Part shown: piece after piece, positions 1-42,417 of the stretch
Position numbering within the stretch: position 1 is the first letter of the stretch
Layout of the letters: each line of letters starts with the position of its first letter
NCBI GenBank assembly: GCA_947629365.1
Contig: CANRDM010000002.1
Coordinates: forward strand, 1 to 42,417
DNA from: an uncultured Bacilli bacterium
GTDB lineage: Bacteria > Bacillota_I > Bacilli_A > RF39 > UBA660
DNA length: 42,417 nt
Direction of reading: 5' to 3'
Notes under the pieces: generated by a model
Database searches by the model: none
What the model saw: the letters and a program-made list of their open reading frames with translations, nothing else
What the model was told of the DNA's origin: nothing
Made by a program: the position numbers and the translations under genes

Positions 1-154
1 AAAGCTTGACATAATAAATCCTAGATAACATCTAGGCAAATTTATACTTTACAATTTCTTCAACTGCAAAACTCGGGAGAGAAAAAATATGATAAGATAA
101 AGAAGAAATAAAAGATAGAGGAGATAAGTATGTCTGTGAAAGAAAAACAAATAA

Positions 155-1846
155 TTGCAGTTTCGGGGGGGGGTATTATTACTAACAATCCTATTAATAG
201 TAGGGATTAATGTAAGTAATAAACCAAGAACAATAATAAGAGAAGACACCAAAGAACAAGTAAGAAAAGAATTTGCAATATATAAGCAGAATGCAGACAA
301 AACAAATTATGAAATATCAAATGATAATAAATTTCCTGAAGTAGGATATCTTTTAAATGAGACAAAAACAGTATGTAAAGGTTATAATGATCAAGAAATA
401 AAACCAGTTCCAGTAGTACAAGAACTAACTAATGGAGTAATAAATGGAAGTATAAGCATAAATAGTAATAATACAATCTATTGTGATTTATATTTTGATA
501 AAAATGAAACTCCAACAATAAGTAAGTTTGATGTAACAGGAAAGACAAGTGGTAATCAAAATTTAACAAATGGATTTACTTATCAAACAGATAATTTACC
601 ATTTAATGTAACATATACAGAAAGTGATGTAAAACAATATTGTATAAATGAAACAAATAATACAACAAATTGTAATTGGCAAACATTAAGTGGAACAAGT
701 GGTACATATACATTAACAAGTAAAAATGATGGAACAAAAACAATATATATATTCTTAAAAGATAAAGCAAATAATATATCAATATCATCAAGTAAAAGTA
801 TAACAGTAGATAAAACAGCCCCAGTAGTAACATCATTTACATTAACAGGAACAAATGATACAAATCAAACATTAAGTAATACATCAACTTATACACATAA
901 AAAAGAAATAAAATATAGTGCAACAATAACAGAAACAAATATGGAAGGTTATTGTATATATGAAGGTAGTAGTTGTAGTTACAATAATAACACAACAGCA
1001 ACAATAACAAATCAAAGTTATACTTTAGCAAATGAAACAGAAGGACAACATACGATAAATATAAAAGTAAAAGATAAAGCTGGAAATGAATCAGTTGTTG
1101 ATACAAATTCAACTAAAAAAATAACATTAGATAAAACAAATCCAACGGCAACAATATCATCAAAAAGTGTCACAACAAATAGTATAATAGTAACAGTAGG
1201 AAATGAAACAGATATAAGTGGAATAGTACAAAGACAATGTAAAATAAATGATCAAAATAATTGGAAAGATGCAGAGCCAAATGGAGAATGTACAATAGAT
1301 AGTTTAGATAACAAAACAGAATTAAAAGATGGACAAGAATATACAATCCAAGCAAGAGTAAAAGATGGTTCTGGAAGATGGAGTACAAATGAAGCAATTG
1401 TAAAAGTTACAACAGATAGAAAATTGACTCCAGGGCAACAAAAAGCAAAAGATGTTTTAGGAGTAGTACCAAATGGAATTAGTGATAATCTTTTAGGTGA
1501 TATGTATAGATTCTATGGTGAGTGCAATGCTTATGAAGGTGGATGCAATGGAATAGTAGATAACTTTGTATGCTTTGGATATGGCGACGCATCGAAGGAT
1601 TGCGTGAATGATGTTGAGAATATCACATACGAAAGTATTTATATGTATCGAATAATAGGAATAACGCCTGATGGTAGGCTAAAACTAATGGTTAATAACT
1701 GCGAGAGAGAAGGCTATTTTGGAACGTCTTTTTGGGATGAGGTAGCTCAGTTCGACGAAGGTGATGTAAAGTGGCCGGATTCCTCCTTGTTCAAAGAAAT
1801 TAACGGTGGGGGAGTTTTTGGACCTTTTGGATTCGTCTTGGACTGA
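155..1846 (+). CDS. Surface protein segment 1 (hydrophobic anchor plus three ~100-aa Ig-like modules; N-x-S/T rich)
   Basis: Long ORF. Module ends recur as KDKANNISISSSKSITVDKTAPVV, KVKDKAGNESVVDTNSTKKITLDKTNPTA and RVKDGSGRWSTNEAIVKVTTD (the D-x-AGN ... vDkt-P pattern of bacterial Ig-like surface repeats). The listed TTG start at 155 has no SD. Confidence 0.6.
   Translation: MQFRGGVLLLTILLIVGINVSNKPRTIIREDTKEQVRKEFAIYKQNADKTNYEISNDNKFPEVGYLLNETKTVCKGYNDQEIKPVPVVQELTNGVINGSISINSNNTIYCDLYFDKNETPTISKFDVTGKTSGNQNLTNGFTYQTDNLPFNVTYTESDVKQYCINETNNTTNCNWQTLSGTSGTYTLTSKNDGTKTIYIFLKDKANNISISSSKSITVDKTAPVVTSFTLTGTNDTNQTLSNTSTYTHKKEIKYSATITETNMEGYCIYEGSSCSYNNNTTATITNQSYTLANETEGQHTINIKVKDKAGNESVVDTNSTKKITLDKTNPTATISSKSVTTNSIIVTVGNETDISGIVQRQCKINDQNNWKDAEPNGECTIDSLDNKTELKDGQEYTIQARVKDGSGRWSTNEAIVKVTTDRKLTPGQQKAKDVLGVVPNGISDNLLGDMYRFYGECNAYEGGCNGIVDNFVCFGYGDASKDCVNDVENITYESIYMYRIIGITPDGRLKLMVNNCEREGYFGTSFWDEVAQFDEGDVKWPDSSLFKEINGGGVFGPFGFVLD
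165..173 (+). repeat. Homopolymeric G9 tract inside the 5' coding region of the surface-protein gene (candidate slipped-strand phase switch)
   Basis: Counted directly: tttc-GGGGGGGGG-tatt. G8 or G11 would put ATG-130 in frame with the 155..1846 ORF. Confidence 0.9.
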
Positions 1847-2360
1847 AAAAATAGAAGATCACTTATGGTTGTACGGAGATATTGGTGGTGAAGATGGAGA
1901 GAATAATGCTCTCGTTTTTCAAAGTGCCAAGAGCGTTTATGATATTGAAATTGGTAGAGAACAGAGCTGGAGCGGTGACTTAGTTTATTATGGATATCCT
2001 ATTGATCGATGGACAGATGTCGTCGAGACGAAAATTGGTTTAATCTATCTAAGTGATTTTATTTATGCTCATTCTGGAAATGATCTGGCGACTTGCCAAT
2101 CTGGTATGGGTTGTGATAGAGGTTGGATGCAGAGTTCGAACTCTGGTGAATTAAATCCAGAGCGTTATGAATGGACTATGACTCGCTTTGGCGTATATAA
2201 CCGAAGGACGGCTGCTTGGGCGACGATGACGTACGATCCGGGTCTGACGTCTGTACGGAGCGATATGATGTGCGCCCGCCCTACTTTTTATCTCTTGAGT
2301 GGTTTCTCTGTTGCGCGCGGTCAAGGGACGTCCCTCGACCCCTTCATCATAGCTCCATAG
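1806..2360 (+). CDS. Surface protein segment 2 (C-terminal domain), separated from segment 1 by a frameshift
   Basis: The ORF overlaps the segment 1 end. The pattern KIGLIYLSDFIYA...GWMQSS...YEWTMTR...ARPTFYL resembles a domain I recall from pilin-like and surface proteins of low-GC Gram-positives (from memory, unverified). The region is GC-rich relative to the window. Confidence 0.5.
   Translation: MGEFLDLLDSSWTEKIEDHLWLYGDIGGEDGENNALVFQSAKSVYDIEIGREQSWSGDLVYYGYPIDRWTDVVETKIGLIYLSDFIYAHSGNDLATCQSGMGCDRGWMQSSNSGELNPERYEWTMTRFGVYNRRTAAWATMTYDPGLTSVRSDMMCARPTFYLLSGFSVARGQGTSLDPFIIAP
1808..1812 (+). repeat. G5 tract at the frameshift joining the two surface-protein ORFs
   Basis: aacggt-GGGGG-agttttt. 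Deleting one G gives a continuous ...EINGGEFLDLLDSSW... reading frame. Confidence 0.8.
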
Positions 2361-2406
2361 TAACCGAGAAGGAAAACTCGTAAAAACCTCATAGACTTAA
2401 CTCTTT

Positions 2407-2436
2407 GAGAGGGAAATATTTCTCTCTCGTTTTTTG
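2407..2436 (+). terminator. Rho-independent terminator after the surface-protein gene
   Basis: GAGAGGGA-aatatt-TCTCTCTC hairpin (one G-U pair) followed by gTTTTTT. Confidence 0.6.
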
Positions 2437-2500
2437 TAGCTAAAAAGTACTTGCTTAAAATAGATTAAATATTTATAATAAATTGTTATGGAGGAAATGT

Positions 2501-3001
2501 ATGAAAGAAGAATTAAGAAAAGAGTTTTTTAAAAAATATAATGATAAGTTAGAAAAGTTAAGACAATTAAGACATAAAATAGCTTTATTAGAAGAAGATA
2601 AAAGGATTCAAAAATATAATGCATTAAAAAAAGATTTGGAGACTGCTACTGAAGATTTACGTGGCCATTTAGGATATTTTATCTTAACGAAAAAAGAATG
2701 TGAACATCAATTACTTATTCTTTTAAGTGATAAAGAAAATACATTTTATCGGTGTTTAGAATGTGGAAATATATATTTCTATAATAGTAGAGGGGTGCCT
2801 GAAGCTTTGAATGCTTTAGAAATATTTTATCCACCCTTTTCTTATCCTTGCCTTACTGATGTAGAAAACTATAAAATAATAAAGCAAAAATATGAAACAT
2901 ATTTATTAGAGGGCCTAGATATAGATGAAATTATTTCTAAACTAAAGGAAGAATATAAATCTGCTGATAAATATAAAGGAAGAATTAAAAAGAAAATATA
3001 G
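2501..3001 (+). CDS. Hypothetical protein (coiled-coil N-terminus, CxxC motif YRCLECGN)
   Basis: ORF with SD GGAGG 6 nt upstream of ATG 2501 (the track start 2483 is less likely). I recognise no family. Confidence 0.5.
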   Translation: MKEELRKEFFKKYNDKLEKLRQLRHKIALLEEDKRIQKYNALKKDLETATEDLRGHLGYFILTKKECEHQLLILLSDKENTFYRCLECGNIYFYNSRGVPEALNALEIFYPPFSYPCLTDVENYKIIKQKYETYLLEGLDIDEIISKLKEEYKSADKYKGRIKKKI

Positions 3002-3055
3002 TTGTAATTAAAATATTTTATTGATAGAATATTTACTAAACAAGGAGGATGTAAG

Positions 3056-3847
3056 ATGTTTGATTATATGTTAGGAAGAAAAATACTTGAATACGATTTT
3101 GCTAATCAAGTAGATAGATTACTTGAATGTGTTGATACTTATTATGGTTCAAAAAAAAGAATCGAAGTTCAACAATTTTTAGAAAGTCTTTTTAAGGGTG
3201 AAAAGGGAATACTAAATACTGATATTTTAAATAGTGAAGTTTTTGTAAGAGTAATTGATAGTACTTATAATAATTTTCTTTTTAGAAAAATAATTTATTA
3301 TTATTTATTACACCAAGCTTACCGTATTGGAGAGACGGTTAAAGAACCATTGAGAAAACAATTAGGATATTTCAATTCAGATGAAGATTTTAGATTAGTT
3401 TATAAAAATGCGCCGATTGAATTATTTAAATTAGCTCCAAAAAGTATTGATAAAGATGATAGAACACCATACTTTGAGTTATATAAAATGGAATATTCAG
3501 AAGATAAAAATTCTGAGCGTTCAAAAGAATTAATTAAAGAAAGAAATGCTTTTATTGAAATATTTGAAAAAATTGATTCGAATGATTGGCAAGCTCAAAA
3601 ATATTGTCAACAAACTATAGATAAAATTAGTAAAGAATTAGAAAGTTTTGGGAAAATTCCTACTGCTAATGAAAAAAGATTACCAGAAGCACTTGAAATG
3701 CAAGCAATGTTTCACGATAAATTTTTAGAAGAAACTGGCTTAACAGAAGATGATTTTACTATTACTTTAGATGATACTTCAAGAGAAACTAAAAAACTTT
3801 TAAGACGTCCCTTTTATGGAGGTAGTCGGGTAATTAAATATTATTAA
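3056..3847 (+). CDS. Hypothetical protein
   Basis: ORF preceded by AAGGAGG. No recognisable motifs. Confidence 0.5.
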   Translation: MFDYMLGRKILEYDFANQVDRLLECVDTYYGSKKRIEVQQFLESLFKGEKGILNTDILNSEVFVRVIDSTYNNFLFRKIIYYYLLHQAYRIGETVKEPLRKQLGYFNSDEDFRLVYKNAPIELFKLAPKSIDKDDRTPYFELYKMEYSEDKNSERSKELIKERNAFIEIFEKIDSNDWQAQKYCQQTIDKISKELESFGKIPTANEKRLPEALEMQAMFHDKFLEETGLTEDDFTITLDDTSRETKKLLRRPFYGGSRVIKYY

Positions 3848-3850
3848 CAA

Positions 3851-3878
3851 AATATACTTGTAATGAGTATATTTTTTT
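3851..3878 (+). terminator. Rho-independent terminator
   Basis: AATATACT-tgtaatg-AGTATATT hairpin followed by a T7 run. Confidence 0.65.
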
Positions 3879-4005
3879 GATAAAATAATTTTGGCTATTA
3901 AAAGTCAAATAAACATTAATTTTTAGCCCACGCCTAGTGCACTTTGTAGTGTGGTAAAGGGTATTAGAAATTAAGAAGAGAAAACGAAAGGATGAGTGAT
4001 TATTT

Positions 4006-5064
4006 ATGGCCGTAGTTTCTATGAGTTATTTATTAGAAGCTGGAGTTCATTTTGGACATCAAACTAAAAGATGGAATCCAAAAATGAAAGAATATATCTT
4101 TACAGCAAGAGAAGATATATATATTATTGACTTGCAAAAAACCCAAGAGTTATTAGAGGAATCTTATAACGTTATTAAAGAGATTGCTACTAATGGTGGA
4201 AAATTCTTATTTGTTGGTACTAAAAAACAAGCTCAAGATGTTTGTATTGAAGAGGCTAACAGAAGTAAATCTTACTATGTAACTGAAAGATGGTTAGGTG
4301 GTACACTTACTAATTTCCGTACTATTCGTCGTCGTGTTAAACGTTTAGAAGAAATTGAAGAAATGGAAACATCTGGTAAGTTTGAATTACTTCCTAAAAA
4401 AGAAGTTATTGGTCTTAAAAAAGAATATGATAAATTAAATCGTATTTTATCTGGTATTAGAGAGATGGATAAACTTCCACAAGCTTTAATTGTTGTCGAT
4501 CCAAAGAAAGAGTATAATGCCGTTAAAGAAGCAAGAAAATTAAATATTCCTGTTTTTGGTATTGTTGATACTAATGGTGACCCAGATGATGTTGATTATG
4601 TTATTCCAGGAAATGATGATGCCGTTCGTTCAATTAAAGTTATGCTTGGTGTTTTAAATAATGCCATTTGTGAAGCAAATGGTTTAGAATTAATTGATTA
4701 TATTAGTGAAGAAGATAAAAAAGGTACAACTAAAGAAGAAGTTAGAATGGAAGAATTAATCAAAACTGATAAATTCAATAATGCTAAAAAAGATGATTTA
4801 GAAGAAGAAAAACCAGAACAAAATAATAAAGAATTTAAGAAAAATAATAATAAAAAAGAAGTAAAAAATGAAGAACATAAAGAAGATGTAAAAGAAGTAA
4901 AAGAACATAAAGAAAATAAAGAAACTAAAGAAAAAAAAGATAATTCTTCAAAAGAAGATTTAAGTGCTAAAACTTTAGCTGAATTAAAAGAAATGGCTAA
5001 AAATGCTGGTATTAAAGGCTATAGTGCAATGAAAAAAGAAGAATTAATTAGTAATTTAAAATAA
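4006..5064 (+). CDS. rpsB: 30S ribosomal protein S2 (uS2) with a long KE-rich C-terminal extension ending in a Rho_N/SAP-like helix-extension-helix motif
   Basis: N-terminus [27 protein letters not shown] is canonical uS2. tsf lies immediately downstream. 352 aa against about 230-260 aa typical. Confidence 0.95.
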
Positions 5065-5080
5065 AGAGGGAGGAATAATA

Positions 5081-5959
5081 ATGACAATTACTGCCAGTAT
5101 GGTTAAAGAATTAAGAGAAATTTCTGGCGCAGGAATGATGGATTGTAAAAGAGCTTTAGAAGAATCTAATGGCAATATGGATGAAGCAATGAATCTTTTA
5201 AGAGAAAAAGGAATTGCTAAATCAGCGAAAAAAGAAAGTAGAATTGCTGCTGAAGGACTTGCTAATATTTTTGTTGATGGTAATAAAGCCGTTATTTTAG
5301 AAGTTAATTCTGAAACTGACTTTGTATCTAAAAATCAAGAATTTATTAATATGATTGATGTAATTGGTAAAGCTTTACTAAAAAGCGATGCTAAATCTTT
5401 AGATGACGCGAATGAAGTTGATACGGAATTTGGCAAAGTTAAAGATTATATTATTGCTAATGTTGCTAAGATTGGTGAAAAATTATCATTAAGAAGATTT
5501 GAAATTGTTTCAAAAAATGATGATGAAGTTTTTGGTGCATACCTACATATGGGTGGCAAGATTGCAGCACTTACTGTTTTAAAAGGTGCAAATAGCGAAG
5601 TTGCTAAAGAAGTATCTATGCAAGCTGCCGCAATGAAACCACAATATTTAAATATTGCTGAAGTTCCAAGTGAAGTTTTAGAAAATGAAAAGAAAATTCA
5701 AAAAGAACTAGCAATGAATGAAGGAAAGCCAGCTGATATTGCTGAAAAAATGGTTGATGGACGTATTAAAAAATTCTATAAAGAAATATGTTTAGTTGAA
5801 CAACCATTTATTAAAGATGGCGATGTAAGTGTTGCTGATTACGTAGCTAAAAACGGTGGGGAAGTAATAAAAATGATTCGTTATGAAGTTGGCGAAGGTA
5901 TGGAAAAAAGAAATGATAACTTTGCTGAAGAAGTAATGAACCAAGTTAAAGGTAATTAA
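5081..5959 (+). CDS. tsf: Elongation factor Ts
   Basis: ASMVKELREISGAGMMDCKRALEE N-terminal UBA-like motif. Conserved rpsB-tsf order. Confidence 0.95.
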   Translation: MTITASMVKELREISGAGMMDCKRALEESNGNMDEAMNLLREKGIAKSAKKESRIAAEGLANIFVDGNKAVILEVNSETDFVSKNQEFINMIDVIGKALLKSDAKSLDDANEVDTEFGKVKDYIIANVAKIGEKLSLRRFEIVSKNDDEVFGAYLHMGGKIAALTVLKGANSEVAKEVSMQAAAMKPQYLNIAEVPSEVLENEKKIQKELAMNEGKPADIAEKMVDGRIKKFYKEICLVEQPFIKDGDVSVADYVAKNGGEVIKMIRYEVGEGMEKRNDNFAEEVMNQVKGN

Positions 5960-5987
5960 AAAAATCTTCAAAACGAAGATTTTTTTG
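5958..5987. terminator. Bidirectional terminator between tsf (+) and the convergent ORF 5988-6386 (-)
   Basis: AAAAAATCTTC-aaaac-GAAGATTTTTT, an A-run/T-run flanked hairpin. Confidence 0.7.
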
Positions 5988-6386
5988 TTACAATTTTCTA
6001 CTAGATAGAGATTCATCCTTTTTTAAATTAAACTTAGAAATAAATTCAATCATTTCATCATAATAATTCATTCTTTCTTTTAAAAGTAGATCAATTGGGG
6101 TATCTTCAAAAATATAAATTGTACTATCTTTTTCTGGGGCAATTGTATATAAAATGAAACCAAGTCTTAATTTTTGGATTTCTTCTTCTAATTCTTGCGA
6201 ATAATAAGTAACTCCATTCGTTTTAATATTAATTTTCGTAAGTAAATTACTAAATAATTTTTTATCTTTGCATTCTTTAATAAAATTAACTAATTGGTCA
6301 CGATTAAATTCAAAAGTTTTTTGTGATGCATAGATACCTGTAAATAAACAGATAAAATCAAATGAAGTAAAATTATCTTTTTCCAT
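5988..6386 (-). CDS. Hypothetical protein (132 aa)
   Basis: ORF with GGAGG-type SD (aggaggtttaaattaaATG on the minus strand). No recognisable family. Confidence 0.5.
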   Translation of the reverse strand: MEKDNFTSFDFICLFTGIYASQKTFEFNRDQLVNFIKECKDKKLFSNLLTKINIKTNGVTYYSQELEEEIQKLRLGFILYTIAPEKDSTIYIFEDTPIDLLLKERMNYYDEMIEFISKFNLKKDESLSSRKL

Positions 6387-6479
6387 TTAATTTAAACCTC
6401 CTTCATCTTTATTTTAGCACATTTATTACATCTTGTATATCTTTAGACATTTTGATAAAATTAAGGAGATGGTGGTAAA

Positions 6480-7130
6480 ATGATTAAAGAAAAGAAAGAG
6501 GGTTCTTTAATAGTTATATCTGCTCCTTCTGGTGCTGGTAAGGGAACGATAATTAGTGAACTTTTAAAAAGAAATAAAAACTTATGGTTATCGGTATTAA
6601 CGACTTCAAGAGAAGTGCGTAGTAATGATATTCCAGGACTTACTTATGATTTTGTAACTAAAGAAGATTTTGAAAAGAAAATAAAAGAAGATTATTTTTT
6701 AGAATATACCAATTATGCTGGTAATTATTATGGAACACCCAAAGATAAAATAATGGAAAAATTAAAGGAAGGAATAGATATTATCCTGGAAATTGAAATA
6801 GAAGGAGCTAAAAATATTCGCGATAAGTTTAGTGATGCTATCTGTATTTTTATTATGCCACCTTCTATTAAAGAGTTAGTTCATCGTCTTAAAAAAAGAG
6901 GGACTGATTCTAAAGAAGCGATAATGGCAAGATTTCAAAAAGCTTATCAAGAAATTAATGAAGTAACTAAATATAATTATGTGGTTGTTAATGATGAAGT
7001 AGAAGTTGCTACTAAAAAAATTGAAGCCATTATTTTAGCGGAAAAATGTCGAGTAGATAGAATAGAGGAAGTCGCCTTAGATACGAAAGAAGAAGCAATT
7101 CACGAATTATTAATGAGTGAGGATATATGA
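6480..7130 (+). CDS. gmk: Guanylate kinase
   Basis: P-loop SAPSGAGKGT, plus TTSRE...GLTYDFV and YAGNYYGT motifs. Length is typical. Confidence 0.9.
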   Translation: MIKEKKEGSLIVISAPSGAGKGTIISELLKRNKNLWLSVLTTSREVRSNDIPGLTYDFVTKEDFEKKIKEDYFLEYTNYAGNYYGTPKDKIMEKLKEGIDIILEIEIEGAKNIRDKFSDAICIFIMPPSIKELVHRLKKRGTDSKEAIMARFQKAYQEINEVTKYNYVVVNDEVEVATKKIEAIILAEKCRVDRIEEVALDTKEEAIHELLMSEDI

Positions 7131-9280
7131 TGATTATAAATAAATACTTAACTTTTATAAAATATCTTTTGGTGGCGGGTTTTAGTTTCCTTTTAGATAT
7201 TAGTCTTTTTACTCTATTTAATCATTTTTTAAAAAGTATTGTAATATCGACAATTATAGCAAGAATTATCTCATCATTTATAAATTATTTACTTAATAAA
7301 GATAAAGTATTTAAAAGTAAGGAAAAAAATACTATCTTTAAATATTATCTTTTAGTATTAGTACAGATGTTGGTGTCTGCCACAATTGTAGAAGATTTAT
7401 ATAATTTAGTTGCAATTAATCCTACAATAATTAAAGTACCTACCGAATTGTGTTTGTTTATTATAAATTATTTTATTCAAAAATATTATATTTTTAAAAC
7501 AAGTAATATTCCTAATATTATTAATAATTATTTAAAATATTTATTTTTAAGTTTCTTATCAACCTTTAGTGTTTATAATTATGTTTTAATATTTATAAAT
7601 AATAGTTATTTACAAGGATTATGTCTATTTATAATATATATATTATTTTTAATTTTTTATAAGTTATTATATAAAAATATTAAATTAGCAAAGATATATG
7701 AAGGCTATACAATTATTTTTAGTATTATTTTAGTTTTAGGATATAGTTATTATGTTACAGAAACGGGTTATCTTTTTTGGGGTAGTTTAAATAATTTTTT
7801 AATTTCGCTCATCAAAGTAGGGGGTTATTATTATTTTATTAAGACTATTGTTTATTATATAATTAAGTTTTTAAGGTATCCTTTTAATAACCCTCAAAAT
7901 AAATTAATTAAGGCTTTTTGTAAACATCCTTTTAGATATTCATTTTTACTGATGAGTCTTGTTTATAGTATATTCTTAATTATTTATTATCCAGGTATTC
8001 TAAATTTAGATAACGCTAATCAAATAAAAGAAGTTTTAGGGGTGCCTACGAGGTATTTAGCAGGAATTAATCCCATTAGTAATAAAACCCTTACTAATTT
8101 TAATCCAATAGTTCATACACTTATGCTTGGGCTTCCTGTTCGTTTTGGCTTATTTTTGGGTAGCTTTAATTTTGGTTTATTTCTTTACACTTTAATGCAA
8201 CTTTTAATAGTGATTAGTATTAATTCTTATATTATAAGTTATATAATTAAAAGTAAAATTAATCCTTTATATGCTTTTATTAGTTTACTTGGTTTAATAC
8301 TAATTCCCACAGTTGGCTTTTATAGTGTAACGGGCGTTAAAGATGTTTTATATACGGAGTTTTTACTTTTATTCTGTCTTTTTATATATGATTATTTAAA
8401 AAATAAAGATAGTTATCATTTTAAAAATTATTTAAGATTATTCTTAATTAGTCTTTTAGTTATCTTATTTAGAAATAATGGCATTCATTTAGTTATTATT
8501 ACTTTATTATTTTTATTAATATATAATAAAAAATTACCAATTGTAAGTTTAATTATATTACTTATAGGTTTTAATGTTTTATTTAATAATGTTTTCTTAC
8601 CTTTAATGGGAATATCATCAACAAGTATAAGAGAGGTTTTATCAGTTCCTTTTCAACAAACAGCAAGATTAATTACTTTAAAAAAAGAAGTAATGAGTGA
8701 TGAAGATATTAAAATTATTGGTCAAATTTTAGATGTAGATAATATTCTTAAAGATTATGATAAAGATTTAGCTGATCCCGTAAAAGATAAATTTAATAAA
8801 GACTATACTAATAAAGATTTAATTAATTATTTTAAAGTATGGGGTAAGTATTTATTAAAAGAACCAGTTATTTATATTGATGCTACCATTAATAATATTT
8901 CTGGATTTTTTAATCCATATGAAAAAGATTGGAAAGTATATCATAAATTGTATTCTGATTTACCAAAAGCTGGTTTTAACTTACATTATTTAAGTGTCTT
9001 TAAAGGAGCAAGAAACTTCTTATATGACTATGAAAATTTTTTCGAAATGACCCCATTTGGTTTAATTTCTAATATTGCCATTATTACTTGGCTTAGTATT
9101 TTATGTTTTCTTACTTTGCTTAATAAGAAACCATATTATATTATTTTACTTCCTAGTGTAATATCTATTTTATTTTGTGTGGTTGGTCCAAGAGATTTAT
9201 ACTTTCGCTATATTTATCCATCCTTTATGATGCTTATTTTATTATTCCCTTTAATTAAAGATCTTAATGAACACAATTAA
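7127..9280 (+). CDS. Polytopic membrane protein: N-terminal GtrA-like 4-TM module fused to a large multi-TM domain (possible glycan/polymer transferase)
   Basis: The first ~125 aa follow the GtrA pattern (VAGFSFLLDISLF...IARIISSFINYLLNKDKVFK...INYFIQKYYIFK). The remaining ~590 aa are highly hydrophobic with one soluble loop. The start overlaps the gmk stop (ATGATG). Confidence 0.6.
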   Translation: MMIINKYLTFIKYLLVAGFSFLLDISLFTLFNHFLKSIVISTIIARIISSFINYLLNKDKVFKSKEKNTIFKYYLLVLVQMLVSATIVEDLYNLVAINPTIIKVPTELCLFIINYFIQKYYIFKTSNIPNIINNYLKYLFLSFLSTFSVYNYVLIFINNSYLQGLCLFIIYILFLIFYKLLYKNIKLAKIYEGYTIIFSIILVLGYSYYVTETGYLFWGSLNNFLISLIKVGGYYYFIKTIVYYIIKFLRYPFNNPQNKLIKAFCKHPFRYSFLLMSLVYSIFLIIYYPGILNLDNANQIKEVLGVPTRYLAGINPISNKTLTNFNPIVHTLMLGLPVRFGLFLGSFNFGLFLYTLMQLLIVISINSYIISYIIKSKINPLYAFISLLGLILIPTVGFYSVTGVKDVLYTEFLLLFCLFIYDYLKNKDSYHFKNYLRLFLISLLVILFRNNGIHLVIITLLFLLIYNKKLPIVSLIILLIGFNVLFNNVFLPLMGISSTSIREVLSVPFQQTARLITLKKEVMSDEDIKIIGQILDVDNILKDYDKDLADPVKDKFNKDYTNKDLINYFKVWGKYLLKEPVIYIDATINNISGFFNPYEKDWKVYHKLYSDLPKAGFNLHYLSVFKGARNFLYDYENFFEMTPFGLISNIAIITWLSILCFLTLLNKKPYYIILLPSVISILFCVVGPRDLYFRYIYPSFMMLILLFPLIKDLNEHN

Positions 9281-9341
9281 TACTTGCATTTTCCGATAAA
9301 ATAAAAGATAATAATTAATATATCAAAAAGAGGTGAATCAA

Positions 9342-10241
9342 ATGAATATTGACTATTTTTGTTTTAGTGTTCCATCACTAAATACAACTGATTTAATAGT
9401 TAAAAAAAGTGATAATGAAAAGATTTGCCTTTTAAAGGAAAAAGAATTAGAACTAATGGATATGGCAAGAGAAAGACATATGTTAATTCTTTTTAATAGA
9501 CAAGATAAAAAGTTTTATGCTGATGAGGAAATTATTGATGTTAAAGATAAAGTTATCTTTCCAAGAAGTCTAGTAATGTATGAAAAAGAACTTTTAAATG
9601 CTTTAGCTAGTTCTTTAGCAATGGTAGTGGAAACTAATGAAGATGTTATAAAAATAGAACATTGGCCTTTATATATTAAGCCTCTTTACCGGGAAATTGT
9701 GGTGACTAATTTTCAAGAATTTAAGGAAAATGCTTTAAAATATAAAGAACATTTTAAAAATATCTTTATTCAAACTAGTAAAAAAAGTGATATTCATTTT
9801 ATCTTAAAAAACTATGGTTATTTAGATTTAGGTTATAAGAAAATGTTTGTTTTTAATCCAAGAATTAATATAGATGATAAGGAAGAAATCTTTTTATCCG
9901 AGGCTTTTAATTATGTAACGGATTTTAATCATAATCTTGATCCGACAATTTATAAAGCTTTTATTTTAAATAAAGAATTATTAAGTATTGCGAGAGTCAA
10001 TGTTAAATATAAAGAATCTATTTCAGATGATGTTTTAATTTTTATATGTAGTTTATTAAAGCATATAGAAGAGATTCCTCACTTTCCTCCAAGTTATACC
10101 TTACTTGTTGGAGAAATGATTGTTGATGGAAAAAGGGTAATTGATATAGTTCGGTTTGAGTCGCTTTGTTCATCAAGTCTAGAAATGGGCAATAATTTAA
10201 TGAAAGAAATCCCAAAGGGCCAAGCCTTAAAAAGACTTTAA
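9342..10241 (+). CDS. Hypothetical cytoplasmic protein (weak ATP-grasp-like impression only)
   Basis: ORF. SD GAGGTG lies 8 nt before ATG 9342. No firm motif. Confidence 0.45.
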   Translation: MNIDYFCFSVPSLNTTDLIVKKSDNEKICLLKEKELELMDMARERHMLILFNRQDKKFYADEEIIDVKDKVIFPRSLVMYEKELLNALASSLAMVVETNEDVIKIEHWPLYIKPLYREIVVTNFQEFKENALKYKEHFKNIFIQTSKKSDIHFILKNYGYLDLGYKKMFVFNPRINIDDKEEIFLSEAFNYVTDFNHNLDPTIYKAFILNKELLSIARVNVKYKESISDDVLIFICSLLKHIEEIPHFPPSYTLLVGEMIVDGKRVIDIVRFESLCSSSLEMGNNLMKEIPKGQALKRL

Positions 10242-10270
10242 AGCATTTAAATTGTTTAAATGCTTTTAAA
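10240..10270 (+). terminator. Rho-independent terminator
   Basis: Perfect hairpin AAAGCATTTAAA-ttg-TTTAAATGCTTT followed by a T/A-rich tail. Confidence 0.6.
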
Positions 10271-10320
10271 TTGCCTAAATATATGCTATAATTTTTGATA
10301 GAATAAAGGAGTTTAAAAAT

Positions 10321-12198
10321 ATGGATGATAATGAAATAATTGAATTAAATAGTGATAAAGAAGATTCAGTAAACTTAGAAATAAATACTTTAAATAATAA
10401 TGATAATAACCATCATAAAAAAAGTTTAAAAGATAAATGGAATGATTTAGATAAGAAATATAGAATAATGATTATTGTTATTCCTATTGTTATTTTAGTT
10501 GTGGCTTTAAGTTTAGTTTTATATTTGACCGTTTTTAAAGATAATACCCCCGCTAAGGAAAAAGAAAAGGAAGAGGAAGTTGTAATAGAAAAAGATAATT
10601 ATCGTTATGAAAATGGTCGTTTAGTTTTTCTAGATAAACTAGAAAGAGCCCTAGGTAGTTATGATTGTGTAAATAAAGATCCTAATAAATGTGCAGTAGC
10701 CAAAAGTAATTTTACGGATGATACTTTTGAAAGAGTAGTAAGCGTTTATGAAGATGGAACGGAAATTATAGCTAATTCACCGATTTATTTTGATCAATTT
10801 ATTTTTGTTACTGATGGAGATAAAATTATTTTATATGATATTCAAAATAAAAATAATTTATTAGAATTAAGTAATATTAAAATATATGATGCAAGTAGTA
10901 ATCTAGTAGTTGTTAAAGATTTAAATAATTTATATGGTTTAATTAAAATAGATGAAAAAGGGTATCAAACTTTAATTAAATGTACTTATGATAATTTAGG
11001 TATTATTAATTCATCTTTAAAATATTTAGTGGCAGAGAGTAAAGATAATAAGTATATAATTGATAGTAATGGTAAGAAGTTAACTTCTAATATTAATGAA
11101 GAAATAAAAAGTGCAAGTAAAGAATATATTGTTACTTATAATAAACAAAAATACCAATTATATTCTTTAAAGGGTGAAGAAATACTTACAGGTTATGATT
11201 ATATTGGTTTTAATAATAATTTAATTACTTTAGTATTAGATGATAAATTGTATATAAGAGATAATAAACTTAATAAATTAAATGAAGAAGGTTATCCTTT
11301 AACAAATAATAATTATGTTAAAAAATATATATTTGATAGTAATAATAAATTAAAAGAAGAAAAGATTGCTTATGAAATAAATATTAATGATAATATTATT
11401 AATATTTATGTTGATGATGATACTTATAAAATTAATAGTTATGAAGGATTAGTTAGTCATAAATATAATTATTTAAGTTATTATGATGGTATCTTATATT
11501 TTTATAAAGATAGTAATAAAGATGAAGTTATTGGTAGTTATACCTGTACTAATAAAAATACCATCAATAAAGAAGATAGCACTTTAGATAAATGTTTTAT
11601 TTATCAAGAAGATGATTTAGTATCGGGTATCTATAATGAAGTTTATGTTTTTATTAGGGATGGCGAAGAAGATAATTTTTATTTATATGATTTAAAGAAT
11701 AGTAAAGTAATGGGTACTTATAGTGAAATAAACTTTCTTAATAGTAGTGAATTAAATAAAGATATTAAATTAATTACCACCGATGTATCATATGTTTTAG
11801 CTAAATCAAAAGTGGGAAGTAATAAAGATAATTATGGTATATTAGAAATAAATAAAGAGAAGGCCCAAGGGAAAATTGAATTTAAATATCGCAGTGTTAT
11901 GAAAAATAATGATTATTATCTATTTATTAGTAAAGATAATGTTTATACTATTTATAATCACGATTTTAAAAAGATTAGTAATGAATTTGCCTATATTGAA
12001 TTATTTCCTCTTTATTATGTAGGAATTTCTGATAATAAATTAAATATTTATAAGTATGAAGAACCTTTAGGAATATTAAATGAAGGATTGACAGTTAATA
12101 GTAATGATTTTACAATTGATTTTACAGACGGATTTACAATAACTGTTGATGGGGAAGTATATAAATATAATTTAGAAGGTAATTTAAATGAAGAATAA
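10321..12198 (+). CDS. Membrane-anchored extracytoplasmic repeat protein (WG/KWG-like beta repeats)
   Basis: A single TM (IMIIVIPIVILVVALSLVLYLTVF) follows an acidic N-terminus. Repeated segments of the NLYGLIKIDEKG and KYIIDSNGKK type are present. SD AAGGAG lies upstream. Confidence 0.5.
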   Translation: MDDNEIIELNSDKEDSVNLEINTLNNNDNNHHKKSLKDKWNDLDKKYRIMIIVIPIVILVVALSLVLYLTVFKDNTPAKEKEKEEEVVIEKDNYRYENGRLVFLDKLERALGSYDCVNKDPNKCAVAKSNFTDDTFERVVSVYEDGTEIIANSPIYFDQFIFVTDGDKIILYDIQNKNNLLELSNIKIYDASSNLVVVKDLNNLYGLIKIDEKGYQTLIKCTYDNLGIINSSLKYLVAESKDNKYIIDSNGKKLTSNINEEIKSASKEYIVTYNKQKYQLYSLKGEEILTGYDYIGFNNNLITLVLDDKLYIRDNKLNKLNEEGYPLTNNNYVKKYIFDSNNKLKEEKIAYEININDNIINIYVDDDTYKINSYEGLVSHKYNYLSYYDGILYFYKDSNKDEVIGSYTCTNKNTINKEDSTLDKCFIYQEDDLVSGIYNEVYVFIRDGEEDNFYLYDLKNSKVMGTYSEINFLNSSELNKDIKLITTDVSYVLAKSKVGSNKDNYGILEINKEKAQGKIEFKYRSVMKNNDYYLFISKDNVYTIYNHDFKKISNEFAYIELFPLYYVGISDNKLNIYKYEEPLGILNEGLTVNSNDFTIDFTDGFTITVDGEVYKYNLEGNLNEE

Positions 12199-13003
12199 GC
12201 CGGTTTTATATACGATTATTATTTTACTCGTTATCTTTATTCCTCTTACTATCTTAGGTTTTTATTATAAAGAAAAACCAATAAGTATTAAAGATGATAA
12301 TACTAAACATTTTCCTTATTATAATAATAGTTTATGGTTTTATCAAAATGATAAATTAATAAGTAAATATGCTTGTTTAAATAGTAGATGTAGTTATAAT
12401 ATTAAAAGTATTATTAATAATAAGTATGTTTTTATTAAAGATGGGGATATTTTATATTTATATGATATAAATAAAGGTAGTGTTTATAATAAATATTTAG
12501 ATTGCCTTAATGAAGATAATAAATATATATGTAAAAGTGATAAAAATTTATGGGGTGTATTAAATATTAATGATGAAGTAAAAGAGATTATTCCTTTTAT
12601 TTATGAAAGTATTAATTTAAATAAAAATAAGTATATTGTTAAAAAAGATAATAAATATTATTTAATAGATGAAAATAATAATATATCTATAGGTTTTACA
12701 AGTAAAATAGAAGATTATAATAATACTTATATTATAAGTAAAGAAGAGGGTAGATACTTTATATATGATTATAAAGGTAATGAGTACTTAAATAATTATA
12801 ATATCAATAACTATAGTCTTAGTGATAATTATATTGGGATAGTTTTAAATAATAATTTAAATATTTATAATAATATAAATAATCTACCTTTAAAAGTAAT
12901 TACTTTAAATAATTATAATACTAAAATAAGATTTGAAGAAAAGAATTATAAATTAAATATTTATCTTGATGATTTATTACATAGTAGTATTGAATTATCT
13001 TAA
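12188..13003 (+). CDS. Membrane-anchored WG-repeat-like protein, smaller paralogue of the preceding gene
   Basis: N-terminal TM (VLYTIIILLVIFIPLTILGFYY). NLWGVLNINDEVKEIIPFIYESI matches the WG-repeat pattern. An 11-nt overlap with the upstream gene suggests translational coupling. Confidence 0.5.
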   Translation: MKNKPVLYTIIILLVIFIPLTILGFYYKEKPISIKDDNTKHFPYYNNSLWFYQNDKLISKYACLNSRCSYNIKSIINNKYVFIKDGDILYLYDINKGSVYNKYLDCLNEDNKYICKSDKNLWGVLNINDEVKEIIPFIYESINLNKNKYIVKKDNKYYLIDENNNISIGFTSKIEDYNNTYIISKEEGRYFIYDYKGNEYLNNYNINNYSLSDNYIGIVLNNNLNIYNNINNLPLKVITLNNYNTKIRFEEKNYKLNIYLDDLLHSSIELS

Positions 13004-13039
13004 ATATTTTGTTAAAATATGATTGTTATATGAAGAAAT

Positions 13040-13215
13040 TTGAGGTATATATTGGTACTTTTTAGAGAGTTAGTGGTTGGTGGAAACTAATAAGTTAAGA
13101 TATATTGGTTGCAAATGGAGTATAATATGCAGAAATGCTATATCATTTAATAAGTTAAATTAAAGGTGGTACCGTGCTTATGCACCCTTTTGGTATCATC
13201 TTTTTATTTGAAAAG
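13040..13215 (+). promoter_or_regulatory. T-box riboswitch leader of valS
   Basis: AGAGAG and GGTTGGTGGAAAC stem-I elements. The conserved T-box sequence AAAGGTGGTACCGTG sits at 13162-13176. A downstream helix and a T-run (13201-13210) follow. AAGTTAAG contains a plausible GUU (Val) specifier followed by A. Confidence 0.8.
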
Positions 13216-13224
13216 AGGGATAAG

Positions 13225-15744
13225 ATGTTAGATAAAAAATATGATCAAAATGAAGTAGAGAAAGATAGATATAACTATTGGCTAAATCATCATTATTTTG
13301 AATGTGGTGATACTTCTAAAAAGCCTTATTCAATAGTTATACCTCCCCCTAATGTGACGGGTAAACTACATTTAGGCCACGCTTGGGATACTACTTTACA
13401 AGATATTATTATTCGTTTTAAAAGAATGCAAGGTTATGATTGTTTGTGGCTTCCTGGGACAGATCACGCTGCGATTGCAACGGAAGCTAAAGTTGTAGCT
13501 AGATTAAAAGAACAAGGTATAAATAAATATGCTTTAGGAAGAGAAAAGTTTTTAGAAGAATGTTTTAAATGGACGGATGAACATAAAAGTATTATTCATT
13601 CTCAATGGGCTAAATTAGGATTATCAGTTGATTTAACAAAAGAAAGATTTACTTTAGATGAAGGATTAAGTAATGTTGTTAAATATGTTTTTGTTGATTT
13701 ATATAATAAAGGTTTAATTTACAGAGGAGAGAGGATTATTAACTGGGATCCGGTTGCCAAAACTGCTTTATCAAATGAAGAAGTTATCTATAAAGATATT
13801 GAAGGAGCATTCTATCACCTTAAATATTATCTTGAAGATAGTGATGAGTTTTTAGATGTAGCCACGACTAGACCAGAGACTTTATTTGGGGATACAGCAG
13901 TAGCGGTTAATCCAAAAGATGAAAGATATAATAAGTTAATTGGCAAGAATGTTATTTTACCAATTGTTGGTAAAAAGATTCCTATTGTTGGTGATGAACA
14001 CGCTGATCCATCATTTGGAACTGGTGTTGTTAAAATTACGCCGGCCCACGATCCAAATGACTTTGAAGTTGGTATTCGCCATAATTTAGAGCGAATTAAA
14101 GTTATTAATGAAGATGGTACAATGAATGACAAAGCTTTAAAATATCAAGGAATGGACCGTTTTGCAGCAAGAGATGAATTACTAAAAGATTTAGAAAAAG
14201 AAGATTTGCTTATAAAAATCGAACCAATGGTTCACTCTGTCGGTCACTCTGAAAGAACGAATGCTATTGTGGAACCATACTTGTCTAAGCAATGGTTTGT
14301 AAAGATGGATAGTCTTGCGAAGAAGGTTTTAGAAAATCAAAAAAATAAAGATACTAAAGTTAATTTTGTACCCCCAAGATTTGAAAAAATAATGAATAAT
14401 TGGATGAGTGATTGTCACGATTGGTGTATATCAAGACAACTTTGGTGGGGACATAGAATTCCTGCTTGGTATAAGGGCGATGAGATATATGTTTCTGTTA
14501 ATCCACCTGAGGGTGAAGGATGGATGCAAGATGAAGATGTATTAGATACTTGGTTTTCCAGTGCTTTATGGCCATTTTCTACGATGGGCTGGCCTAATGA
14601 TTTAGAACTTTATAATCGTTATTTTCCAACTGATACTTTAGTTACTGGTTATGATATTATCTTCTTCTGGGTTTGCCGAATGACTTTTCAAAGTTTGGAA
14701 TTTACTGAAAAGAGACCATTTAAACATTGTGTTATCCACGGTTTAATTAGAGATAAACAAGGAAGAAAAATGAGTAAAAGCCTAGGTAATGGTGTTGATC
14801 CAATGGATATGATTGATACTTATGGAGCCGATGCTTTAAGATATTATTTAACGACCTCAACTGCTCCAGGAATGGATTTAAGATTTGATGAAGAAAAGTT
14901 AAAATCAACTTGGAATTTTATTAATAAGTTATGGAATGCTTCTCGTTTTACTTTAATGAATATTGAAGATTTAAAAGATATGCAATTAGATGAATTAAAT
15001 AAACAAGATAAATGGATTTTAACTAAACTCAATAAAACAATTAAAGATGTTACCAAATATATGGAAAAATTTGAATTTAATAATGTTAATTCAATTATTT
15101 ATTCCTTTATTTGGAATGATTTTTGTGATAACTATATTGAAATGGCTAAGTTTAGTAGCGATAGTGTAGGTACTAAAAGCACTTTACTTTATACTTTAAG
15201 CGCTATTTTAAAAATGCTTCATCCATTTATGCCATATGTAACTGACGCAATATATAATGAACTACTAATTAAAGATAGTGAGTCTATTATGATTAGTAGT
15301 TATCCCGTTGTCGATAAAAAATTAATTTTTGCCGATGCTGAAAGTGAAGTTGATGAGATAATTGCTTTTATTAAAAATTATCGTAATGTTATAAAAGAAA
15401 ATAATATTTTAAATACTTATGAAGTTCAAGTTAATTTCACTGAAGAAATTATAATGAAAATGTTAAAACTTCAAGATCATATAATAGATAATCAAAAAGA
15501 TATAACAAAATTTAAAGTAAGTAGTAAAAATTATGAAGCCATTATCTATTATGAAAAAGAGTTAACTAAAGATGATGTCTTACAAAAAGAAAAAAGGATT
15601 GCTGAATTAAAAGCATCAATTAGTAAAAGAGAAGCACTACTTAATAATGAAAACTTTGTAAGTAAAGCACCAGAAGATTTAGTTAATAAAGAAAAAGAAA
15701 AATTAGCTAGTGAAAAAGAAGAACTTAAAAAAATTACTGAATAA
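13225..15744 (+). CDS. valS: Valine--tRNA ligase
   Basis: HIGH-type motif [17 protein letters not shown] motif [10 protein letters not shown], and a C-terminal coiled coil. ATG 13225 follows SD AAGAGGGA. The track start 13174 (GTG) lies inside the T-box. Confidence 0.95.
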
Positions 15745-15786
15745 CTAAAAACTGAATAGGTTTCAATTTCTATTCAGTTTTTAGTT
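15743..15786. terminator. Bidirectional terminator shared by valS and the convergent gene
   Basis: 17-bp perfect stem AACTAAAAACTGAATAG / CTATTCAGTTTTTAGTT with a 10-nt loop. It overlaps both stop codons. Confidence 0.75.
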
Positions 15787-16570
15787 ATGATCTTTTTTTA
15801 CTTCTTACTGCGTATTTTTCATTAATAGCTTTTACTATATCAGCGACTTCTAAATTTGAAAAGTCAGCGCCGTTATCATTAATAAAAAGCATTAGACTAT
15901 ATGCTGCCTTGCTAAGTTCATCATTTTGTAAATAAAAGACAAGTGGTTGATAAACTCCTAGCATTCTTTTATTTTCAATATTTAAATTTTCAGTTAAATG
16001 CTCGTTAGTTCCCGCTAAAACCATTGAAAAACCTTGATTATAAATATCTTCAAGCATTGATCTTCTTAAATATGGTAAGTGTTCCGATGAACCTAGTTTT
16101 TCTAAAGCTTTTTCTTCTGCTAAAATAATAAGTTGGCCCCTTATATCGTAAGAGTCACGATAACCATTGTTTTCACTAAATGAAACAGCTGGAAAATCAA
16201 ATGTTTTTACTCCGTAATTTACTTCATCATTACTTGCTAATTCTCTTAAAACTTCAAGCGTTTTATAATGTTCTTTAATGCTTACATCTTCAATATTTTT
16301 TGTAGCAATTTCATAATTTCGAACTTTAGTTTTTAAACTTTTTTCAAATAAATTATTCATATTTGCTAAAAACATTAGCTTTTCTCTAATTTTTAAAGCT
16401 TCATTCTTTCTACCATAGACCGTTTTTTCATATTCTTTTTCTAAATCAGAAATTTCTAAATAAAGATTATAAAAATCCATAATATCTTCACTAGTAATTA
16501 TATGACCGGTGATTGTTTCATAATCTGATTTAGGATCTAATAAAATATCTTTTAAACTTTTCTTTTCCAT
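15785..16570 (-). CDS. Hypothetical protein (261 aa), co-directional with and downstream of the XRE regulator
   Basis: ORF preceded by AAAGGAA. No recognisable family. Confidence 0.5.
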   Translation of the reverse strand: MEKKSLKDILLDPKSDYETITGHIITSEDIMDFYNLYLEISDLEKEYEKTVYGRKNEALKIREKLMFLANMNNLFEKSLKTKVRNYEIATKNIEDVSIKEHYKTLEVLRELASNDEVNYGVKTFDFPAVSFSENNGYRDSYDIRGQLIILAEEKALEKLGSSEHLPYLRRSMLEDIYNQGFSMVLAGTNEHLTENLNIENKRMLGVYQPLVFYLQNDELSKAAYSLMLFINDNGADFSNLEVADIVKAINEKYAVRSKKRS

Positions 16571-16639
16571 AATATTCCTTTCAATTTGTGTATTATATTA
16601 TAAAATTTTCTTTTTGTAAAATAAAAGTTAAAGAACCGT

Positions 16640-16870
16640 TTATTTGTCTTTAACTATTGATTTGCTATAAGGTTTTCTTTCATCAGTAAGATAGGCTAAA
16701 TAATCAATGGATACATTATAATATTTTGCAAGAATTTTTGCTTGTTCCATAGTTATTTCACTTGTTTCTGTTTCATATCTGGAGTATTGTTGTTGAGATA
16801 CATTTAATACTTTAGCTATATCTTTTTGAAGTTTATCATTATCCTCTCTAATTTCTCTTATTCTATTCAT
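16640..16870 (-). CDS. XRE-family helix-turn-helix transcriptional regulator
   Basis: IREIREDNDKLQKDIAKVLNVSQQQYSRYETETSEITMEQAKILAKYYNVSIDYL is a typical Cro/CI HTH. ATG 16870 is preferred over GTG 16879. Confidence 0.85.
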   Translation of the reverse strand: MNRIREIREDNDKLQKDIAKVLNVSQQQYSRYETETSEITMEQAKILAKYYNVSIDYLAYLTDERKPYSKSIVKDK

Positions 16871-16894
16871 TATAACCACCAGTTAAATTTTCTC

Positions 16895-16967
16895 ATACTC
16901 ATTATTTGAGTATTTGCTTTTACATTAAATATGAGTACAATAAAATCACAATACTCATAATATGAGT
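16895..16967. promoter_or_regulatory. Divergent promoter region with repeated TACTCAT/ATGAGTA palindromes (candidate XRE operators)
   Basis: ATACTCA-ttatt-TGAGTAT (16895-16913), an ATGAGTA half site (16931-16937), and ACTCATA-a-TATGAGT (16953-16967). Confidence 0.55.
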
Positions 16968-16987
16968 GTAGAATAGGATGGTTGTCT

Positions 16988-17236
16988 ATGAAAAATAAAT
17001 ATTTTATTATTGTTGTAATTGTAGTGTTATTAATATTAAATGTATTTTTAGTATTAAAGAAAGATACTAGTGTAGTAGAAAAGGATGAAGTAATAAAAGT
17101 AGAAAGAAAAAACTTTAATATATATAAAGAACAGAATACAGGAAAGAAAGATTATGTATCAGTAAGTGATACAACATTTCCAACTAGTGGTTATTTATTA
17201 AATAATTCCTTCCTTTTAGTTTGGTATTTAAAATGA
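16988..17236 (+). pseudogene. Truncated N-terminal paralogue of the surface-protein gene at 130-2360
   Basis: (L)SMKNKYFIIVVIVVLLILNV...FNIYKEQNTGKKDYVSVSDTTFPTSGYLLNNS parallels MSVKEKQIIAVSGGVLLLTILLIV...FAIYKQNADKTNYEISNDNKFPEVGYLLNETKT. The ORF then ends after ~80 codons. Confidence 0.6.
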
Positions 17237-17272
17237 AAGAAAAATATGCTATTATTTTAATGGTGAAGAGTG

Positions 17273-18451
17273 ATGAAGAATTTAAGTAAACAAAAATTAT
17301 TGTATTTATTTTTAATTCTTTTTTCATTGAGCGTTGGTATATTTAGTAATTATCGTGAGATGTGGTTACAAACTAATGGGCTAACTCCAGCATCGATATC
17401 AAGAATAGTCTGCTTTGCTAATATAATTACGGTTTTAATTTTTATCTTTTTTACGATTAAAGTATCATATAAAAAATTAAAAGTTGGTGTTTCTTTTGCC
17501 CTAATTTTAAAATTAATAACGAGTAGTTTATTATATATTATAAATGGTAGTGGTAATTTATTTTTAATTAAATTTATAATGTTTTTTGATATAGCATTTA
17601 ATGAACTTATTTTATCAAGTATTTATCCCCTTATGATGAGTATTCATAAAGATAATGAAGTATATACGAAGAAAAAAAGCTATGAAGAAATAAGTAATGA
17701 TGTTGGTTTTTTACTTGTTTCTTTATTAATAGGTAAATATTTCTTTAAACATTTATTTAGTTATAATTCTTGTTTATTATTATCAATTTGTTTTATCTTT
17801 TTAGCATTAATGGTATTATTAGAAGTAACTGATGATAATAAAGGTAATAGTAATAGTTTTGATATAAAAAGGGCAATTAAATATTTAAATGAACATAAAA
17901 TAATTTATTTGTTTTTATTAGTTAATTTCTTATCATCAGTTACTTGGAAAAGTGTTGTGGGAATGCCTATTCTAAGTCTTACTACTAATTTAGGATTTAG
18001 TCTTCAAAAAGCTAGTTTTATCTTTTTATTCTTAGGAATAATATCAAATATTCTAGCCATATTAGTTGTTAAACATTTGCATTTTAAAAATAATCATTTA
18101 AATATGGTCTTTAAATATGGAATAAGAATAATTCTTTATTTATTAACTTTTATAACTAATAATAAAGTTTTATTAGGGGTTACTTTTATTTATCTATTTG
18201 TTTTAGAAATGCCATTTGATTTTATTATCGAGGGTTATTTTATTAATAAAGTTAAGAGCGAATATAGCTTTTTAATGACTACTTTAAAATATATAACAAG
18301 TTTACTTGGTCAAGCTTTGGGTATTTATTTGTGTGGTTTTGTCTTTAATAAAAGTACAAGAATTATTATTTTGCCTGCCTTAATATTTAGTTCTATTCAT
18401 TATTTATTAACTACAGTGCTTTTAAATAAAAGAGATAAAGTAAGTTATTAG
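17273..18451 (+). CDS. Multi-pass membrane transporter (MFS-like, ~12 TM)
   Basis: The hydrophobicity pattern runs throughout and the length is ~390 aa. The family assignment is by topology impression only. Confidence 0.45.
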   Translation: MKNLSKQKLLYLFLILFSLSVGIFSNYREMWLQTNGLTPASISRIVCFANIITVLIFIFFTIKVSYKKLKVGVSFALILKLITSSLLYIINGSGNLFLIKFIMFFDIAFNELILSSIYPLMMSIHKDNEVYTKKKSYEEISNDVGFLLVSLLIGKYFFKHLFSYNSCLLLSICFIFLALMVLLEVTDDNKGNSNSFDIKRAIKYLNEHKIIYLFLLVNFLSSVTWKSVVGMPILSLTTNLGFSLQKASFIFLFLGIISNILAILVVKHLHFKNNHLNMVFKYGIRIILYLLTFITNNKVLLGVTFIYLFVLEMPFDFIIEGYFINKVKSEYSFLMTTLKYITSLLGQALGIYLCGFVFNKSTRIIILPALIFSSIHYLLTTVLLNKRDKVSY

Positions 18452-18461
18452 AAAGGATTAT

Positions 18462-19418
18462 ATGAATACATATTTAGTTGTAAGTGATACCATTTATTAT
18501 ACCGAAGAAATATTAAAAAAATTAAAAGATGGTATTGATAATATTGTAATGTTTAATTTAGATGAAGATAGTATAGATGATGTTTTAGCTGAATGTAGTT
18601 ATCCATCACTTTTTGATACCAATAAGTGTGTGATTGTAAAAAATGCCAAGTTTTTACTAGCAAGTAAAACAGGAGATAGTAAAAAAAGTAGTGAAATAAG
18701 TGATAAAATACTTAAGTATTTAGAAGAAGAAAATGAACATACTAAATTAATCTTTGTTGTAAATGGTAATGTTGATAGTAGAAAAAAATTATATAATAAG
18801 ATTAAAGAAAATAATAATTTATATGTAAATGTTGGAATGACTAAAACAAAGATAAAAGATGAATTATTAAAAATCGTTAAAGATAATAAATATACTATTT
18901 TAGATAAAACTTTATGGTATATTATTAATAATACTTTAGGTAATTTTGATTTAGCTTATAATGAACTTATGAAAATAATGTTATATTATAGTAAACCTTG
19001 TGAAATAAAATATGAAGATGTAGTTAATTTAACAAGTAAAACATTTGAAGAAAATAATTTTAAATTAGTAGAATGTATTATTAATAGAGATTTAGATGGT
19101 TCTCTAAAGTTATTACAAGAAGCTAAAATATTAAAAGTGGAACCTACTGTTATAATATCTTTAATATACCGGGAATTTAAATTAATGTTAATGACTTATT
19201 TATATGAAATAAATAAATATAGTAAAAAAGATATTTTAAATAATTTACATCTTACAGATTGGATGTATGATAAAGTAAAAGATAATTTAAGAAAATATCA
19301 AGTAAATGAAATAAAAGAAGAGATAATTAATTTAAGTAATCTTGATTATAAAGTAAAAAGTGGTAATTTAAATAAAGATGTAGCTTTAATTAGTTATATT
19401 GTTGAGTTATGTTTGTAA
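18462..19418 (+). CDS. holA: DNA polymerase III delta subunit (HolA-like)
   Basis: Length is 318 aa. The LGNFDLAYNELMKIMLYY and C-terminal LSNLDYKVKSGNLNKDVALISYIVELC patterns resemble HolA. Confidence 0.55.
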   Translation: MNTYLVVSDTIYYTEEILKKLKDGIDNIVMFNLDEDSIDDVLAECSYPSLFDTNKCVIVKNAKFLLASKTGDSKKSSEISDKILKYLEEENEHTKLIFVVNGNVDSRKKLYNKIKENNNLYVNVGMTKTKIKDELLKIVKDNKYTILDKTLWYIINNTLGNFDLAYNELMKIMLYYSKPCEIKYEDVVNLTSKTFEENNFKLVECIINRDLDGSLKLLQEAKILKVEPTVIISLIYREFKLMLMTYLYEINKYSKKDILNNLHLTDWMYDKVKDNLRKYQVNEIKEEIINLSNLDYKVKSGNLNKDVALISYIVELCL

Positions 19419-19480
19419 TAGACAATTAGTTAATTATTTGTTAAAATATTATTACTTTTTTATAGGAAAGGGGAATATTT

Positions 19481-20575
19481 ATGGAAACAGTTGTTGTGGG
19501 AATGAGTGGTGGCGTTGATAGCGCTGTTGCGGCTTATCTTCTTAAAAAAGAGGGATATAATGTTATTGCTCTTTTTATGCGTAATTGGGATAGCACTATT
19601 AATGGGGAAGACTATCAAAATGATGATATCATTTGTCCCCAAGAAAGAGATTATAATGATGCCTTAAAAGTATGTGAAAAATTAGATATTCCTTTGCACC
19701 GTGTTGATTTTATTAAAGAATATTGGGATTATGTATTTAAATATTTTTTAGATGAATTACAAAAGGGAAGAACTCCTAATCCAGATATGTTATGTAATAA
19801 ATATATTAAATTTGATTTATTTAAAAAAGAAGCAATAAAATTAGGAGCAGATTATATTGCTACGGGACATTATGCTAGAATTGAAGGTAGTCGTCTTTTA
19901 AGAGCTAAAGATTTGAATAAAGATCAAACTTATTTTTTAGCCGATGTTACAGTAGATGAATTAAAAAATGTTTTATTTCCTATTGGCAATTTACTAAAAA
20001 GCGAAGTAAGAAAAATAGCTTTAGAACAAGACTTAGTAGTGGCTTCAAAAAAAGATTCAACGGGTATATGTTTTATTGGGGAACGTAACTTTCAAAAATT
20101 TATTAAAAATTATTTACAAGAAAATCCCGGTGATATTGTCGATGTTAAAACTAAAAAAGTAATCGGTAGACACCAAGGACTGATGAATTATACCATTGGG
20201 CAAAGAAGGAATGTAGGTATTTCGGGAAATACTGATCGGCATTTTGTTTGTGGTAAAGATGTTAAAAATAATATTTTATATGTAACTATTGGCGATGATG
20301 AATATTTATATAGTGATGCTTGTTTAATTGAAAATGTTAATTTTATAAGTAGTACGCATCCAACATTTTGTACTGCTAAATTTAGATACCGTGGAATAGA
20401 TCATCCAGTGGAACTAGAATACTTACCTAATAATGAAATTTTAGTTAAATATAGGGAAAGAGCGAAATCAGTTACCCCAGGACAAGCGTGTGTCCTTTAT
20501 TTAGGGGAAGAATGTCTTGGCTGTGGTTTTATTAAAGAAGTATATAAAAATAATGAAAGATTATGGTATTTGTAA
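19481..20575 (+). CDS. mnmA: tRNA-specific 2-thiouridylase
   Basis: PP-loop VVGMSGGVDSAVAAYLLKKEGY, plus NPDMLCNKYIKF and DSTGICFIGE motifs. Confidence 0.93.
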   Translation: METVVVGMSGGVDSAVAAYLLKKEGYNVIALFMRNWDSTINGEDYQNDDIICPQERDYNDALKVCEKLDIPLHRVDFIKEYWDYVFKYFLDELQKGRTPNPDMLCNKYIKFDLFKKEAIKLGADYIATGHYARIEGSRLLRAKDLNKDQTYFLADVTVDELKNVLFPIGNLLKSEVRKIALEQDLVVASKKDSTGICFIGERNFQKFIKNYLQENPGDIVDVKTKKVIGRHQGLMNYTIGQRRNVGISGNTDRHFVCGKDVKNNILYVTIGDDEYLYSDACLIENVNFISSTHPTFCTAKFRYRGIDHPVELEYLPNNEILVKYRERAKSVTPGQACVLYLGEECLGCGFIKEVYKNNERLWYL

Positions 20576-21874
20576 TTTTTTCGTTATTTTAACGGTATAA
20601 TAAATATTTAAGATAACTACGACTAAAATATTTGTTATTTCGGATAATACTAGAGAATACATTCCAATATGGGCAAGAGAGAACACGGCTAAAGTTAAAA
20701 GTTTTACTATGACTCCAATAATCGTAATATTCATTGTAATTTTCGCTTTATCTAAGGCTTGTAAATAACTCATTAATATAGCTTCAATATAAAATAGAGG
20801 AAATATTGGTGTTAATACTTTGATATAACTTAATCCATCATAAGTATTATATAGTGTAAATAAAATGTTTTTACCAAAAAACATTAGAATAATCGCATAA
20901 CCAATTCCAATAATTAAAGCAAAACAAAGGGCTTCTTTAAGCCTTTTTTTAAGAGCTTTAAAATGACCTTTTAAATAGTTTTTACTAATCTCCGGAATTA
21001 AAGATGAAGAGATGGCTGTAATAAAAAAGGAAGGAACCGTAAGAATGGCAATCGAGTAAGCGTTATATGCCCCATATTCTAAAACAATATATTCATTAGA
21101 ATAACCAGAAAATAAAAGTAAATTAGTTAAAATAATGGGTTCAAAAAAATAACCAATATTACCAATTATTCGTGATGAAACAGTAGGAAGAGAAATACTT
21201 AAAATATTTTTTAATAAGCCTTTATCAAAAGTAAGATCATTTTTTACTATTTTAATCTTTTTAGGTAAAAATAATAAATTAACCAAAATTGATACTAATT
21301 CTTCAATAAAGGAAAAGATAAAAAGAGAAGAAGCCGCTAAAATAGGGCTTATTGCCATTAATTTAGGAACAAATAGATAAATAAGGGTACCTCTTACTAA
21401 TTGTTCAATAACATTAGATACGACATTAGGTACCATATTTTGTTTTCCATAAAAGTAGCCTTTAACGATACTTGATATAGAGATGATGGGAAAAGTTAGA
21501 CTCATTGCAATGATTAATAAATAACATCTTTCTTCTTTTAAAAGATAAGTCGCAATAAATCTAGCTCCCAAAATCATCAAAATAACAACAATAAAATTAA
21601 TAGCCATTATTAAAATCGTTGAGGTAGTAATAATCCTTAAATTTTGGTGTTTGCCTTCTGCGACTAATTTGGAAATAGTTGTTGGTAAGGCAAGAGTGGC
21701 AATTGTAATTAATAATGAATAGGTTGGCATAACTAAAGAATATAAACCAATAACTTCGGCCCCAACAATTCTTGTATAAATTATTCTAATAATAAAACCT
21801 AAGATTTTAGTTATAATACCTCCAAAAATCAGAATAATTGTTGATTTTAAAAATAGATTATTTTTATATCTCAT
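20561..21874 (-). CDS. MOP-superfamily flippase (SpoVB/MurJ-like polysaccharide or lipid II flippase)
   Basis: Polytopic protein of 437 aa. The position next to comN-like and rel mirrors the B. subtilis spoVB-comN neighbourhood. Confidence 0.6.
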   Translation of the reverse strand: MRYKNNLFLKSTIILIFGGIITKILGFIIRIIYTRIVGAEVIGLYSLVMPTYSLLITIATLALPTTISKLVAEGKHQNLRIITTSTILIMAINFIVVILMILGARFIATYLLKEERCYLLIIAMSLTFPIISISSIVKGYFYGKQNMVPNVVSNVIEQLVRGTLIYLFVPKLMAISPILAASSLFIFSFIEELVSILVNLLFLPKKIKIVKNDLTFDKGLLKNILSISLPTVSSRIIGNIGYFFEPIILTNLLLFSGYSNEYIVLEYGAYNAYSIAILTVPSFFITAISSSLIPEISKNYLKGHFKALKKRLKEALCFALIIGIGYAIILMFFGKNILFTLYNTYDGLSYIKVLTPIFPLFYIEAILMSYLQALDKAKITMNITIIGVIVKLLTLAVFSLAHIGMYSLVLSEITNILVVVILNIYYTVKITKKLQIP

Positions 21875-21937
21875 AAGTTCACCTTTAAAAAATAAAACAA
21901 ATATTATATAATAATAATATGAAAGGAATTCTTATTT

Positions 21938-22192
21938 ATGGCAAAAGATATTACCAAAAATGATTTATTTATAAGATTACTACCAGCCTTTAATACCAAA
22001 ATAGCTGAATGGCAAAGAGAAAAGATAGATAATATTAAATCATTAGATATATGGAATTATTGTGTCCATAATATTTGGCATAAAAAAGAAAACTTAAGAA
22101 TGTATGAATTAGTTGATGATATTCTAAATATTGATATTATTGACTTTATTAATTATCAAAAAATGAAGAGGAATGAGGAAATTGAAAGATAA
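21938..22192 (+). CDS. ComN-like post-transcriptional regulator family protein
   Basis: DIWNYCVHNIWHKKENLRMYELVDDILNIDIIDFINY resembles the ComN/YrzD signature (W...KW...LhelVnDIlslk...fmnY). Recalled from memory, unverified. Confidence 0.45.
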   Translation: MAKDITKNDLFIRLLPAFNTKIAEWQREKIDNIKSLDIWNYCVHNIWHKKENLRMYELVDDILNIDIIDFINYQKMKRNEEIER

Positions 22193-24314
22193 CGAAATAA
22201 ATTTTGAAACAATCTATGATAAATTAGACTTTGATGAAAAAACTCTTAAAAAAATAAAAAAGGCCTACCTTTATGCTGCAAATGAATATGCAGGCAAGAA
22301 AAGATTATCGGGGGCTGATTACATTACCCATCCTTTAAATGTAACCAATATTTTAACGGATTTAAATGTTGATGATACCACGATTATTGCCTCTCTTTTA
22401 CACGATGTTTTAGATAAAGGTACTTCGGCAACAAAAGAGGATTTAAAAGAAAAATTTGGCGAAGATGTTGCCAATATTGTTTTAAATGTCTCAAAAATTA
22501 ATAAATTAGAATTACAAGATGAAACGGAAAACTCCAAAATCTATTTAAGAAAAGTTTTAGTTGGTTTAGCAGAGGACCCACGCGTAATTTTTATTAAATT
22601 AGCAGATCGTTTACATAATCTTCGGACAAGTTACGCCGTAAAAGAAGAAAGTAGAAAGAAAACTGCGAAAGAAACAATGGACATTTTAGTGCCAATTGCC
22701 CATCGTCTTGGTATTAATTCTATTAAAAGTGAAATGGAAAACTTATGTTTACAAATTTTAAAACCCGATGTATATAATGATATTTTAGAACGCCTTAATA
22801 ATACAACTAGTGAACTTAATGATAATCTTTTAAAAATGAAAGAAGATTTATCGCATTTATTAATTGATAATGATATTACTTTTGAAATAAAAGGGAGAGT
22901 AAAAAGCGTTTATAGTATTTATCATAAATTACAATCTGGTAAGAATTGGGATAGTATTTATGATATTCTTGCTTTAAGAATATTTGTTAAAACTGAAGCT
23001 TTATGTTATACCGTTATTGGGTTAATTCATTCTAAATATCGTCCTGTTCCGAAAAGATTTAAAGATTATATAGCTAATCCCAAAGAAAATATGTATCAAA
23101 GCTTACATACTACAGTTTTTGGTGATGATGGTAACTTTTATGAAATCCAAGTAAGGACATATGAAATGGATGAAATTGCTGAAAAAGGAATTGCTTCTCA
23201 CTGGTCATATAAAGAAAAAGGGGTGAAGAAGATTCAAACTATTATGGAACAAAAATTAGAAATGTTTCGTAATATTATTGAATCAGCTAGTAATGAAAAT
23301 GATACTAATTTTGAAAATGCAATGACTTATAATCTTTTAGGTGAGCTTATTTATGTTTATACCCCTAAAGGTGATGTTATTGAGCTTCCTAAAGATGCAA
23401 CTCCGATTGACTTTGCTTATCGCATCCATAGTAGAGTTGGTGATACAACAGTCGGTGCCATTGTTAATGATAATATTGTTCCTCTTTCTTATAATTTGCA
23501 AAATAATGATGTTGTTAAAATTATTACTAATAAAGAAGCTTTACCTAGTAATGATTGGTTAAGTTTTGTTAAAACTGAACAAGCTAGATCAAAAATAAAA
23601 GCTTTCTTTAGTAAAAAAGATCGTTTAGAATTAATTGAAAAAGGTAAGAGTATTTTAGAAAAAGAAATTAGAAGAAGAAAACTCGGTTATAATGATATTA
23701 TTAATGATCAAAATTTAAATAAAATATTAAAAGATTTAAAATTAAATAATTTAGAAGATTTATATTTAAGTTTAGGTTCTCTAAGATATACAGCTGGTTA
23801 TATTATTAATTTAACGACGGAAGATAAACATAATATTGATGATGTTTTAATTGAAAAAATAAAACCAAGAATAGATAAAAATAAAAATAATAATGATATC
23901 ATTGTTGATGGTAATACCAATATTATGTATAATTTGGCTAAATGTTGTCGTCCAGTTAAGGGAGATGATATTATTGGGTTTATTACAAAGGGAGAAGGAA
24001 TATCTGTTCATAAAAAAAATTGTCCAAATATTAAAGATGCTAATTTAAGACTGATTGATATTTCTTGGAATAAAGATGCTGATAACACTTACTATACTAA
24101 TGTTGTGTTATTAGTTAGTCAAAATAAGAATTATTTAGCTGATTTAATTGCCCTTGCCACTAAAGAAAAAATTACAATTGCGGAATTTAAAAATAAAGAA
24201 GCTGAAAATGGTACAGTTTGTGAGTTATTAGTAAAAGTTAATAATAAAGATGAACTTGACCGTTTTAAAAGTAAAGTTAATAAACTTAAAAATATTAAAG
24301 TAAGGGAGTCATAA
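22173..24314 (+). CDS. relA: Bifunctional (p)ppGpp synthetase/hydrolase (long RSH)
   Basis: HD domain (HPLNV, LLHDVLD, ADRLHNLRT), synthetase (RVKSVYSIYHKL, YQSLHTTV), TGS (VYTPKGDVIELPKDATPIDFAYRIHSRVG), and an ACT-like C-terminus. Confidence 0.95.
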   Translation: MRKLKDNEINFETIYDKLDFDEKTLKKIKKAYLYAANEYAGKKRLSGADYITHPLNVTNILTDLNVDDTTIIASLLHDVLDKGTSATKEDLKEKFGEDVANIVLNVSKINKLELQDETENSKIYLRKVLVGLAEDPRVIFIKLADRLHNLRTSYAVKEESRKKTAKETMDILVPIAHRLGINSIKSEMENLCLQILKPDVYNDILERLNNTTSELNDNLLKMKEDLSHLLIDNDITFEIKGRVKSVYSIYHKLQSGKNWDSIYDILALRIFVKTEALCYTVIGLIHSKYRPVPKRFKDYIANPKENMYQSLHTTVFGDDGNFYEIQVRTYEMDEIAEKGIASHWSYKEKGVKKIQTIMEQKLEMFRNIIESASNENDTNFENAMTYNLLGELIYVYTPKGDVIELPKDATPIDFAYRIHSRVGDTTVGAIVNDNIVPLSYNLQNNDVVKIITNKEALPSNDWLSFVKTEQARSKIKAFFSKKDRLELIEKGKSILEKEIRRRKLGYNDIINDQNLNKILKDLKLNNLEDLYLSLGSLRYTAGYIINLTTEDKHNIDDVLIEKIKPRIDKNKNNNDIIVDGNTNIMYNLAKCCRPVKGDDIIGFITKGEGISVHKKNCPNIKDANLRLIDISWNKDADNTYYTNVVLLVSQNKNYLADLIALATKEKITIAEFKNKEAENGTVCELLVKVNNKDELDRFKSKVNKLKNIKVRES

Positions 24315-24757
24315 TGAAAGTAGTTATTCAAAGAAGTAAACATAGTAGTGTTTCGATAAATAATAAAGTATATAATGAAATTACTAATGGTTTAGTGATA
24401 TTTAGTTGTTTTACTGAGGATGATACCATTGATGATATTAATTATATTGTCAAAAAGATTACTAATTTAAGAATATTTGATGATGAAAATGGGGTAATGA
24501 ATAAAAGTATTTTAGATTATGGAGGAAGTATTTTATCTATTAGTCAATTTACTTTATATGCTGACACTAAAAAAGGTAATCGCCCTAGTTATATTAAAGC
24601 TTTAAATGGGGAGGAAGCAACTAAACTATATGACACTTTTAATCGGGAATTAAATAAGATTGTACCTACAGTTACTGGCATTTTTGGGGCCGATATGCTT
24701 GTTAATATTGAAAATGATGGCCCCATAACAATTATAATTGACAGCAAAAATAAATAA
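24314..24757 (+). CDS. dtd: D-aminoacyl-tRNA deacylase
   Basis: MKVVIQR..., SQFTLYADTKKGNRPSY, and NIENDGPITIIIDS. Start is coupled to the rel stop (TAATG). Confidence 0.93.
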   Translation: MKVVIQRSKHSSVSINNKVYNEITNGLVIFSCFTEDDTIDDINYIVKKITNLRIFDDENGVMNKSILDYGGSILSISQFTLYADTKKGNRPSYIKALNGEEATKLYDTFNRELNKIVPTVTGIFGADMLVNIENDGPITIIIDSKNK

Positions 24758-24942
24758 TGTTACTAGACTTAAGTATGCTTAGAATTCAAAAACTAAATTA
24801 AATCATAACTATGGTATTACATCACGTTCAATTAAAGAAGCTAAAATGCTATTTGAATATTTATGTAATTTTTATCAAGATGAATATTTAAAATCTTTAG
24901 AAATGGTTACTCCTAAACATATTTTAGAAAGAAAAAATTAAA

Positions 24943-24971
24943 TTGACAATTAGAATATAACACTTTATAAT
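24943..24971 (+). promoter_or_regulatory. Perfect consensus sigma-A promoter in front of the paralogue array
   Basis: TTGACA (24943-24948), a 17-nt spacer, and TATAAT (24966-24971). SD AAAGGAG and ATG 25001 follow. Confidence 0.75.
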
Positions 24972-25000
24972 AAATGAATATATAAAAGGAGAAGCAAAAT

Positions 25001-25645
25001 ATGAATAGTAAAAACGTAGATAATAGCCAATTAGATTTGTATGATATTTTCCAAGAAAATTTCGCAATTAAAAAAAGAGCTAATGAACAAATTAAAAAAA
25101 AGAATCAATTAGAAGATAAAATTTATAAAGAAAGTATGCTTTTCCAAATACCAAGGCGAGACTTTGCCGAAGTTGAAAATATTATTGCTCTAAAAAAGAA
25201 TTTAGAATTTTACTTTTATGAGTTATTGCCGCTTTTTATTCAAGAAGCAATAATAAGAGGCGAAACCCAATTAGAATCTATAGATTATAACCGTTTAGGA
25301 TTATCTATTAAAAATGACTTATATTATATACTTCATAAGAGCAAATTTTTTGTATCCCAATATGATGGGCATCATTATTATTTTCCTTCTGATTCAGATG
25401 ATTGTAAATTTAATTTATATCTTAAAAATTTCATTGAACAATATAATTTAGGAGAAATGAATGAAAAATTTTTATCAGATAATGTATATACAGTTGAGTT
25501 GCAAGCATCTTTTAAAGATTTAGTTTATGCTTGTTATGTTGGTGAAGAGTGGGTTAAGTATTTAGAAGATGCGTGTATAGATTTATTAAGTGATTACTTT
25601 AATGAAGAACAATTAAAAAGTTATAAAAAAGGCAGAAGGCTATAG
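25001..25645 (+). CDS. Family A paralogue 1 (unknown function, acidic, no signal peptide)
   Basis: Shares LDLYDIFQENF, KKNLEFYFYELLPLFI and DLVYACYVGEEWVKYLEDACIDLLSDYFNEEQL with the other A members. Confidence 0.8.
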   Translation: MNSKNVDNSQLDLYDIFQENFAIKKRANEQIKKKNQLEDKIYKESMLFQIPRRDFAEVENIIALKKNLEFYFYELLPLFIQEAIIRGETQLESIDYNRLGLSIKNDLYYILHKSKFFVSQYDGHHYYFPSDSDDCKFNLYLKNFIEQYNLGEMNEKFLSDNVYTVELQASFKDLVYACYVGEEWVKYLEDACIDLLSDYFNEEQLKSYKKGRRL

Positions 25646-25661
25646 AATGGTGAGTTAGATA

Positions 25662-26198
25662 ATGGAAAATAGTGAAAAATTAAATAATATAACAAATGAG
25701 CAATTAAAAATAAAACTTTCAGAAACTAGTGATGATTATTATCATACATATTGTGCTTATAGAGAAGTTGAAAGATTAGTCGGTTTTAAAAGAAATCTAG
25801 AGTTTTTCTTTTATGAATTACTTCCACTTTATATTAAAGAAAAAGATGATAAAGATCAAAAGATTTCTATTAAATTAAATTTACTTTTTGATGATAAAAC
25901 GTCCAAATATTTTTATGCAATAGATGATGATAAATTTTATTTTTTACCTTCCCAATCTCATAATTGGTTTGATTTTTTTCTTATTACATTCATTAATGAA
26001 TATAATTTAAGAAAAACAGATAAAGAGGATTTTTTTTCTAAGGATTACAATATTAATATTGAAGCATCCTTAAAAGATTTAATGTATGCTTGCTATATTG
26101 GCGAAGAGTGGGTTAAGTATTTAGAAGATGGTTGCTTAGAATTATTAAGTGATTATTACAGTGAAGAACAACTAAAGAAATATCAAAGAAGAAGATAA
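25662..26198 (+). CDS. Family A paralogue 2 (shorter; divergent N-terminus)
   Basis: KRNLEFFFYELLPLYI and DLMYACYIGEEWVKYLEDGCLELLSDYYSEEQL. Lacks the LNLYDIF N-terminal motif. Confidence 0.8.
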   Translation: MENSEKLNNITNEQLKIKLSETSDDYYHTYCAYREVERLVGFKRNLEFFFYELLPLYIKEKDDKDQKISIKLNLLFDDKTSKYFYAIDDDKFYFLPSQSHNWFDFFLITFINEYNLRKTDKEDFFSKDYNINIEASLKDLMYACYIGEEWVKYLEDGCLELLSDYYSEEQLKKYQRRR

Positions 26199-26221
26199 TA
26201 AAATTGAAGGAGGCTTTGGTA

Positions 26222-26827
26222 ATGTATATACTTGATAAAAATAATGGTGGGATTGATCTTTATACAATTACTGCTAAAAAAGAAGAATTAAAAGAATATA
26301 GGAAAAATATTATAAATGCCCAAAAAGATAAACTATTTTATTATATATTATCTAAAAATAGTAGAGTTCTTAAAGATTTTACTTCTTTAGAAGAAATTGA
26401 TTTAGATAATATTCCTTATAATAAAAAATTGGTTTCTTTTCTTAATGATCTTATTAATTATGATGACTCATCTTATCATAGAATGATTCATCAATATATT
26501 GATGGTGATAATATAACGGATGATTATCTTAATGGTTTAAAAGATAATAATATACCAATTAAAGTAATTTCTGCAAACGAAGAATTTTACTATTTAGTAC
26601 CTAAGATATGGCAAATTGATTACAATAACTTTATGTTAAGACAAGTAATGAGATTATCAAAAGAATTATATTTATTACATTTGCTTCTTTTAGGAAAATA
26701 TGAAAAATTAGCAAGTGAACCAACGCTTGAACAATTAGAGTTATTTAATATTGAATATATTAAAACAATCACTATAGAAGAATTAGCATATTTAATTAAT
26801 TCTAAATATGCCAGCAAGTGCTTATGA
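26222..26827 (+). CDS. Family B paralogue 1 (C-terminal tail displaced into another frame)
   Basis: MYILDKNNGGIDLYTITAKKEELKEYRKNI and LLHLLLLGKYEKL...EQLELFNIEY. SD GAAGGAGG precedes ATG 26222. The homologous tail ...YDSIIKKAELDGQILQKRRK is encoded in a shifted frame at 26808-26885. Confidence 0.7.
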   Translation: MYILDKNNGGIDLYTITAKKEELKEYRKNIINAQKDKLFYYILSKNSRVLKDFTSLEEIDLDNIPYNKKLVSFLNDLINYDDSSYHRMIHQYIDGDNITDDYLNGLKDNNIPIKVISANEEFYYLVPKIWQIDYNNFMLRQVMRLSKELYLLHLLLLGKYEKLASEPTLEQLELFNIEYIKTITIEELAYLINSKYASKCL

Positions 26828-26897
26828 TAGCATTATTAAAAAAGCTGAATTAGATGGTCAAATTTTACAAAAAAGAAGAAAATAAAGGAGAAGTTAT

Positions 26898-27635
26898 ATG
26901 TACATATATGATAAAAAGGCTGATAGTATAGTTTTGTATACTATTGAAGCTAAAAAGGAAGCGTTAAGAGAATATAAGCGAAAAATACTTGAGGCAAATG
27001 ATAAAGATTTATTATATCATTTGATAACTAATAGTGCTGAGGCCATAGAAAAATTTATAAATTCTAGTGAATTATCTATAAATGATCTTGATTTTTTTAC
27101 TCCAGCTAGTTCCTCTAATGATTCAATTAGTAGTTCATTTAATCCCATTTCTGGAACAAGTAATATTGCTACTTTAGAAAATAAAGTTGCCCATTATTTT
27201 AATAATAGTGCTTCATTTAAAGCTTATATTTATAATGATTATATTTATACATTAAAAAAATATATTGAAGGTAAATTTGATGATTATTCACTTAAAAAGG
27301 TCACTAATAAAAAAGGACATTATTTTTATCTTTTAAGAACAGAAAATTTTGATTTAATTGATTGTTATCAAGATGACTCATATTATATAATTAATGATAT
27401 CATTAAATTACCAAGAGATTTACAAATATTACAATTATTATTACAAGGTAGATATAGTGAGATTGGCAGTTTACCGCCTGAACAATTAAAACTTTTCAAT
27501 ATTAAATATTGTAAAAGCATTAAAATAAGTGATATTGAAGATTTATATGCAATTGGCTTAGTTAGTGGTAAATTTGAAGATACAATGAGAAAAGTATCAA
27601 GTTCATCACGTATATTGCAAAAATATAAAAAATAA
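26898..27635 (+). CDS. Family B paralogue 2
   Basis: MYIYDKKADSIVLYTIEAKKEALREYKRKILEAND..., ...YFYLLRTE..., LPRDLQILQLLLQGRYSEI, and SSSSRILQKYKK. Confidence 0.8.
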   Translation: MYIYDKKADSIVLYTIEAKKEALREYKRKILEANDKDLLYHLITNSAEAIEKFINSSELSINDLDFFTPASSSNDSISSSFNPISGTSNIATLENKVAHYFNNSASFKAYIYNDYIYTLKKYIEGKFDDYSLKKVTNKKGHYFYLLRTENFDLIDCYQDDSYYIINDIIKLPRDLQILQLLLQGRYSEIGSLPPEQLKLFNIKYCKSIKISDIEDLYAIGLVSGKFEDTMRKVSSSSRILQKYKK

Positions 27636-27654
27636 AGAAAGAGGTATAGAAAAG

Positions 27655-28305
27655 ATGGAAAATGCAAAAAAGATGGATAAAGGAGCTTTAAATTTATATG
27701 ATATTTATAAAGAAAGCTATGAAATAAGTAGTAGAGTAAAAGCTGTATATGATAAGCAAAAACAGTTAAGTGATGAACTATTTGAGTATTGTAATCACAA
27801 TTTTGTTAATAGAAAAAATTTTGAAGAAGTAGAAAGCGTTCTTGGTCTTAAAGAAAATTTATCTTTTTTCTTTTATAAATTTATCCCATTTGTAATTCAA
27901 AATTATTTATTAAAAAATCAAAATAGTATTAAATCTTTAGATGCAAATGAATATAAAATATCTACTAATTTTAGATTAAGTTATAAGACAAGTATTTATA
28001 AACATATTAGTTATGAAGATGAAAATATAGAATTTCCTTTACCTTATGATTCTGATTATTATCATTTTGAAGAAATACTTATTAAATTTATTGAAGAACT
28101 TAATTTAGGTACGATTAAAATGTTAAATTCTCAATTTGGCTTAGATTATTCTATTTTAATTGAAACTTCATTACAAGATTTAATATATGCTTGTTATCTA
28201 GGAGAAGAATTGGTTAAAGTTTTAGAAGATGAATGTATTGATTTATTAAGTGATTACTTTAGTGAAGAACAATTAGCAAATTTTAAGAAAACTCTACATA
28301 GGTAA
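27655..28305 (+). CDS. Family A paralogue 3
   Basis: LNLYDIYKESYEI, LKENLSFFFYKFIPFVI, and DLIYACYLGEELVKVLEDECIDLLSDYFSEEQLANFKKTLHR. Confidence 0.8.
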   Translation: MENAKKMDKGALNLYDIYKESYEISSRVKAVYDKQKQLSDELFEYCNHNFVNRKNFEEVESVLGLKENLSFFFYKFIPFVIQNYLLKNQNSIKSLDANEYKISTNFRLSYKTSIYKHISYEDENIEFPLPYDSDYYHFEEILIKFIEELNLGTIKMLNSQFGLDYSILIETSLQDLIYACYLGEELVKVLEDECIDLLSDYFSEEQLANFKKTLHR

Positions 28306-28326
28306 TATTTAAATAAGGAGATTATA

Positions 28327-29058
28327 ATGTACATATATGATAAAAAAGATGATAGTATAGTTTTGTATACTATTGAAGCTAAAAAAGAAGAATTAAAAAG
28401 ATATAAGCGAAAAATAATTGAAGCAAATGATGCTGATTTATTATATTATTTAATAACTACTGTAGTAACAACTAAAGACCGATTTGTAAATTCCGAAGAA
28501 CTAGCTATAAGTGATATTGTATATGGACCTGAGTGGACTATTCCTGGGAGAATTCAATCAAATTTAAGAAAATGTGGTGGTACAAAAAACATAGCATATT
28601 TAAAAGAATTATGTTTAAGGTTTCATGCAATTGGTTGGCCGCCTGATCGAGAGGATGAATGCGAAGAACAAATAAATTTAATTGAACAATACATTAATGG
28701 TGATTTTGATAATATTCCATTAATAAGAATTATTGAAGAAAACAATCATGATTTTTATCTTTTAAGAACAGAAGCAGCGAAAACAATTATGTATGGTAGC
28801 TTTTGGGTTATCGATAACATTATTAAATTACCGAGAAGTTTACAAATACTACAATTATTATTACAAGGTAAATATGAAAAAATAAATGAGGCAGAAATTA
28901 CTGATCAACTAAAGCTATTTAATATTAATTATTATGATAGCGTCAAGCTAAATAACATTAGAGATATGCATATAACAGAATCAGCTAATGACTCTTATGA
29001 ATCTATTTTAGAAAAAGTTTCTTCTGGGTCACGTATATTACAAAAATATAAAAAATAA
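28327..29058 (+). CDS. Family B paralogue 3
   Basis: MYIYDKKDDSIVLYTIEAKKEELKRYKRKIIEAND..., FYLLRTE, LPRSLQILQLLLQGKYEKI, and SSGSRILQKYKK. Confidence 0.8.
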   Translation: MYIYDKKDDSIVLYTIEAKKEELKRYKRKIIEANDADLLYYLITTVVTTKDRFVNSEELAISDIVYGPEWTIPGRIQSNLRKCGGTKNIAYLKELCLRFHAIGWPPDREDECEEQINLIEQYINGDFDNIPLIRIIEENNHDFYLLRTEAAKTIMYGSFWVIDNIIKLPRSLQILQLLLQGKYEKINEAEITDQLKLFNINYYDSVKLNNIRDMHITESANDSYESILEKVSSGSRILQKYKK

Positions 29059-29077
29059 AGAAAGAGGTATAGAAAAG

Positions 29078-29728
29078 ATGGAAAATGAGAAAATGAAGAA
29101 TAATGATGATTTAAATTTATATGATATTTTTAAAGAAAATTATGAAATAGGACAAAGAGTAGAAGCTGCACATAATAAGAAAAAACAATTAAGAGATGAG
29201 TTATTTGATTATGGCTCTATTAATATAGCTAATAGAAATCAATTTAATGAAGTAGAAAGAATAATTGACCTTAAAAAGAATTTAATATTTTTCTTTTCCA
29301 AGTTTATGCCTTTTTTGATTCATACCTATTTATTAGAAAATCATAAAGATATTAAATCATTAGATGTTAGTAAATGTAAAATATCAGCTGATTTTACCTT
29401 GAGTTATGACGAAAAATCTTACAAGTATATTTATTATGGTAAATCTTTTTACATTTTACCTTCTGATTCTGATTATAATAATTTTAATGAATTACTTGTA
29501 AACTTTATTAATGAATATCATTTAGGAACAATTGAGAAGAGAAAATCTGATGATACTGTAGAATTAATTTATTTTATAACTATAAATACTTCATTAAAAG
29601 ATTTAATATATGCTTGCTATGTAGGTGAAGAATGGATTAAACATATAGAAGATGAATGCCTTACTATATTAAGTGATTATTATAGTGAAGAACAATTAGC
29701 AAGTTTTAAGAAAACTCTCCATAGGTAA
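29078..29728 (+). CDS. Family A paralogue 4
   Basis: MENEKMKNNDDLNLYDIFKENYEIG... and DLIYACYVGEEWIKHIEDECLTILSDYYSEEQLASFKKTLHR. Confidence 0.8.
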   Translation: MENEKMKNNDDLNLYDIFKENYEIGQRVEAAHNKKKQLRDELFDYGSINIANRNQFNEVERIIDLKKNLIFFFSKFMPFLIHTYLLENHKDIKSLDVSKCKISADFTLSYDEKSYKYIYYGKSFYILPSDSDYNNFNELLVNFINEYHLGTIEKRKSDDTVELIYFITINTSLKDLIYACYVGEEWIKHIEDECLTILSDYYSEEQLASFKKTLHR

Positions 29729-29759
29729 TAAAAATATAAAATAACGAAAGGAAAAAATT

Positions 29760-30392
29760 ATGGATAAAGAAAAAATAATGAATGGTGATGCTTTAAGTTT
29801 ATATGAAATCTTTAAAGAAAGTAAGGAAGCACAAAATATGGAAGATGAAATAAACGATGCTATAGGACGATTGCAGGATAAAATGATTTATACAAACTTA
29901 TCATCATATCAAAAAGATTTTGCAAAAATAGAAAGTCTTATTTACCTTAGGAAAAATCTAGAGTTTTATTTCTATCAATTTTTACCATTTTTTATTAAAA
30001 AAACTATTTTAAATAGTAAAAGAAAGTTAAATATTACTCATTCTGTGGCTTTCAAACATATTTTTTACTGTTATCCCGGTGGATGCAAGGGCTTTGAAGC
30101 AGAAGACAAGCTTATCTATTGTTTACCAGCCCAAATTAATGGTAAAGCATTTGTTTTTCATTTAAAAAATTTTATTACACAATATGAATTAGGTAAAATG
30201 GATAGAAGGATTCCTGATAAGGAATATGAATATAACGTTAGAATACATACTACATTAAGAGATTTAATATATGCTTGTTATATAGGACAAGAATGGGTTA
30301 AATCTTTAGGAGAAGAATGTATTGACATATTAAGTGATTATTATAGTGAAGAACAATTAGATAGTTTTAAGAAAACTCTTCATAGACAATAA
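29760..30392 (+). CDS. Family A paralogue 5
   Basis: LSLYEIFKESKE, RKNLEFYFYQFLPFFI, and DLIYACYIGQEWVKSLGEECIDILSDYYSEEQLDSFKKTLHRQ. Confidence 0.8.
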   Translation: MDKEKIMNGDALSLYEIFKESKEAQNMEDEINDAIGRLQDKMIYTNLSSYQKDFAKIESLIYLRKNLEFYFYQFLPFFIKKTILNSKRKLNITHSVAFKHIFYCYPGGCKGFEAEDKLIYCLPAQINGKAFVFHLKNFITQYELGKMDRRIPDKEYEYNVRIHTTLRDLIYACYIGQEWVKSLGEECIDILSDYYSEEQLDSFKKTLHRQ

Positions 30393-30424
30393 AAATATAA
30401 AATAAAAAAAGAGGTATAGAAAAG

Positions 30425-31075
30425 ATGGAAAATGAGAAAATGAAGAATAATGAGGATTTAAATTTATATGATGTTTTTAAAGAAAATTATGAAATAGGAA
30501 GAAGAGAAAACGTTAATGAAAGAACAGAGCTTCTGAACACCGAACTATTCTTTTACGGTCACGATTACTTATTTTATCAAAGTGATTTTGTAGAAGTAGA
30601 AAGTATTCTTGGCCTTAGAAAAAATTTAGAATTTTTCTTTTCCAAGTTCTTACCCTTCTTGATTCATGAAGTTTTAAGAAAAAAACAAACCAAGATTAAT
30701 TCTCTAGATGCCAGTGAATTGGCAATATTTTCTAAATTTGAATTGCATTTTTTGACAAAAGAAAATAAAACCATTTTTTATTGTGATAACCATTCGGAAT
30801 ATTTTTTACCTTCTAATCACGATTATAGTAATTTTGATGAATTACTTACAACATTTATTATTGAATATCATTTAGGAACAGTGGTTGAGAATTGTAATCA
30901 TCCTCAAGGAAAAATATATTATATTGCCATAGATACAACATTGAAAGATTTAATATATGCTTGTTATATAGGACAAGAATGGGTTAAATCTATAGGAGAT
31001 GATTGTATTGATTTACTTAGCGATTATTATAGTGAAGAACAATTAGAAAATTACAAAAAAACTCTTCATAGATAA
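30425..31075 (+). CDS. Family A paralogue 6
   Basis: MENEKMKNNEDLNLYDVFKENYEIG... and DLIYACYIGQEWVKSIGDDCIDLLSDYYSEEQLENYKKTLHR. Confidence 0.8.
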   Translation: MENEKMKNNEDLNLYDVFKENYEIGRRENVNERTELLNTELFFYGHDYLFYQSDFVEVESILGLRKNLEFFFSKFLPFLIHEVLRKKQTKINSLDASELAIFSKFELHFLTKENKTIFYCDNHSEYFLPSNHDYSNFDELLTTFIIEYHLGTVVENCNHPQGKIYYIAIDTTLKDLIYACYIGQEWVKSIGDDCIDLLSDYYSEEQLENYKKTLHR

Positions 31076-31087
31076 TAAAATTCTTAG

Positions 31088-31116
31088 TTGACGATAATTA
31101 AAAAAAGTAATAAAAT
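31088..31116 (+). promoter_or_regulatory. Sigma-A type promoter of the hisS T-box leader
   Basis: TTGACG (31088-31093), a 17-nt spacer, and TAAAAT (31111-31116). Confidence 0.6.
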
Positions 31117-31119
31117 TAG

Positions 31120-31325
31120 AATATAAATATTTTCTATAAAAAGACAAGTAATTTATTAAATGAATTTTTAAAGAGAAGACGGTTGGTGAGAAAGTCAAAT
31201 AATTTAATAAATGAAGACACTTTTAGATAAATAGAAACGCACTTAGTGTGATAAATTTTAAGACCTAAAGTAAGGTGGTACCGCGGGAAGACTCGCCCTT
31301 ATGAATAGGTCTTTTTATTTTTTAG
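31120..31325 (+). promoter_or_regulatory. T-box riboswitch leader of the hisS-aspS-asnS-gatCAB operon
   Basis: AAGAGAAGACGGTTGGTGAGAAAG stem-I elements. The candidate specifier region is GAAGACAC (GACAC at 31216-31220). The T-box sequence is TAAGGTGGTACCGCGG (31271-31286). The terminator pairs AGACCTA (31261-31267) with TAGGTCT (31306-31312), followed by a T-run. Confidence 0.85.
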
Positions 31326-31338
31326 AAAGGATGATTAA

Positions 31339-32601
31339 ATGATAACTAAACCAAAAGGAACTATTGATATTACGGGAAGTGATTCTCTATTATGGGAATA
31401 TGTTAATTCAGTTGTAAGTACAATGATGGCTACTTATAATTATGAATATATTAGAACCCCAATTTTTGAAGCAAGTGAATTATATCACCGCTCAGTAGGA
31501 GAATCATCAGATATCGTAAAAAAAGAAACTTACGATTTTAAAGATAAAGGAGATCGTAATTTAACTTTAAGGCCAGAAGGAACAGCAGGTGTAGTAAGAA
31601 GTTACTTAGAAAATAAAGAGTATGCATCACCTGATGTAAAAAAATACTATTATAATGGCACAATGTATCGTTATGAAAGACCCCAAGCGGGAAGACTTAG
31701 GGAATTTACCCAATTTGGAGTGGAAGTTCTTGGGAGTGACGATCCAATTATTGATGCGGAAGTAATTAGTTTACAATATAAAATTTTAGAAGCCCTACAT
31801 ATTAGTAATTTACAAGTAAATATTAATACTTTAGGTGATGAAGAATCAAGGATTAAATATCGTGATGCTTTAGTCAAATATTTAGAACCACATCTAGATC
31901 TATTATGTGATGATTGTAAAGAAAGATTTAAAACTAATCCTTTAAGAATACTAGATTGTAAAGTTGATGCGGAAAGCCCGATTTTAAAAAAGGCTCCTAA
32001 AACAATCGATTATCTAACAAAGGATGCTAAAGAAAGATTTACAACAGTATTAAAATATTTAGATTTATTAGAAGTTGATTACGAAGTAAATCCTAAAATA
32101 GTAAGAGGTCTTGATTATTATGATCATACTGTTTTTGAAATAGTGTCCTTAGATAGTGATGAGACAAGACAAAGTGTTTTAGGTGGTGGCGGTAGATACA
32201 ATAAATTAATTAAAGAATTAGGGGGTAAAGATAATTATGGAATTGGTTTTGCCTGTGGAGTTGACCGGATAATTGCCTTACTTAAAGAAATTGATTTATA
32301 TCAAAATGTCAAAAAAGAAATTGATTGCTATGTAATGTATGTGTCTGAAGAAGAAAAATTAAATGCTCTTCCGATTGTCCAAAACTTAAGACTTAATGGA
32401 GTCGTTGTTGAGACAAATAATTTAAATAAAGGCTTAAAAGGACAATTTAATGAAGCTGATCGTCTTGATGCTAAATTTTTAATTATTTTAAATAATGAAG
32501 ATTTAAAATTAGGTTTAGTTAATGTTAAAGATAATCATACTAAAGAAGAGGTTAAAATAGATATTTCGGAAATAGTTGATTACATTATTAGTAATTTGTA
32601 G
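31339..32601 (+). CDS. hisS: Histidine--tRNA ligase
   Basis: Class II motifs LRPEGTAGVVRSY, YRYERPQAGRLREFTQFGVE, and GGGGRYNKL...GFACGVDR. Confidence 0.95.
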   Translation: MITKPKGTIDITGSDSLLWEYVNSVVSTMMATYNYEYIRTPIFEASELYHRSVGESSDIVKKETYDFKDKGDRNLTLRPEGTAGVVRSYLENKEYASPDVKKYYYNGTMYRYERPQAGRLREFTQFGVEVLGSDDPIIDAEVISLQYKILEALHISNLQVNINTLGDEESRIKYRDALVKYLEPHLDLLCDDCKERFKTNPLRILDCKVDAESPILKKAPKTIDYLTKDAKERFTTVLKYLDLLEVDYEVNPKIVRGLDYYDHTVFEIVSLDSDETRQSVLGGGGRYNKLIKELGGKDNYGIGFACGVDRIIALLKEIDLYQNVKKEIDCYVMYVSEEEKLNALPIVQNLRLNGVVVETNNLNKGLKGQFNEADRLDAKFLIILNNEDLKLGLVNVKDNHTKEEVKIDISEIVDYIISNL

Positions 32602-32608
32602 GAGGATT

Positions 32609-33898
32609 ATGAAAAGAGAATTAATAAATGAATTAAGTGAAGAAAAAATAGCTCGCATTAGTGGTTGGGCTGAGACAATAAGAGATACTAAATATATGAT
32701 TTTTATCATTTTAAAAGATGCTAGTGGCAAAATACAAGTATCTATTGATAAAGAAAATAATAAAGATATTGTAAATGCTCTTGAAGGTATTCTTCAAAAT
32801 AGTATCTTAGAATTTACAGGTGTAATGAAATTAAGTGAATACGTTAAAAATGGTGGTAAAGAGTTTATTCCGGAAAGTGTTAAAATCTTAAGTAAGGCCG
32901 AAAAACTACCTCTTGATGAGACGGCAAATATTGATACACGCCTAGATTATAGATGGATAGATTTAAGAAGTGCTAAAAACAATTTAATGCTTAAAGTTCA
33001 ATCAGCATTTGTTGATGGTATGCGATCATTTTTAATTAAGGAAAATTTTACGGAGATTCATACGCCTAAATTAATTGCGACAGCCTCTGAATCAGGTAGC
33101 GATGTTTTTGAAGTAAAATATTTTGATAGAAAAGCTTATCTTGCCCAAAGCCCTCAATTTTATAAACAAATGGCTATTGCCAGTGGCTTAGAAAGAATAT
33201 TTGAAATTGCCCCGGCCTTTAGAGCGGAAAATTCTAATACAAATCGTCATACCACTGAGTTTACTTCTTTTGACTTAGAATTTGCTTATATTGATTCATA
33301 TGAAGATGTAATGGATATGGAAGAAGAGCTTTTAATCGCCGGTTTAACTAACGTTAAAAATTTATATGCAAAAGAAATTAAAGAATTATTTGGTGAAGAT
33401 GTAATTATTCCTAAAAGACCATTTCCAAGAATTAAATTACAAGATTTATATCAAGAATTAAATAAAAGATATAATTATGAAATACCAGCTTATGATATTG
33501 GGGATATGAATGCTGAAGCAGAAAAATTAACGAGTCAATATGCTAAAGAAGTTTATGATAGTGAGTTTATCTTTGTAACAGATTTTGCGAAGACTAAAAG
33601 AGCTTTTTATCATATGCGTAAAGATGATATTCCCCAAGGCTTTGACCTTATATGGAAAGGTACGGAAATAACTACGGGAGCCCAAAGAGAGCATCGTTAT
33701 GAAGAGCTTAAAAAACAAGCCGAAGAAAAAGGATTGGCTAAAGATGTGGAATTTTACTTACAATTCTTTAAGTATGGTTGCCCTCCACACGGTGGATTTG
33801 CTATTGGCGTTGACCGTCTTACAATGCTTTTACTTGGTATTTCATCTTTAAAAGAAGAAATGTTTATTTTTAGGGGTCCATCAAGACTTACCCCTTAA
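32609..33898 (+). CDS. aspS: Aspartate--tRNA ligase, short archaeal/eukaryotic type (~430 aa, no GAD insertion)
   Basis: FRAENSNTNRHTTEFTSFDLE, and PPHGGFAIGVDRLTMLL. SD AGGAGG precedes ATG 32609; the track start 32576 overlaps hisS and is unlikely. Confidence 0.85.
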   Translation: MKRELINELSEEKIARISGWAETIRDTKYMIFIILKDASGKIQVSIDKENNKDIVNALEGILQNSILEFTGVMKLSEYVKNGGKEFIPESVKILSKAEKLPLDETANIDTRLDYRWIDLRSAKNNLMLKVQSAFVDGMRSFLIKENFTEIHTPKLIATASESGSDVFEVKYFDRKAYLAQSPQFYKQMAIASGLERIFEIAPAFRAENSNTNRHTTEFTSFDLEFAYIDSYEDVMDMEEELLIAGLTNVKNLYAKEIKELFGEDVIIPKRPFPRIKLQDLYQELNKRYNYEIPAYDIGDMNAEAEKLTSQYAKEVYDSEFIFVTDFAKTKRAFYHMRKDDIPQGFDLIWKGTEITTGAQREHRYEELKKQAEEKGLAKDVEFYLQFFKYGCPPHGGFAIGVDRLTMLLLGISSLKEEMFIFRGPSRLTP

Positions 33899-33916
33899 TA
33901 GAAAGGATTATTTAAT

Positions 33917-35281
33917 ATGGATTTAAGAGATTTATTTAGTGATACAAAAAAATATTTAAATAATGAAGTAACTATCTGTGGTTGGATAAGATTACATCGT
34001 GATCAAAAAACTTTTGGCTTTATTGATTTTTCTGATGGTACTTGTCAAACTCATTTGCAAGTTGTATACGATGAAAAATTAACTAATTTTAGCGATGTTC
34101 AAAAGTTTTTAGTGGGTTCAGCTATTTCAGTAACAGGAGTAGTTGTGGAATCAAAAGGTAATCAAGAAATTGAATTACAAGCAAGTAATATCACTCTTTT
34201 AGGTGATTGTCCCGAAGATTATCCGATTCAACCTAAAAGACATACAAGAGAATTTTTAAGAGAACAAGCATATCTAAGGCCAAGAACTAATCTTTTCCAA
34301 GCTGTTTTTAGAGTAAGAAGTATTGCTGCCTATGCTATTCATAAATATTTCCAAGAAAGAGGTTATGTTTATTTTCACGCCCCTTTAATTACTGCAAGTG
34401 ATTGTGAAGGAGCCGGTGAGATGTTTCAAGTAACGACTTTACCAATAGATAAAATTAAGGGTGAAGTAGATTATAGTAAAGATTTCTTTGGTAAACTAAC
34501 AGGGCTAACCGTAAGTGGTCAATTAGAAGCGGAAACATTTGCAATGGCTTATAAAAAAACTTATACTTTTGGGCCAACTTTTAGAGCAGAAAATTCTAAT
34601 ACCAAAACCCATGCTGCTGAATTTTGGATGATTGAACCAGAAATTGCCTTTTGTGATTTAGAAGGGGATATGGACATAATGGAAGATATGCTTAAATATA
34701 TTGTTAAATATGTTTTAGATAACGCTAAAGAAGAAATTAATTTCTTTGATGCTTTTGTCGAAAAAGGCTTAAAAGAAAAACTTGAAAAACTTATTAATAG
34801 TAAGTTTGTAAGAATTGATCATAAAGATGTAATTAAACTATTAAAAGAAGCTCCAGTTAAATGGGAATTTGAACCAGTTTATGGTGGTGATATTGCTAAA
34901 GAACACGAAAAATATATTACTGAATACTTTAATGGACCAGTCTTTATCAAAAATTGGCCAAAAGATATTAAAGCTTTCTATATGAAATTAAATCCTGATA
35001 ATGAAACCGTGGCGGCGGTTGATTTAGAAGTACCGGGAGCTGGTGAATTAATGGGTGGTAGTCAAAGAGAAGAAAATTACGATAAACTTATTAAAAGAAT
35101 GCAAGAATTAAAGATGAGTGATAATGGTCTAGAATGGTATTTAAATCTTCGTCGTTATGGTGGTTGTGTTCATTCTGGCTTTGGAATGGGATTTGAAAGA
35201 CTTTTAATTTATTTAACTGGTGTTGATAATATTAGAGATGTTATTCCTTATCCAAGAACACCAAAATCTTGTGATTATTAA
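33917..35281 (+). CDS. asnS: Asparagine--tRNA ligase
   Basis: FRAENSNTKTHAAEFWMIEPE, GGSQREE, and HSGFGMGFERLL. Confidence 0.9.
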   Translation: MDLRDLFSDTKKYLNNEVTICGWIRLHRDQKTFGFIDFSDGTCQTHLQVVYDEKLTNFSDVQKFLVGSAISVTGVVVESKGNQEIELQASNITLLGDCPEDYPIQPKRHTREFLREQAYLRPRTNLFQAVFRVRSIAAYAIHKYFQERGYVYFHAPLITASDCEGAGEMFQVTTLPIDKIKGEVDYSKDFFGKLTGLTVSGQLEAETFAMAYKKTYTFGPTFRAENSNTKTHAAEFWMIEPEIAFCDLEGDMDIMEDMLKYIVKYVLDNAKEEINFFDAFVEKGLKEKLEKLINSKFVRIDHKDVIKLLKEAPVKWEFEPVYGGDIAKEHEKYITEYFNGPVFIKNWPKDIKAFYMKLNPDNETVAAVDLEVPGAGELMGGSQREENYDKLIKRMQELKMSDNGLEWYLNLRRYGGCVHSGFGMGFERLLIYLTGVDNIRDVIPYPRTPKSCDY

Positions 35282-35290
35282 GAGGTATTT

Positions 35291-35593
35291 ATGAGTAAAT
35301 TTACAAAAGAAATGGTCCAAAATTATGCTAATAAATTATTAATTAATTTATCAGATGAAGAAAATGCCTTAGTTTTAGAAGAGTTTGATGTTATTGATCA
35401 CAATATGGAACTTATTACAAAAATACCTAATATTGAGATGGTTGAACCAATGACACACACTTTAGATGATTTTACCTATGAACTTCGAAGTGATGTTGCT
35501 ACTCCTTCACCAAGTATTGAAGAAATATTACAAAATTGTGATAAATATGAAGATCGAGAAGTAGTAGTGCCTAAAGTAGTTGGAGGTGATTAA
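35291..35593 (+). CDS. gatC: Glu/Asp-tRNA amidotransferase subunit C
   Basis: 100-aa ORF directly upstream of gatA-gatB. The KLLINLSDEE...EFDVI pattern is typical of GatC. Confidence 0.8.
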   Translation: MSKFTKEMVQNYANKLLINLSDEENALVLEEFDVIDHNMELITKIPNIEMVEPMTHTLDDFTYELRSDVATPSPSIEEILQNCDKYEDREVVVPKVVGGD

Positions 35594-35595
35594 GG

Positions 35596-37059
35596 TTGAA
35601 TATTACTAAAAGTATTGAAGAATTACATACTTTACTTAAAAATAAAGAAGTTACACCTGATGAATTAGTGAAAGAATCGTTATTAAAGACCAAAGAGGTG
35701 CAAGAAAAATGTAATGCCTTTGTAACGATTATTGATAATCCTCGCATTACCGAAGTTACTGATAATCCTCTTTCCGGCATTCCTTTTGGCGTTAAAGATA
35801 ATTATTCAACTAAGGGTATTCTTTCAACCGGATCATCTAATACTTTAAAAGATTATGTGCCTATATTTACTGCAACTGCAGTAGAAAAATTAGAGAATGC
35901 GGGAGCAATAATGGTTAACAAAACAGCTTTAGATGAATTTGGAATGGGTGGTACTGGTACAACTTGTGCCACCGGTGTAGTTAAAAATCCTTGGGATGAA
36001 AAAAGAATGTGTGCAGGATCATCTGCGGGCAGTGCGGCAGCCGTGGCAAGTGGGGTATATCCTTTTGCTTTAGGTAGTGATACAGGAGACTCTATTAGAA
36101 AACCAGCGGCCTACTGCGGAATAGTTGGTTATAAACCGACTTATGGAATGATTAGTAGATATGGTTTATTTCCTTTTGCCTCAAGTTTAGACCATTGTGG
36201 TGTTTTAACTAGGTCTGTTAGTGATGCAGCTTATGTCGTTGATGCAATGAAAGGCATTGATGATAAAGATCAAACAACTTGGGATTCAAAAGATATTCAT
36301 TTAGTTGATAGTCTTTCGGGTGATATTAAAGGCAAAAAATTATTTTACATTAAAGAATTAGTAAATATTGATAATTATCATCATCCTAGTGAGATGTTAA
36401 AATCACACTTAGAAAACTTTCAAAAAACCCTTGATTTAGTCAAAAATTTGGGGGCGAGTGTTACAGAAGTATCATTTGACCAATCACTATTAAATGCCTT
36501 GCCTAGTGTTTATGTGTGCTTATCTTGTGCCGAAGCCACTAGTAATATGTCTAATCTAACGGGTATTATTTTTGGTGGAAGAGGAGTTGGTAATACCCCA
36601 GATGAAATAATGATGGACCATAGAACTAAAGGTTTTTCACCTCTTATTAAAAGAAGATTTGTTATTGGCTCATACATCCTACAAAAAGAAAATCAAGAAA
36701 GATATTTTAATAATGCCGCTCGTGTAAGAAGATTAATAGTAGATAAAATGAAAGATTTCTTTAAAAGTTATGATGCCCTTATTATGCCCGTTGGCAGTGG
36801 GATTGCTCCTTATTTAGATGATGATAATAATATGATTGATAATGATGAAGTAAGATGTTTAGAAGAACATTTACAAATTGGTAATTTTGGTGGTTTTCCT
36901 TCAATTACCATTCCAAGTGGCTTTATATCTAATATGCCAGTTGGGGTAAATATTACTGGTAATTGTTATGATGATGAAAATACTTTAAATATTGCCTATG
37001 CCCTTGAAAGTGTAATGCCTTACAAAAACCAAATAGCAAAGGATGATAAAAATGAGTAA
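35596..37059 (+). CDS. gatA: Glu/Asp-tRNA amidotransferase subunit A
   Basis: Amidase signature GSSAGSAAAVASG...GSDTGDSIRKPAAYCG. TTG start lies 2 nt after the gatC stop. Confidence 0.9.
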   Translation: MNITKSIEELHTLLKNKEVTPDELVKESLLKTKEVQEKCNAFVTIIDNPRITEVTDNPLSGIPFGVKDNYSTKGILSTGSSNTLKDYVPIFTATAVEKLENAGAIMVNKTALDEFGMGGTGTTCATGVVKNPWDEKRMCAGSSAGSAAAVASGVYPFALGSDTGDSIRKPAAYCGIVGYKPTYGMISRYGLFPFASSLDHCGVLTRSVSDAAYVVDAMKGIDDKDQTTWDSKDIHLVDSLSGDIKGKKLFYIKELVNIDNYHHPSEMLKSHLENFQKTLDLVKNLGASVTEVSFDQSLLNALPSVYVCLSCAEATSNMSNLTGIIFGGRGVGNTPDEIMMDHRTKGFSPLIKRRFVIGSYILQKENQERYFNNAARVRRLIVDKMKDFFKSYDALIMPVGSGIAPYLDDDNNMIDNDEVRCLEEHLQIGNFGGFPSITIPSGFISNMPVGVNITGNCYDDENTLNIAYALESVMPYKNQIAKDDKNE

Positions 37060-38479
37060 ATATAAAGCGGTCATTGGTTTAGAAATGCACTGTGAGTTAA
37101 AGAGTAACTCAAAAGTTTTCTCTAGTGCTAAAAATGCTTATAGTGATATTCCTAATAGTTATGTATCTCCCGTTGATTTAGGATTTCCAGGTATTTTACC
37201 AACAGTTAATAAGGAATCCGTAAGAGAGGCTTTAATGATGGCTCTTGCCTTTAACTGTGAAACTCCTGAATATATGTATTTTGATCGTAAAAATTATTAT
37301 TATCCCGATTTACCTAAAGGCTATCAAATAACCCAAATGCATAGTCCCGTTGGAGTTAATGGTAAAATTGTCATTAACTTAGGAGACTCAGAAAAAGAAG
37401 TATTAATTCACGATATTCACTTAGAAGAAGATACTGCTAGTTTAGATCATTATTCTGATGCGACTTTAATTAATTATAACCGGGCTGGTGTCCCTCTTTT
37501 AGAGCTTGTTACTGAACCTTGTCTTAATTCACCAGAAGAAGCTGTTGCCTTCTTAGAATACGTAAGAAGATGTTACCAATATTGTGATGTTTCAGATGCC
37601 GATACAAAAATGGGTCAAATAAGATGCGATGTTAATGTTTCTATAATGGCTGATGGGGATAGTCATTTAGGTACTAAAGTCGAAATTAAAAATGTCAACT
37701 CATTTAGTAATGTTTATGATACAATTGCCTATGAAATTGCAAGACAAACCAAGCTAAAAGATGAAGGCCGTTATGATGAAGTCGAACAAGAAACAAGAAG
37801 ATTCGATGAAGAGACTGGCACTACCATTAGAATGCGTAGTAAAGTTGATGCCATTGACTATAAATACTTTGTTGAACCTAATATTCCTAAATATAAAATA
37901 TCTAAAGATTGGTTAGAAGAAATAAAGAAAAGCATTCCAATGTTACCAAGAGAAAGAAAATTAAAGTATATAAATGATTATGGATTATCTTTGTATGATG
38001 CAAATATCATTATTAAAGATAAAGACTATGCTAATTATTTTGAAGAGTGCATCCAACTTGGTATGGACCCTAAAACAGTTGCTAATTACTTAACTGTTCA
38101 GATAATTGCCTATTTAAATAAAGAAGATATTACCTTAAAAGATTTTTATTTAAAACCAGAATATTTAAAACAAATAATAACGGAAGTAAATAATGGTAAT
38201 ATCTCATCAAAACAAGCGAAAGAAATATTTAATAAATCTTTAGAAGAAAAAAAGGAACCTAAAACTTTCATTACTAAAGATAATGCTCAAATATCGGATG
38301 CTGGTGAATTAACAAAAATAATTACTGACATTCTAGCTAACAATCAAGAACAAATTGATGCTTATCATAATGGTAAGAGTAATCTATTCGATTATTTTGT
38401 TGGTCAAGTTATGAAAGAAACTAGAGGTAAAGCTAATCCTAATATAGTAAAAGAAATATTAAATGATAAATTAAAATAA
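37052..38479 (+). CDS. gatB: Glu/Asp-tRNA amidotransferase subunit B
   Basis: KAVIGLEMHCEL, IHLEEDTA, and a YqeY-like C-terminal tail. ATG 37052 overlaps the gatA stop (ATGAGTAA). Confidence 0.92.
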   Translation: MSKYKAVIGLEMHCELKSNSKVFSSAKNAYSDIPNSYVSPVDLGFPGILPTVNKESVREALMMALAFNCETPEYMYFDRKNYYYPDLPKGYQITQMHSPVGVNGKIVINLGDSEKEVLIHDIHLEEDTASLDHYSDATLINYNRAGVPLLELVTEPCLNSPEEAVAFLEYVRRCYQYCDVSDADTKMGQIRCDVNVSIMADGDSHLGTKVEIKNVNSFSNVYDTIAYEIARQTKLKDEGRYDEVEQETRRFDEETGTTIRMRSKVDAIDYKYFVEPNIPKYKISKDWLEEIKKSIPMLPRERKLKYINDYGLSLYDANIIIKDKDYANYFEECIQLGMDPKTVANYLTVQIIAYLNKEDITLKDFYLKPEYLKQIITEVNNGNISSKQAKEIFNKSLEEKKEPKTFITKDNAQISDAGELTKIITDILANNQEQIDAYHNGKSNLFDYFVGQVMKETRGKANPNIVKEILNDKLK

Positions 38480-38483
38480 AAGT

Positions 38484-38510
38484 AAACTAGAAATAGTTTA
38501 TTTTTATTTC
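38484..38510 (+). terminator. Weak Rho-independent terminator after gatB
   Basis: AAACTA-gaaa-TAGTTT hairpin followed by ATTTTTATTT. Confidence 0.4.
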
Positions 38511-38561
38511 CTTCGACAATTTTTTTAAATACAGTATGCTAAGATATAATTGGTGATGCAA

Positions 38562-39005
38562 ATGAAGAAGAATATTATCTTAGTATTATCATCTATTGCC
38601 CTAGGAATTTTATTTACATTTTTTATTCTTAATAAAAAAGATATTTATGCTAAAGAAGAATATAGTGTCTATGCTTTTCAAATTGGTGCTTATTCATCTT
38701 ATGAAAATGCCTCTAAACCTAGTGATATTCCGAAAATAGTTATTAATGAAGATGGACTTTATAAAGTATATGTTGCTATTTATAAAGATAATAATATTAT
38801 TAATACGATGCTTAAATATTTTAATAGTAAAAATATTAGTGTATATTTAAAAATGCTCAAAGTTAATAAAGATTTTTATCATAAATTATCACAATATGAA
38901 GAATTATTTCTTAATTTAGAAGATGATACTTTATATAAACAAATTAATGAAAGTATTTTAAATCTTTATTTAGAAAGCAAGAATGATTTAAATGAAAATA
39001 GTTAA
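38562..39005 (+). CDS. Membrane-anchored SPOR-domain-like protein
   Basis: N-terminal TM (IILVLSSIALGILFTFFIL). YSVYAFQIGAYSSYENASK...GLYKVYVAIYKDNN fits the SPOR pattern (y.vQvGaf...nA...g.y.V.vG.f). Confidence 0.5.
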   Translation: MKKNIILVLSSIALGILFTFFILNKKDIYAKEEYSVYAFQIGAYSSYENASKPSDIPKIVINEDGLYKVYVAIYKDNNIINTMLKYFNSKNISVYLKMLKVNKDFYHKLSQYEELFLNLEDDTLYKQINESILNLYLESKNDLNENS

Positions 39006-39639
39006 ATTTTTATGGCAATATAATTTATTTTTCTTTCTTATTCTTCTTTATATTTTAAAAGAACCAATATATAAGTTATTTACTATTGAGGAAAATATTT
39101 ATACTCCCACTAGATGTGCTATTTTAGAAAATGATTATAATAAATTATTAGAATTTAGTGAAATCGATTTAGTATATGAAAGTAATTACTATAATACTTA
39201 TATTATTTATAAAGATATATATAATTATTTAAATGAAATAACCATAAGAGGAGGCTTAGATATCGGCTTAACTAATAATCCAGTAATCTATGATAATACT
39301 TTAGTGGGATTTATTAAAAAGAGTGATAAAAATAGTAGCATAGTTACTTTAGTAACTAATAAAGATAGTAAAGTATCAGTAAAAATTAATGAAGAAATTG
39401 GCGTATTAGAATATCTTAATAATGAATTAATAGTAAGTAATATATCTAACTATAGTAATATAAATGTGGGTGATAATATTTATACATCAGGTCTTGGTAA
39501 TACTAAAGAAAATATTTATATTGGAACAGTTAAAGAGATTAATTTAAATGATAAGAAAATTGAAAAAATTATTAAAGTAGATTATAAACTTAATATAAAA
39601 GATATAGATTATGTTAGTATTTTAAAGGAGAACATATGA
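38992..39639 (+). CDS. mreC: Rod shape-determining protein MreC
   Basis: VIYDNTLVGFIKKSDKNSSIVTLVTNKDSKVSVKI, and GDNIYTSGLGNTKENIYIGTVKEI (the GD-x-v-TSGl...G-V motif). Confidence 0.75.
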   Translation: MKIVKFLWQYNLFFFLILLYILKEPIYKLFTIEENIYTPTRCAILENDYNKLLEFSEIDLVYESNYYNTYIIYKDIYNYLNEITIRGGLDIGLTNNPVIYDNTLVGFIKKSDKNSSIVTLVTNKDSKVSVKINEEIGVLEYLNNELIVSNISNYSNINVGDNIYTSGLGNTKENIYIGTVKEINLNDKKIEKIIKVDYKLNIKDIDYVSILKENI

Positions 39640-40037
39640 TATATTTATTACTTTTATTAGATATTTTAATTAATAATTATACTCGTAAAACATCTATGTT
39701 ATTTCTTATTTATTTATATGATAAACCCTATAAAGATTATTTGCTCACATCTTTAATTTTTGATTTAATTATATTTAGATGCCCATATAATATATTTATA
39801 CTAACTATAATGTATTTTATTAATAAATTATTTAAAAATTTAAATAAAAAAAATATTTTAAATTATTTACTTATTACTATTCTAAATTATATAATATATA
39901 TTTCGCTTACTAATATTTTCTTTAGTAGTGTATCTATTATTTTTCTTAAAATTGGACAAAATTTATTATTTAATTTAATATTATATATACTTGGATTTAA
40001 TTTAATTAGAAAGGATAATTATGACAAACTTAGATAA
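39636..40037 (+). CDS. mreD: Rod shape-determining protein MreD
   Basis: Small polytopic membrane protein, translationally coupled (ATGA) to mreC. Confidence 0.6.
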   Translation: MIYLLLLLDILINNYTRKTSMLFLIYLYDKPYKDYLLTSLIFDLIIFRCPYNIFILTIMYFINKLFKNLNKKNILNYLLITILNYIIYISLTNIFFSSVSIIFLKIGQNLLFNLILYILGFNLIRKDNYDKLR

Positions 40038-40944
40038 AGACATTGAAGAAGTAAAAAAATTAATTGAATTAAGCGTTAAACAAGGCTACTATGGTTTTAA
40101 AGATAATGTTAAACCCTTTAGGGCTTATGCTAAAACCTATTTTAGTACTAATGAAAACATTAATGGCTATTTAAAATTAATGAGTAAAGAATATTCGAGT
40201 GCTTTAACCGTTTTATCAAGTGGAGATCAATTATTTAATTTGATAAATGAAGGCATAAATAATATAGATACTTTTGATATTAATCGGATTGCTATCTATT
40301 TAGTATTTGGTCTTAAATTTGGAATGATAAGAAAATATAATTATGAAAAATATAAAGAAGTATGTAATACTTTAATTGATCCTCATATTCAAATAGATTT
40401 ATTAACGGATATTTTAAATAGTTTACTACCATATATGGCTAAAAAATTAAAAATTTTTTGGCAAGCAATTATTAATTACAATTATTATTTACAAAAAGGG
40501 CAAAATGAGAGTATTAGTTTAATAAATATGTTAACTCAAAATATGAAAGATTATAAATTAGCCAGACGTGGAAATAAATATCTTTACAATGAAAAAGAAT
40601 ATTTAAAATTAAAAAATGCTTTGGATAATACGAAGATAACTTTTACTACTACCGATATTAATCATTTACCAAGTGGGGAATATGATTTAATCTTACTTTC
40701 AAATATTATGTCTTATTATCAAAAAATGTATGGTCTTTCTTTAAATATGGATATTATAAATGATATTTTAAAAAGACTTAAATATAATGGTATTATCTTT
40801 TTTAATTATATATTTGAAAATGAAATTCGCAAAAAGAAAAATGATATAGATTTTTTATTAACTAATGGTTTTTCTTCCTTAGTTGTGCAACCTATTTCCA
40901 ATTTACACGAGGAAGATATTGTTATTTTAAAAAGAAAATTATAA
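40021..40944 (+). CDS. DUF3419/BtaA-like putative SAM-dependent methyltransferase-fold protein
   Basis: ALTVLSSGDQLFNLINEGINNIDTFDINRIAIYLVFGLKF and YDLILLSNIMSYY resemble the DUF3419 pattern (recalled, unverified). Confidence 0.4.
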   Translation: MTNLDKDIEEVKKLIELSVKQGYYGFKDNVKPFRAYAKTYFSTNENINGYLKLMSKEYSSALTVLSSGDQLFNLINEGINNIDTFDINRIAIYLVFGLKFGMIRKYNYEKYKEVCNTLIDPHIQIDLLTDILNSLLPYMAKKLKIFWQAIINYNYYLQKGQNESISLINMLTQNMKDYKLARRGNKYLYNEKEYLKLKNALDNTKITFTTTDINHLPSGEYDLILLSNIMSYYQKMYGLSLNMDIINDILKRLKYNGIIFFNYIFENEIRKKKNDIDFLLTNGFSSLVVQPISNLHEEDIVILKRKL

Positions 40945-40984
40945 TTTATTTATTGTTTGCATATAATTTGTTGGGTGAATAGAA

Positions 40985-41599
40985 TTGAATATTGATGATT
41001 ATACTAAAATAACACACAAAAGATATAGTAGTTTAAAAACTCAAGATGAAAACAAAAAAATAAAGTATTTGAAAAATTTAATAACTAGAGTATTACTAAG
41101 TATTATTTTAATTATAAGTATTTTAATTTTCACCAAATTTAATGATCATAATAAAGAATTAATTAATAAATATTTATTCCAAGATAGTCTTAAATTTACC
41201 AAAGTTAATAAATGGTATCAAGATAAATTTGGCAGCCTTATTCCTGATACCAATAATAATAGTGAACTGGTATTTAGTAGTGATTTATCTAAAAATAAAT
41301 ATATTAATTATCAAGATGGAGTGCAAATAGAGTATCCTAAAAATTCTCCCGTTTCAACTTTATATGGTGGTATAATCATTTTTATTGGCGAAAAAGATAA
41401 CTATGGAAATGTTGTAATTATCCAAGGGAATGATGGTATTGATTATACTTATGGCAATATTACAAATATAAATATAAATTTATATGATTATATTGAAAAA
41501 GATACCATTATTGGCGAAGCAAAAGATGATTATATTTATTTGGTTTTAGAAAAAGATGGTCAATATTTAAAATATGATGAATATCTTAAAGAAAATTAA
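40985..41599 (+). CDS. Membrane-anchored degenerate LytM/M23-domain protein (SpoIVFA-like)
   Basis: One TM (VLLSIILIISILIF). The C-terminal GGIIIFIGEKDNYGNVVIIQGNDGIDYTYGNITNININLYDYIEKDTIIGEA has the M23 fold pattern but contains no histidine at all. Confidence 0.6.
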   Translation: MNIDDYTKITHKRYSSLKTQDENKKIKYLKNLITRVLLSIILIISILIFTKFNDHNKELINKYLFQDSLKFTKVNKWYQDKFGSLIPDTNNNSELVFSSDLSKNKYINYQDGVQIEYPKNSPVSTLYGGIIIFIGEKDNYGNVVIIQGNDGIDYTYGNITNININLYDYIEKDTIIGEAKDDYIYLVLEKDGQYLKYDEYLKEN

Positions 41600-42335
41600 A
41601 ATAAATAATTATACTTATTTTTTTATAATTATCTGTGCATTATGCGGCTATATTAAGAATATTAGTATTATTTTATTTATTTGTTTAATTCACGAACTAG
41701 GTCATATCTTTTTTATTAAGTTATTTAAATATGAAATAATTAGTATTGAAATTCTTCCTTTTGGAGGTTTTACTGAAATAAATAAAAAGATTAATAGTAG
41801 TATTAATAAAGATTTAATGATTGCCTTTGGCGGGATTATAAGCGAAGCGCTTTTTCTTTTAATCCTTTATTTATTTAAAGATCATTTTAATATTATTACA
41901 TATGAATTATTTAAAAATTATAATTATATCTTAATTATTTTTAATTTAATACCAATTATTCCTTTAGATGGTAATAAGATTATGCATTTAATGCTGGAAA
42001 AATTTTTTTCTTATCATTTATCTTATCAGCTTAATATTTTCTTATCTTTACTCTTTTTAATTATTTTTTTAATTATTAATTATTTATACAAAATCGATAA
42101 TTATTTTATTATTACCTTTCTTTTATATAAAATAATTATGGCTTATAAAAATTTTAAATATTTTGAAAATCGTTTTTTACTAGAAAGATATTTATATGAT
42201 TTCAGTTATGAGAAAATTGATAATCATACTAAAAATATTAAAGATTTAAAGAAAAATACCCTCCATTTTTTTAAAGAAGGTAATCATTACATTAAAGAAA
42301 AAGAGAAGATTAAAGGCTTTTTTAATAAGTCTTAA
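41574..42335 (+). CDS. M50 site-2 metalloprotease (SpoIVFB-like)
   Basis: HELGH in a TM helix (CLIHELGHIFF), and NLIPIIPLDGNKI (the NxxPxxxLDG motif). Confidence 0.85.
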   Translation: MMNILKKIKINNYTYFFIIICALCGYIKNISIILFICLIHELGHIFFIKLFKYEIISIEILPFGGFTEINKKINSSINKDLMIAFGGIISEALFLLILYLFKDHFNIITYELFKNYNYILIIFNLIPIIPLDGNKIMHLMLEKFFSYHLSYQLNIFLSLLFLIIFLIINYLYKIDNYFIITFLLYKIIMAYKNFKYFENRFLLERYLYDFSYEKIDNHTKNIKDLKKNTLHFFKEGNHYIKEKEKIKGFFNKS

Positions 42336-42417
42336 CCATATGTCAATAGTTTTTGAAAATGTCTTAAAATTTTTAAAACATTAACGGGAAAAATATTCTC
42401 GTTTTTGTTTGAAATTT

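Follow-up and report, generated by a model that had tools for sequence, protein, structure and literature searches.

The gene at positions 130-2360 of the forward strand, judged by its sequence, is a member of a multi-copy family in an uncultured rabbit-gut species of the Bacilli, and its start region is built in such a manner that a run of nine G residues separates a well-formed translation start from the frame of the protein body by a single nucleotide. We tentatively read this run as a homopolymer gate that is OFF by default and that would be opened by DNA slippage to eight or eleven Gs (G8 or G11), a reading to which we assign a probability of roughly 0.45. Throughout, the window denotes the whole stretch of DNA analyzed, which is 42,417 nt long.

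According to the mechanism that we propose, a common 5' cassette would drive a subfamily of genes, and translation from the Shine-Dalgarno (SD)-preceded ATG would enter the (C)G9 tract, behind which the body is displaced by one nucleotide; the gene would thus be OFF by default and would yield a peptide of only 26 amino acids. Slipped-strand mispairing during replication, by removing one G or adding two, would fuse ATG130 to the body and would turn a subpopulation of cells ON, heritably and reversibly, and leaky correction at the level of the RNA or the ribosome may occur on the same tract. Switching of the poly-G tract is plausible; that its length does change and that cells with G8 or G11 express the protein is what we infer. 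An earlier, sequence-only reading of this DNA had already proposed a contingency switch at this position. The anatomy fits such a switch in our analysis, with the SD-ATG, a unique and conserved G9, a surface-type product and a TTG codon at position 155 devoid of an SD; variation in tract length, in contrast, did not come to light.

The translation start and the G tract

The SD sequence GAGGAG (118-123, + strand), whose AGGAG portion matches the complement of the anti-SD sequence, is followed by a 6-nt spacer and the ATG at 130-132, exactly as had been stated by the sequence-only reading, which rated this SD as strong. From this ATG, the frame is open up to the tract, which sits 35 nt into the ORF and is composed of C164 and nine Gs at 165-173 (+ strand); the SD-ATG is out of frame with the body by exactly one nucleotide, the body being offset by +1. 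The ATG130 frame (130-210, + strand) translates as MSVKEKQIIAVSGGGIITNNPINSRD, the proposed OFF-state product, and is terminated after 26 codons by a TAA at 208-210, so that the frames assigned earlier proved to be exact as well. When one G is deleted, the same frame reads MSVKEKQIIAVSGGVLLLTILLIVGINV and continues into the body. G8 and G11 are the lengths that fuse SD-ATG130 to the body frame; G10 leads to a stop after 17 codons of the ATG130 frame (read by hand). The hydrophobic anchor of the G8 product would comprise 21 residues, compared with about 19 in the paralogues and about 16 in a product starting at TTG155, and the anchor of the G8 or G11 product has, by its sequence, the features of a normal signal-anchor.

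Among runs of six or more G or C residues, the G9 stands alone in the 42,417-nt window, and the same holds for related loci totaling about 75 kb. A G9 did not arise in any of 100 dinucleotide-preserving shuffles of the window, which bears out the earlier estimate that such a run is improbable by chance. With nine residues, the tract lies in the range (about 7-8 or more for G/C) in which homopolymers of contingency loci are long enough for hypermutability, and its placement, as read from the frames, is one in which changes by one unit in either direction would turn expression on or off. In the TTG155 frame, the tract reads CGG-GGG-GGG; CGG makes up 3% of the Arg and GGG 9% of the Gly codons among the 12,418 codons of the window, and this string is very unlikely by codon usage alone.

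The long ORF at 155-1846 (+ strand, 563 aa) begins at TTG155 directly 3' of an in-frame TAA at 152-154. It had been claimed to open only there and without an SD, and our scan of the window ORFs agrees, as no SD-like match was found upstream of TTG155. SD-like matches of at least 4 nt are present in 39 of the 41 window ORFs (at least 5 nt in 33 of 41), and the two ORFs without a match both overlap the preceding gene. If TTG155 were nevertheless the true start, all copies of the gene would be in frame and ON, the tract would encode Arg-Gly-Gly, and the upstream SD-ATG would be either incidental or a regulatory 26-codon uORF overlapping the gene. This would be the most economical account of the invariant tract length described below, as a change by one unit would be lethal to the protein; moreover, a short signal peptide could be formed by MQFRGGVLLLTILLIVGINV, the 16S tail finds a weak match (GAAAG) 12 nt 5' of the TTG, and gene callers picked a start of the TTG155 type in every genome. 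We nonetheless consider TTG155 an unlikely start. It lacks the SD that nearly all window ORFs possess, and ribosomes coming from the strong SD-ATG 25 nt upstream would read through it. An open and sensible signal-anchor reading from ATG130 would otherwise have a low chance of existing, a pure G9 of rare codons would invite costly frameshifts and have no reason to be conserved, and the hydrophobic segment of the TTG155 product is shorter than those of the paralogues.

A conserved 5' cassette shared by several loci

The tract lies inside a 145-nt 5' cassette (81-225, + strand) that is near-identical at five loci. In an alignment of six copies from four paralogous loci, the cassette is invariant except for three sites (152, 154, and 188), and its conservation sets in sharply at 81 and stops at 225; the gene bodies behind these six copies diverge to about 75% identity. 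It encompasses a putative -10 element, the 5'UTR, the SD, the ATG, the leader, C+G9 and the hydrophobic anchor. Within this conserved block, TGATAAGAT at 90-98 (+ strand) may, as read from the sequence, represent an extended -10 promoter element; a consensus promoter scan did not list it because a good -35 element is missing. We also considered an invertible promoter as the basis of switching and rejected it, as convincing flanking inverted repeats were not found.

Folding of the region 172-225 (+ strand) predicts an AU-rich hairpin with arms at 176-187 and 211-222, which begins at the last Gs of the tract and itself ends together with the invariant cassette. That the cassette is conserved through this hairpin and no further would fit a fixed recoding site, at which the (C)G9 offset is itself the functional state and the protein is expressed from ATG130 with the DNA unchanged. 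The routes would be slippage of RNA polymerase along the nine Gs or a +1 shift in which tRNA-Gly re-pairs on GGG-G, and constitutive low-level or regulated expression from a fraction of the transcripts or ribosomes would be the outcome. An identical +1 offset in all nine assembled copies is what one would expect of a programmed site, with position and direction conserved, although the copies are near-identical and this is consequently weak evidence; the second frameshift of the gene (see below) is also located on a G run and also requires +1. On balance, we find fixed recoding doubtful. The hairpin (dG -14.9 kcal/mol) is not significant, with z-scores of -1.75 and, in addition, -1.27, and with 15 of 200 shuffles folding as well; having found only this AU-rich element, no better than shuffles, we discarded a frameshift-stimulating RNA structure. 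The G run permits +1 re-pairing, but no stop or very rare codon follows the tract, no slow or stop codon occupies the A site, and an upstream SD-like stimulator is missing. Other window ORFs, mostly housekeeping genes, contain 26 in-frame GGG-G sequences, and we therefore rejected the idea that GGG-G is generally prone to +1 shifts in this organism. We know of no bacterial example of frameshifting in the decoding of a G run. Low-level compensatory frameshifting on such a run is documented for G7 +/-1 mutants of the herpes simplex virus thymidine kinase and would offer a mechanism for recoding, but it is an adventitious "savior" event of eukaryotic translation with a very low yield (PMC5009743). 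Transcriptional slippage in bacteria was analyzed on A/T runs only in two further studies (PMC1088944; PMC6260861).

Tract length across assembled copies

Nine assembled copies of the cassette from five genomic loci were compared; they stem from the window, one NCBI MAG and at least four ENA assemblies (five or six assemblies besides the window in all). Eight of these nine copies have C+G9, among them those in L002, L003, L008, L015, L016, L018, and L019, and the remaining one, located at a contig edge, has G10 with the C replaced and the same total length. In all nine copies, the ATG is out of frame and the TTG is in frame. The comparison across strains and metagenomes that the sequence-only reading had suggested thus revealed no differences in total tract length between loci or assemblies in nine consensus copies, which probably come from one rabbit cohort and in which minority tract lengths are not visible. 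C+G10, the other OFF length, was never found among the nine, and selection for "OFF" alone does not predict this absence. No ON product of the MSVKEK type was present among the homologues in the protein database, and a second search with the ON-state N-terminus retrieved a truncated, unrelated paralogue and nothing else. JGI metagenome contigs, scanned twice for the exact pattern, gave no further leader copies, and a leader scan of species-representative genomes returned one related MAG and otherwise chance hits only.

An invariant tract length is the prediction of a fixed recoding site or of a genuine TTG155 start. It does not refute slippage, since genuine poly-G switches have a mode of nine as well: at the poly-G/C contingency loci of Campylobacter jejuni (e.g., cj1139, cj0031), this mode is attributed to mutational patterns, and high switching rates were measured at both G8 and G9 (PMC3401435). 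We count against the slippage gate that tract-length polymorphism was not seen in the assembled copies, that C+G10 did not occur, that the databases hold no ON-state protein, and that the window copy needs a second correction.

The sequence-only reading had left room for an assembly error in the homopolymer. A true, in-frame G8 mis-called as G9 is highly improbable, as the same length recurs in nine contigs from separate assemblies, which we took as short-read from their SPAdes-style contig names, and as the window has 39 A or T runs of 7-8 nt and six of 8 nt and its other genes are intact nonetheless. A systematic +1 error at G8 is, to our knowledge, not a behavior of Illumina consensus sequences. 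What speaks for an artifact is the coverage of the ENA contigs, which is only 3.5-5x, and the difficulty of sequencing G tracts, whose lengths in databases can be wrong (PMC9187656).

Architecture and evolution of the surface-protein family

Sequence and structure models predict that the family members are surface proteins fixed to the membrane by an N-terminal anchor, from which an Ig-like stalk leads to a variable, lectin-like head at the C-terminus. In the body ORF, the hydrophobic anchor (about 173-214) is followed by the stalk (about 270-1425) and then by the first part of the lectin-like domain. The stalk yielded a Pfam Big_13 hit, and the AF2 model of the homologue P0002 resembles tandem Ig/FnIII stalks such as those of SiiE. 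Neither Pfam nor NCBIfam assigns the head domain or the neighboring unknown genes to a family. The model of the head (pLDDT 86.8) has a single significant structural match, the IgA peptidase of Thomasclavelia ramosa (PDB 9qa6; Foldseek E 5.5e-7, TMq 0.51), and a profile alignment (E 0.002) pairs it with chain residues 181-272 through the shared motif GVRP.FYL..(x)SGSG..P[FY]I. The N-terminal domain of 9qa6, in which these residues lie, has been described as C-type lectin-like (PMC12237041). Fold match and GVRP-type motif are hence common to both proteins; unlike the T. ramosa enzyme, however, the window family lacks a peptidase domain and has its head at the end of a membrane-anchored, Ig-like stalk. 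In T. ramosa, the N-terminal domain is dispensable for cleavage. The analysis defines a new surface-protein family whose head resembles this enigmatic domain. Predicted anchor, Big_13/Ig-like stalk and lectin-like head jointly indicate a product exposed to the host or the environment, as is typical of contingency loci, and by sequence and model the product looks like a surface adhesin.

Two further ideas were not sustained. A phage origin of the family was dismissed, as relatives were not found in viral contigs. Because the lectin-like head is variable and odd in composition, we considered a target of a diversity-generating retroelement (DGR), but no repeat resembling a template repeat (TR) was found in the window or among the fetched loci, and a reverse transcriptase is absent from the Pfam hits obtained for window ORFs and from the precomputed ones for genes in the fetched loci. 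The head-domain alleles are identical across four samples.

An ancestral G8-to-G9 mutation might alternatively have killed the cassette, with gene conversion spreading it thereafter; the genes behind the G leader would then be pseudogenes, and the window copy would be a pseudogene with two lesions. In line with this view are the second fixed frameshift of the window copy, the failure to find an ON copy in any assembly, and a dN/dS of 0.5-1.0 in the stalk of the G-leader genes. Furthermore, the copy at the xseB-priA locus is disrupted in two samples by an IS21-family insertion; ERZ27249317 contains both junctions, and ERZ27249088 is broken at the same point. Yet the G-leader genes P0002, P0005, and P0015 have uninterrupted ORFs of 700 codons in a genome of 25% GC, in which stops arise easily. 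Their head domains show a dN/dS of 0.2-0.4 at high to saturated dS (dS is 0.27 in the stalk between two G-leader genes), and the promoter-SD-ATG block is perfectly conserved. From the intact ORFs and the dN/dS of the head domain, we conclude that the G-leader genes are in use, and we judge a dead leader to be quite unlikely. Copies of the family are often inactivated by other means, as exemplified by the IS21-family insertion, truncated copies and the G5 frameshift of the window gene, and such frequent inactivation is typical of genes under fluctuating selection.

A second frameshift in the window copy

The gene continues past position 1846, since a third-frame ORF at 1806-2360 (+ strand, 184 aa) encodes the rest of the protein; it matches, according to homologues and the domain model, the last 170-180 residues of the lectin-like domain and ends with ..RPTFYLLSGFSVARGQGTSLDPFIIAP. 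This remainder of the gene had escaped the sequence-only reading. The two ORFs are separated by a +1 frameshift at a G5 run (1808-1812, + strand) that contains one G more than the homologues (expected ..NGGEFL..) and shifts the 155 frame to the 1806 frame. An identical G5 occurs in L020 (100% identity over 723 nt) and in L023, which comes from another sample (99.9%, 2 SNPs), so that the frameshift is fixed in three assemblies including the window. Correction of the G9 alone would consequently give a truncated protein, predicted to comprise 572 aa and to stop ~170 residues short of the complete head domain. Judged by its sequence, the copy in the window is probably a silenced and decaying member of the family. 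Annotation that calls the SD-less TTG start and splits the window copy into two ORFs conceals both the gate and this second lesion.

We also weighed the possibility that (C)G9 is an obligatory recoding signal of all copies and that a +1 decoding specific to G runs, by the RNA polymerase or the ribosome, reads through the G5 at 1808-1812 as well. This is very unlikely; were it true, the "doubly broken" window gene would in fact be expressed. An intrinsic terminator at 2406-2436 (+ strand) is predicted to close a single transcription unit; it lies in a conserved stretch of 3' flanking sequence, about 70-100 nt in length, that the paralogues share.

Comparison with known homopolymer switches

If the tract switches, poly-G contingency control would reach a gut commensal that is Gram-positive, low in GC and uncultured; the best-documented cases to date come from Gram-negative pathogens and, as regards gut commensals, from the pilus genes of Bifidobacterium. 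C. jejuni, a bacterium without mismatch repair, likewise has a genome rich in AT, in which poly-G tracts inside genes gate expression, mostly of surface-structure genes. It possesses, however, about 29 unrelated tract genes in mixed ON and OFF states and with varying lengths, whereas the species studied here has one cassette with all copies in the same state.

The variable surface protein families of Mycoplasma belong to a low-GC lineage within or close to the Bacilli and resemble the window family in having a homopolymer in a shared 5' block, where it gates expression in Mycoplasma, and in joining a near-identical promoter and signal-sequence block to divergent bodies. The vlp genes of M. hyorhinis are switched by a poly-A tract in the promoter that acts on transcription. 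The Mycoplasma proteins are lipoproteins governed by A tracts, in contrast to the G tract of the window family; for p78 of M. fermentans, an intragenic poly-A tract is mentioned by way of citation in PMC3711429.

A close parallel is the design of the sortase-dependent pilus genes of Bifidobacterium breve UCC2003 (bbr_0113a/b, bbr_1889a/b), which are split by intragenic G tracts and for which the mouse gut enriches tract lengths that join both ORFs (PMC9187656). Both organisms are Gram-positive gut commensals with a G tract in the 5' part of a surface-structure gene and a reference sequence that displays two ORFs. In B. breve, the second ORF has no active initiation, and expression requires slippage that fuses both ORFs, the same design that we propose here. 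The B. breve tracts of 10-12 differ between strains and their heterogeneity has been measured, whereas the window cassette is invariant in consensus assemblies. Furthermore, B. breve has a high-GC genome and carries the tract in the first gene of a pilus operon, while the window genome has 25% GC and a single adhesin gene with an N-terminal anchor; unlike that of B. breve, the window tract belongs to a cassette with copies at five or more loci. The slippage gate would, if true, amount to a modular design in which one promoter-ATG-G9-anchor cassette stands before several divergent adhesin bodies, and such cassettes would let the cell expose different lectin-like heads in combination.

A truncated paralogue and its neighborhood

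The window also contains a truncated paralogue of the family (16988-17236, + strand; 82 aa from the ATG at 16988), recognized by comparison with the other members. It is collinear with the N-termini of the family and has no G tract, in agreement with what the sequence-only reading had maintained. At the same site, the related MAG carries an intact G-leader gene, P0005. The truncated paralogue is adjoined by a divergently oriented gene for an XRE/HTH_3 regulator (16640-16879, - strand), identified by a domain hit, and the same alternative arrangement is found upstream of P0022 in L021, the sole member lacking the G leader whose locus was examined.

The G9 tract and its competing starts

The surface-protein gene at 130-2360 opens with an arrangement that the sequence-only reading had described correctly. 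GAGGAG at 118-123 is followed after six bases by ATG130, whose frame crosses C164 and the nine Gs at 165-173 and closes after 26 codons at TAA 208-210, and the sole long frame, with an in-frame TAA immediately 5' of it, extends from TTG155 to 1846. With one G deleted from the tract, the product becomes MSVKEKQIIAVSGGVLLLTILLIVGINV... The view that the tract did not arise by chance was likewise borne out: the 42,417-nt window holds no other G or C run of at least six, G9 is again the sole such run in some 75 kb from related loci, and it appeared in 0 of 100 dinucleotide-preserving shuffles. Read from TTG155, the tract is CGG-GGG-GGG; CGG supplies 3% of Arg and GGG 9% of Gly among 12,418 window codons.

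We favor, at a probability of roughly 0.45, a default-OFF gate in which DNA slippage in the G tract would fuse ATG130 to the body of the gene (G8 or G11). This reading ranks first because of the combined evidence from design, precedent, gene maintenance and inactivation; its support consists of anatomy and conservation. Gene callers place the start of the G-leader genes, the family members carrying this 5' block, at the TTG (MQFRGGV...), but it is quite unlikely that TTG155 is the true start. An SD-like match precedes 39 of the 41 window ORFs and is missing at TTG155, whereas ATG130 has AGGAG at a 6-nt spacing; the frame-corrected ATG product gains a 21-residue hydrophobic anchor resembling that of paralogues; and a rare-codon, pure G9 merely encoding R-G-G would lack a reason to persist.

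Tract length among assembled copies

Nine assembled tract copies were compared, namely the window, four loci of the MAG Lapin-027__bin20, and four ENA samples at the xseB-priA locus. C+G9 is present in eight, and the ninth has G10 with the C replaced; as the total length is identical, ATG130 is +1 out of frame and TTG155 in frame in every copy. The deviant copy (L001, 1-32, at the start of contig CANQKO010000033.1) has TTT+G10 in place of TTTC+G9, 21 nt from the contig end, and may be either a true variant with a lengthened pure run or an error at the contig edge.

The switch put forward by the sequence-only reading is thus upheld in its tract, its SD-preceded ATG and its SD-less TTG, but not in the length heterogeneity expected from comparing strains. 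Length polymorphism, the usual comparative criterion, on which the locus fails, was not found among these nine copies, which are consensus assemblies, several with 3.5-5x coverage, from samples that probably represent a single cohort. An MSVKEK start, as expected of the ON state, occurs in none of 49 homologues inspected and in none of four G-leader cluster members; a second protein search using the ON-state N-terminus added nothing, and the leader was not found in JGI metagenome contigs. A uniform G9 is nevertheless compatible with a switch, since the modal tract length in C. jejuni is also nine, owing to mutational patterns (PMC3401435). We regard an assembly or sequencing artefact as scarcely credible; systematic homopolymer error is unlikely because the contig names are SPAdes-style, which we take to indicate short reads.

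Alternatively, the (C)G9 offset might be overcome by fixed recoding, and low-level frameshifting on G runs has been described for herpesvirus TK (PMC5009743). This explanation appears unlikely. In-frame GGG-G occurs 26 times in other window ORFs, mostly housekeeping genes, which speaks against generic ribosomal shiftiness; the hairpin at 172-225, beginning at the tract end, is not significantly more stable than shuffled sequences (z -1.75), which speaks against a classical programmed site; and the analyses of bacterial transcriptional slippage in PMC1088944 and PMC6260861 concerned A/T runs only.

A precedent for the slippage gate is provided by B. breve pilus genes, whose design the window gene matches: there, an intragenic G tract divides the first gene into two ORFs, of which the second lacks its own initiation, and the gut enriches for tract lengths that join the two (PMC9187656). 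Poly-G gating within surface genes is already well known; if real, the present case would place it in an unusual host, with the modular twist of a single cassette ahead of several divergent adhesins.

A leader cassette shared by divergent family members

By appearance the window is an ordinary chromosome segment (~25% GC, standard code) whose gene content includes rpsB, tsf, gmk, valS, holA, mnmA, relA, hisS, aspS and gatCAB. It is apparently an entire contig, since the encoded protein is listed in the protein database with a contig of 42,417 nt. Flanking genes within the window are 96.3% identical to those of the MAG, so that both represent different strains of the same species. The protein search yielded 49 relatives, most traced ones coming from Lapin-027__bin20 (NCBI) and one series of ENA assemblies. 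Many family copies occur per genome and the majority start with MK(N)K...; one subfamily bears the G-tract leader in place of this start. P0022 (in L021), the only intact MK(N)K-type copy with its locus examined, is preceded by a divergent XRE/HTH_3 gene, and the truncated copy at 16988-17236 shows the same arrangement. Leader-type and presence/absence polymorphism exists at this locus: at 16640-17236, upstream of MFS/holA/mnmA genes, the window strain carries the XRE gene and an 82-aa non-G-leader paralogue remnant, and the corresponding MAG site (L002, 1-2536) carries an intact 700-aa G-leader gene (P0005).

When leaders from six regions at four paralogous loci were aligned (L001, a fifth locus, entered the tract comparison only), block 81-225 was invariant except at three sites. 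Besides the SD-preceded ATG and the tract, it includes the hydrophobic anchor and a possible extended -10; 5' of it the genomic context differs, and 3' of it gene bodies drop to about 75% identity. That this block is a dead cassette seems distinctly improbable. G-leader genes persist as intact 700-codon ORFs with a head-domain dN/dS of 0.2-0.4, and such conservation indicates that they are used. Other routes of inactivation are common in the family, including IS21-family insertion, truncated copies and a G5 frameshift. The IS21-family element (IstA rve/Mu-transposase C-terminal domain plus IstB) splits the xseB-priA G-leader gene about 250 nt 3' of the tract; both junctions are present in ERZ27249317 (L018 3271-3916, L017 1-1733), the same break point recurs in ERZ27249088 (L019), and three further assemblies carry the uninterrupted gene.

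A second frameshift in the window copy

The gene is longer than the sequence-only reading had assumed and is broken twice in the window. A protein reconstructed by joining three frames (130-, 155-1846 and 1806-2360) is covered over 94-100% of its length by homologues of ~700 aa, and the second break falls at GGTGGGGGAG (G5, 1808-1812); a G4 would give ..FKEINGGEFLDLLDSSW.., in agreement with homologues such as ..INGGDFLTGL... The G5 recurs in ENA contig L020 (100% identical to the window over 723 nt) and in L023 from a different sample (99.9%, two SNPs), so that the window allele carries a genuine, fixed second frameshift. Correction of G9 alone would yield a 572-aa protein without the last ~170 residues. 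A terminator at 2406-2436 closes the transcription unit. Whatever the model, a silenced, decaying gene is the likeliest state of the window's own copy.

Protein architecture and exchange of the head domain

Pfam detects a Big_13 Ig-like domain in the window protein and nothing else. For P0002, an intact homologue, AlphaFold (pLDDT 85.5) predicts three parts, in which an N-terminal helix is followed by beta-sandwich domains forming a stalk (residues 40-425) and by a 287-residue C-terminal domain. The stalk is best matched in the PDB by tandem Ig/FnIII stalks, for example that of the Salmonella adhesin SiiE. Modelled by itself (pLDDT 86.8, pTM 0.90), the C-terminal domain significantly matches just one PDB entry, 9qa6, an IgA peptidase of Thomasclavelia ramosa (E 5.5e-7, TMq 0.51), with weak C-type lectin matches behind it. 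Its sequence profile also matches this peptidase (E 0.002, via GVRPAFYL...SGSGS.SPYI) at chain residues 181-272, within an N-terminal domain described as an enlarged C-type-lectin-like domain (PMC12237041). The protein has no C-terminal anchor. The predicted architecture of membrane anchor, stalk and lectin-like head fits a surface binding protein.

Synonymous-site composition, assessed for window 155-2360, L002 178-2280, L003 6001-8118, L015 3001-5136 and L021 5490-7628, is odd in both gene halves, with an abrupt change within the gene. At four-fold sites, A is ~0.30, T ~0.50 and G+C ~0.17 in every other window gene tested, whereas the stalk has A 0.71-0.81 and T 0.12-0.17, and the head a G+C of 0.19-0.45. 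GC3 is ~0.05 in the stalk, and climbs 3'-ward in the head from 0.05 to 0.4-0.5; valS, tsf and rpsB, three housekeeping genes taken for comparison, have 0.11-0.18. The window and L015 are 96% identical through nt 1416 and unalignable beyond (1417-2440, compared with L015, L002, L003 and L021). The allele-specific head is flanked by the conserved stalk and by a conserved 3' stretch of 70-100 nt that includes the stop codon and terminator and is common to all paralogues, and the head behaves as an exchangeable cassette. Mosaic recombination is indicated by C-terminal extensions (..DLCDGNPSCNRNPG..) that occur with either leader type. As alleles are identical in four samples, the head is not currently hypermutating; no DGR parts were seen.

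Other loci of the window

Nine paralogues arranged in tandem occupy 25001-31075; they encode ~180-245 aa, share blocks of 60-90% nucleotide identity, and gave no match by Pfam (two genes) or NCBIfam (four genes). The products of two adjoining genes at 10321-13003 (625 and 271 aa) are rich in Asn, Tyr and Lys and carry an N-terminal anchor; one has a sub-threshold WG_beta_rep repeat match, and they may be additional surface proteins.

Follow-up and report, generated by a model that had tools for sequence, protein, structure and literature searches.

Gene arrays that can be compared with the one described here include the acquired interbacterial defence clusters of gut Bacteroidales. The nearest described systems are the tandem strings of T7SS immunity genes in Firmicutes, namely those of esaG (DUF600), which follow esaD in Staphylococcus aureus, and those of tipC in Streptococcus. 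As reported by Garrett et al. (2022, PMC9484751), these strings consist of many non-identical, co-directional small cytosolic paralogues with conserved 5′ and 3′ homology blocks around a variable middle, and recombination leads to gain, loss, mosaicism and strain-specific repertoires. Polymorphic toxin systems, in turn, have poly-immunity loci and islands of orphan immunity genes (Zhang et al. 2012, PMC3482391); these combine many widespread families, often on mobile elements with recombinases.

The locus examined here, a nine-gene array within the window (the whole stretch of 42,417 nucleotides that was analysed), resembles the esaG and tipC strings in gene type and direction, in similar end blocks around a variable middle, and in recombination and its consequences. 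It differs from them in that it shows no DUF600 or TipC homology, lacks T7SS and toxin genes in and around it, interleaves two unrelated families (A and B) rather than one, is restricted to a tiny clade, and keeps its 3′ block mainly at the protein level (pS 0.23-0.64) and not at the DNA level. Like the poly-immunity islands, it holds tandem, strain-variable, rapidly evolving genes of immunity size that are detached from toxins, encode small, cytosolic, apparently non-enzymatic proteins, and are laterally exchanged in a gut community; unlike them, it comprises two orphan families in a core housekeeping run. With less than even confidence, we favour the interpretation that the array encodes a set of diversified cytosolic binding proteins of the immunity kind.

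Organisation of the array

The array occupies positions 25001-31075, where nine co-directional ORFs on the plus strand follow the order A A B B A B A A A (Table 1). An earlier note on this DNA had proposed these ORFs and their division into two paralogous families; its positions are exact, and the family profiles are significant. The array lies on the core chromosome within a run of housekeeping genes, relA-dtd on one side and hisS-aspS on the other, between dtd and the T-box leader of hisS (RF00230, 63.3 bits, E 1e-13, below the gathering score of 93). It is an insertion, as the note inferred, into a conserved run, but not part of a recognisable mobile element: no integrase was found at the array, and the only transposable sequence is an incidental IS110 in the relative L006. 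Its GC content, only 22-26%, is that of its surroundings.

Each of the nine genes is preceded by a GGAG-type ribosome-binding site, and the promoter-like site upstream of A1 matches the sigma-70 consensus at 12 of 12 positions. An identical site occurs in L001, L002, L011 and L028 and a near-match (TTGACG) in L027, located after gene C (see below) and before the first A gene. Nine tandem genes with ribosome-binding sites and a promoter kept in five relatives suggest that the array has its own expression signals.

Table 1. Features of the dtd-hisS interval in the window
Feature	Position	Strand	Remarks
dtd (D-aminoacyl-tRNA deacylase)	24314-24757	+	Upstream boundary gene; adjoins the array in all relatives
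Gene C remnant	24760-24941	+	Dead; internal deletion of ~300 codons, start lost
Sigma-70 promoter-like site	24943-24971	+	TTGACA-17-TATAAT, 30 nt upstream of A1
A1	25001-25645	+	Family A, 214 aa; divergent type, <=44% identity to anything in the other four genomes compared
A2	25662-26198	+	Family A, short subtype, 178 aa; N-terminal LNLYD motif absent
B1	26222-26827	+	Family B; frameshift near 3′ end
B2	26898-27635	+	Family B, 245 aa; 94% identical to L002 orthologue
A3	27655-28305	+	Family A, 216 aa; part of 1423-nt B-A unit repeat
B3	28327-29058	+	Family B, 243 aa
A4	29078-29728	+	Family A, 216 aa; 5′ 81 nt converted with A6
A5	29760-30392	+	Family A, 210 aa; highest orthologue dN/dS (0.78 vs L002)
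A6	30425-31075	+	Family A, 216 aa; final gene of the array
hisS T-box leader	31127-31303	+	Downstream boundary; RF00230, full-length model match

Some details of the earlier description need correction. B1, which most likely starts at ATG 26222 rather than TTG 26204, carries the conserved family tail out of frame (+1 frame, 26808-26885); the ...SRILQKYKK tail ascribed to all three B proteins is therefore present in B2 and B3 only, and the spacing, given as ~12-32 nt, is 70 nt between B1 and B2. B1 is 92% identical to an intact 221-aa orthologue in L002. Similarly, the N-terminal motif attributed to all six A proteins does not extend to A2, a short subtype without LNLYDIFKENYEI that is 88-89% identical to its orthologues in L001 and L002.

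Two protein families with conserved frameworks

Pairwise identity is 36-57% among the six A proteins and 29-48% among the three B proteins. Membership in each family is beyond chance (profile E-values 1e-60 to 1e-100), and the two families are not related (hhalign probability 0.4%). In agreement with the absence of an N-terminal hydrophobic segment reported earlier, no hydrophobic segment is found in any of the nine proteins (maximum KD19 <=1.3). Seven have a pI of 4.8-5.3 (the exceptions being A5, 6.5, and B2, 7.6), and all contain 16-21 Tyr residues. Since the invariant residues are mainly hydrophobic or structural and none of the conserved residues looks catalytic, the proteins are read as apparently non-enzymatic.

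Three elements make up the framework that every A paralogue keeps: a helical segment near residues 60-85, the helices at the C-terminus, and the tail LSDYYSEEQLxSFKKTLHR. The B framework comprises an N-terminal beta-hairpin and helix, an LPxSLxLLxLLxxG helix, QLxLF and a C-terminal helix. AF2 yields a model of B3 with pLDDT 87 and pTM 0.84, and one of A4 with pLDDT 77 and pTM 0.64; the fold predicted for B is thus a confident one, and it has no match in PDB or BFVD. In A, the most conserved stretch is also the least confidently modelled part (pLDDT 54-70), and might be a docking motif, as for a motif that folds on its partner. The proposal that the ends are conserved for docking gains some ground from this stretch; it loses some at the 5′ block of A4 and A6, which recent gene conversion has kept alike.

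Conserved ends would also be expected to act as targeting signals if A, B or both were exported effectors or substrates of a non-Sec (T7SS-like) system, with the variable centre as the active part. Both ends are indeed conserved and modelled with low confidence, and A has a long N-terminal helix and, in its conserved tail, a YxxxE-like motif (DYYSEE) that may resemble T7SS signals. Export is nevertheless quite improbable, given that no signal peptide, WXG/LXG domain, nearby secretion gene or toxin-like domain was found and that no small immunity-like gene adjoins each copy.

Gene turnover, cassette exchange and selection

The array undergoes birth-and-death gene turnover at a fixed chromosomal site. 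In sister genomes, the same dtd-hisS site holds between 1 and 9 A/B genes, and five genomes together contain 11 A types and 5 B types; gene number and content vary both between and within species. A1, A3 and B3 are missing from L002, a strain of the same species as the window (RelA and HisS 98% identical). Besides B1 in the window, frameshifted copies are an A gene in L006, where IS110 has also inserted at the site, and an A2-type gene in L011. The B-then-A two-component module suggested earlier is not borne out: the four complete arrays with both families have A:B counts of 6:3, 6:1, 4:2 and 1:3, A stands without B in L027 and B without A in other organisms, and only one duplication of a B-A unit is visible (period 1423 nt). 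A type II toxin-antitoxin module was also considered and rejected, the sole match being PHD_like in B2 (E 0.19) and the A:B pairing not being fixed.

Between species, cassette pS is 0.11-0.24, as against 0.42-0.54 for relA and hisS, i.e. 2-4 times lower than in the flanks (Fisher p 7e-4 to 1.5e-18), which shows that species exchange cassettes. The window's B3 is 83-90% identical to copies in other species (L006, L011). Within the array, pS between A4 and A6 steps from 0.05 in codons 1-27 to 0.89 in codons 28-60, a sharp change that marks the boundary of a recent gene conversion. Junction repeats between paralogues are 85-94% identical.

Orthologue dN/dS is 0.2-0.8 (most pairs 0.2-0.5), compared with 0.04-0.16 in the flanks; being below 1, though above the flanks, these values argue that A and B are real, selected proteins. 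Moreover, constraint is uneven along the sequences, in line with the conserved ends and diversified centres noted earlier: omega, a crude measure here (Nei-Gojobori counts over pooled, non-independent pairs of few sequences), is 0.13-0.32 in the conserved blocks, whose synonymous sites have diverged, and rises to 0.6-1.5 in the centres (A: 0.6-1.1; B: up to 1.48 at residues 141-160). That the genes are decaying or selfish filler without organismal function, or mis-called ORFs in AT-rich DNA, is hardly tenable. Several copies are frameshifted or truncated and the families are orphans, but ORFs of 178-245 aa at this GC content, each with a ribosome-binding site, the conserved promoter, the confident model of B, the dN/dS of most orthologue pairs and the low omega of the conserved blocks despite synonymous divergence all speak against it.

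Searches for relatives and known systems

The earlier judgement that the families are unrecognised stands in every library tried, by profile and by fold: neither A nor B has a match in Pfam, NCBIfam, PHROGs, PADLOC, PDB sequences, or PDB and BFVD folds. Pfam hmmscan of the nine proteins and of 19 members of family B gave nothing consistent and nothing above cut-off, and no homology to described immunity families (Imm, SUKH, SMI1-KNR4, DUF600, TipC and others) emerged from Pfam hmmscan, PDB profile or Foldseek searches. With respect to DUF600 in particular, none of the nine proteins matches its Pfam model, and the neighbours are relA, dtd, hisS and aspS, not esaD or ess genes. No match to a housekeeping family and no invariant single-copy orthologue was encountered.

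Family A does not extend beyond a single genus-level clade of Bacilli from the rabbit gut (6 matches among 1.84 billion representatives). Family B also occurs in other uncultured gut Bacilli, mostly as a single gene, and its distant homologues stand one by one in unrelated housekeeping neighbourhoods. One distant B homologue is followed after 112 nt by a bacteriocin locus, a C39-ABC exporter with four GG-leader peptides; this context is suggestive of a role in conflict.

Six versions of the dtd-hisS locus were examined (the window, L001, L002/L005/L028, L006, L011 and L027). In none of them, nor elsewhere in the 42-kb window, was there a toxin, toxin cassette, T7SS/LXG/WXG, Rhs, MuF, CDI, nuclease or phage gene. 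The comparison with poly-immunity or orphan-immunity islands, advanced in the earlier note, accordingly holds for the esaG/tipC-like evolutionary behaviour of the array and fails for toxin, T7SS/LXG, Rhs, MuF and phage genes and for likeness to DUF600 or other immunity proteins.

Alternatively, the array may encode diversified intracellular sensors or decoys (e.g. of phage proteins or small molecules) that signal via their conserved ends to an effector encoded elsewhere, as an unrecognised defence or regulatory module. Such proteins could show the same variable centre, conserved ends, strain variability and lateral exchange, and the weak fold leads are to sensor folds that bind ligands, namely the NikR C-terminal/ACT-like domain for the A centre (E 0.014, probability 0.94, TM 0.22-0.35) and, recurrently, PAS/LOV for B (E 0.2-3). 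However, every one of these fold matches is below significance, PADLOC-DB 2.0 returned chance-level matches only (Cas2, E 0.012, and AbiEii, E 0.005, both ~14 bits), and no effector domain (nuclease, TIR, protease, pore-former) is present in or adjoining any locus version. Relatives are likewise absent from PHROGs, IMG/VR scans, and tblastn searches of INPHARED phages and PLSDB plasmids. A sensor or decoy function is therefore unlikely.

Gene C and its remnant

In relatives, the locus is headed by an intact gene C. Its product has 367 aa and a YkgJ-like Cys cluster, and is 75-76% identical among three species and 38% identical to its L027 counterpart. The Cys pattern, C-x2-C-G-G-x-C-C ... C ... 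C-x-L-x-Y-x-x-R-P, is shared by four orthologues and by remote relatives from metagenomes. C resembles YkgJ/CxxCxxCC proteins (PF03692; putative zinc- or iron-chelating) in this pattern and in a weak match of the isolated Cys-rich domain (E 0.0035, 18.4 bits, cut-off 23); it differs from them in its additional N- and C-terminal regions, which have no match, and the full-length protein has no Pfam match. In the window only a remnant is left. Its translation (...LNHNYGITS, then RSIKEAKMLFEYLCNFYQDEYLKSLEMVTPKHILERKN and a stop) is 95% identical to C residues 326-367 (tblastn), and its deletion junction is also found in L028 and L005.

The position of C raises the possibility that C is served in ordinary physiology by A, and in second place by B, as a lineage-specific partner, substrate or assembly factor, the array being a neutral or dosage-driven tandem amplification subject to birth-and-death drift at a recombination-prone site. 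C lies directly 5′ of the first A gene in L001, L002 and L027, and in L011 it is followed by the frameshifted A2-type copy; L006, which lacks C, has a single A gene, and that one is frameshifted. The minimal locus of L027, one A gene beside conserved C, hints at an ordinary cellular partnership and not at conflict. Further points in favour are that C is well conserved, that another bacterium has the Cys-rich domain of C as a single copy among housekeeping genes (acpP-X-rnc), and that the GC content of the array does not depart from its surroundings. On the other hand, there have been at least two losses of C (the deletion allele common to the window and L005/L028, and separately in L006), the window keeps six intact A genes under purifying selection despite this loss, and a promoter of the array's own lies 3′ of C. 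Dosage amplification gives no reason to expect that species exchange cassettes or that omega rises locally, and B is not linked to C outside the clade. We regard a partnership with C as somewhat unlikely.

A possible immunity-type repertoire

The interpretation as cytosolic binders of immunity type would account for the locus as follows. The dtd-hisS island is recombination-driven and strain-variable and would be transcribed from its own strong, predicted promoter, and its products are small, soluble, mostly acidic, apparently non-enzymatic proteins of two lineage-restricted families. Their most likely role would be specific protein binding in a setting of conflict: the variable centre of each copy may neutralise a different incoming toxin or similar antagonist, while the conserved parts would supply fold, oligomerisation or docking. 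Recombination between conserved blocks, through unequal crossing-over and gene conversion, reshapes the repertoire, as does the trading of cassettes by sister species. The data establish the anatomy of the array, its confinement to one clade, its turnover, the exchange of cassettes, the uneven constraint and the lack of conserved residues that look catalytic; that the proteins bind, that they confer immunity and that ends and centre divide the work between them is what we infer. This interpretation is weakened by the lack of any toxin or secretion gene in the six locus versions and the 42-kb window and of any likeness to known immunity families. It is further weakened because the array holds two families only, with A in one genus-level clade, whereas known islands usually mix many widespread families, and because distant B homologues stand singly among housekeeping genes.

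In a broader formulation, A and B could be two undescribed families that form a hypervariable cytosolic recognition repertoire (conferring immunity to unknown interbacterial toxins, or acting as intracellular sensors) at a fixed core-genome hotspot, with cassettes traded among sister species, and hence a new immunity or defence family pair without a cognate weapon; this is possible but doubtful.

Significance

The practical value of the locus is limited for now, as the host is uncultured, A is restricted to one clade and no partner is known. If the immunity-type interpretation is true, the array would add two new protein families, probably with new folds, for toxin neutralisation in poorly known gut Bacilli, and would suggest that the rabbit caecal community harbours a toxin system still to be discovered. 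Whatever the function, the locus is a clean natural birth-and-death hotspot inside an otherwise rigid housekeeping run, where gene conversion can be measured and cassettes pass from species to species.

Organization of the array and its products

The earlier note described a nine-gene tandem array of two unrecognised paralogous families, and this array is real: nine open reading frames of 178-245 amino acids encode six proteins of family A and three of family B, in the order A1 A2 B1 B2 A3 B3 A4 A5 A6. The A proteins align over their full length (pairwise identity 36-57%, with 35 invariant columns), the B proteins share 29-48% pairwise identity, and a distant relationship between A and B was ruled out (hhalign probability 0.4%). 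A GGAG-type ribosome-binding site precedes each of the nine genes, and a promoter-like site with a perfect match to TTGACA-17-TATAAT lies 30 nt upstream of A1; it is kept at the equivalent position in five related loci, the copy in related contig L027 being a near-match. All nine products are soluble, tyrosine-rich proteins with no hydrophobic segment, and seven have a pI of 4.8-5.3 (the exceptions are A5, 6.5, and B2, 7.6). At 22-26%, the GC content of the array is similar to that of the surrounding DNA.

The description in the earlier note is accurate apart from minor corrections to B1, A2, and the setting (below). A2 represents a shorter variant of family A, without the LNLYDIF motif. The most probable start of B1 was revised. 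Close to its 3' end this gene has also lost its reading frame through a small deletion, seen in comparison with the orthologue in L002 (a contig of the same species), so that the conserved C-terminal helix is missing from the product and the tail now lies in the +1 frame. The B1 copy is probably being lost. The 70-nt gap between B1 and B2 exists because this tail is out of frame. Neither the rest of the window nor the genes next to distant B homologues contain hidden A or B copies.

Searches for homologues and related folds

Both families were rightly called unrecognised. Scans of A, B, and C (a cysteine-cluster gene heading the locus in relatives) against Pfam, PADLOC, PHROGs, and NCBIfam gave chance-level matches only, none credible, and sequence-profile searches of the PDB gave no match. 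The AlphaFold2 model of A4 (pLDDT 77, pTM 0.64) comprises a long N-terminal helix (residues 14-87), a β-rich centre (101-172), and C-terminal helices; that of B3 (pLDDT 87, pTM 0.84) is a mixed α/β fold. Foldseek comparisons of both models with the PDB, and of the B model with BFVD, returned nothing at E <= 1e-3, and, judging by these models, the fold may be new. Among non-significant leads, the A centre resembles the NikR C-terminal or ACT-like domain, and B repeatedly resembles PAS/LOV domains. These faint resemblances are what would point to a sensor or decoy set, a reading that we consider unlikely. A YlxM-like DNA-binding identity for protein P0035 was rejected (NCBIfam 19.6 bits against a cut-off of 128), because its AlphaFold2 model has a β-strand at the helix-turn-helix position.

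Family A is extremely restricted: it forms 22 clusters among 5.8 billion proteins, an exhaustive HMMER profile search for remote relatives among 1.84 billion representatives gave six matches, all close, and the named records are without exception rabbit-gut metagenome-assembled genomes titled 'uncultured Bacilli bacterium'. Family B forms 21 clusters, some of whose members, from other metagenomes, are only 20-35% identical. These distant homologues are mostly single-copy and occupy unrelated neighbourhoods (ileS-B-C39/ABC exporter with four GG-leader peptides, ftsW-B-DHH-comEA-comEC, and DUF218-B-udg), with one B-B tandem pair.

Chromosomal setting and variation among relatives

The array had been placed on an accessory insertion; the window is, however, ordinary chromosome, and the flanks are core genes with no mobile element. 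The gene order is rpsB, tsf, gmk, valS, holA, mnmA, a flippase gene, relA, dtd, and the array, followed by hisS, two aspS/asnS-type genes, gatCAB, and mreC. A T-box leader ahead of hisS scored 63 bits (E 1e-13) in a local search and was missed at the default threshold because this score is far under the Rfam gathering score of 93. A phage, plasmid, or viral-contig origin of the array was rejected, as no relatives occur in IMG/VR contigs, INPHARED phages, or PLSDB plasmids.

In all A-bearing contigs the A genes lie in the dtd-hisS interval, whose gene content varies (see table). L002, whose RelA and HisS are 98% identical to those of the window, has an intact C and lacks A1, A3, and B3. At an 80% identity limit, there are 11 types among the 17 A genes of four genomes and 5 types among the 10 B genes of five genomes. 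One B-A unit has been duplicated with a period of 1423 nt. The suggestion of an obligatory B-A two-component module does not hold, as the A:B ratio is variable and each family is found without the other. The hisS-aspS interval is a second indel site of the same housekeeping run (L002 versus the window), and the synthetase gene at the AspRS position differs between the window and the sister species represented by L006.

Features of the window, of related dtd-hisS loci, and of contigs with distant relatives of B or C
Feature	Contig	Position	Strand	Remarks
Array A1-A6, B1-B3	window	25001-31075	+	nine genes
C remnant	window	24760-24941		dead; between dtd and promoter; internal deletion of ~300 codons
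B1 start	window	26222	+	ATG; probable start, revised
B1 deletion region	window	26780-26885		small deletion
B1 conserved tail	window	26808-26885		+1 frame
hisS T-box leader	window	31127-31303		51 nt past array end
Ribosomal protein S2	window	4006-5064		352 aa; unusual C-terminal extension, a Rho_N-like domain (residues 318-350, E 1.5e-9)
Very low GC region	window	10321-13003		GC 0.18-0.20; two ORFs (625, 271 aa) without Pfam match
Other ORFs	window	1806-3847, 9333-10241, 15785-16570 (- strand)		likewise without Pfam match
AspRS-like gene and paralogue	window	32576-35281		440 aa (archaeal/eukaryote-type length), then 454 aa
CAP-domain protein	L002	12859-14157		432 aa; in hisS-aspS interval; missing from window
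IS110-family transposase	L006	7576-8838	-	inside sister-species array
AspRS	L006	12165-15293		synthetase region; first gene a 579-aa bacterial-type AspRS with GAD domain
Distant B homologue and exporter	L013	3983-7791		B 112 nt upstream of C39-peptidase ABC exporter; 137-aa membrane protein and four 39-48-aa double-glycine-leader peptides (class II bacteriocin-type locus)
Distant C relative	L030	7530-8459		309 aa; two tandem CxxCGGxCC domains
dtd to hisS	L027			C(278 aa)-A
dtd to hisS	L011			C-frameshifted A2-type-B stub-B-A ... (contig ends)
dtd to hisS	L001			C-A-A-B-A-A-A-A
dtd to hisS	L002			C-A-B-B-A-A-A
dtd to hisS	L005/L028			content of L002; C deletion as in window
dtd to hisS	L006			B-B-IS110-B-frameshifted A; C and array promoter missing; B after dtd, behind spacer preceding C elsewhere
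dtd to hisS	window			C remnant, A-A-B(frameshifted)-B-A-B-A-A-A

Gene C

Intact C in relatives encodes 367 amino acids with the cysteine cluster C-x2-C-G-G-x-C-C...C...C...R-P; its isolated Cys-rich domain gave a sub-threshold match to PF03692 (CxxCxxCC/YkgJ; E 0.0035), and a literature search on YkgJ function gave nothing useful. The deletion junction in the window is identical in L005 and L028, which indicates that the population carries both an intact and a deleted form of C. The distant C relative in L030, an unrelated metagenomic Firmicute, is placed between acpP and rnc and indicates that the Cys-cluster domain defines a broader uncharacterised family. The idea that C is a secreted polymorphic toxin was rejected, given its interspecies conservation, the lack of a trafficking domain, and relatives in housekeeping contexts. 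The minimal C-A locus of L027 speaks for A being a partner of the C protein, a possible but doubtful reading.

Evolutionary dynamics

The estimates in this section come from simple Nei-Gojobori counting over a small number of pairs that are not independent, and they are indicative only. Within-species orthologues have dN/dS of 0.21-0.78 in the array genes versus 0.04-0.16 in relA, dtd, and hisS. These values indicate that the array genes are functional and under weaker constraint than their neighbours; that they are non-functional is scarcely credible. Cassette types that occur in more than one species are far less synonymously diverged between species than the flanks (Fisher p 7e-4 to 1.5e-18): pS is 0.11 for B3 versus L011 and 0.24 for A2 versus L001, compared with 0.50 and 0.53, respectively, for relA, which points to lateral cassette exchange among sister species.

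Along the genes (pairs with dS < 0.5), omega is 0.13-0.32 in conserved blocks; the centre of A has 0.57-1.13, and two segments of B have values of 0.89 and 1.48. Synonymous sites in the C-terminal conserved block of A are as diverged as in the remainder of the gene (pS 0.39-0.50); thus, the block is preserved by protein-level selection, and its maintenance by gene conversion alone was ruled out. Over codons 1-27, A4 and A6 share 95% of their nucleotides (pS 0.05), after which identity drops abruptly to 50% (pS 0.89); by its sequence, this 5' block is a gene-conversion tract. Junction repeats in the array are 85-94% identical. Silent-cassette antigenic variation of the pilS/vls type was rejected, since each copy carries its own start codon and ribosome-binding site, and export signals are absent throughout. 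Export of the A and B proteins as effectors is very improbable.

A putative recognition repertoire

The products of the array are small and soluble, lack conserved catalytic residues, and combine a variable centre with a conserved framework. The array has its own promoter, undergoes birth-and-death turnover, recombination between conserved blocks, and cassette exchange, and differs from strain to strain. Together, these traits are hallmarks of conflict-related recognition repertoires. The Firmicute immunity strings esaG and tipC, whose tandem paralogues recombine through conserved 5' and 3' blocks (PMC9484751), are closely paralleled by the array in these traits. The interpretation ranked first, tentatively, is that A and B would be variable-centre binders on a conserved framework, constituting an orphan immunity-type repertoire. 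The immunity-type interpretation of the earlier note is thus plausible in kind; it is held at this modest level because no toxin or secretion system was found near the array, A and B are not homologous to an immunity family, the distribution of family A is extremely narrow, and the C-A minimal locus supports the rival reading of a partnership between A and C.

What the locus holds is two orphan families in a variation on the known theme of variable tandem immunity-like arrays. The evolutionary pattern is clean, but the host is uncultured and both families are narrow in range. The A tail, LSDYYSEEQLxSFKKTLHR, is both the most conserved segment (omega ~0.16) and the least confidently modelled (pLDDT 54-70), which fits a candidate docking motif for a partner protein.

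Follow-up and report, generated by a model that had tools for sequence, protein, structure and literature searches.

Gene order and boundaries of the array

In the core chromosome of a rabbit-gut Bacilli bacterium that has not been cultured, dtd and hisS flank an array of nine genes (25001–31075), all on the plus strand, in the order A1 A2 B1 B2 A3 B3 A4 A5 A6. Six belong to family A and three to family B, of which B1 is frameshifted. Spacers between genes measure 16–32 nt, except for 70 nt downstream of B1. Neighbors of the array in the 42,417-nt stretch of DNA that was analyzed (the window) are rpsB, tsf, gmk, valS, holA, mnmA, relA, dtd, hisS, aspS/asnS, gatCAB and mreC, and no toxin or secretion genes were found within these 42 kb. 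The genes and flanking features of the array, in window positions, are as follows.

24758–24940, + strand: what is left of gene C, now dead (relatives have 367 aa), recognized by an HMM match to C positions 323–367 and by blastn to sister strain L002
24943–24971, + strand: sigma-70-type consensus promoter (TTGACA, 17 nt, TATAAT), 30 nt upstream of A1
25001–25645, + strand: A1, family A paralogue, 214 aa; missing in L002
25662–26198, + strand: A2, short family A paralogue, 178 aa; orthologues 87–89% identical in L001 and L002
26222–26885, + strand: B1, frameshifted family B paralogue; open reading frame stops at 26827
26898–27635, + strand: B2 (family B, 245 aa), which opens unit 1; L002 orthologue 94% identical
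27655–28305, + strand: A3 (family A, 216 aa), which closes unit 1; missing in L002
28327–29058, + strand: B3 (family B, 243 aa), which opens unit 2; missing in L002
29078–29728, + strand: A4 (family A, 216 aa), which closes unit 2; L002 orthologue 97% identical
29760–30392, + strand: A5 (family A, 210 aa), whose center diverges most
30425–31075, + strand: A6, final family A paralogue, 216 aa
31127–31303, + strand: T-box leader of hisS, the downstream boundary of the array (Rfam RF00230, E = 9.5e-14; detected by the E-value threshold only, as its 63.3 bits are below the gathering score of 93)

A scan of the window with Rfam at the gathering threshold gave 0 matches. The promoter is the sole 12/12 match to the consensus within 24300–31400, and its counterpart in L002 precedes A2. 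No convincing terminator was found inside the array, and the arrangement of these signals suggests that all nine genes are probably transcribed from this one promoter.

Two genes at the locus have decayed. The lost C-terminus of B1 (ending in AELDGQILQKRRK before the stop) is still legible in another frame to ~26885; B1 is intact in L002 as a 221-aa orthologue, and the identical frameshift is present in contigs L023 and L024. Gene C has lost its start codon and retains only codons ~22–30 and 329–367. The deletion is bounded by 8-nt direct repeats (GGTATTAC), and L005 and L007 share the identical deletion junction.

Conserved gene ends in two diverged tandem units

The original prediction held that B2+A3 (26898–28326) and B3+A4 (28327–29759) are head-to-tail copies of the same two-gene unit. 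The two segments do align in register over their full length of ~1.43 kb, and a self-alignment confirmed extended nucleotide identity at the junctions. Homology of the units is thus upheld, but their degree of likeness had been overstated: 983 of 1408 aligned columns are identical (69.8%, with 46 gap columns), and the encoded proteins are 48% (B2/B3) and 57% (A3/A4) identical. Many repeat families in the region share a spacing of 1423–1429 nt. Judged by this level of nucleotide identity (~70%) and a paralogue dS of ~0.5–0.7, the duplication that produced the two units is old.

Three blocks are nearly identical between the units: the 5′ end of B (~130 nt), the B-to-A junction, and the last 165–215 nt of A. 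The first of these, predicted to differ at only scattered positions, is indeed 89% identical over 133 nt. Representative copies of the blocks are located as follows.

26898–27030, + strand: first copy of the 5′ homology block with which B genes begin; matches 28327–28459 at 89% identity
27606–27664, + strand: junction repeat, copy 1, comprising the last 10 codons of B2, a 19-nt spacer and the first 10 nt of A3
28120–28334, + strand: homology block at the 3′ end of A genes, A3 copy, 215 nt; 73–75% identical to copies at 29543, 30204 and 30890
29029–29087, + strand: junction repeat, copy 2 (end of B3, spacer, start of A4), 59 nt with one mismatch to copy 1
30391–30506, + strand: A-gene start region, copy 3, running from ahead of A6 into the gene; 94% identical to 29044–29159

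In sliding 60-nt windows, identity is 83–95% at the B 5′ end, 95% at the junction and 78–87% at the A 3′ end, whose core shows this same 78–87% among its copies, and falls to 40–60% in the gene centers. Entropy profiles agree with conserved gene ends and variable centers. This clustering exceeds that of shuffled match/mismatch strings, in which a run of 47 identical columns occurred in 0 of 20000 shuffles (mean longest run, 17.9), and in which 0.29 runs of at least 20 identical columns are expected where seven were observed.

The B-to-A junction is the most sharply defined of the blocks. It had been described as essentially identical in the two units, and this is borne out by a 47-mer that occurs exactly twice, at 27618–27664 and 29041–29087 (each one base away from the coordinates first assigned); no chance match of this kind is expected. 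With a single mismatch, at 27617, the identity reaches 59 nt (27606–27664 and 29029–29087). The 19-nt spacer of copy 1 carries an AAAGAGG ribosome-binding site, and the part belonging to A3 consists of codons 1–3 plus one base. A core of 27 nt (AAAGAGGTATAGAAAAGATGGAAAATG) has copies at 27638 and 29061 and a third at 30408, ahead of A6, as had been predicted for the A5/A6 junction; this third copy (30408–30434) is identical throughout. What was termed a junction is, from these sequence comparisons, better described as the sequence that several A genes have in common just upstream and over their first codons.

Relationships among the paralogues change along the genes. The nearest relative of A4 is A6 in the 5′ block (91%) and A3 in the body (68–73%), and A5 resembles the other A genes in the 3′ block only. 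Synonymous divergence is lower at the gene starts: for B2/B3, pS is 0.19 in the first 30 codons versus ~0.5 elsewhere (Fisher p = 0.03), and for A4/A6 it is 0.13 in the first 30 codons versus 0.89 in the next 30 (Fisher p = 0.06). These synonymous-site contrasts (p = 0.03–0.06) weakly suggest that blocks of the paralogues are occasionally homogenized by gene conversion. Such conversion might be one reason why the three blocks stay alike, in addition to the conserved scaffold parts and the strong, unstructured A translation start that they would encode.

Loss, gain and re-pairing of cassettes between strains

The original prediction was also that the array can expand, contract and shuffle by unequal crossing-over, and comparison of related genomes bears out both the change in copy number and the change in order. 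In sister strain L002 (~96% identical), B2 (94% at the amino acid level) is joined directly to A4 (97%). The missing A3 and B3 amount to exactly one 1423-nt period, and the same one-period difference is seen in L003, L004, L006 and L008, plus L005 and L007. The L002 sequence is B2-like up to column 126 of the junction alignment and A4-type from column 138, such that the switch falls within the identical junction and the crossover interval of the L002 form maps onto the junction repeat. That a sister strain is short of exactly one copy, and that the break falls inside the junction, argues that the array changes by ordinary recombination between repeats.

Seven distinct arrangements were found in the array maps of related genomes, in which cassettes were labeled by best global match, single-linkage clustering having merged families via the conserved 3′ block. 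Other gene orders occur in L001, L010, L012 and L021. B3 has orthologues that are 90% identical in L010 and 83% in L012. B3 is followed by an A6-like gene in L010, and in L012 and L021 a B4 gene is followed by an A3-like gene. Because every related genome has different partners, B-A does not qualify as a conserved module. Gene fragments and chimeras also occur, among them a B 5′ fragment of 24 codons in L010. The arrays of L011 and L020 start with a C homologue (C′) followed by one A gene, which in L011 stands alone before hisS; in L020, the C′-A pair is followed by a B fragment and then by a second A gene that is cut by the contig end.

We consider the best overall explanation, to which we assign a probability of roughly 75%, to be that old tandem units are rearranged within the array by recombination at conserved blocks. 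The blocks would act as direct repeats through which RecA-type homologous recombination could delete, duplicate or re-pair whole cassettes, with the 47–59-nt junction copies, 1423 nt apart, serving as one recombination substrate. Repeats of 47–59 nt are short for efficient RecA recombination in some Firmicutes, according to minimal-homology estimates. The process itself is a textbook one and adds little as a mechanism, being well documented for the esaG and tipC immunity arrays. The locus nonetheless offers a clean natural case in which a 47–59-nt junction between diverged tandem genes is the point where cassettes are lost, gained and re-paired.

The direction of the change between the window and L002 is less firmly settled. 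The window form might be the derived one, with A3-B3 inserted from another strain or species into a B2-A4 ancestor via the conserved flanking blocks. L002-type arrays are found in at least seven assemblies as against three of the window type, and the closest known relatives of A3 and B3 reside in other species with other partners. Divergence is also uneven along the array: between the window and L002, dS is 0.04–0.07 for A4–A6, about threefold lower than the 0.13–0.24 for A2–B2 and the 0.21 for hisS, a contrast that rests on per-gene dS since sliding-window identity is too noisy to place a sharp boundary. This unevenness suggests exchange between strains and is consistent with exchange bounded near the junction. 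Conversely, the A3 and B3 lineages predate the split between the window and L002, making loss the simpler step; deletion between direct repeats requires one intramolecular event; and a donor with the order A3-B3 was not found among the loci compared. On balance, we lean toward deletion of A3-B3 in the sister strain, and regard the insertion as possible though the less probable course.

It is rather unlikely that the junction is identical purely as a selected translation start (ribosome-binding site, spacing, start codon and an N-terminus of MENEKMKNN), with strain differences arising by other routes. Selection of this kind nevertheless probably has a part in the pattern. The junction motif is found at A-to-A junctions too, in front of A genes whose upstream neighbor is itself an A gene. 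It is shared across species, even between those whose relA/dtd DNA differs by ~17%, so that selection on the translation signals probably contributes to its identity and could by itself suffice for it. The motif has a strong AAAGAGG and is unstructured, with no RNA structure found in the junction (z-scores of −0.3 to +0.9). Against a translation signal as the whole explanation, the sole structural difference that separates L002 from the window in this stretch of the array has both ends in the motif and spans exactly one repeat period, and B/A partners switch at the junction in L010, L012 and L021. Moreover, selection and recombination are compatible rather than exclusive.

Programmed variation appears very improbable. 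Many cassettes, a single promoter, conserved gene ends and variable centers could indicate that a site-specific recombinase or an invertible promoter switches cassettes or drives phase variation, the way variable surface-protein loci behave. Mollicutes carry such arrays of variable surface lipoproteins, one case among the tandem paralogue clusters that evolve through unequal crossing-over, with tandem paralogues, conserved 5′ ends and upstream regions, variable bodies, and copy numbers that shift by recombination, and the array described here shares with them the tandem-paralogue pattern and a low-GC, Bacilli-class host. Unlike these lipoproteins, the present proteins have no signal peptide, lipobox or hydrophobic segment. 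No recombinase open reading frame lies in the dtd–hisS interval of the window or beside the array; the IS110 gene carried by L012 is an insertion. Nor is there an invertible element: around the promoter there are only AT-rich chance inverted matches and no significant inverted repeats. Furthermore, every cassette is a complete gene with its own ribosome-binding site.

A mis-join or false duplication at a metagenome repeat is scarcely credible: although the source is a metagenome contig and two sister contigs break at a repeat (29658), the identical stretch of 47–59 nt is shorter than a read, the units differ at 30% of positions, and three assemblies, each from a different sample, are the same at every base. 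In particular, contigs L023 and L024, which come from other samples, are 100% identical to the window across B2-A3-B3 into A4, and B2-A3-B3-A4 is therefore not an assembly artefact. Read-level data consisted of short Logan unitigs from one rabbit-gut sample, which break at the repeat and collapse the 47-mer; within that scope, every unique segment is covered and depth is even across A3-B3. A 47-nt unitig spanning exactly 29041–29087 is deeper than its flanks. Unitig “joints” were rejected as evidence for array heterogeneity: their sides are only 20–21 nt, and one joint that appeared to go back along the array was not reproduced. Metagenome assemblies tend to break in arrays such as this one, and the two sister contigs stop at the same conserved block.

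Protein families and likeness to immunity-gene arrays

The gene families that make up the array are new, even though the mechanism of their rearrangement is already known. Proteins of family A (~215 aa) and family B (~245 aa) are soluble and mostly acidic, with pI values of 4.8–5.3 (B2 and A5 are near neutral), maximum 19-residue Kyte-Doolittle hydropathy of 0.6–1.3 and GRAVY of −0.35 to −0.74. Among 1.84 billion protein representatives, family A forms six 50%-identity clusters and family C three. Families A and C are confined to a few rabbit-gut Bacilli genomes, and B has a few single-copy relatives elsewhere.

Scans of all A, B and C proteins against Pfam, NCBIfam, PADLOC and PHROGs gave nothing above noise, and no array protein matches the immunity families represented there (DUF600/EsaG, TipC, Imm and SUKH). 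Profile searches of PDB sequences yielded no match for B and chance-level matches for A (E ≥ 0.12). Structure comparison gave no PDB fold match at E ≤ 0.001 for either family: Foldseek returned a best E of 0.15 in both PDB and BFVD for the high-confidence predicted structure of B, and the NikR/ACT-like matches to the A model (best E of 0.015, TM of 0.24–0.37) were judged to be a generic ferredoxin-like resemblance. Weak ACT/ferredoxin-like matches also raised the possibility that A descended from the neighboring relA, which was discarded when profile-profile comparison with the RelA C-terminus proved negative. Exhaustive profile searches for distant relatives of A retrieved the same lineage only, and when A was set against B, and C against each of the two, in profile-profile comparisons, no relation emerged. 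A phage origin was likewise set aside, as the A and B profiles have no relatives in the viral contigs scanned. A scan of metagenome contigs for B gave 0 relatives.

Gene C encodes a cysteine-rich protein (CxxCGGxCC, followed later by C-x-x-L-x3-GC-x-L-x3-NRPG) that is well conserved and not polymorphic. Its motif recalls the CxxCxxCC signature of YkgJ-type cysteine-rich domain proteins, but the last cysteine is missing, and hmmscan of the L001 and L002 proteins gave no Pfam match at E ≤ 1, PF03692 included. Among the neighbors of the array, C is the sole candidate for a partner gene.

In its overall pattern, the array most resembles the tandem immunity-gene arrays esaG and tipC. In the arrays of esaG (DUF600) in Staphylococcus aureus and tipC in Streptococcus, which provide immunity in type VII secretion, the homology blocks include a gene end and the intergenic region, and recombination between blocks explains how genes are lost, gained or turned into mosaics (Garrett et al. 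2022, PMC9484751). Both there and here, non-identical tandem paralogues have similar gene-end blocks, copy number varies between close strains, some copies are pseudogenes, and genes of a second family are interspersed. The differences are that neither sequence nor fold links the present families to EsaG, TipC or other immunity proteins, that two unrelated families alternate, and that the array sits between dtd and hisS with no toxin or T7SS genes in the window.

As to function, our best guess, which we hold to be doubtful, is that these genes serve in conflict or immunity and are diversifying, A having been ancestrally paired with the cysteine-rich C. Loci for poly-immunity or orphan immunity contain arrays of small cytoplasmic proteins, often acidic and fast-evolving, that are kept after a neighboring larger gene is lost. 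The present array is alike in that C has been deleted and the A genes kept, and the loss of C might thus have left the A genes as orphan immunity genes. More speculative still is the proposal that C, A and B constitute an undescribed conflict system (toxin-immunity or anti-phage) with C as effector, A as amplified protector and B as recruited accessory, whose shuffling would build repertoires of specificity; we regard it as unlikely. The case for conflict or immunity is weakened by the lack of family matches, by the absence of toxin or secretion genes from the window, and by the finding that C is not polymorphic. The locus differs from polymorphic toxin systems in that C is conserved and has no recognizable toxin or trafficking domain, and in that A, B and C are absent from Pfam and PADLOC. 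Were the locus nonetheless of this type, it would bring three new protein families to that field and would imply that such loci can sit silently amid housekeeping genes without a recognizable toxin or secretion system.

Orthologue dN/dS is 0.2–0.3 for the array genes and 0.04–0.16 for housekeeping genes. Thus, the array genes are under purifying selection that is weaker than that acting on housekeeping genes.

Array layout and likeness of the tandem units

The interval between dtd (24314-24757) and hisS (31339-32601) contains nine ORFs of two kinds, six of family A and three of family B, with protein identities among paralogues of 40-57% and 31-48%, respectively.

ORFs of the array, all on the same strand
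25001-25645, A1
25662-26198, A2
26222-26827, B1, frameshifted (region to 26885)
26898-27635, B2
27655-28305, A3
28327-29058, B3
29078-29728, A4
29760-30392, A5
30425-31075, A6

A perfectly matching promoter (TTGACA-17-TATAAT) lies 30 nt 5' of A1, and a search within the array revealed no convincing terminator. The hisS gene has its own T-box leader at 31127-31303 (Rfam, 63 bits, local E 9.5e-14), which a default scan missed because the score is below the gathering score of 93. Taken together, these signals make the nine genes look like a single predicted operon. The surrounding DNA (GC ~25%, standard code in use, as judged from long ORFs) carries the core genes rpsB, tsf, gmk, valS, holA, mnmA, relA, dtd, hisS, gatCAB and mreC and two Asp/Asn-type synthetase genes, the latter a tandem class II pair followed by gatCAB (32576-35281). 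Ribosomal protein S2 (4006-5064) has a C-terminal extension matching the Rho_N domain (residues 318-350, E 1.5e-9), and a region of very low GC (10321-13003, 18-20%) holds two ORFs of 625 and 271 amino acids that lack a Pfam match.

The segments 26898-28326 (B2 and A3) and 28327-29759 (B3 and A4) are indeed head-to-tail copies, as originally predicted, and align in register end to end with identity at 983 of 1408 columns (69.8%). This identity is strongly mosaic. The first ~130 nt of B2 and B3, which had been expected to differ at only scattered positions, are 83-95% identical, the B-to-A junction reaches 95% and the last ~165 nt of A 78-87%, while the centres share only 40-60%. One 47-mer occurs exactly twice in the window, at 27618-27664 and 29041-29087 (59 nt if one mismatch is allowed), and an identical run of 47 columns was reached in none of 20,000 shuffles. 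A further copy of the 27-nt junction core is located at 30408-30434, before A6, where the prediction had placed it. Thus, the exact repeat, the in-register identity and the shuffles confirm the observation, save for a one-base shift in the junction coordinates; the copies are old, however, and a recent duplication is not supported.

An assembly artefact is contradicted by two window-type contigs from other samples (L023 and L024) that match the window with 100% identity from A1 into A4, and by even unitig depth over each unique segment in four runs of one rabbit-gut sample. The 47-mer is collapsed there to its own unitig of higher depth. Assemblers do break in this array: L023 and L024, independent contigs of the same strain, both stop at window position 29658, within the conserved 3' block of A4.

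A one-period difference between strains

The decisive evidence for recombination comes from a sister strain (L002), whose flanking DNA is ~96% identical to the window. Its array has the form C / A2 B1 B2 A4 A5 A6, where C belongs to a third, cysteine-rich family, and four more assemblies (L003, L004, L006 and L008) share this form. A4 (97% amino acid identity) directly follows B2 (94%), with A3 and B3 absent. The L002 sequence is of B2 type as far as column 126 of the junction alignment and of A4 type from column 138, which places the crossover within the shared TCACGTATATT...ATG stretch. Window and L002 differ by exactly one 1423-nt period, the product expected of recombination between two junction copies. 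The proposal that these repeats are recombination substrates, such that the array differs between strains, is therefore supported by natural variants.

Because the A3 and B3 lineages are present in other species, they arose before the window and L002 diverged. Loss of A3-B3 by deletion on the L002 branch is the more parsimonious change, to which we assign a probability of about 65%. Gain of A3-B3 by import, which would make the window form derived, is the less probable course of events. Between the two strains, A4-A6 have dS values ~threefold below those of A2-B2 and hisS, which hints at between-strain exchange bounded near the junction.

A second cassette-level difference, with a less sharp breakpoint, involves A1, which is absent from L002 (compare window 25001-25700 with L002 7322-7360); the L002 A2 gene consists of an A2 body fused to a promoter, leader and opening codons of A1 type. 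In the gap that separates hisS from the following synthetase gene, L002 (12859-14157) encodes a 432-aa secreted-type protein with CAP and Ig-like domains and L012 (12180-13919) has a 579-aa ORF, whereas the window (32601-32610) has nothing, and this site is thus a second variable spot adjoining the array.

Changing partners, conserved junctions and decay

The relatives are rabbit gut metagenome-assembled genomes labelled 'uncultured Bacilli bacterium' ('Lapin' bins).

Arrangements at related loci
L005 and L007: L002-like, gene C deleted
L010: C, frameshifted A2, B fragment of 24 codons, B3 (90%), A6-like gene
L012: B1', B3 (83%), IS110 insertion, B4, frameshifted A3-like gene
L021: B4, A3-like, A, A
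L001: C, A, A2, B4, A, A, A, A
L011: C', one A gene, then hisS
L020: C', A gene, B C-terminal fragment, second A gene cut by contig end

A3 follows B2 in the window and B4 elsewhere, and the gene after B3 is A4 in the window and an A6-like gene elsewhere. The proposed two-gene B-A module is therefore not a fixed one, and partners change at the junction. The insertion in L012 carries an IS110-family transposase gene (7591-8853, minus strand).

In several species the motif AAATAAAGAAAGAGGTATAGAAAAG-ATGGAAAATGAGAAAATGAAGAATAAT lies just before genes of the A3, A4 and A6 types, with either B or A upstream, even though relA/dtd DNA differs by ~17% between species sharing it. Within it lies a strong, normally spaced ribosome-binding site, and no RNA structure was found in it. 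Selection on the translation start and N-terminal peptide is thus likely, and gene conversion probably adds to the conservation. The nearest relative of A4 is A6 in the 5' block (91%) and A3 in the body, and A5 resembles other A genes only at its 3' end. Synonymous differences are fewer within the first 30 codons, by weak tests (p = 0.03 and 0.06).

Gene C (367 aa, motif CxxCGGKCC) survives in the window as a remnant at 24758-24940 (compare L002 6159-7262 and L005 7056-7262). The deletion runs between two 8-nt direct repeats, GGTATTAC, and its junction is the same in L005 and L007, two loci with arrays that otherwise resemble that of L002. The C start codon and the hairpin after dtd are likewise gone from the window. 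In B1 (26222-26885) a frameshift, real because it is identical in two other assemblies, removes the last ~28 residues; the C-terminus (..AELDGQILQKRRK*) is readable in another frame. Other genomes carry broken copies of A2 and of A3-like genes.

Nature of the locus and its gene families

The locus is a recombining tandem paralogue array, a known kind, built of new gene families; the mechanism is ordinary. The closest described counterparts are the esaG/tipC immunity-gene arrays of type VII secretion loci in Staphylococcus aureus and Streptococcus, in which loss and gain are likewise driven by recombination at conserved blocks that take in the gene end and the intergenic region (PMC9484751). 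A conflict or immunity-type role would best fit the fast tandem paralogues, variable centres on a conserved scaffold, strain differences, pseudogenes, IS insertion and retention of A genes after C loss. Nonetheless, the array genes have no homology to immunity families and the window no linked toxin or secretion genes, and we consequently regard this role as doubtful.

Families A, B and C have no matches in protein family libraries and no relatedness to one another; L002 C residues 316-325 (FFCDVLKENFEG) resemble the A N-terminus (residues 14-23, LYDVFKENYEI), not significantly (hhalign E 0.039). Family A forms 22 clusters in a search among 5.8 billion proteins and only 6 when 1.84 billion representatives are searched exhaustively with HMMER, all from this lineage and, wherever context is known, from this locus. 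Family C (277-367 aa) forms three clusters. Family B forms 15, whose distant members, in other bacteria, are single-copy genes that sit amid housekeeping genes and lack an A or C neighbour. The A structure model is moderate (pLDDT 76), with a helix of ~74 residues and then an alpha/beta domain of generic ferredoxin-like similarity only; the confident B model (pLDDT 89, pTM 0.84) has no fold match in PDB or viral structures. The array proteins are soluble and mostly acidic, and their variable centres lie between conserved scaffold segments. Orthologue dN/dS is 0.2-0.3 (0.78 for A5), compared with 0.04-0.16 in neighbouring housekeeping genes; these are functional but fast-evolving genes.
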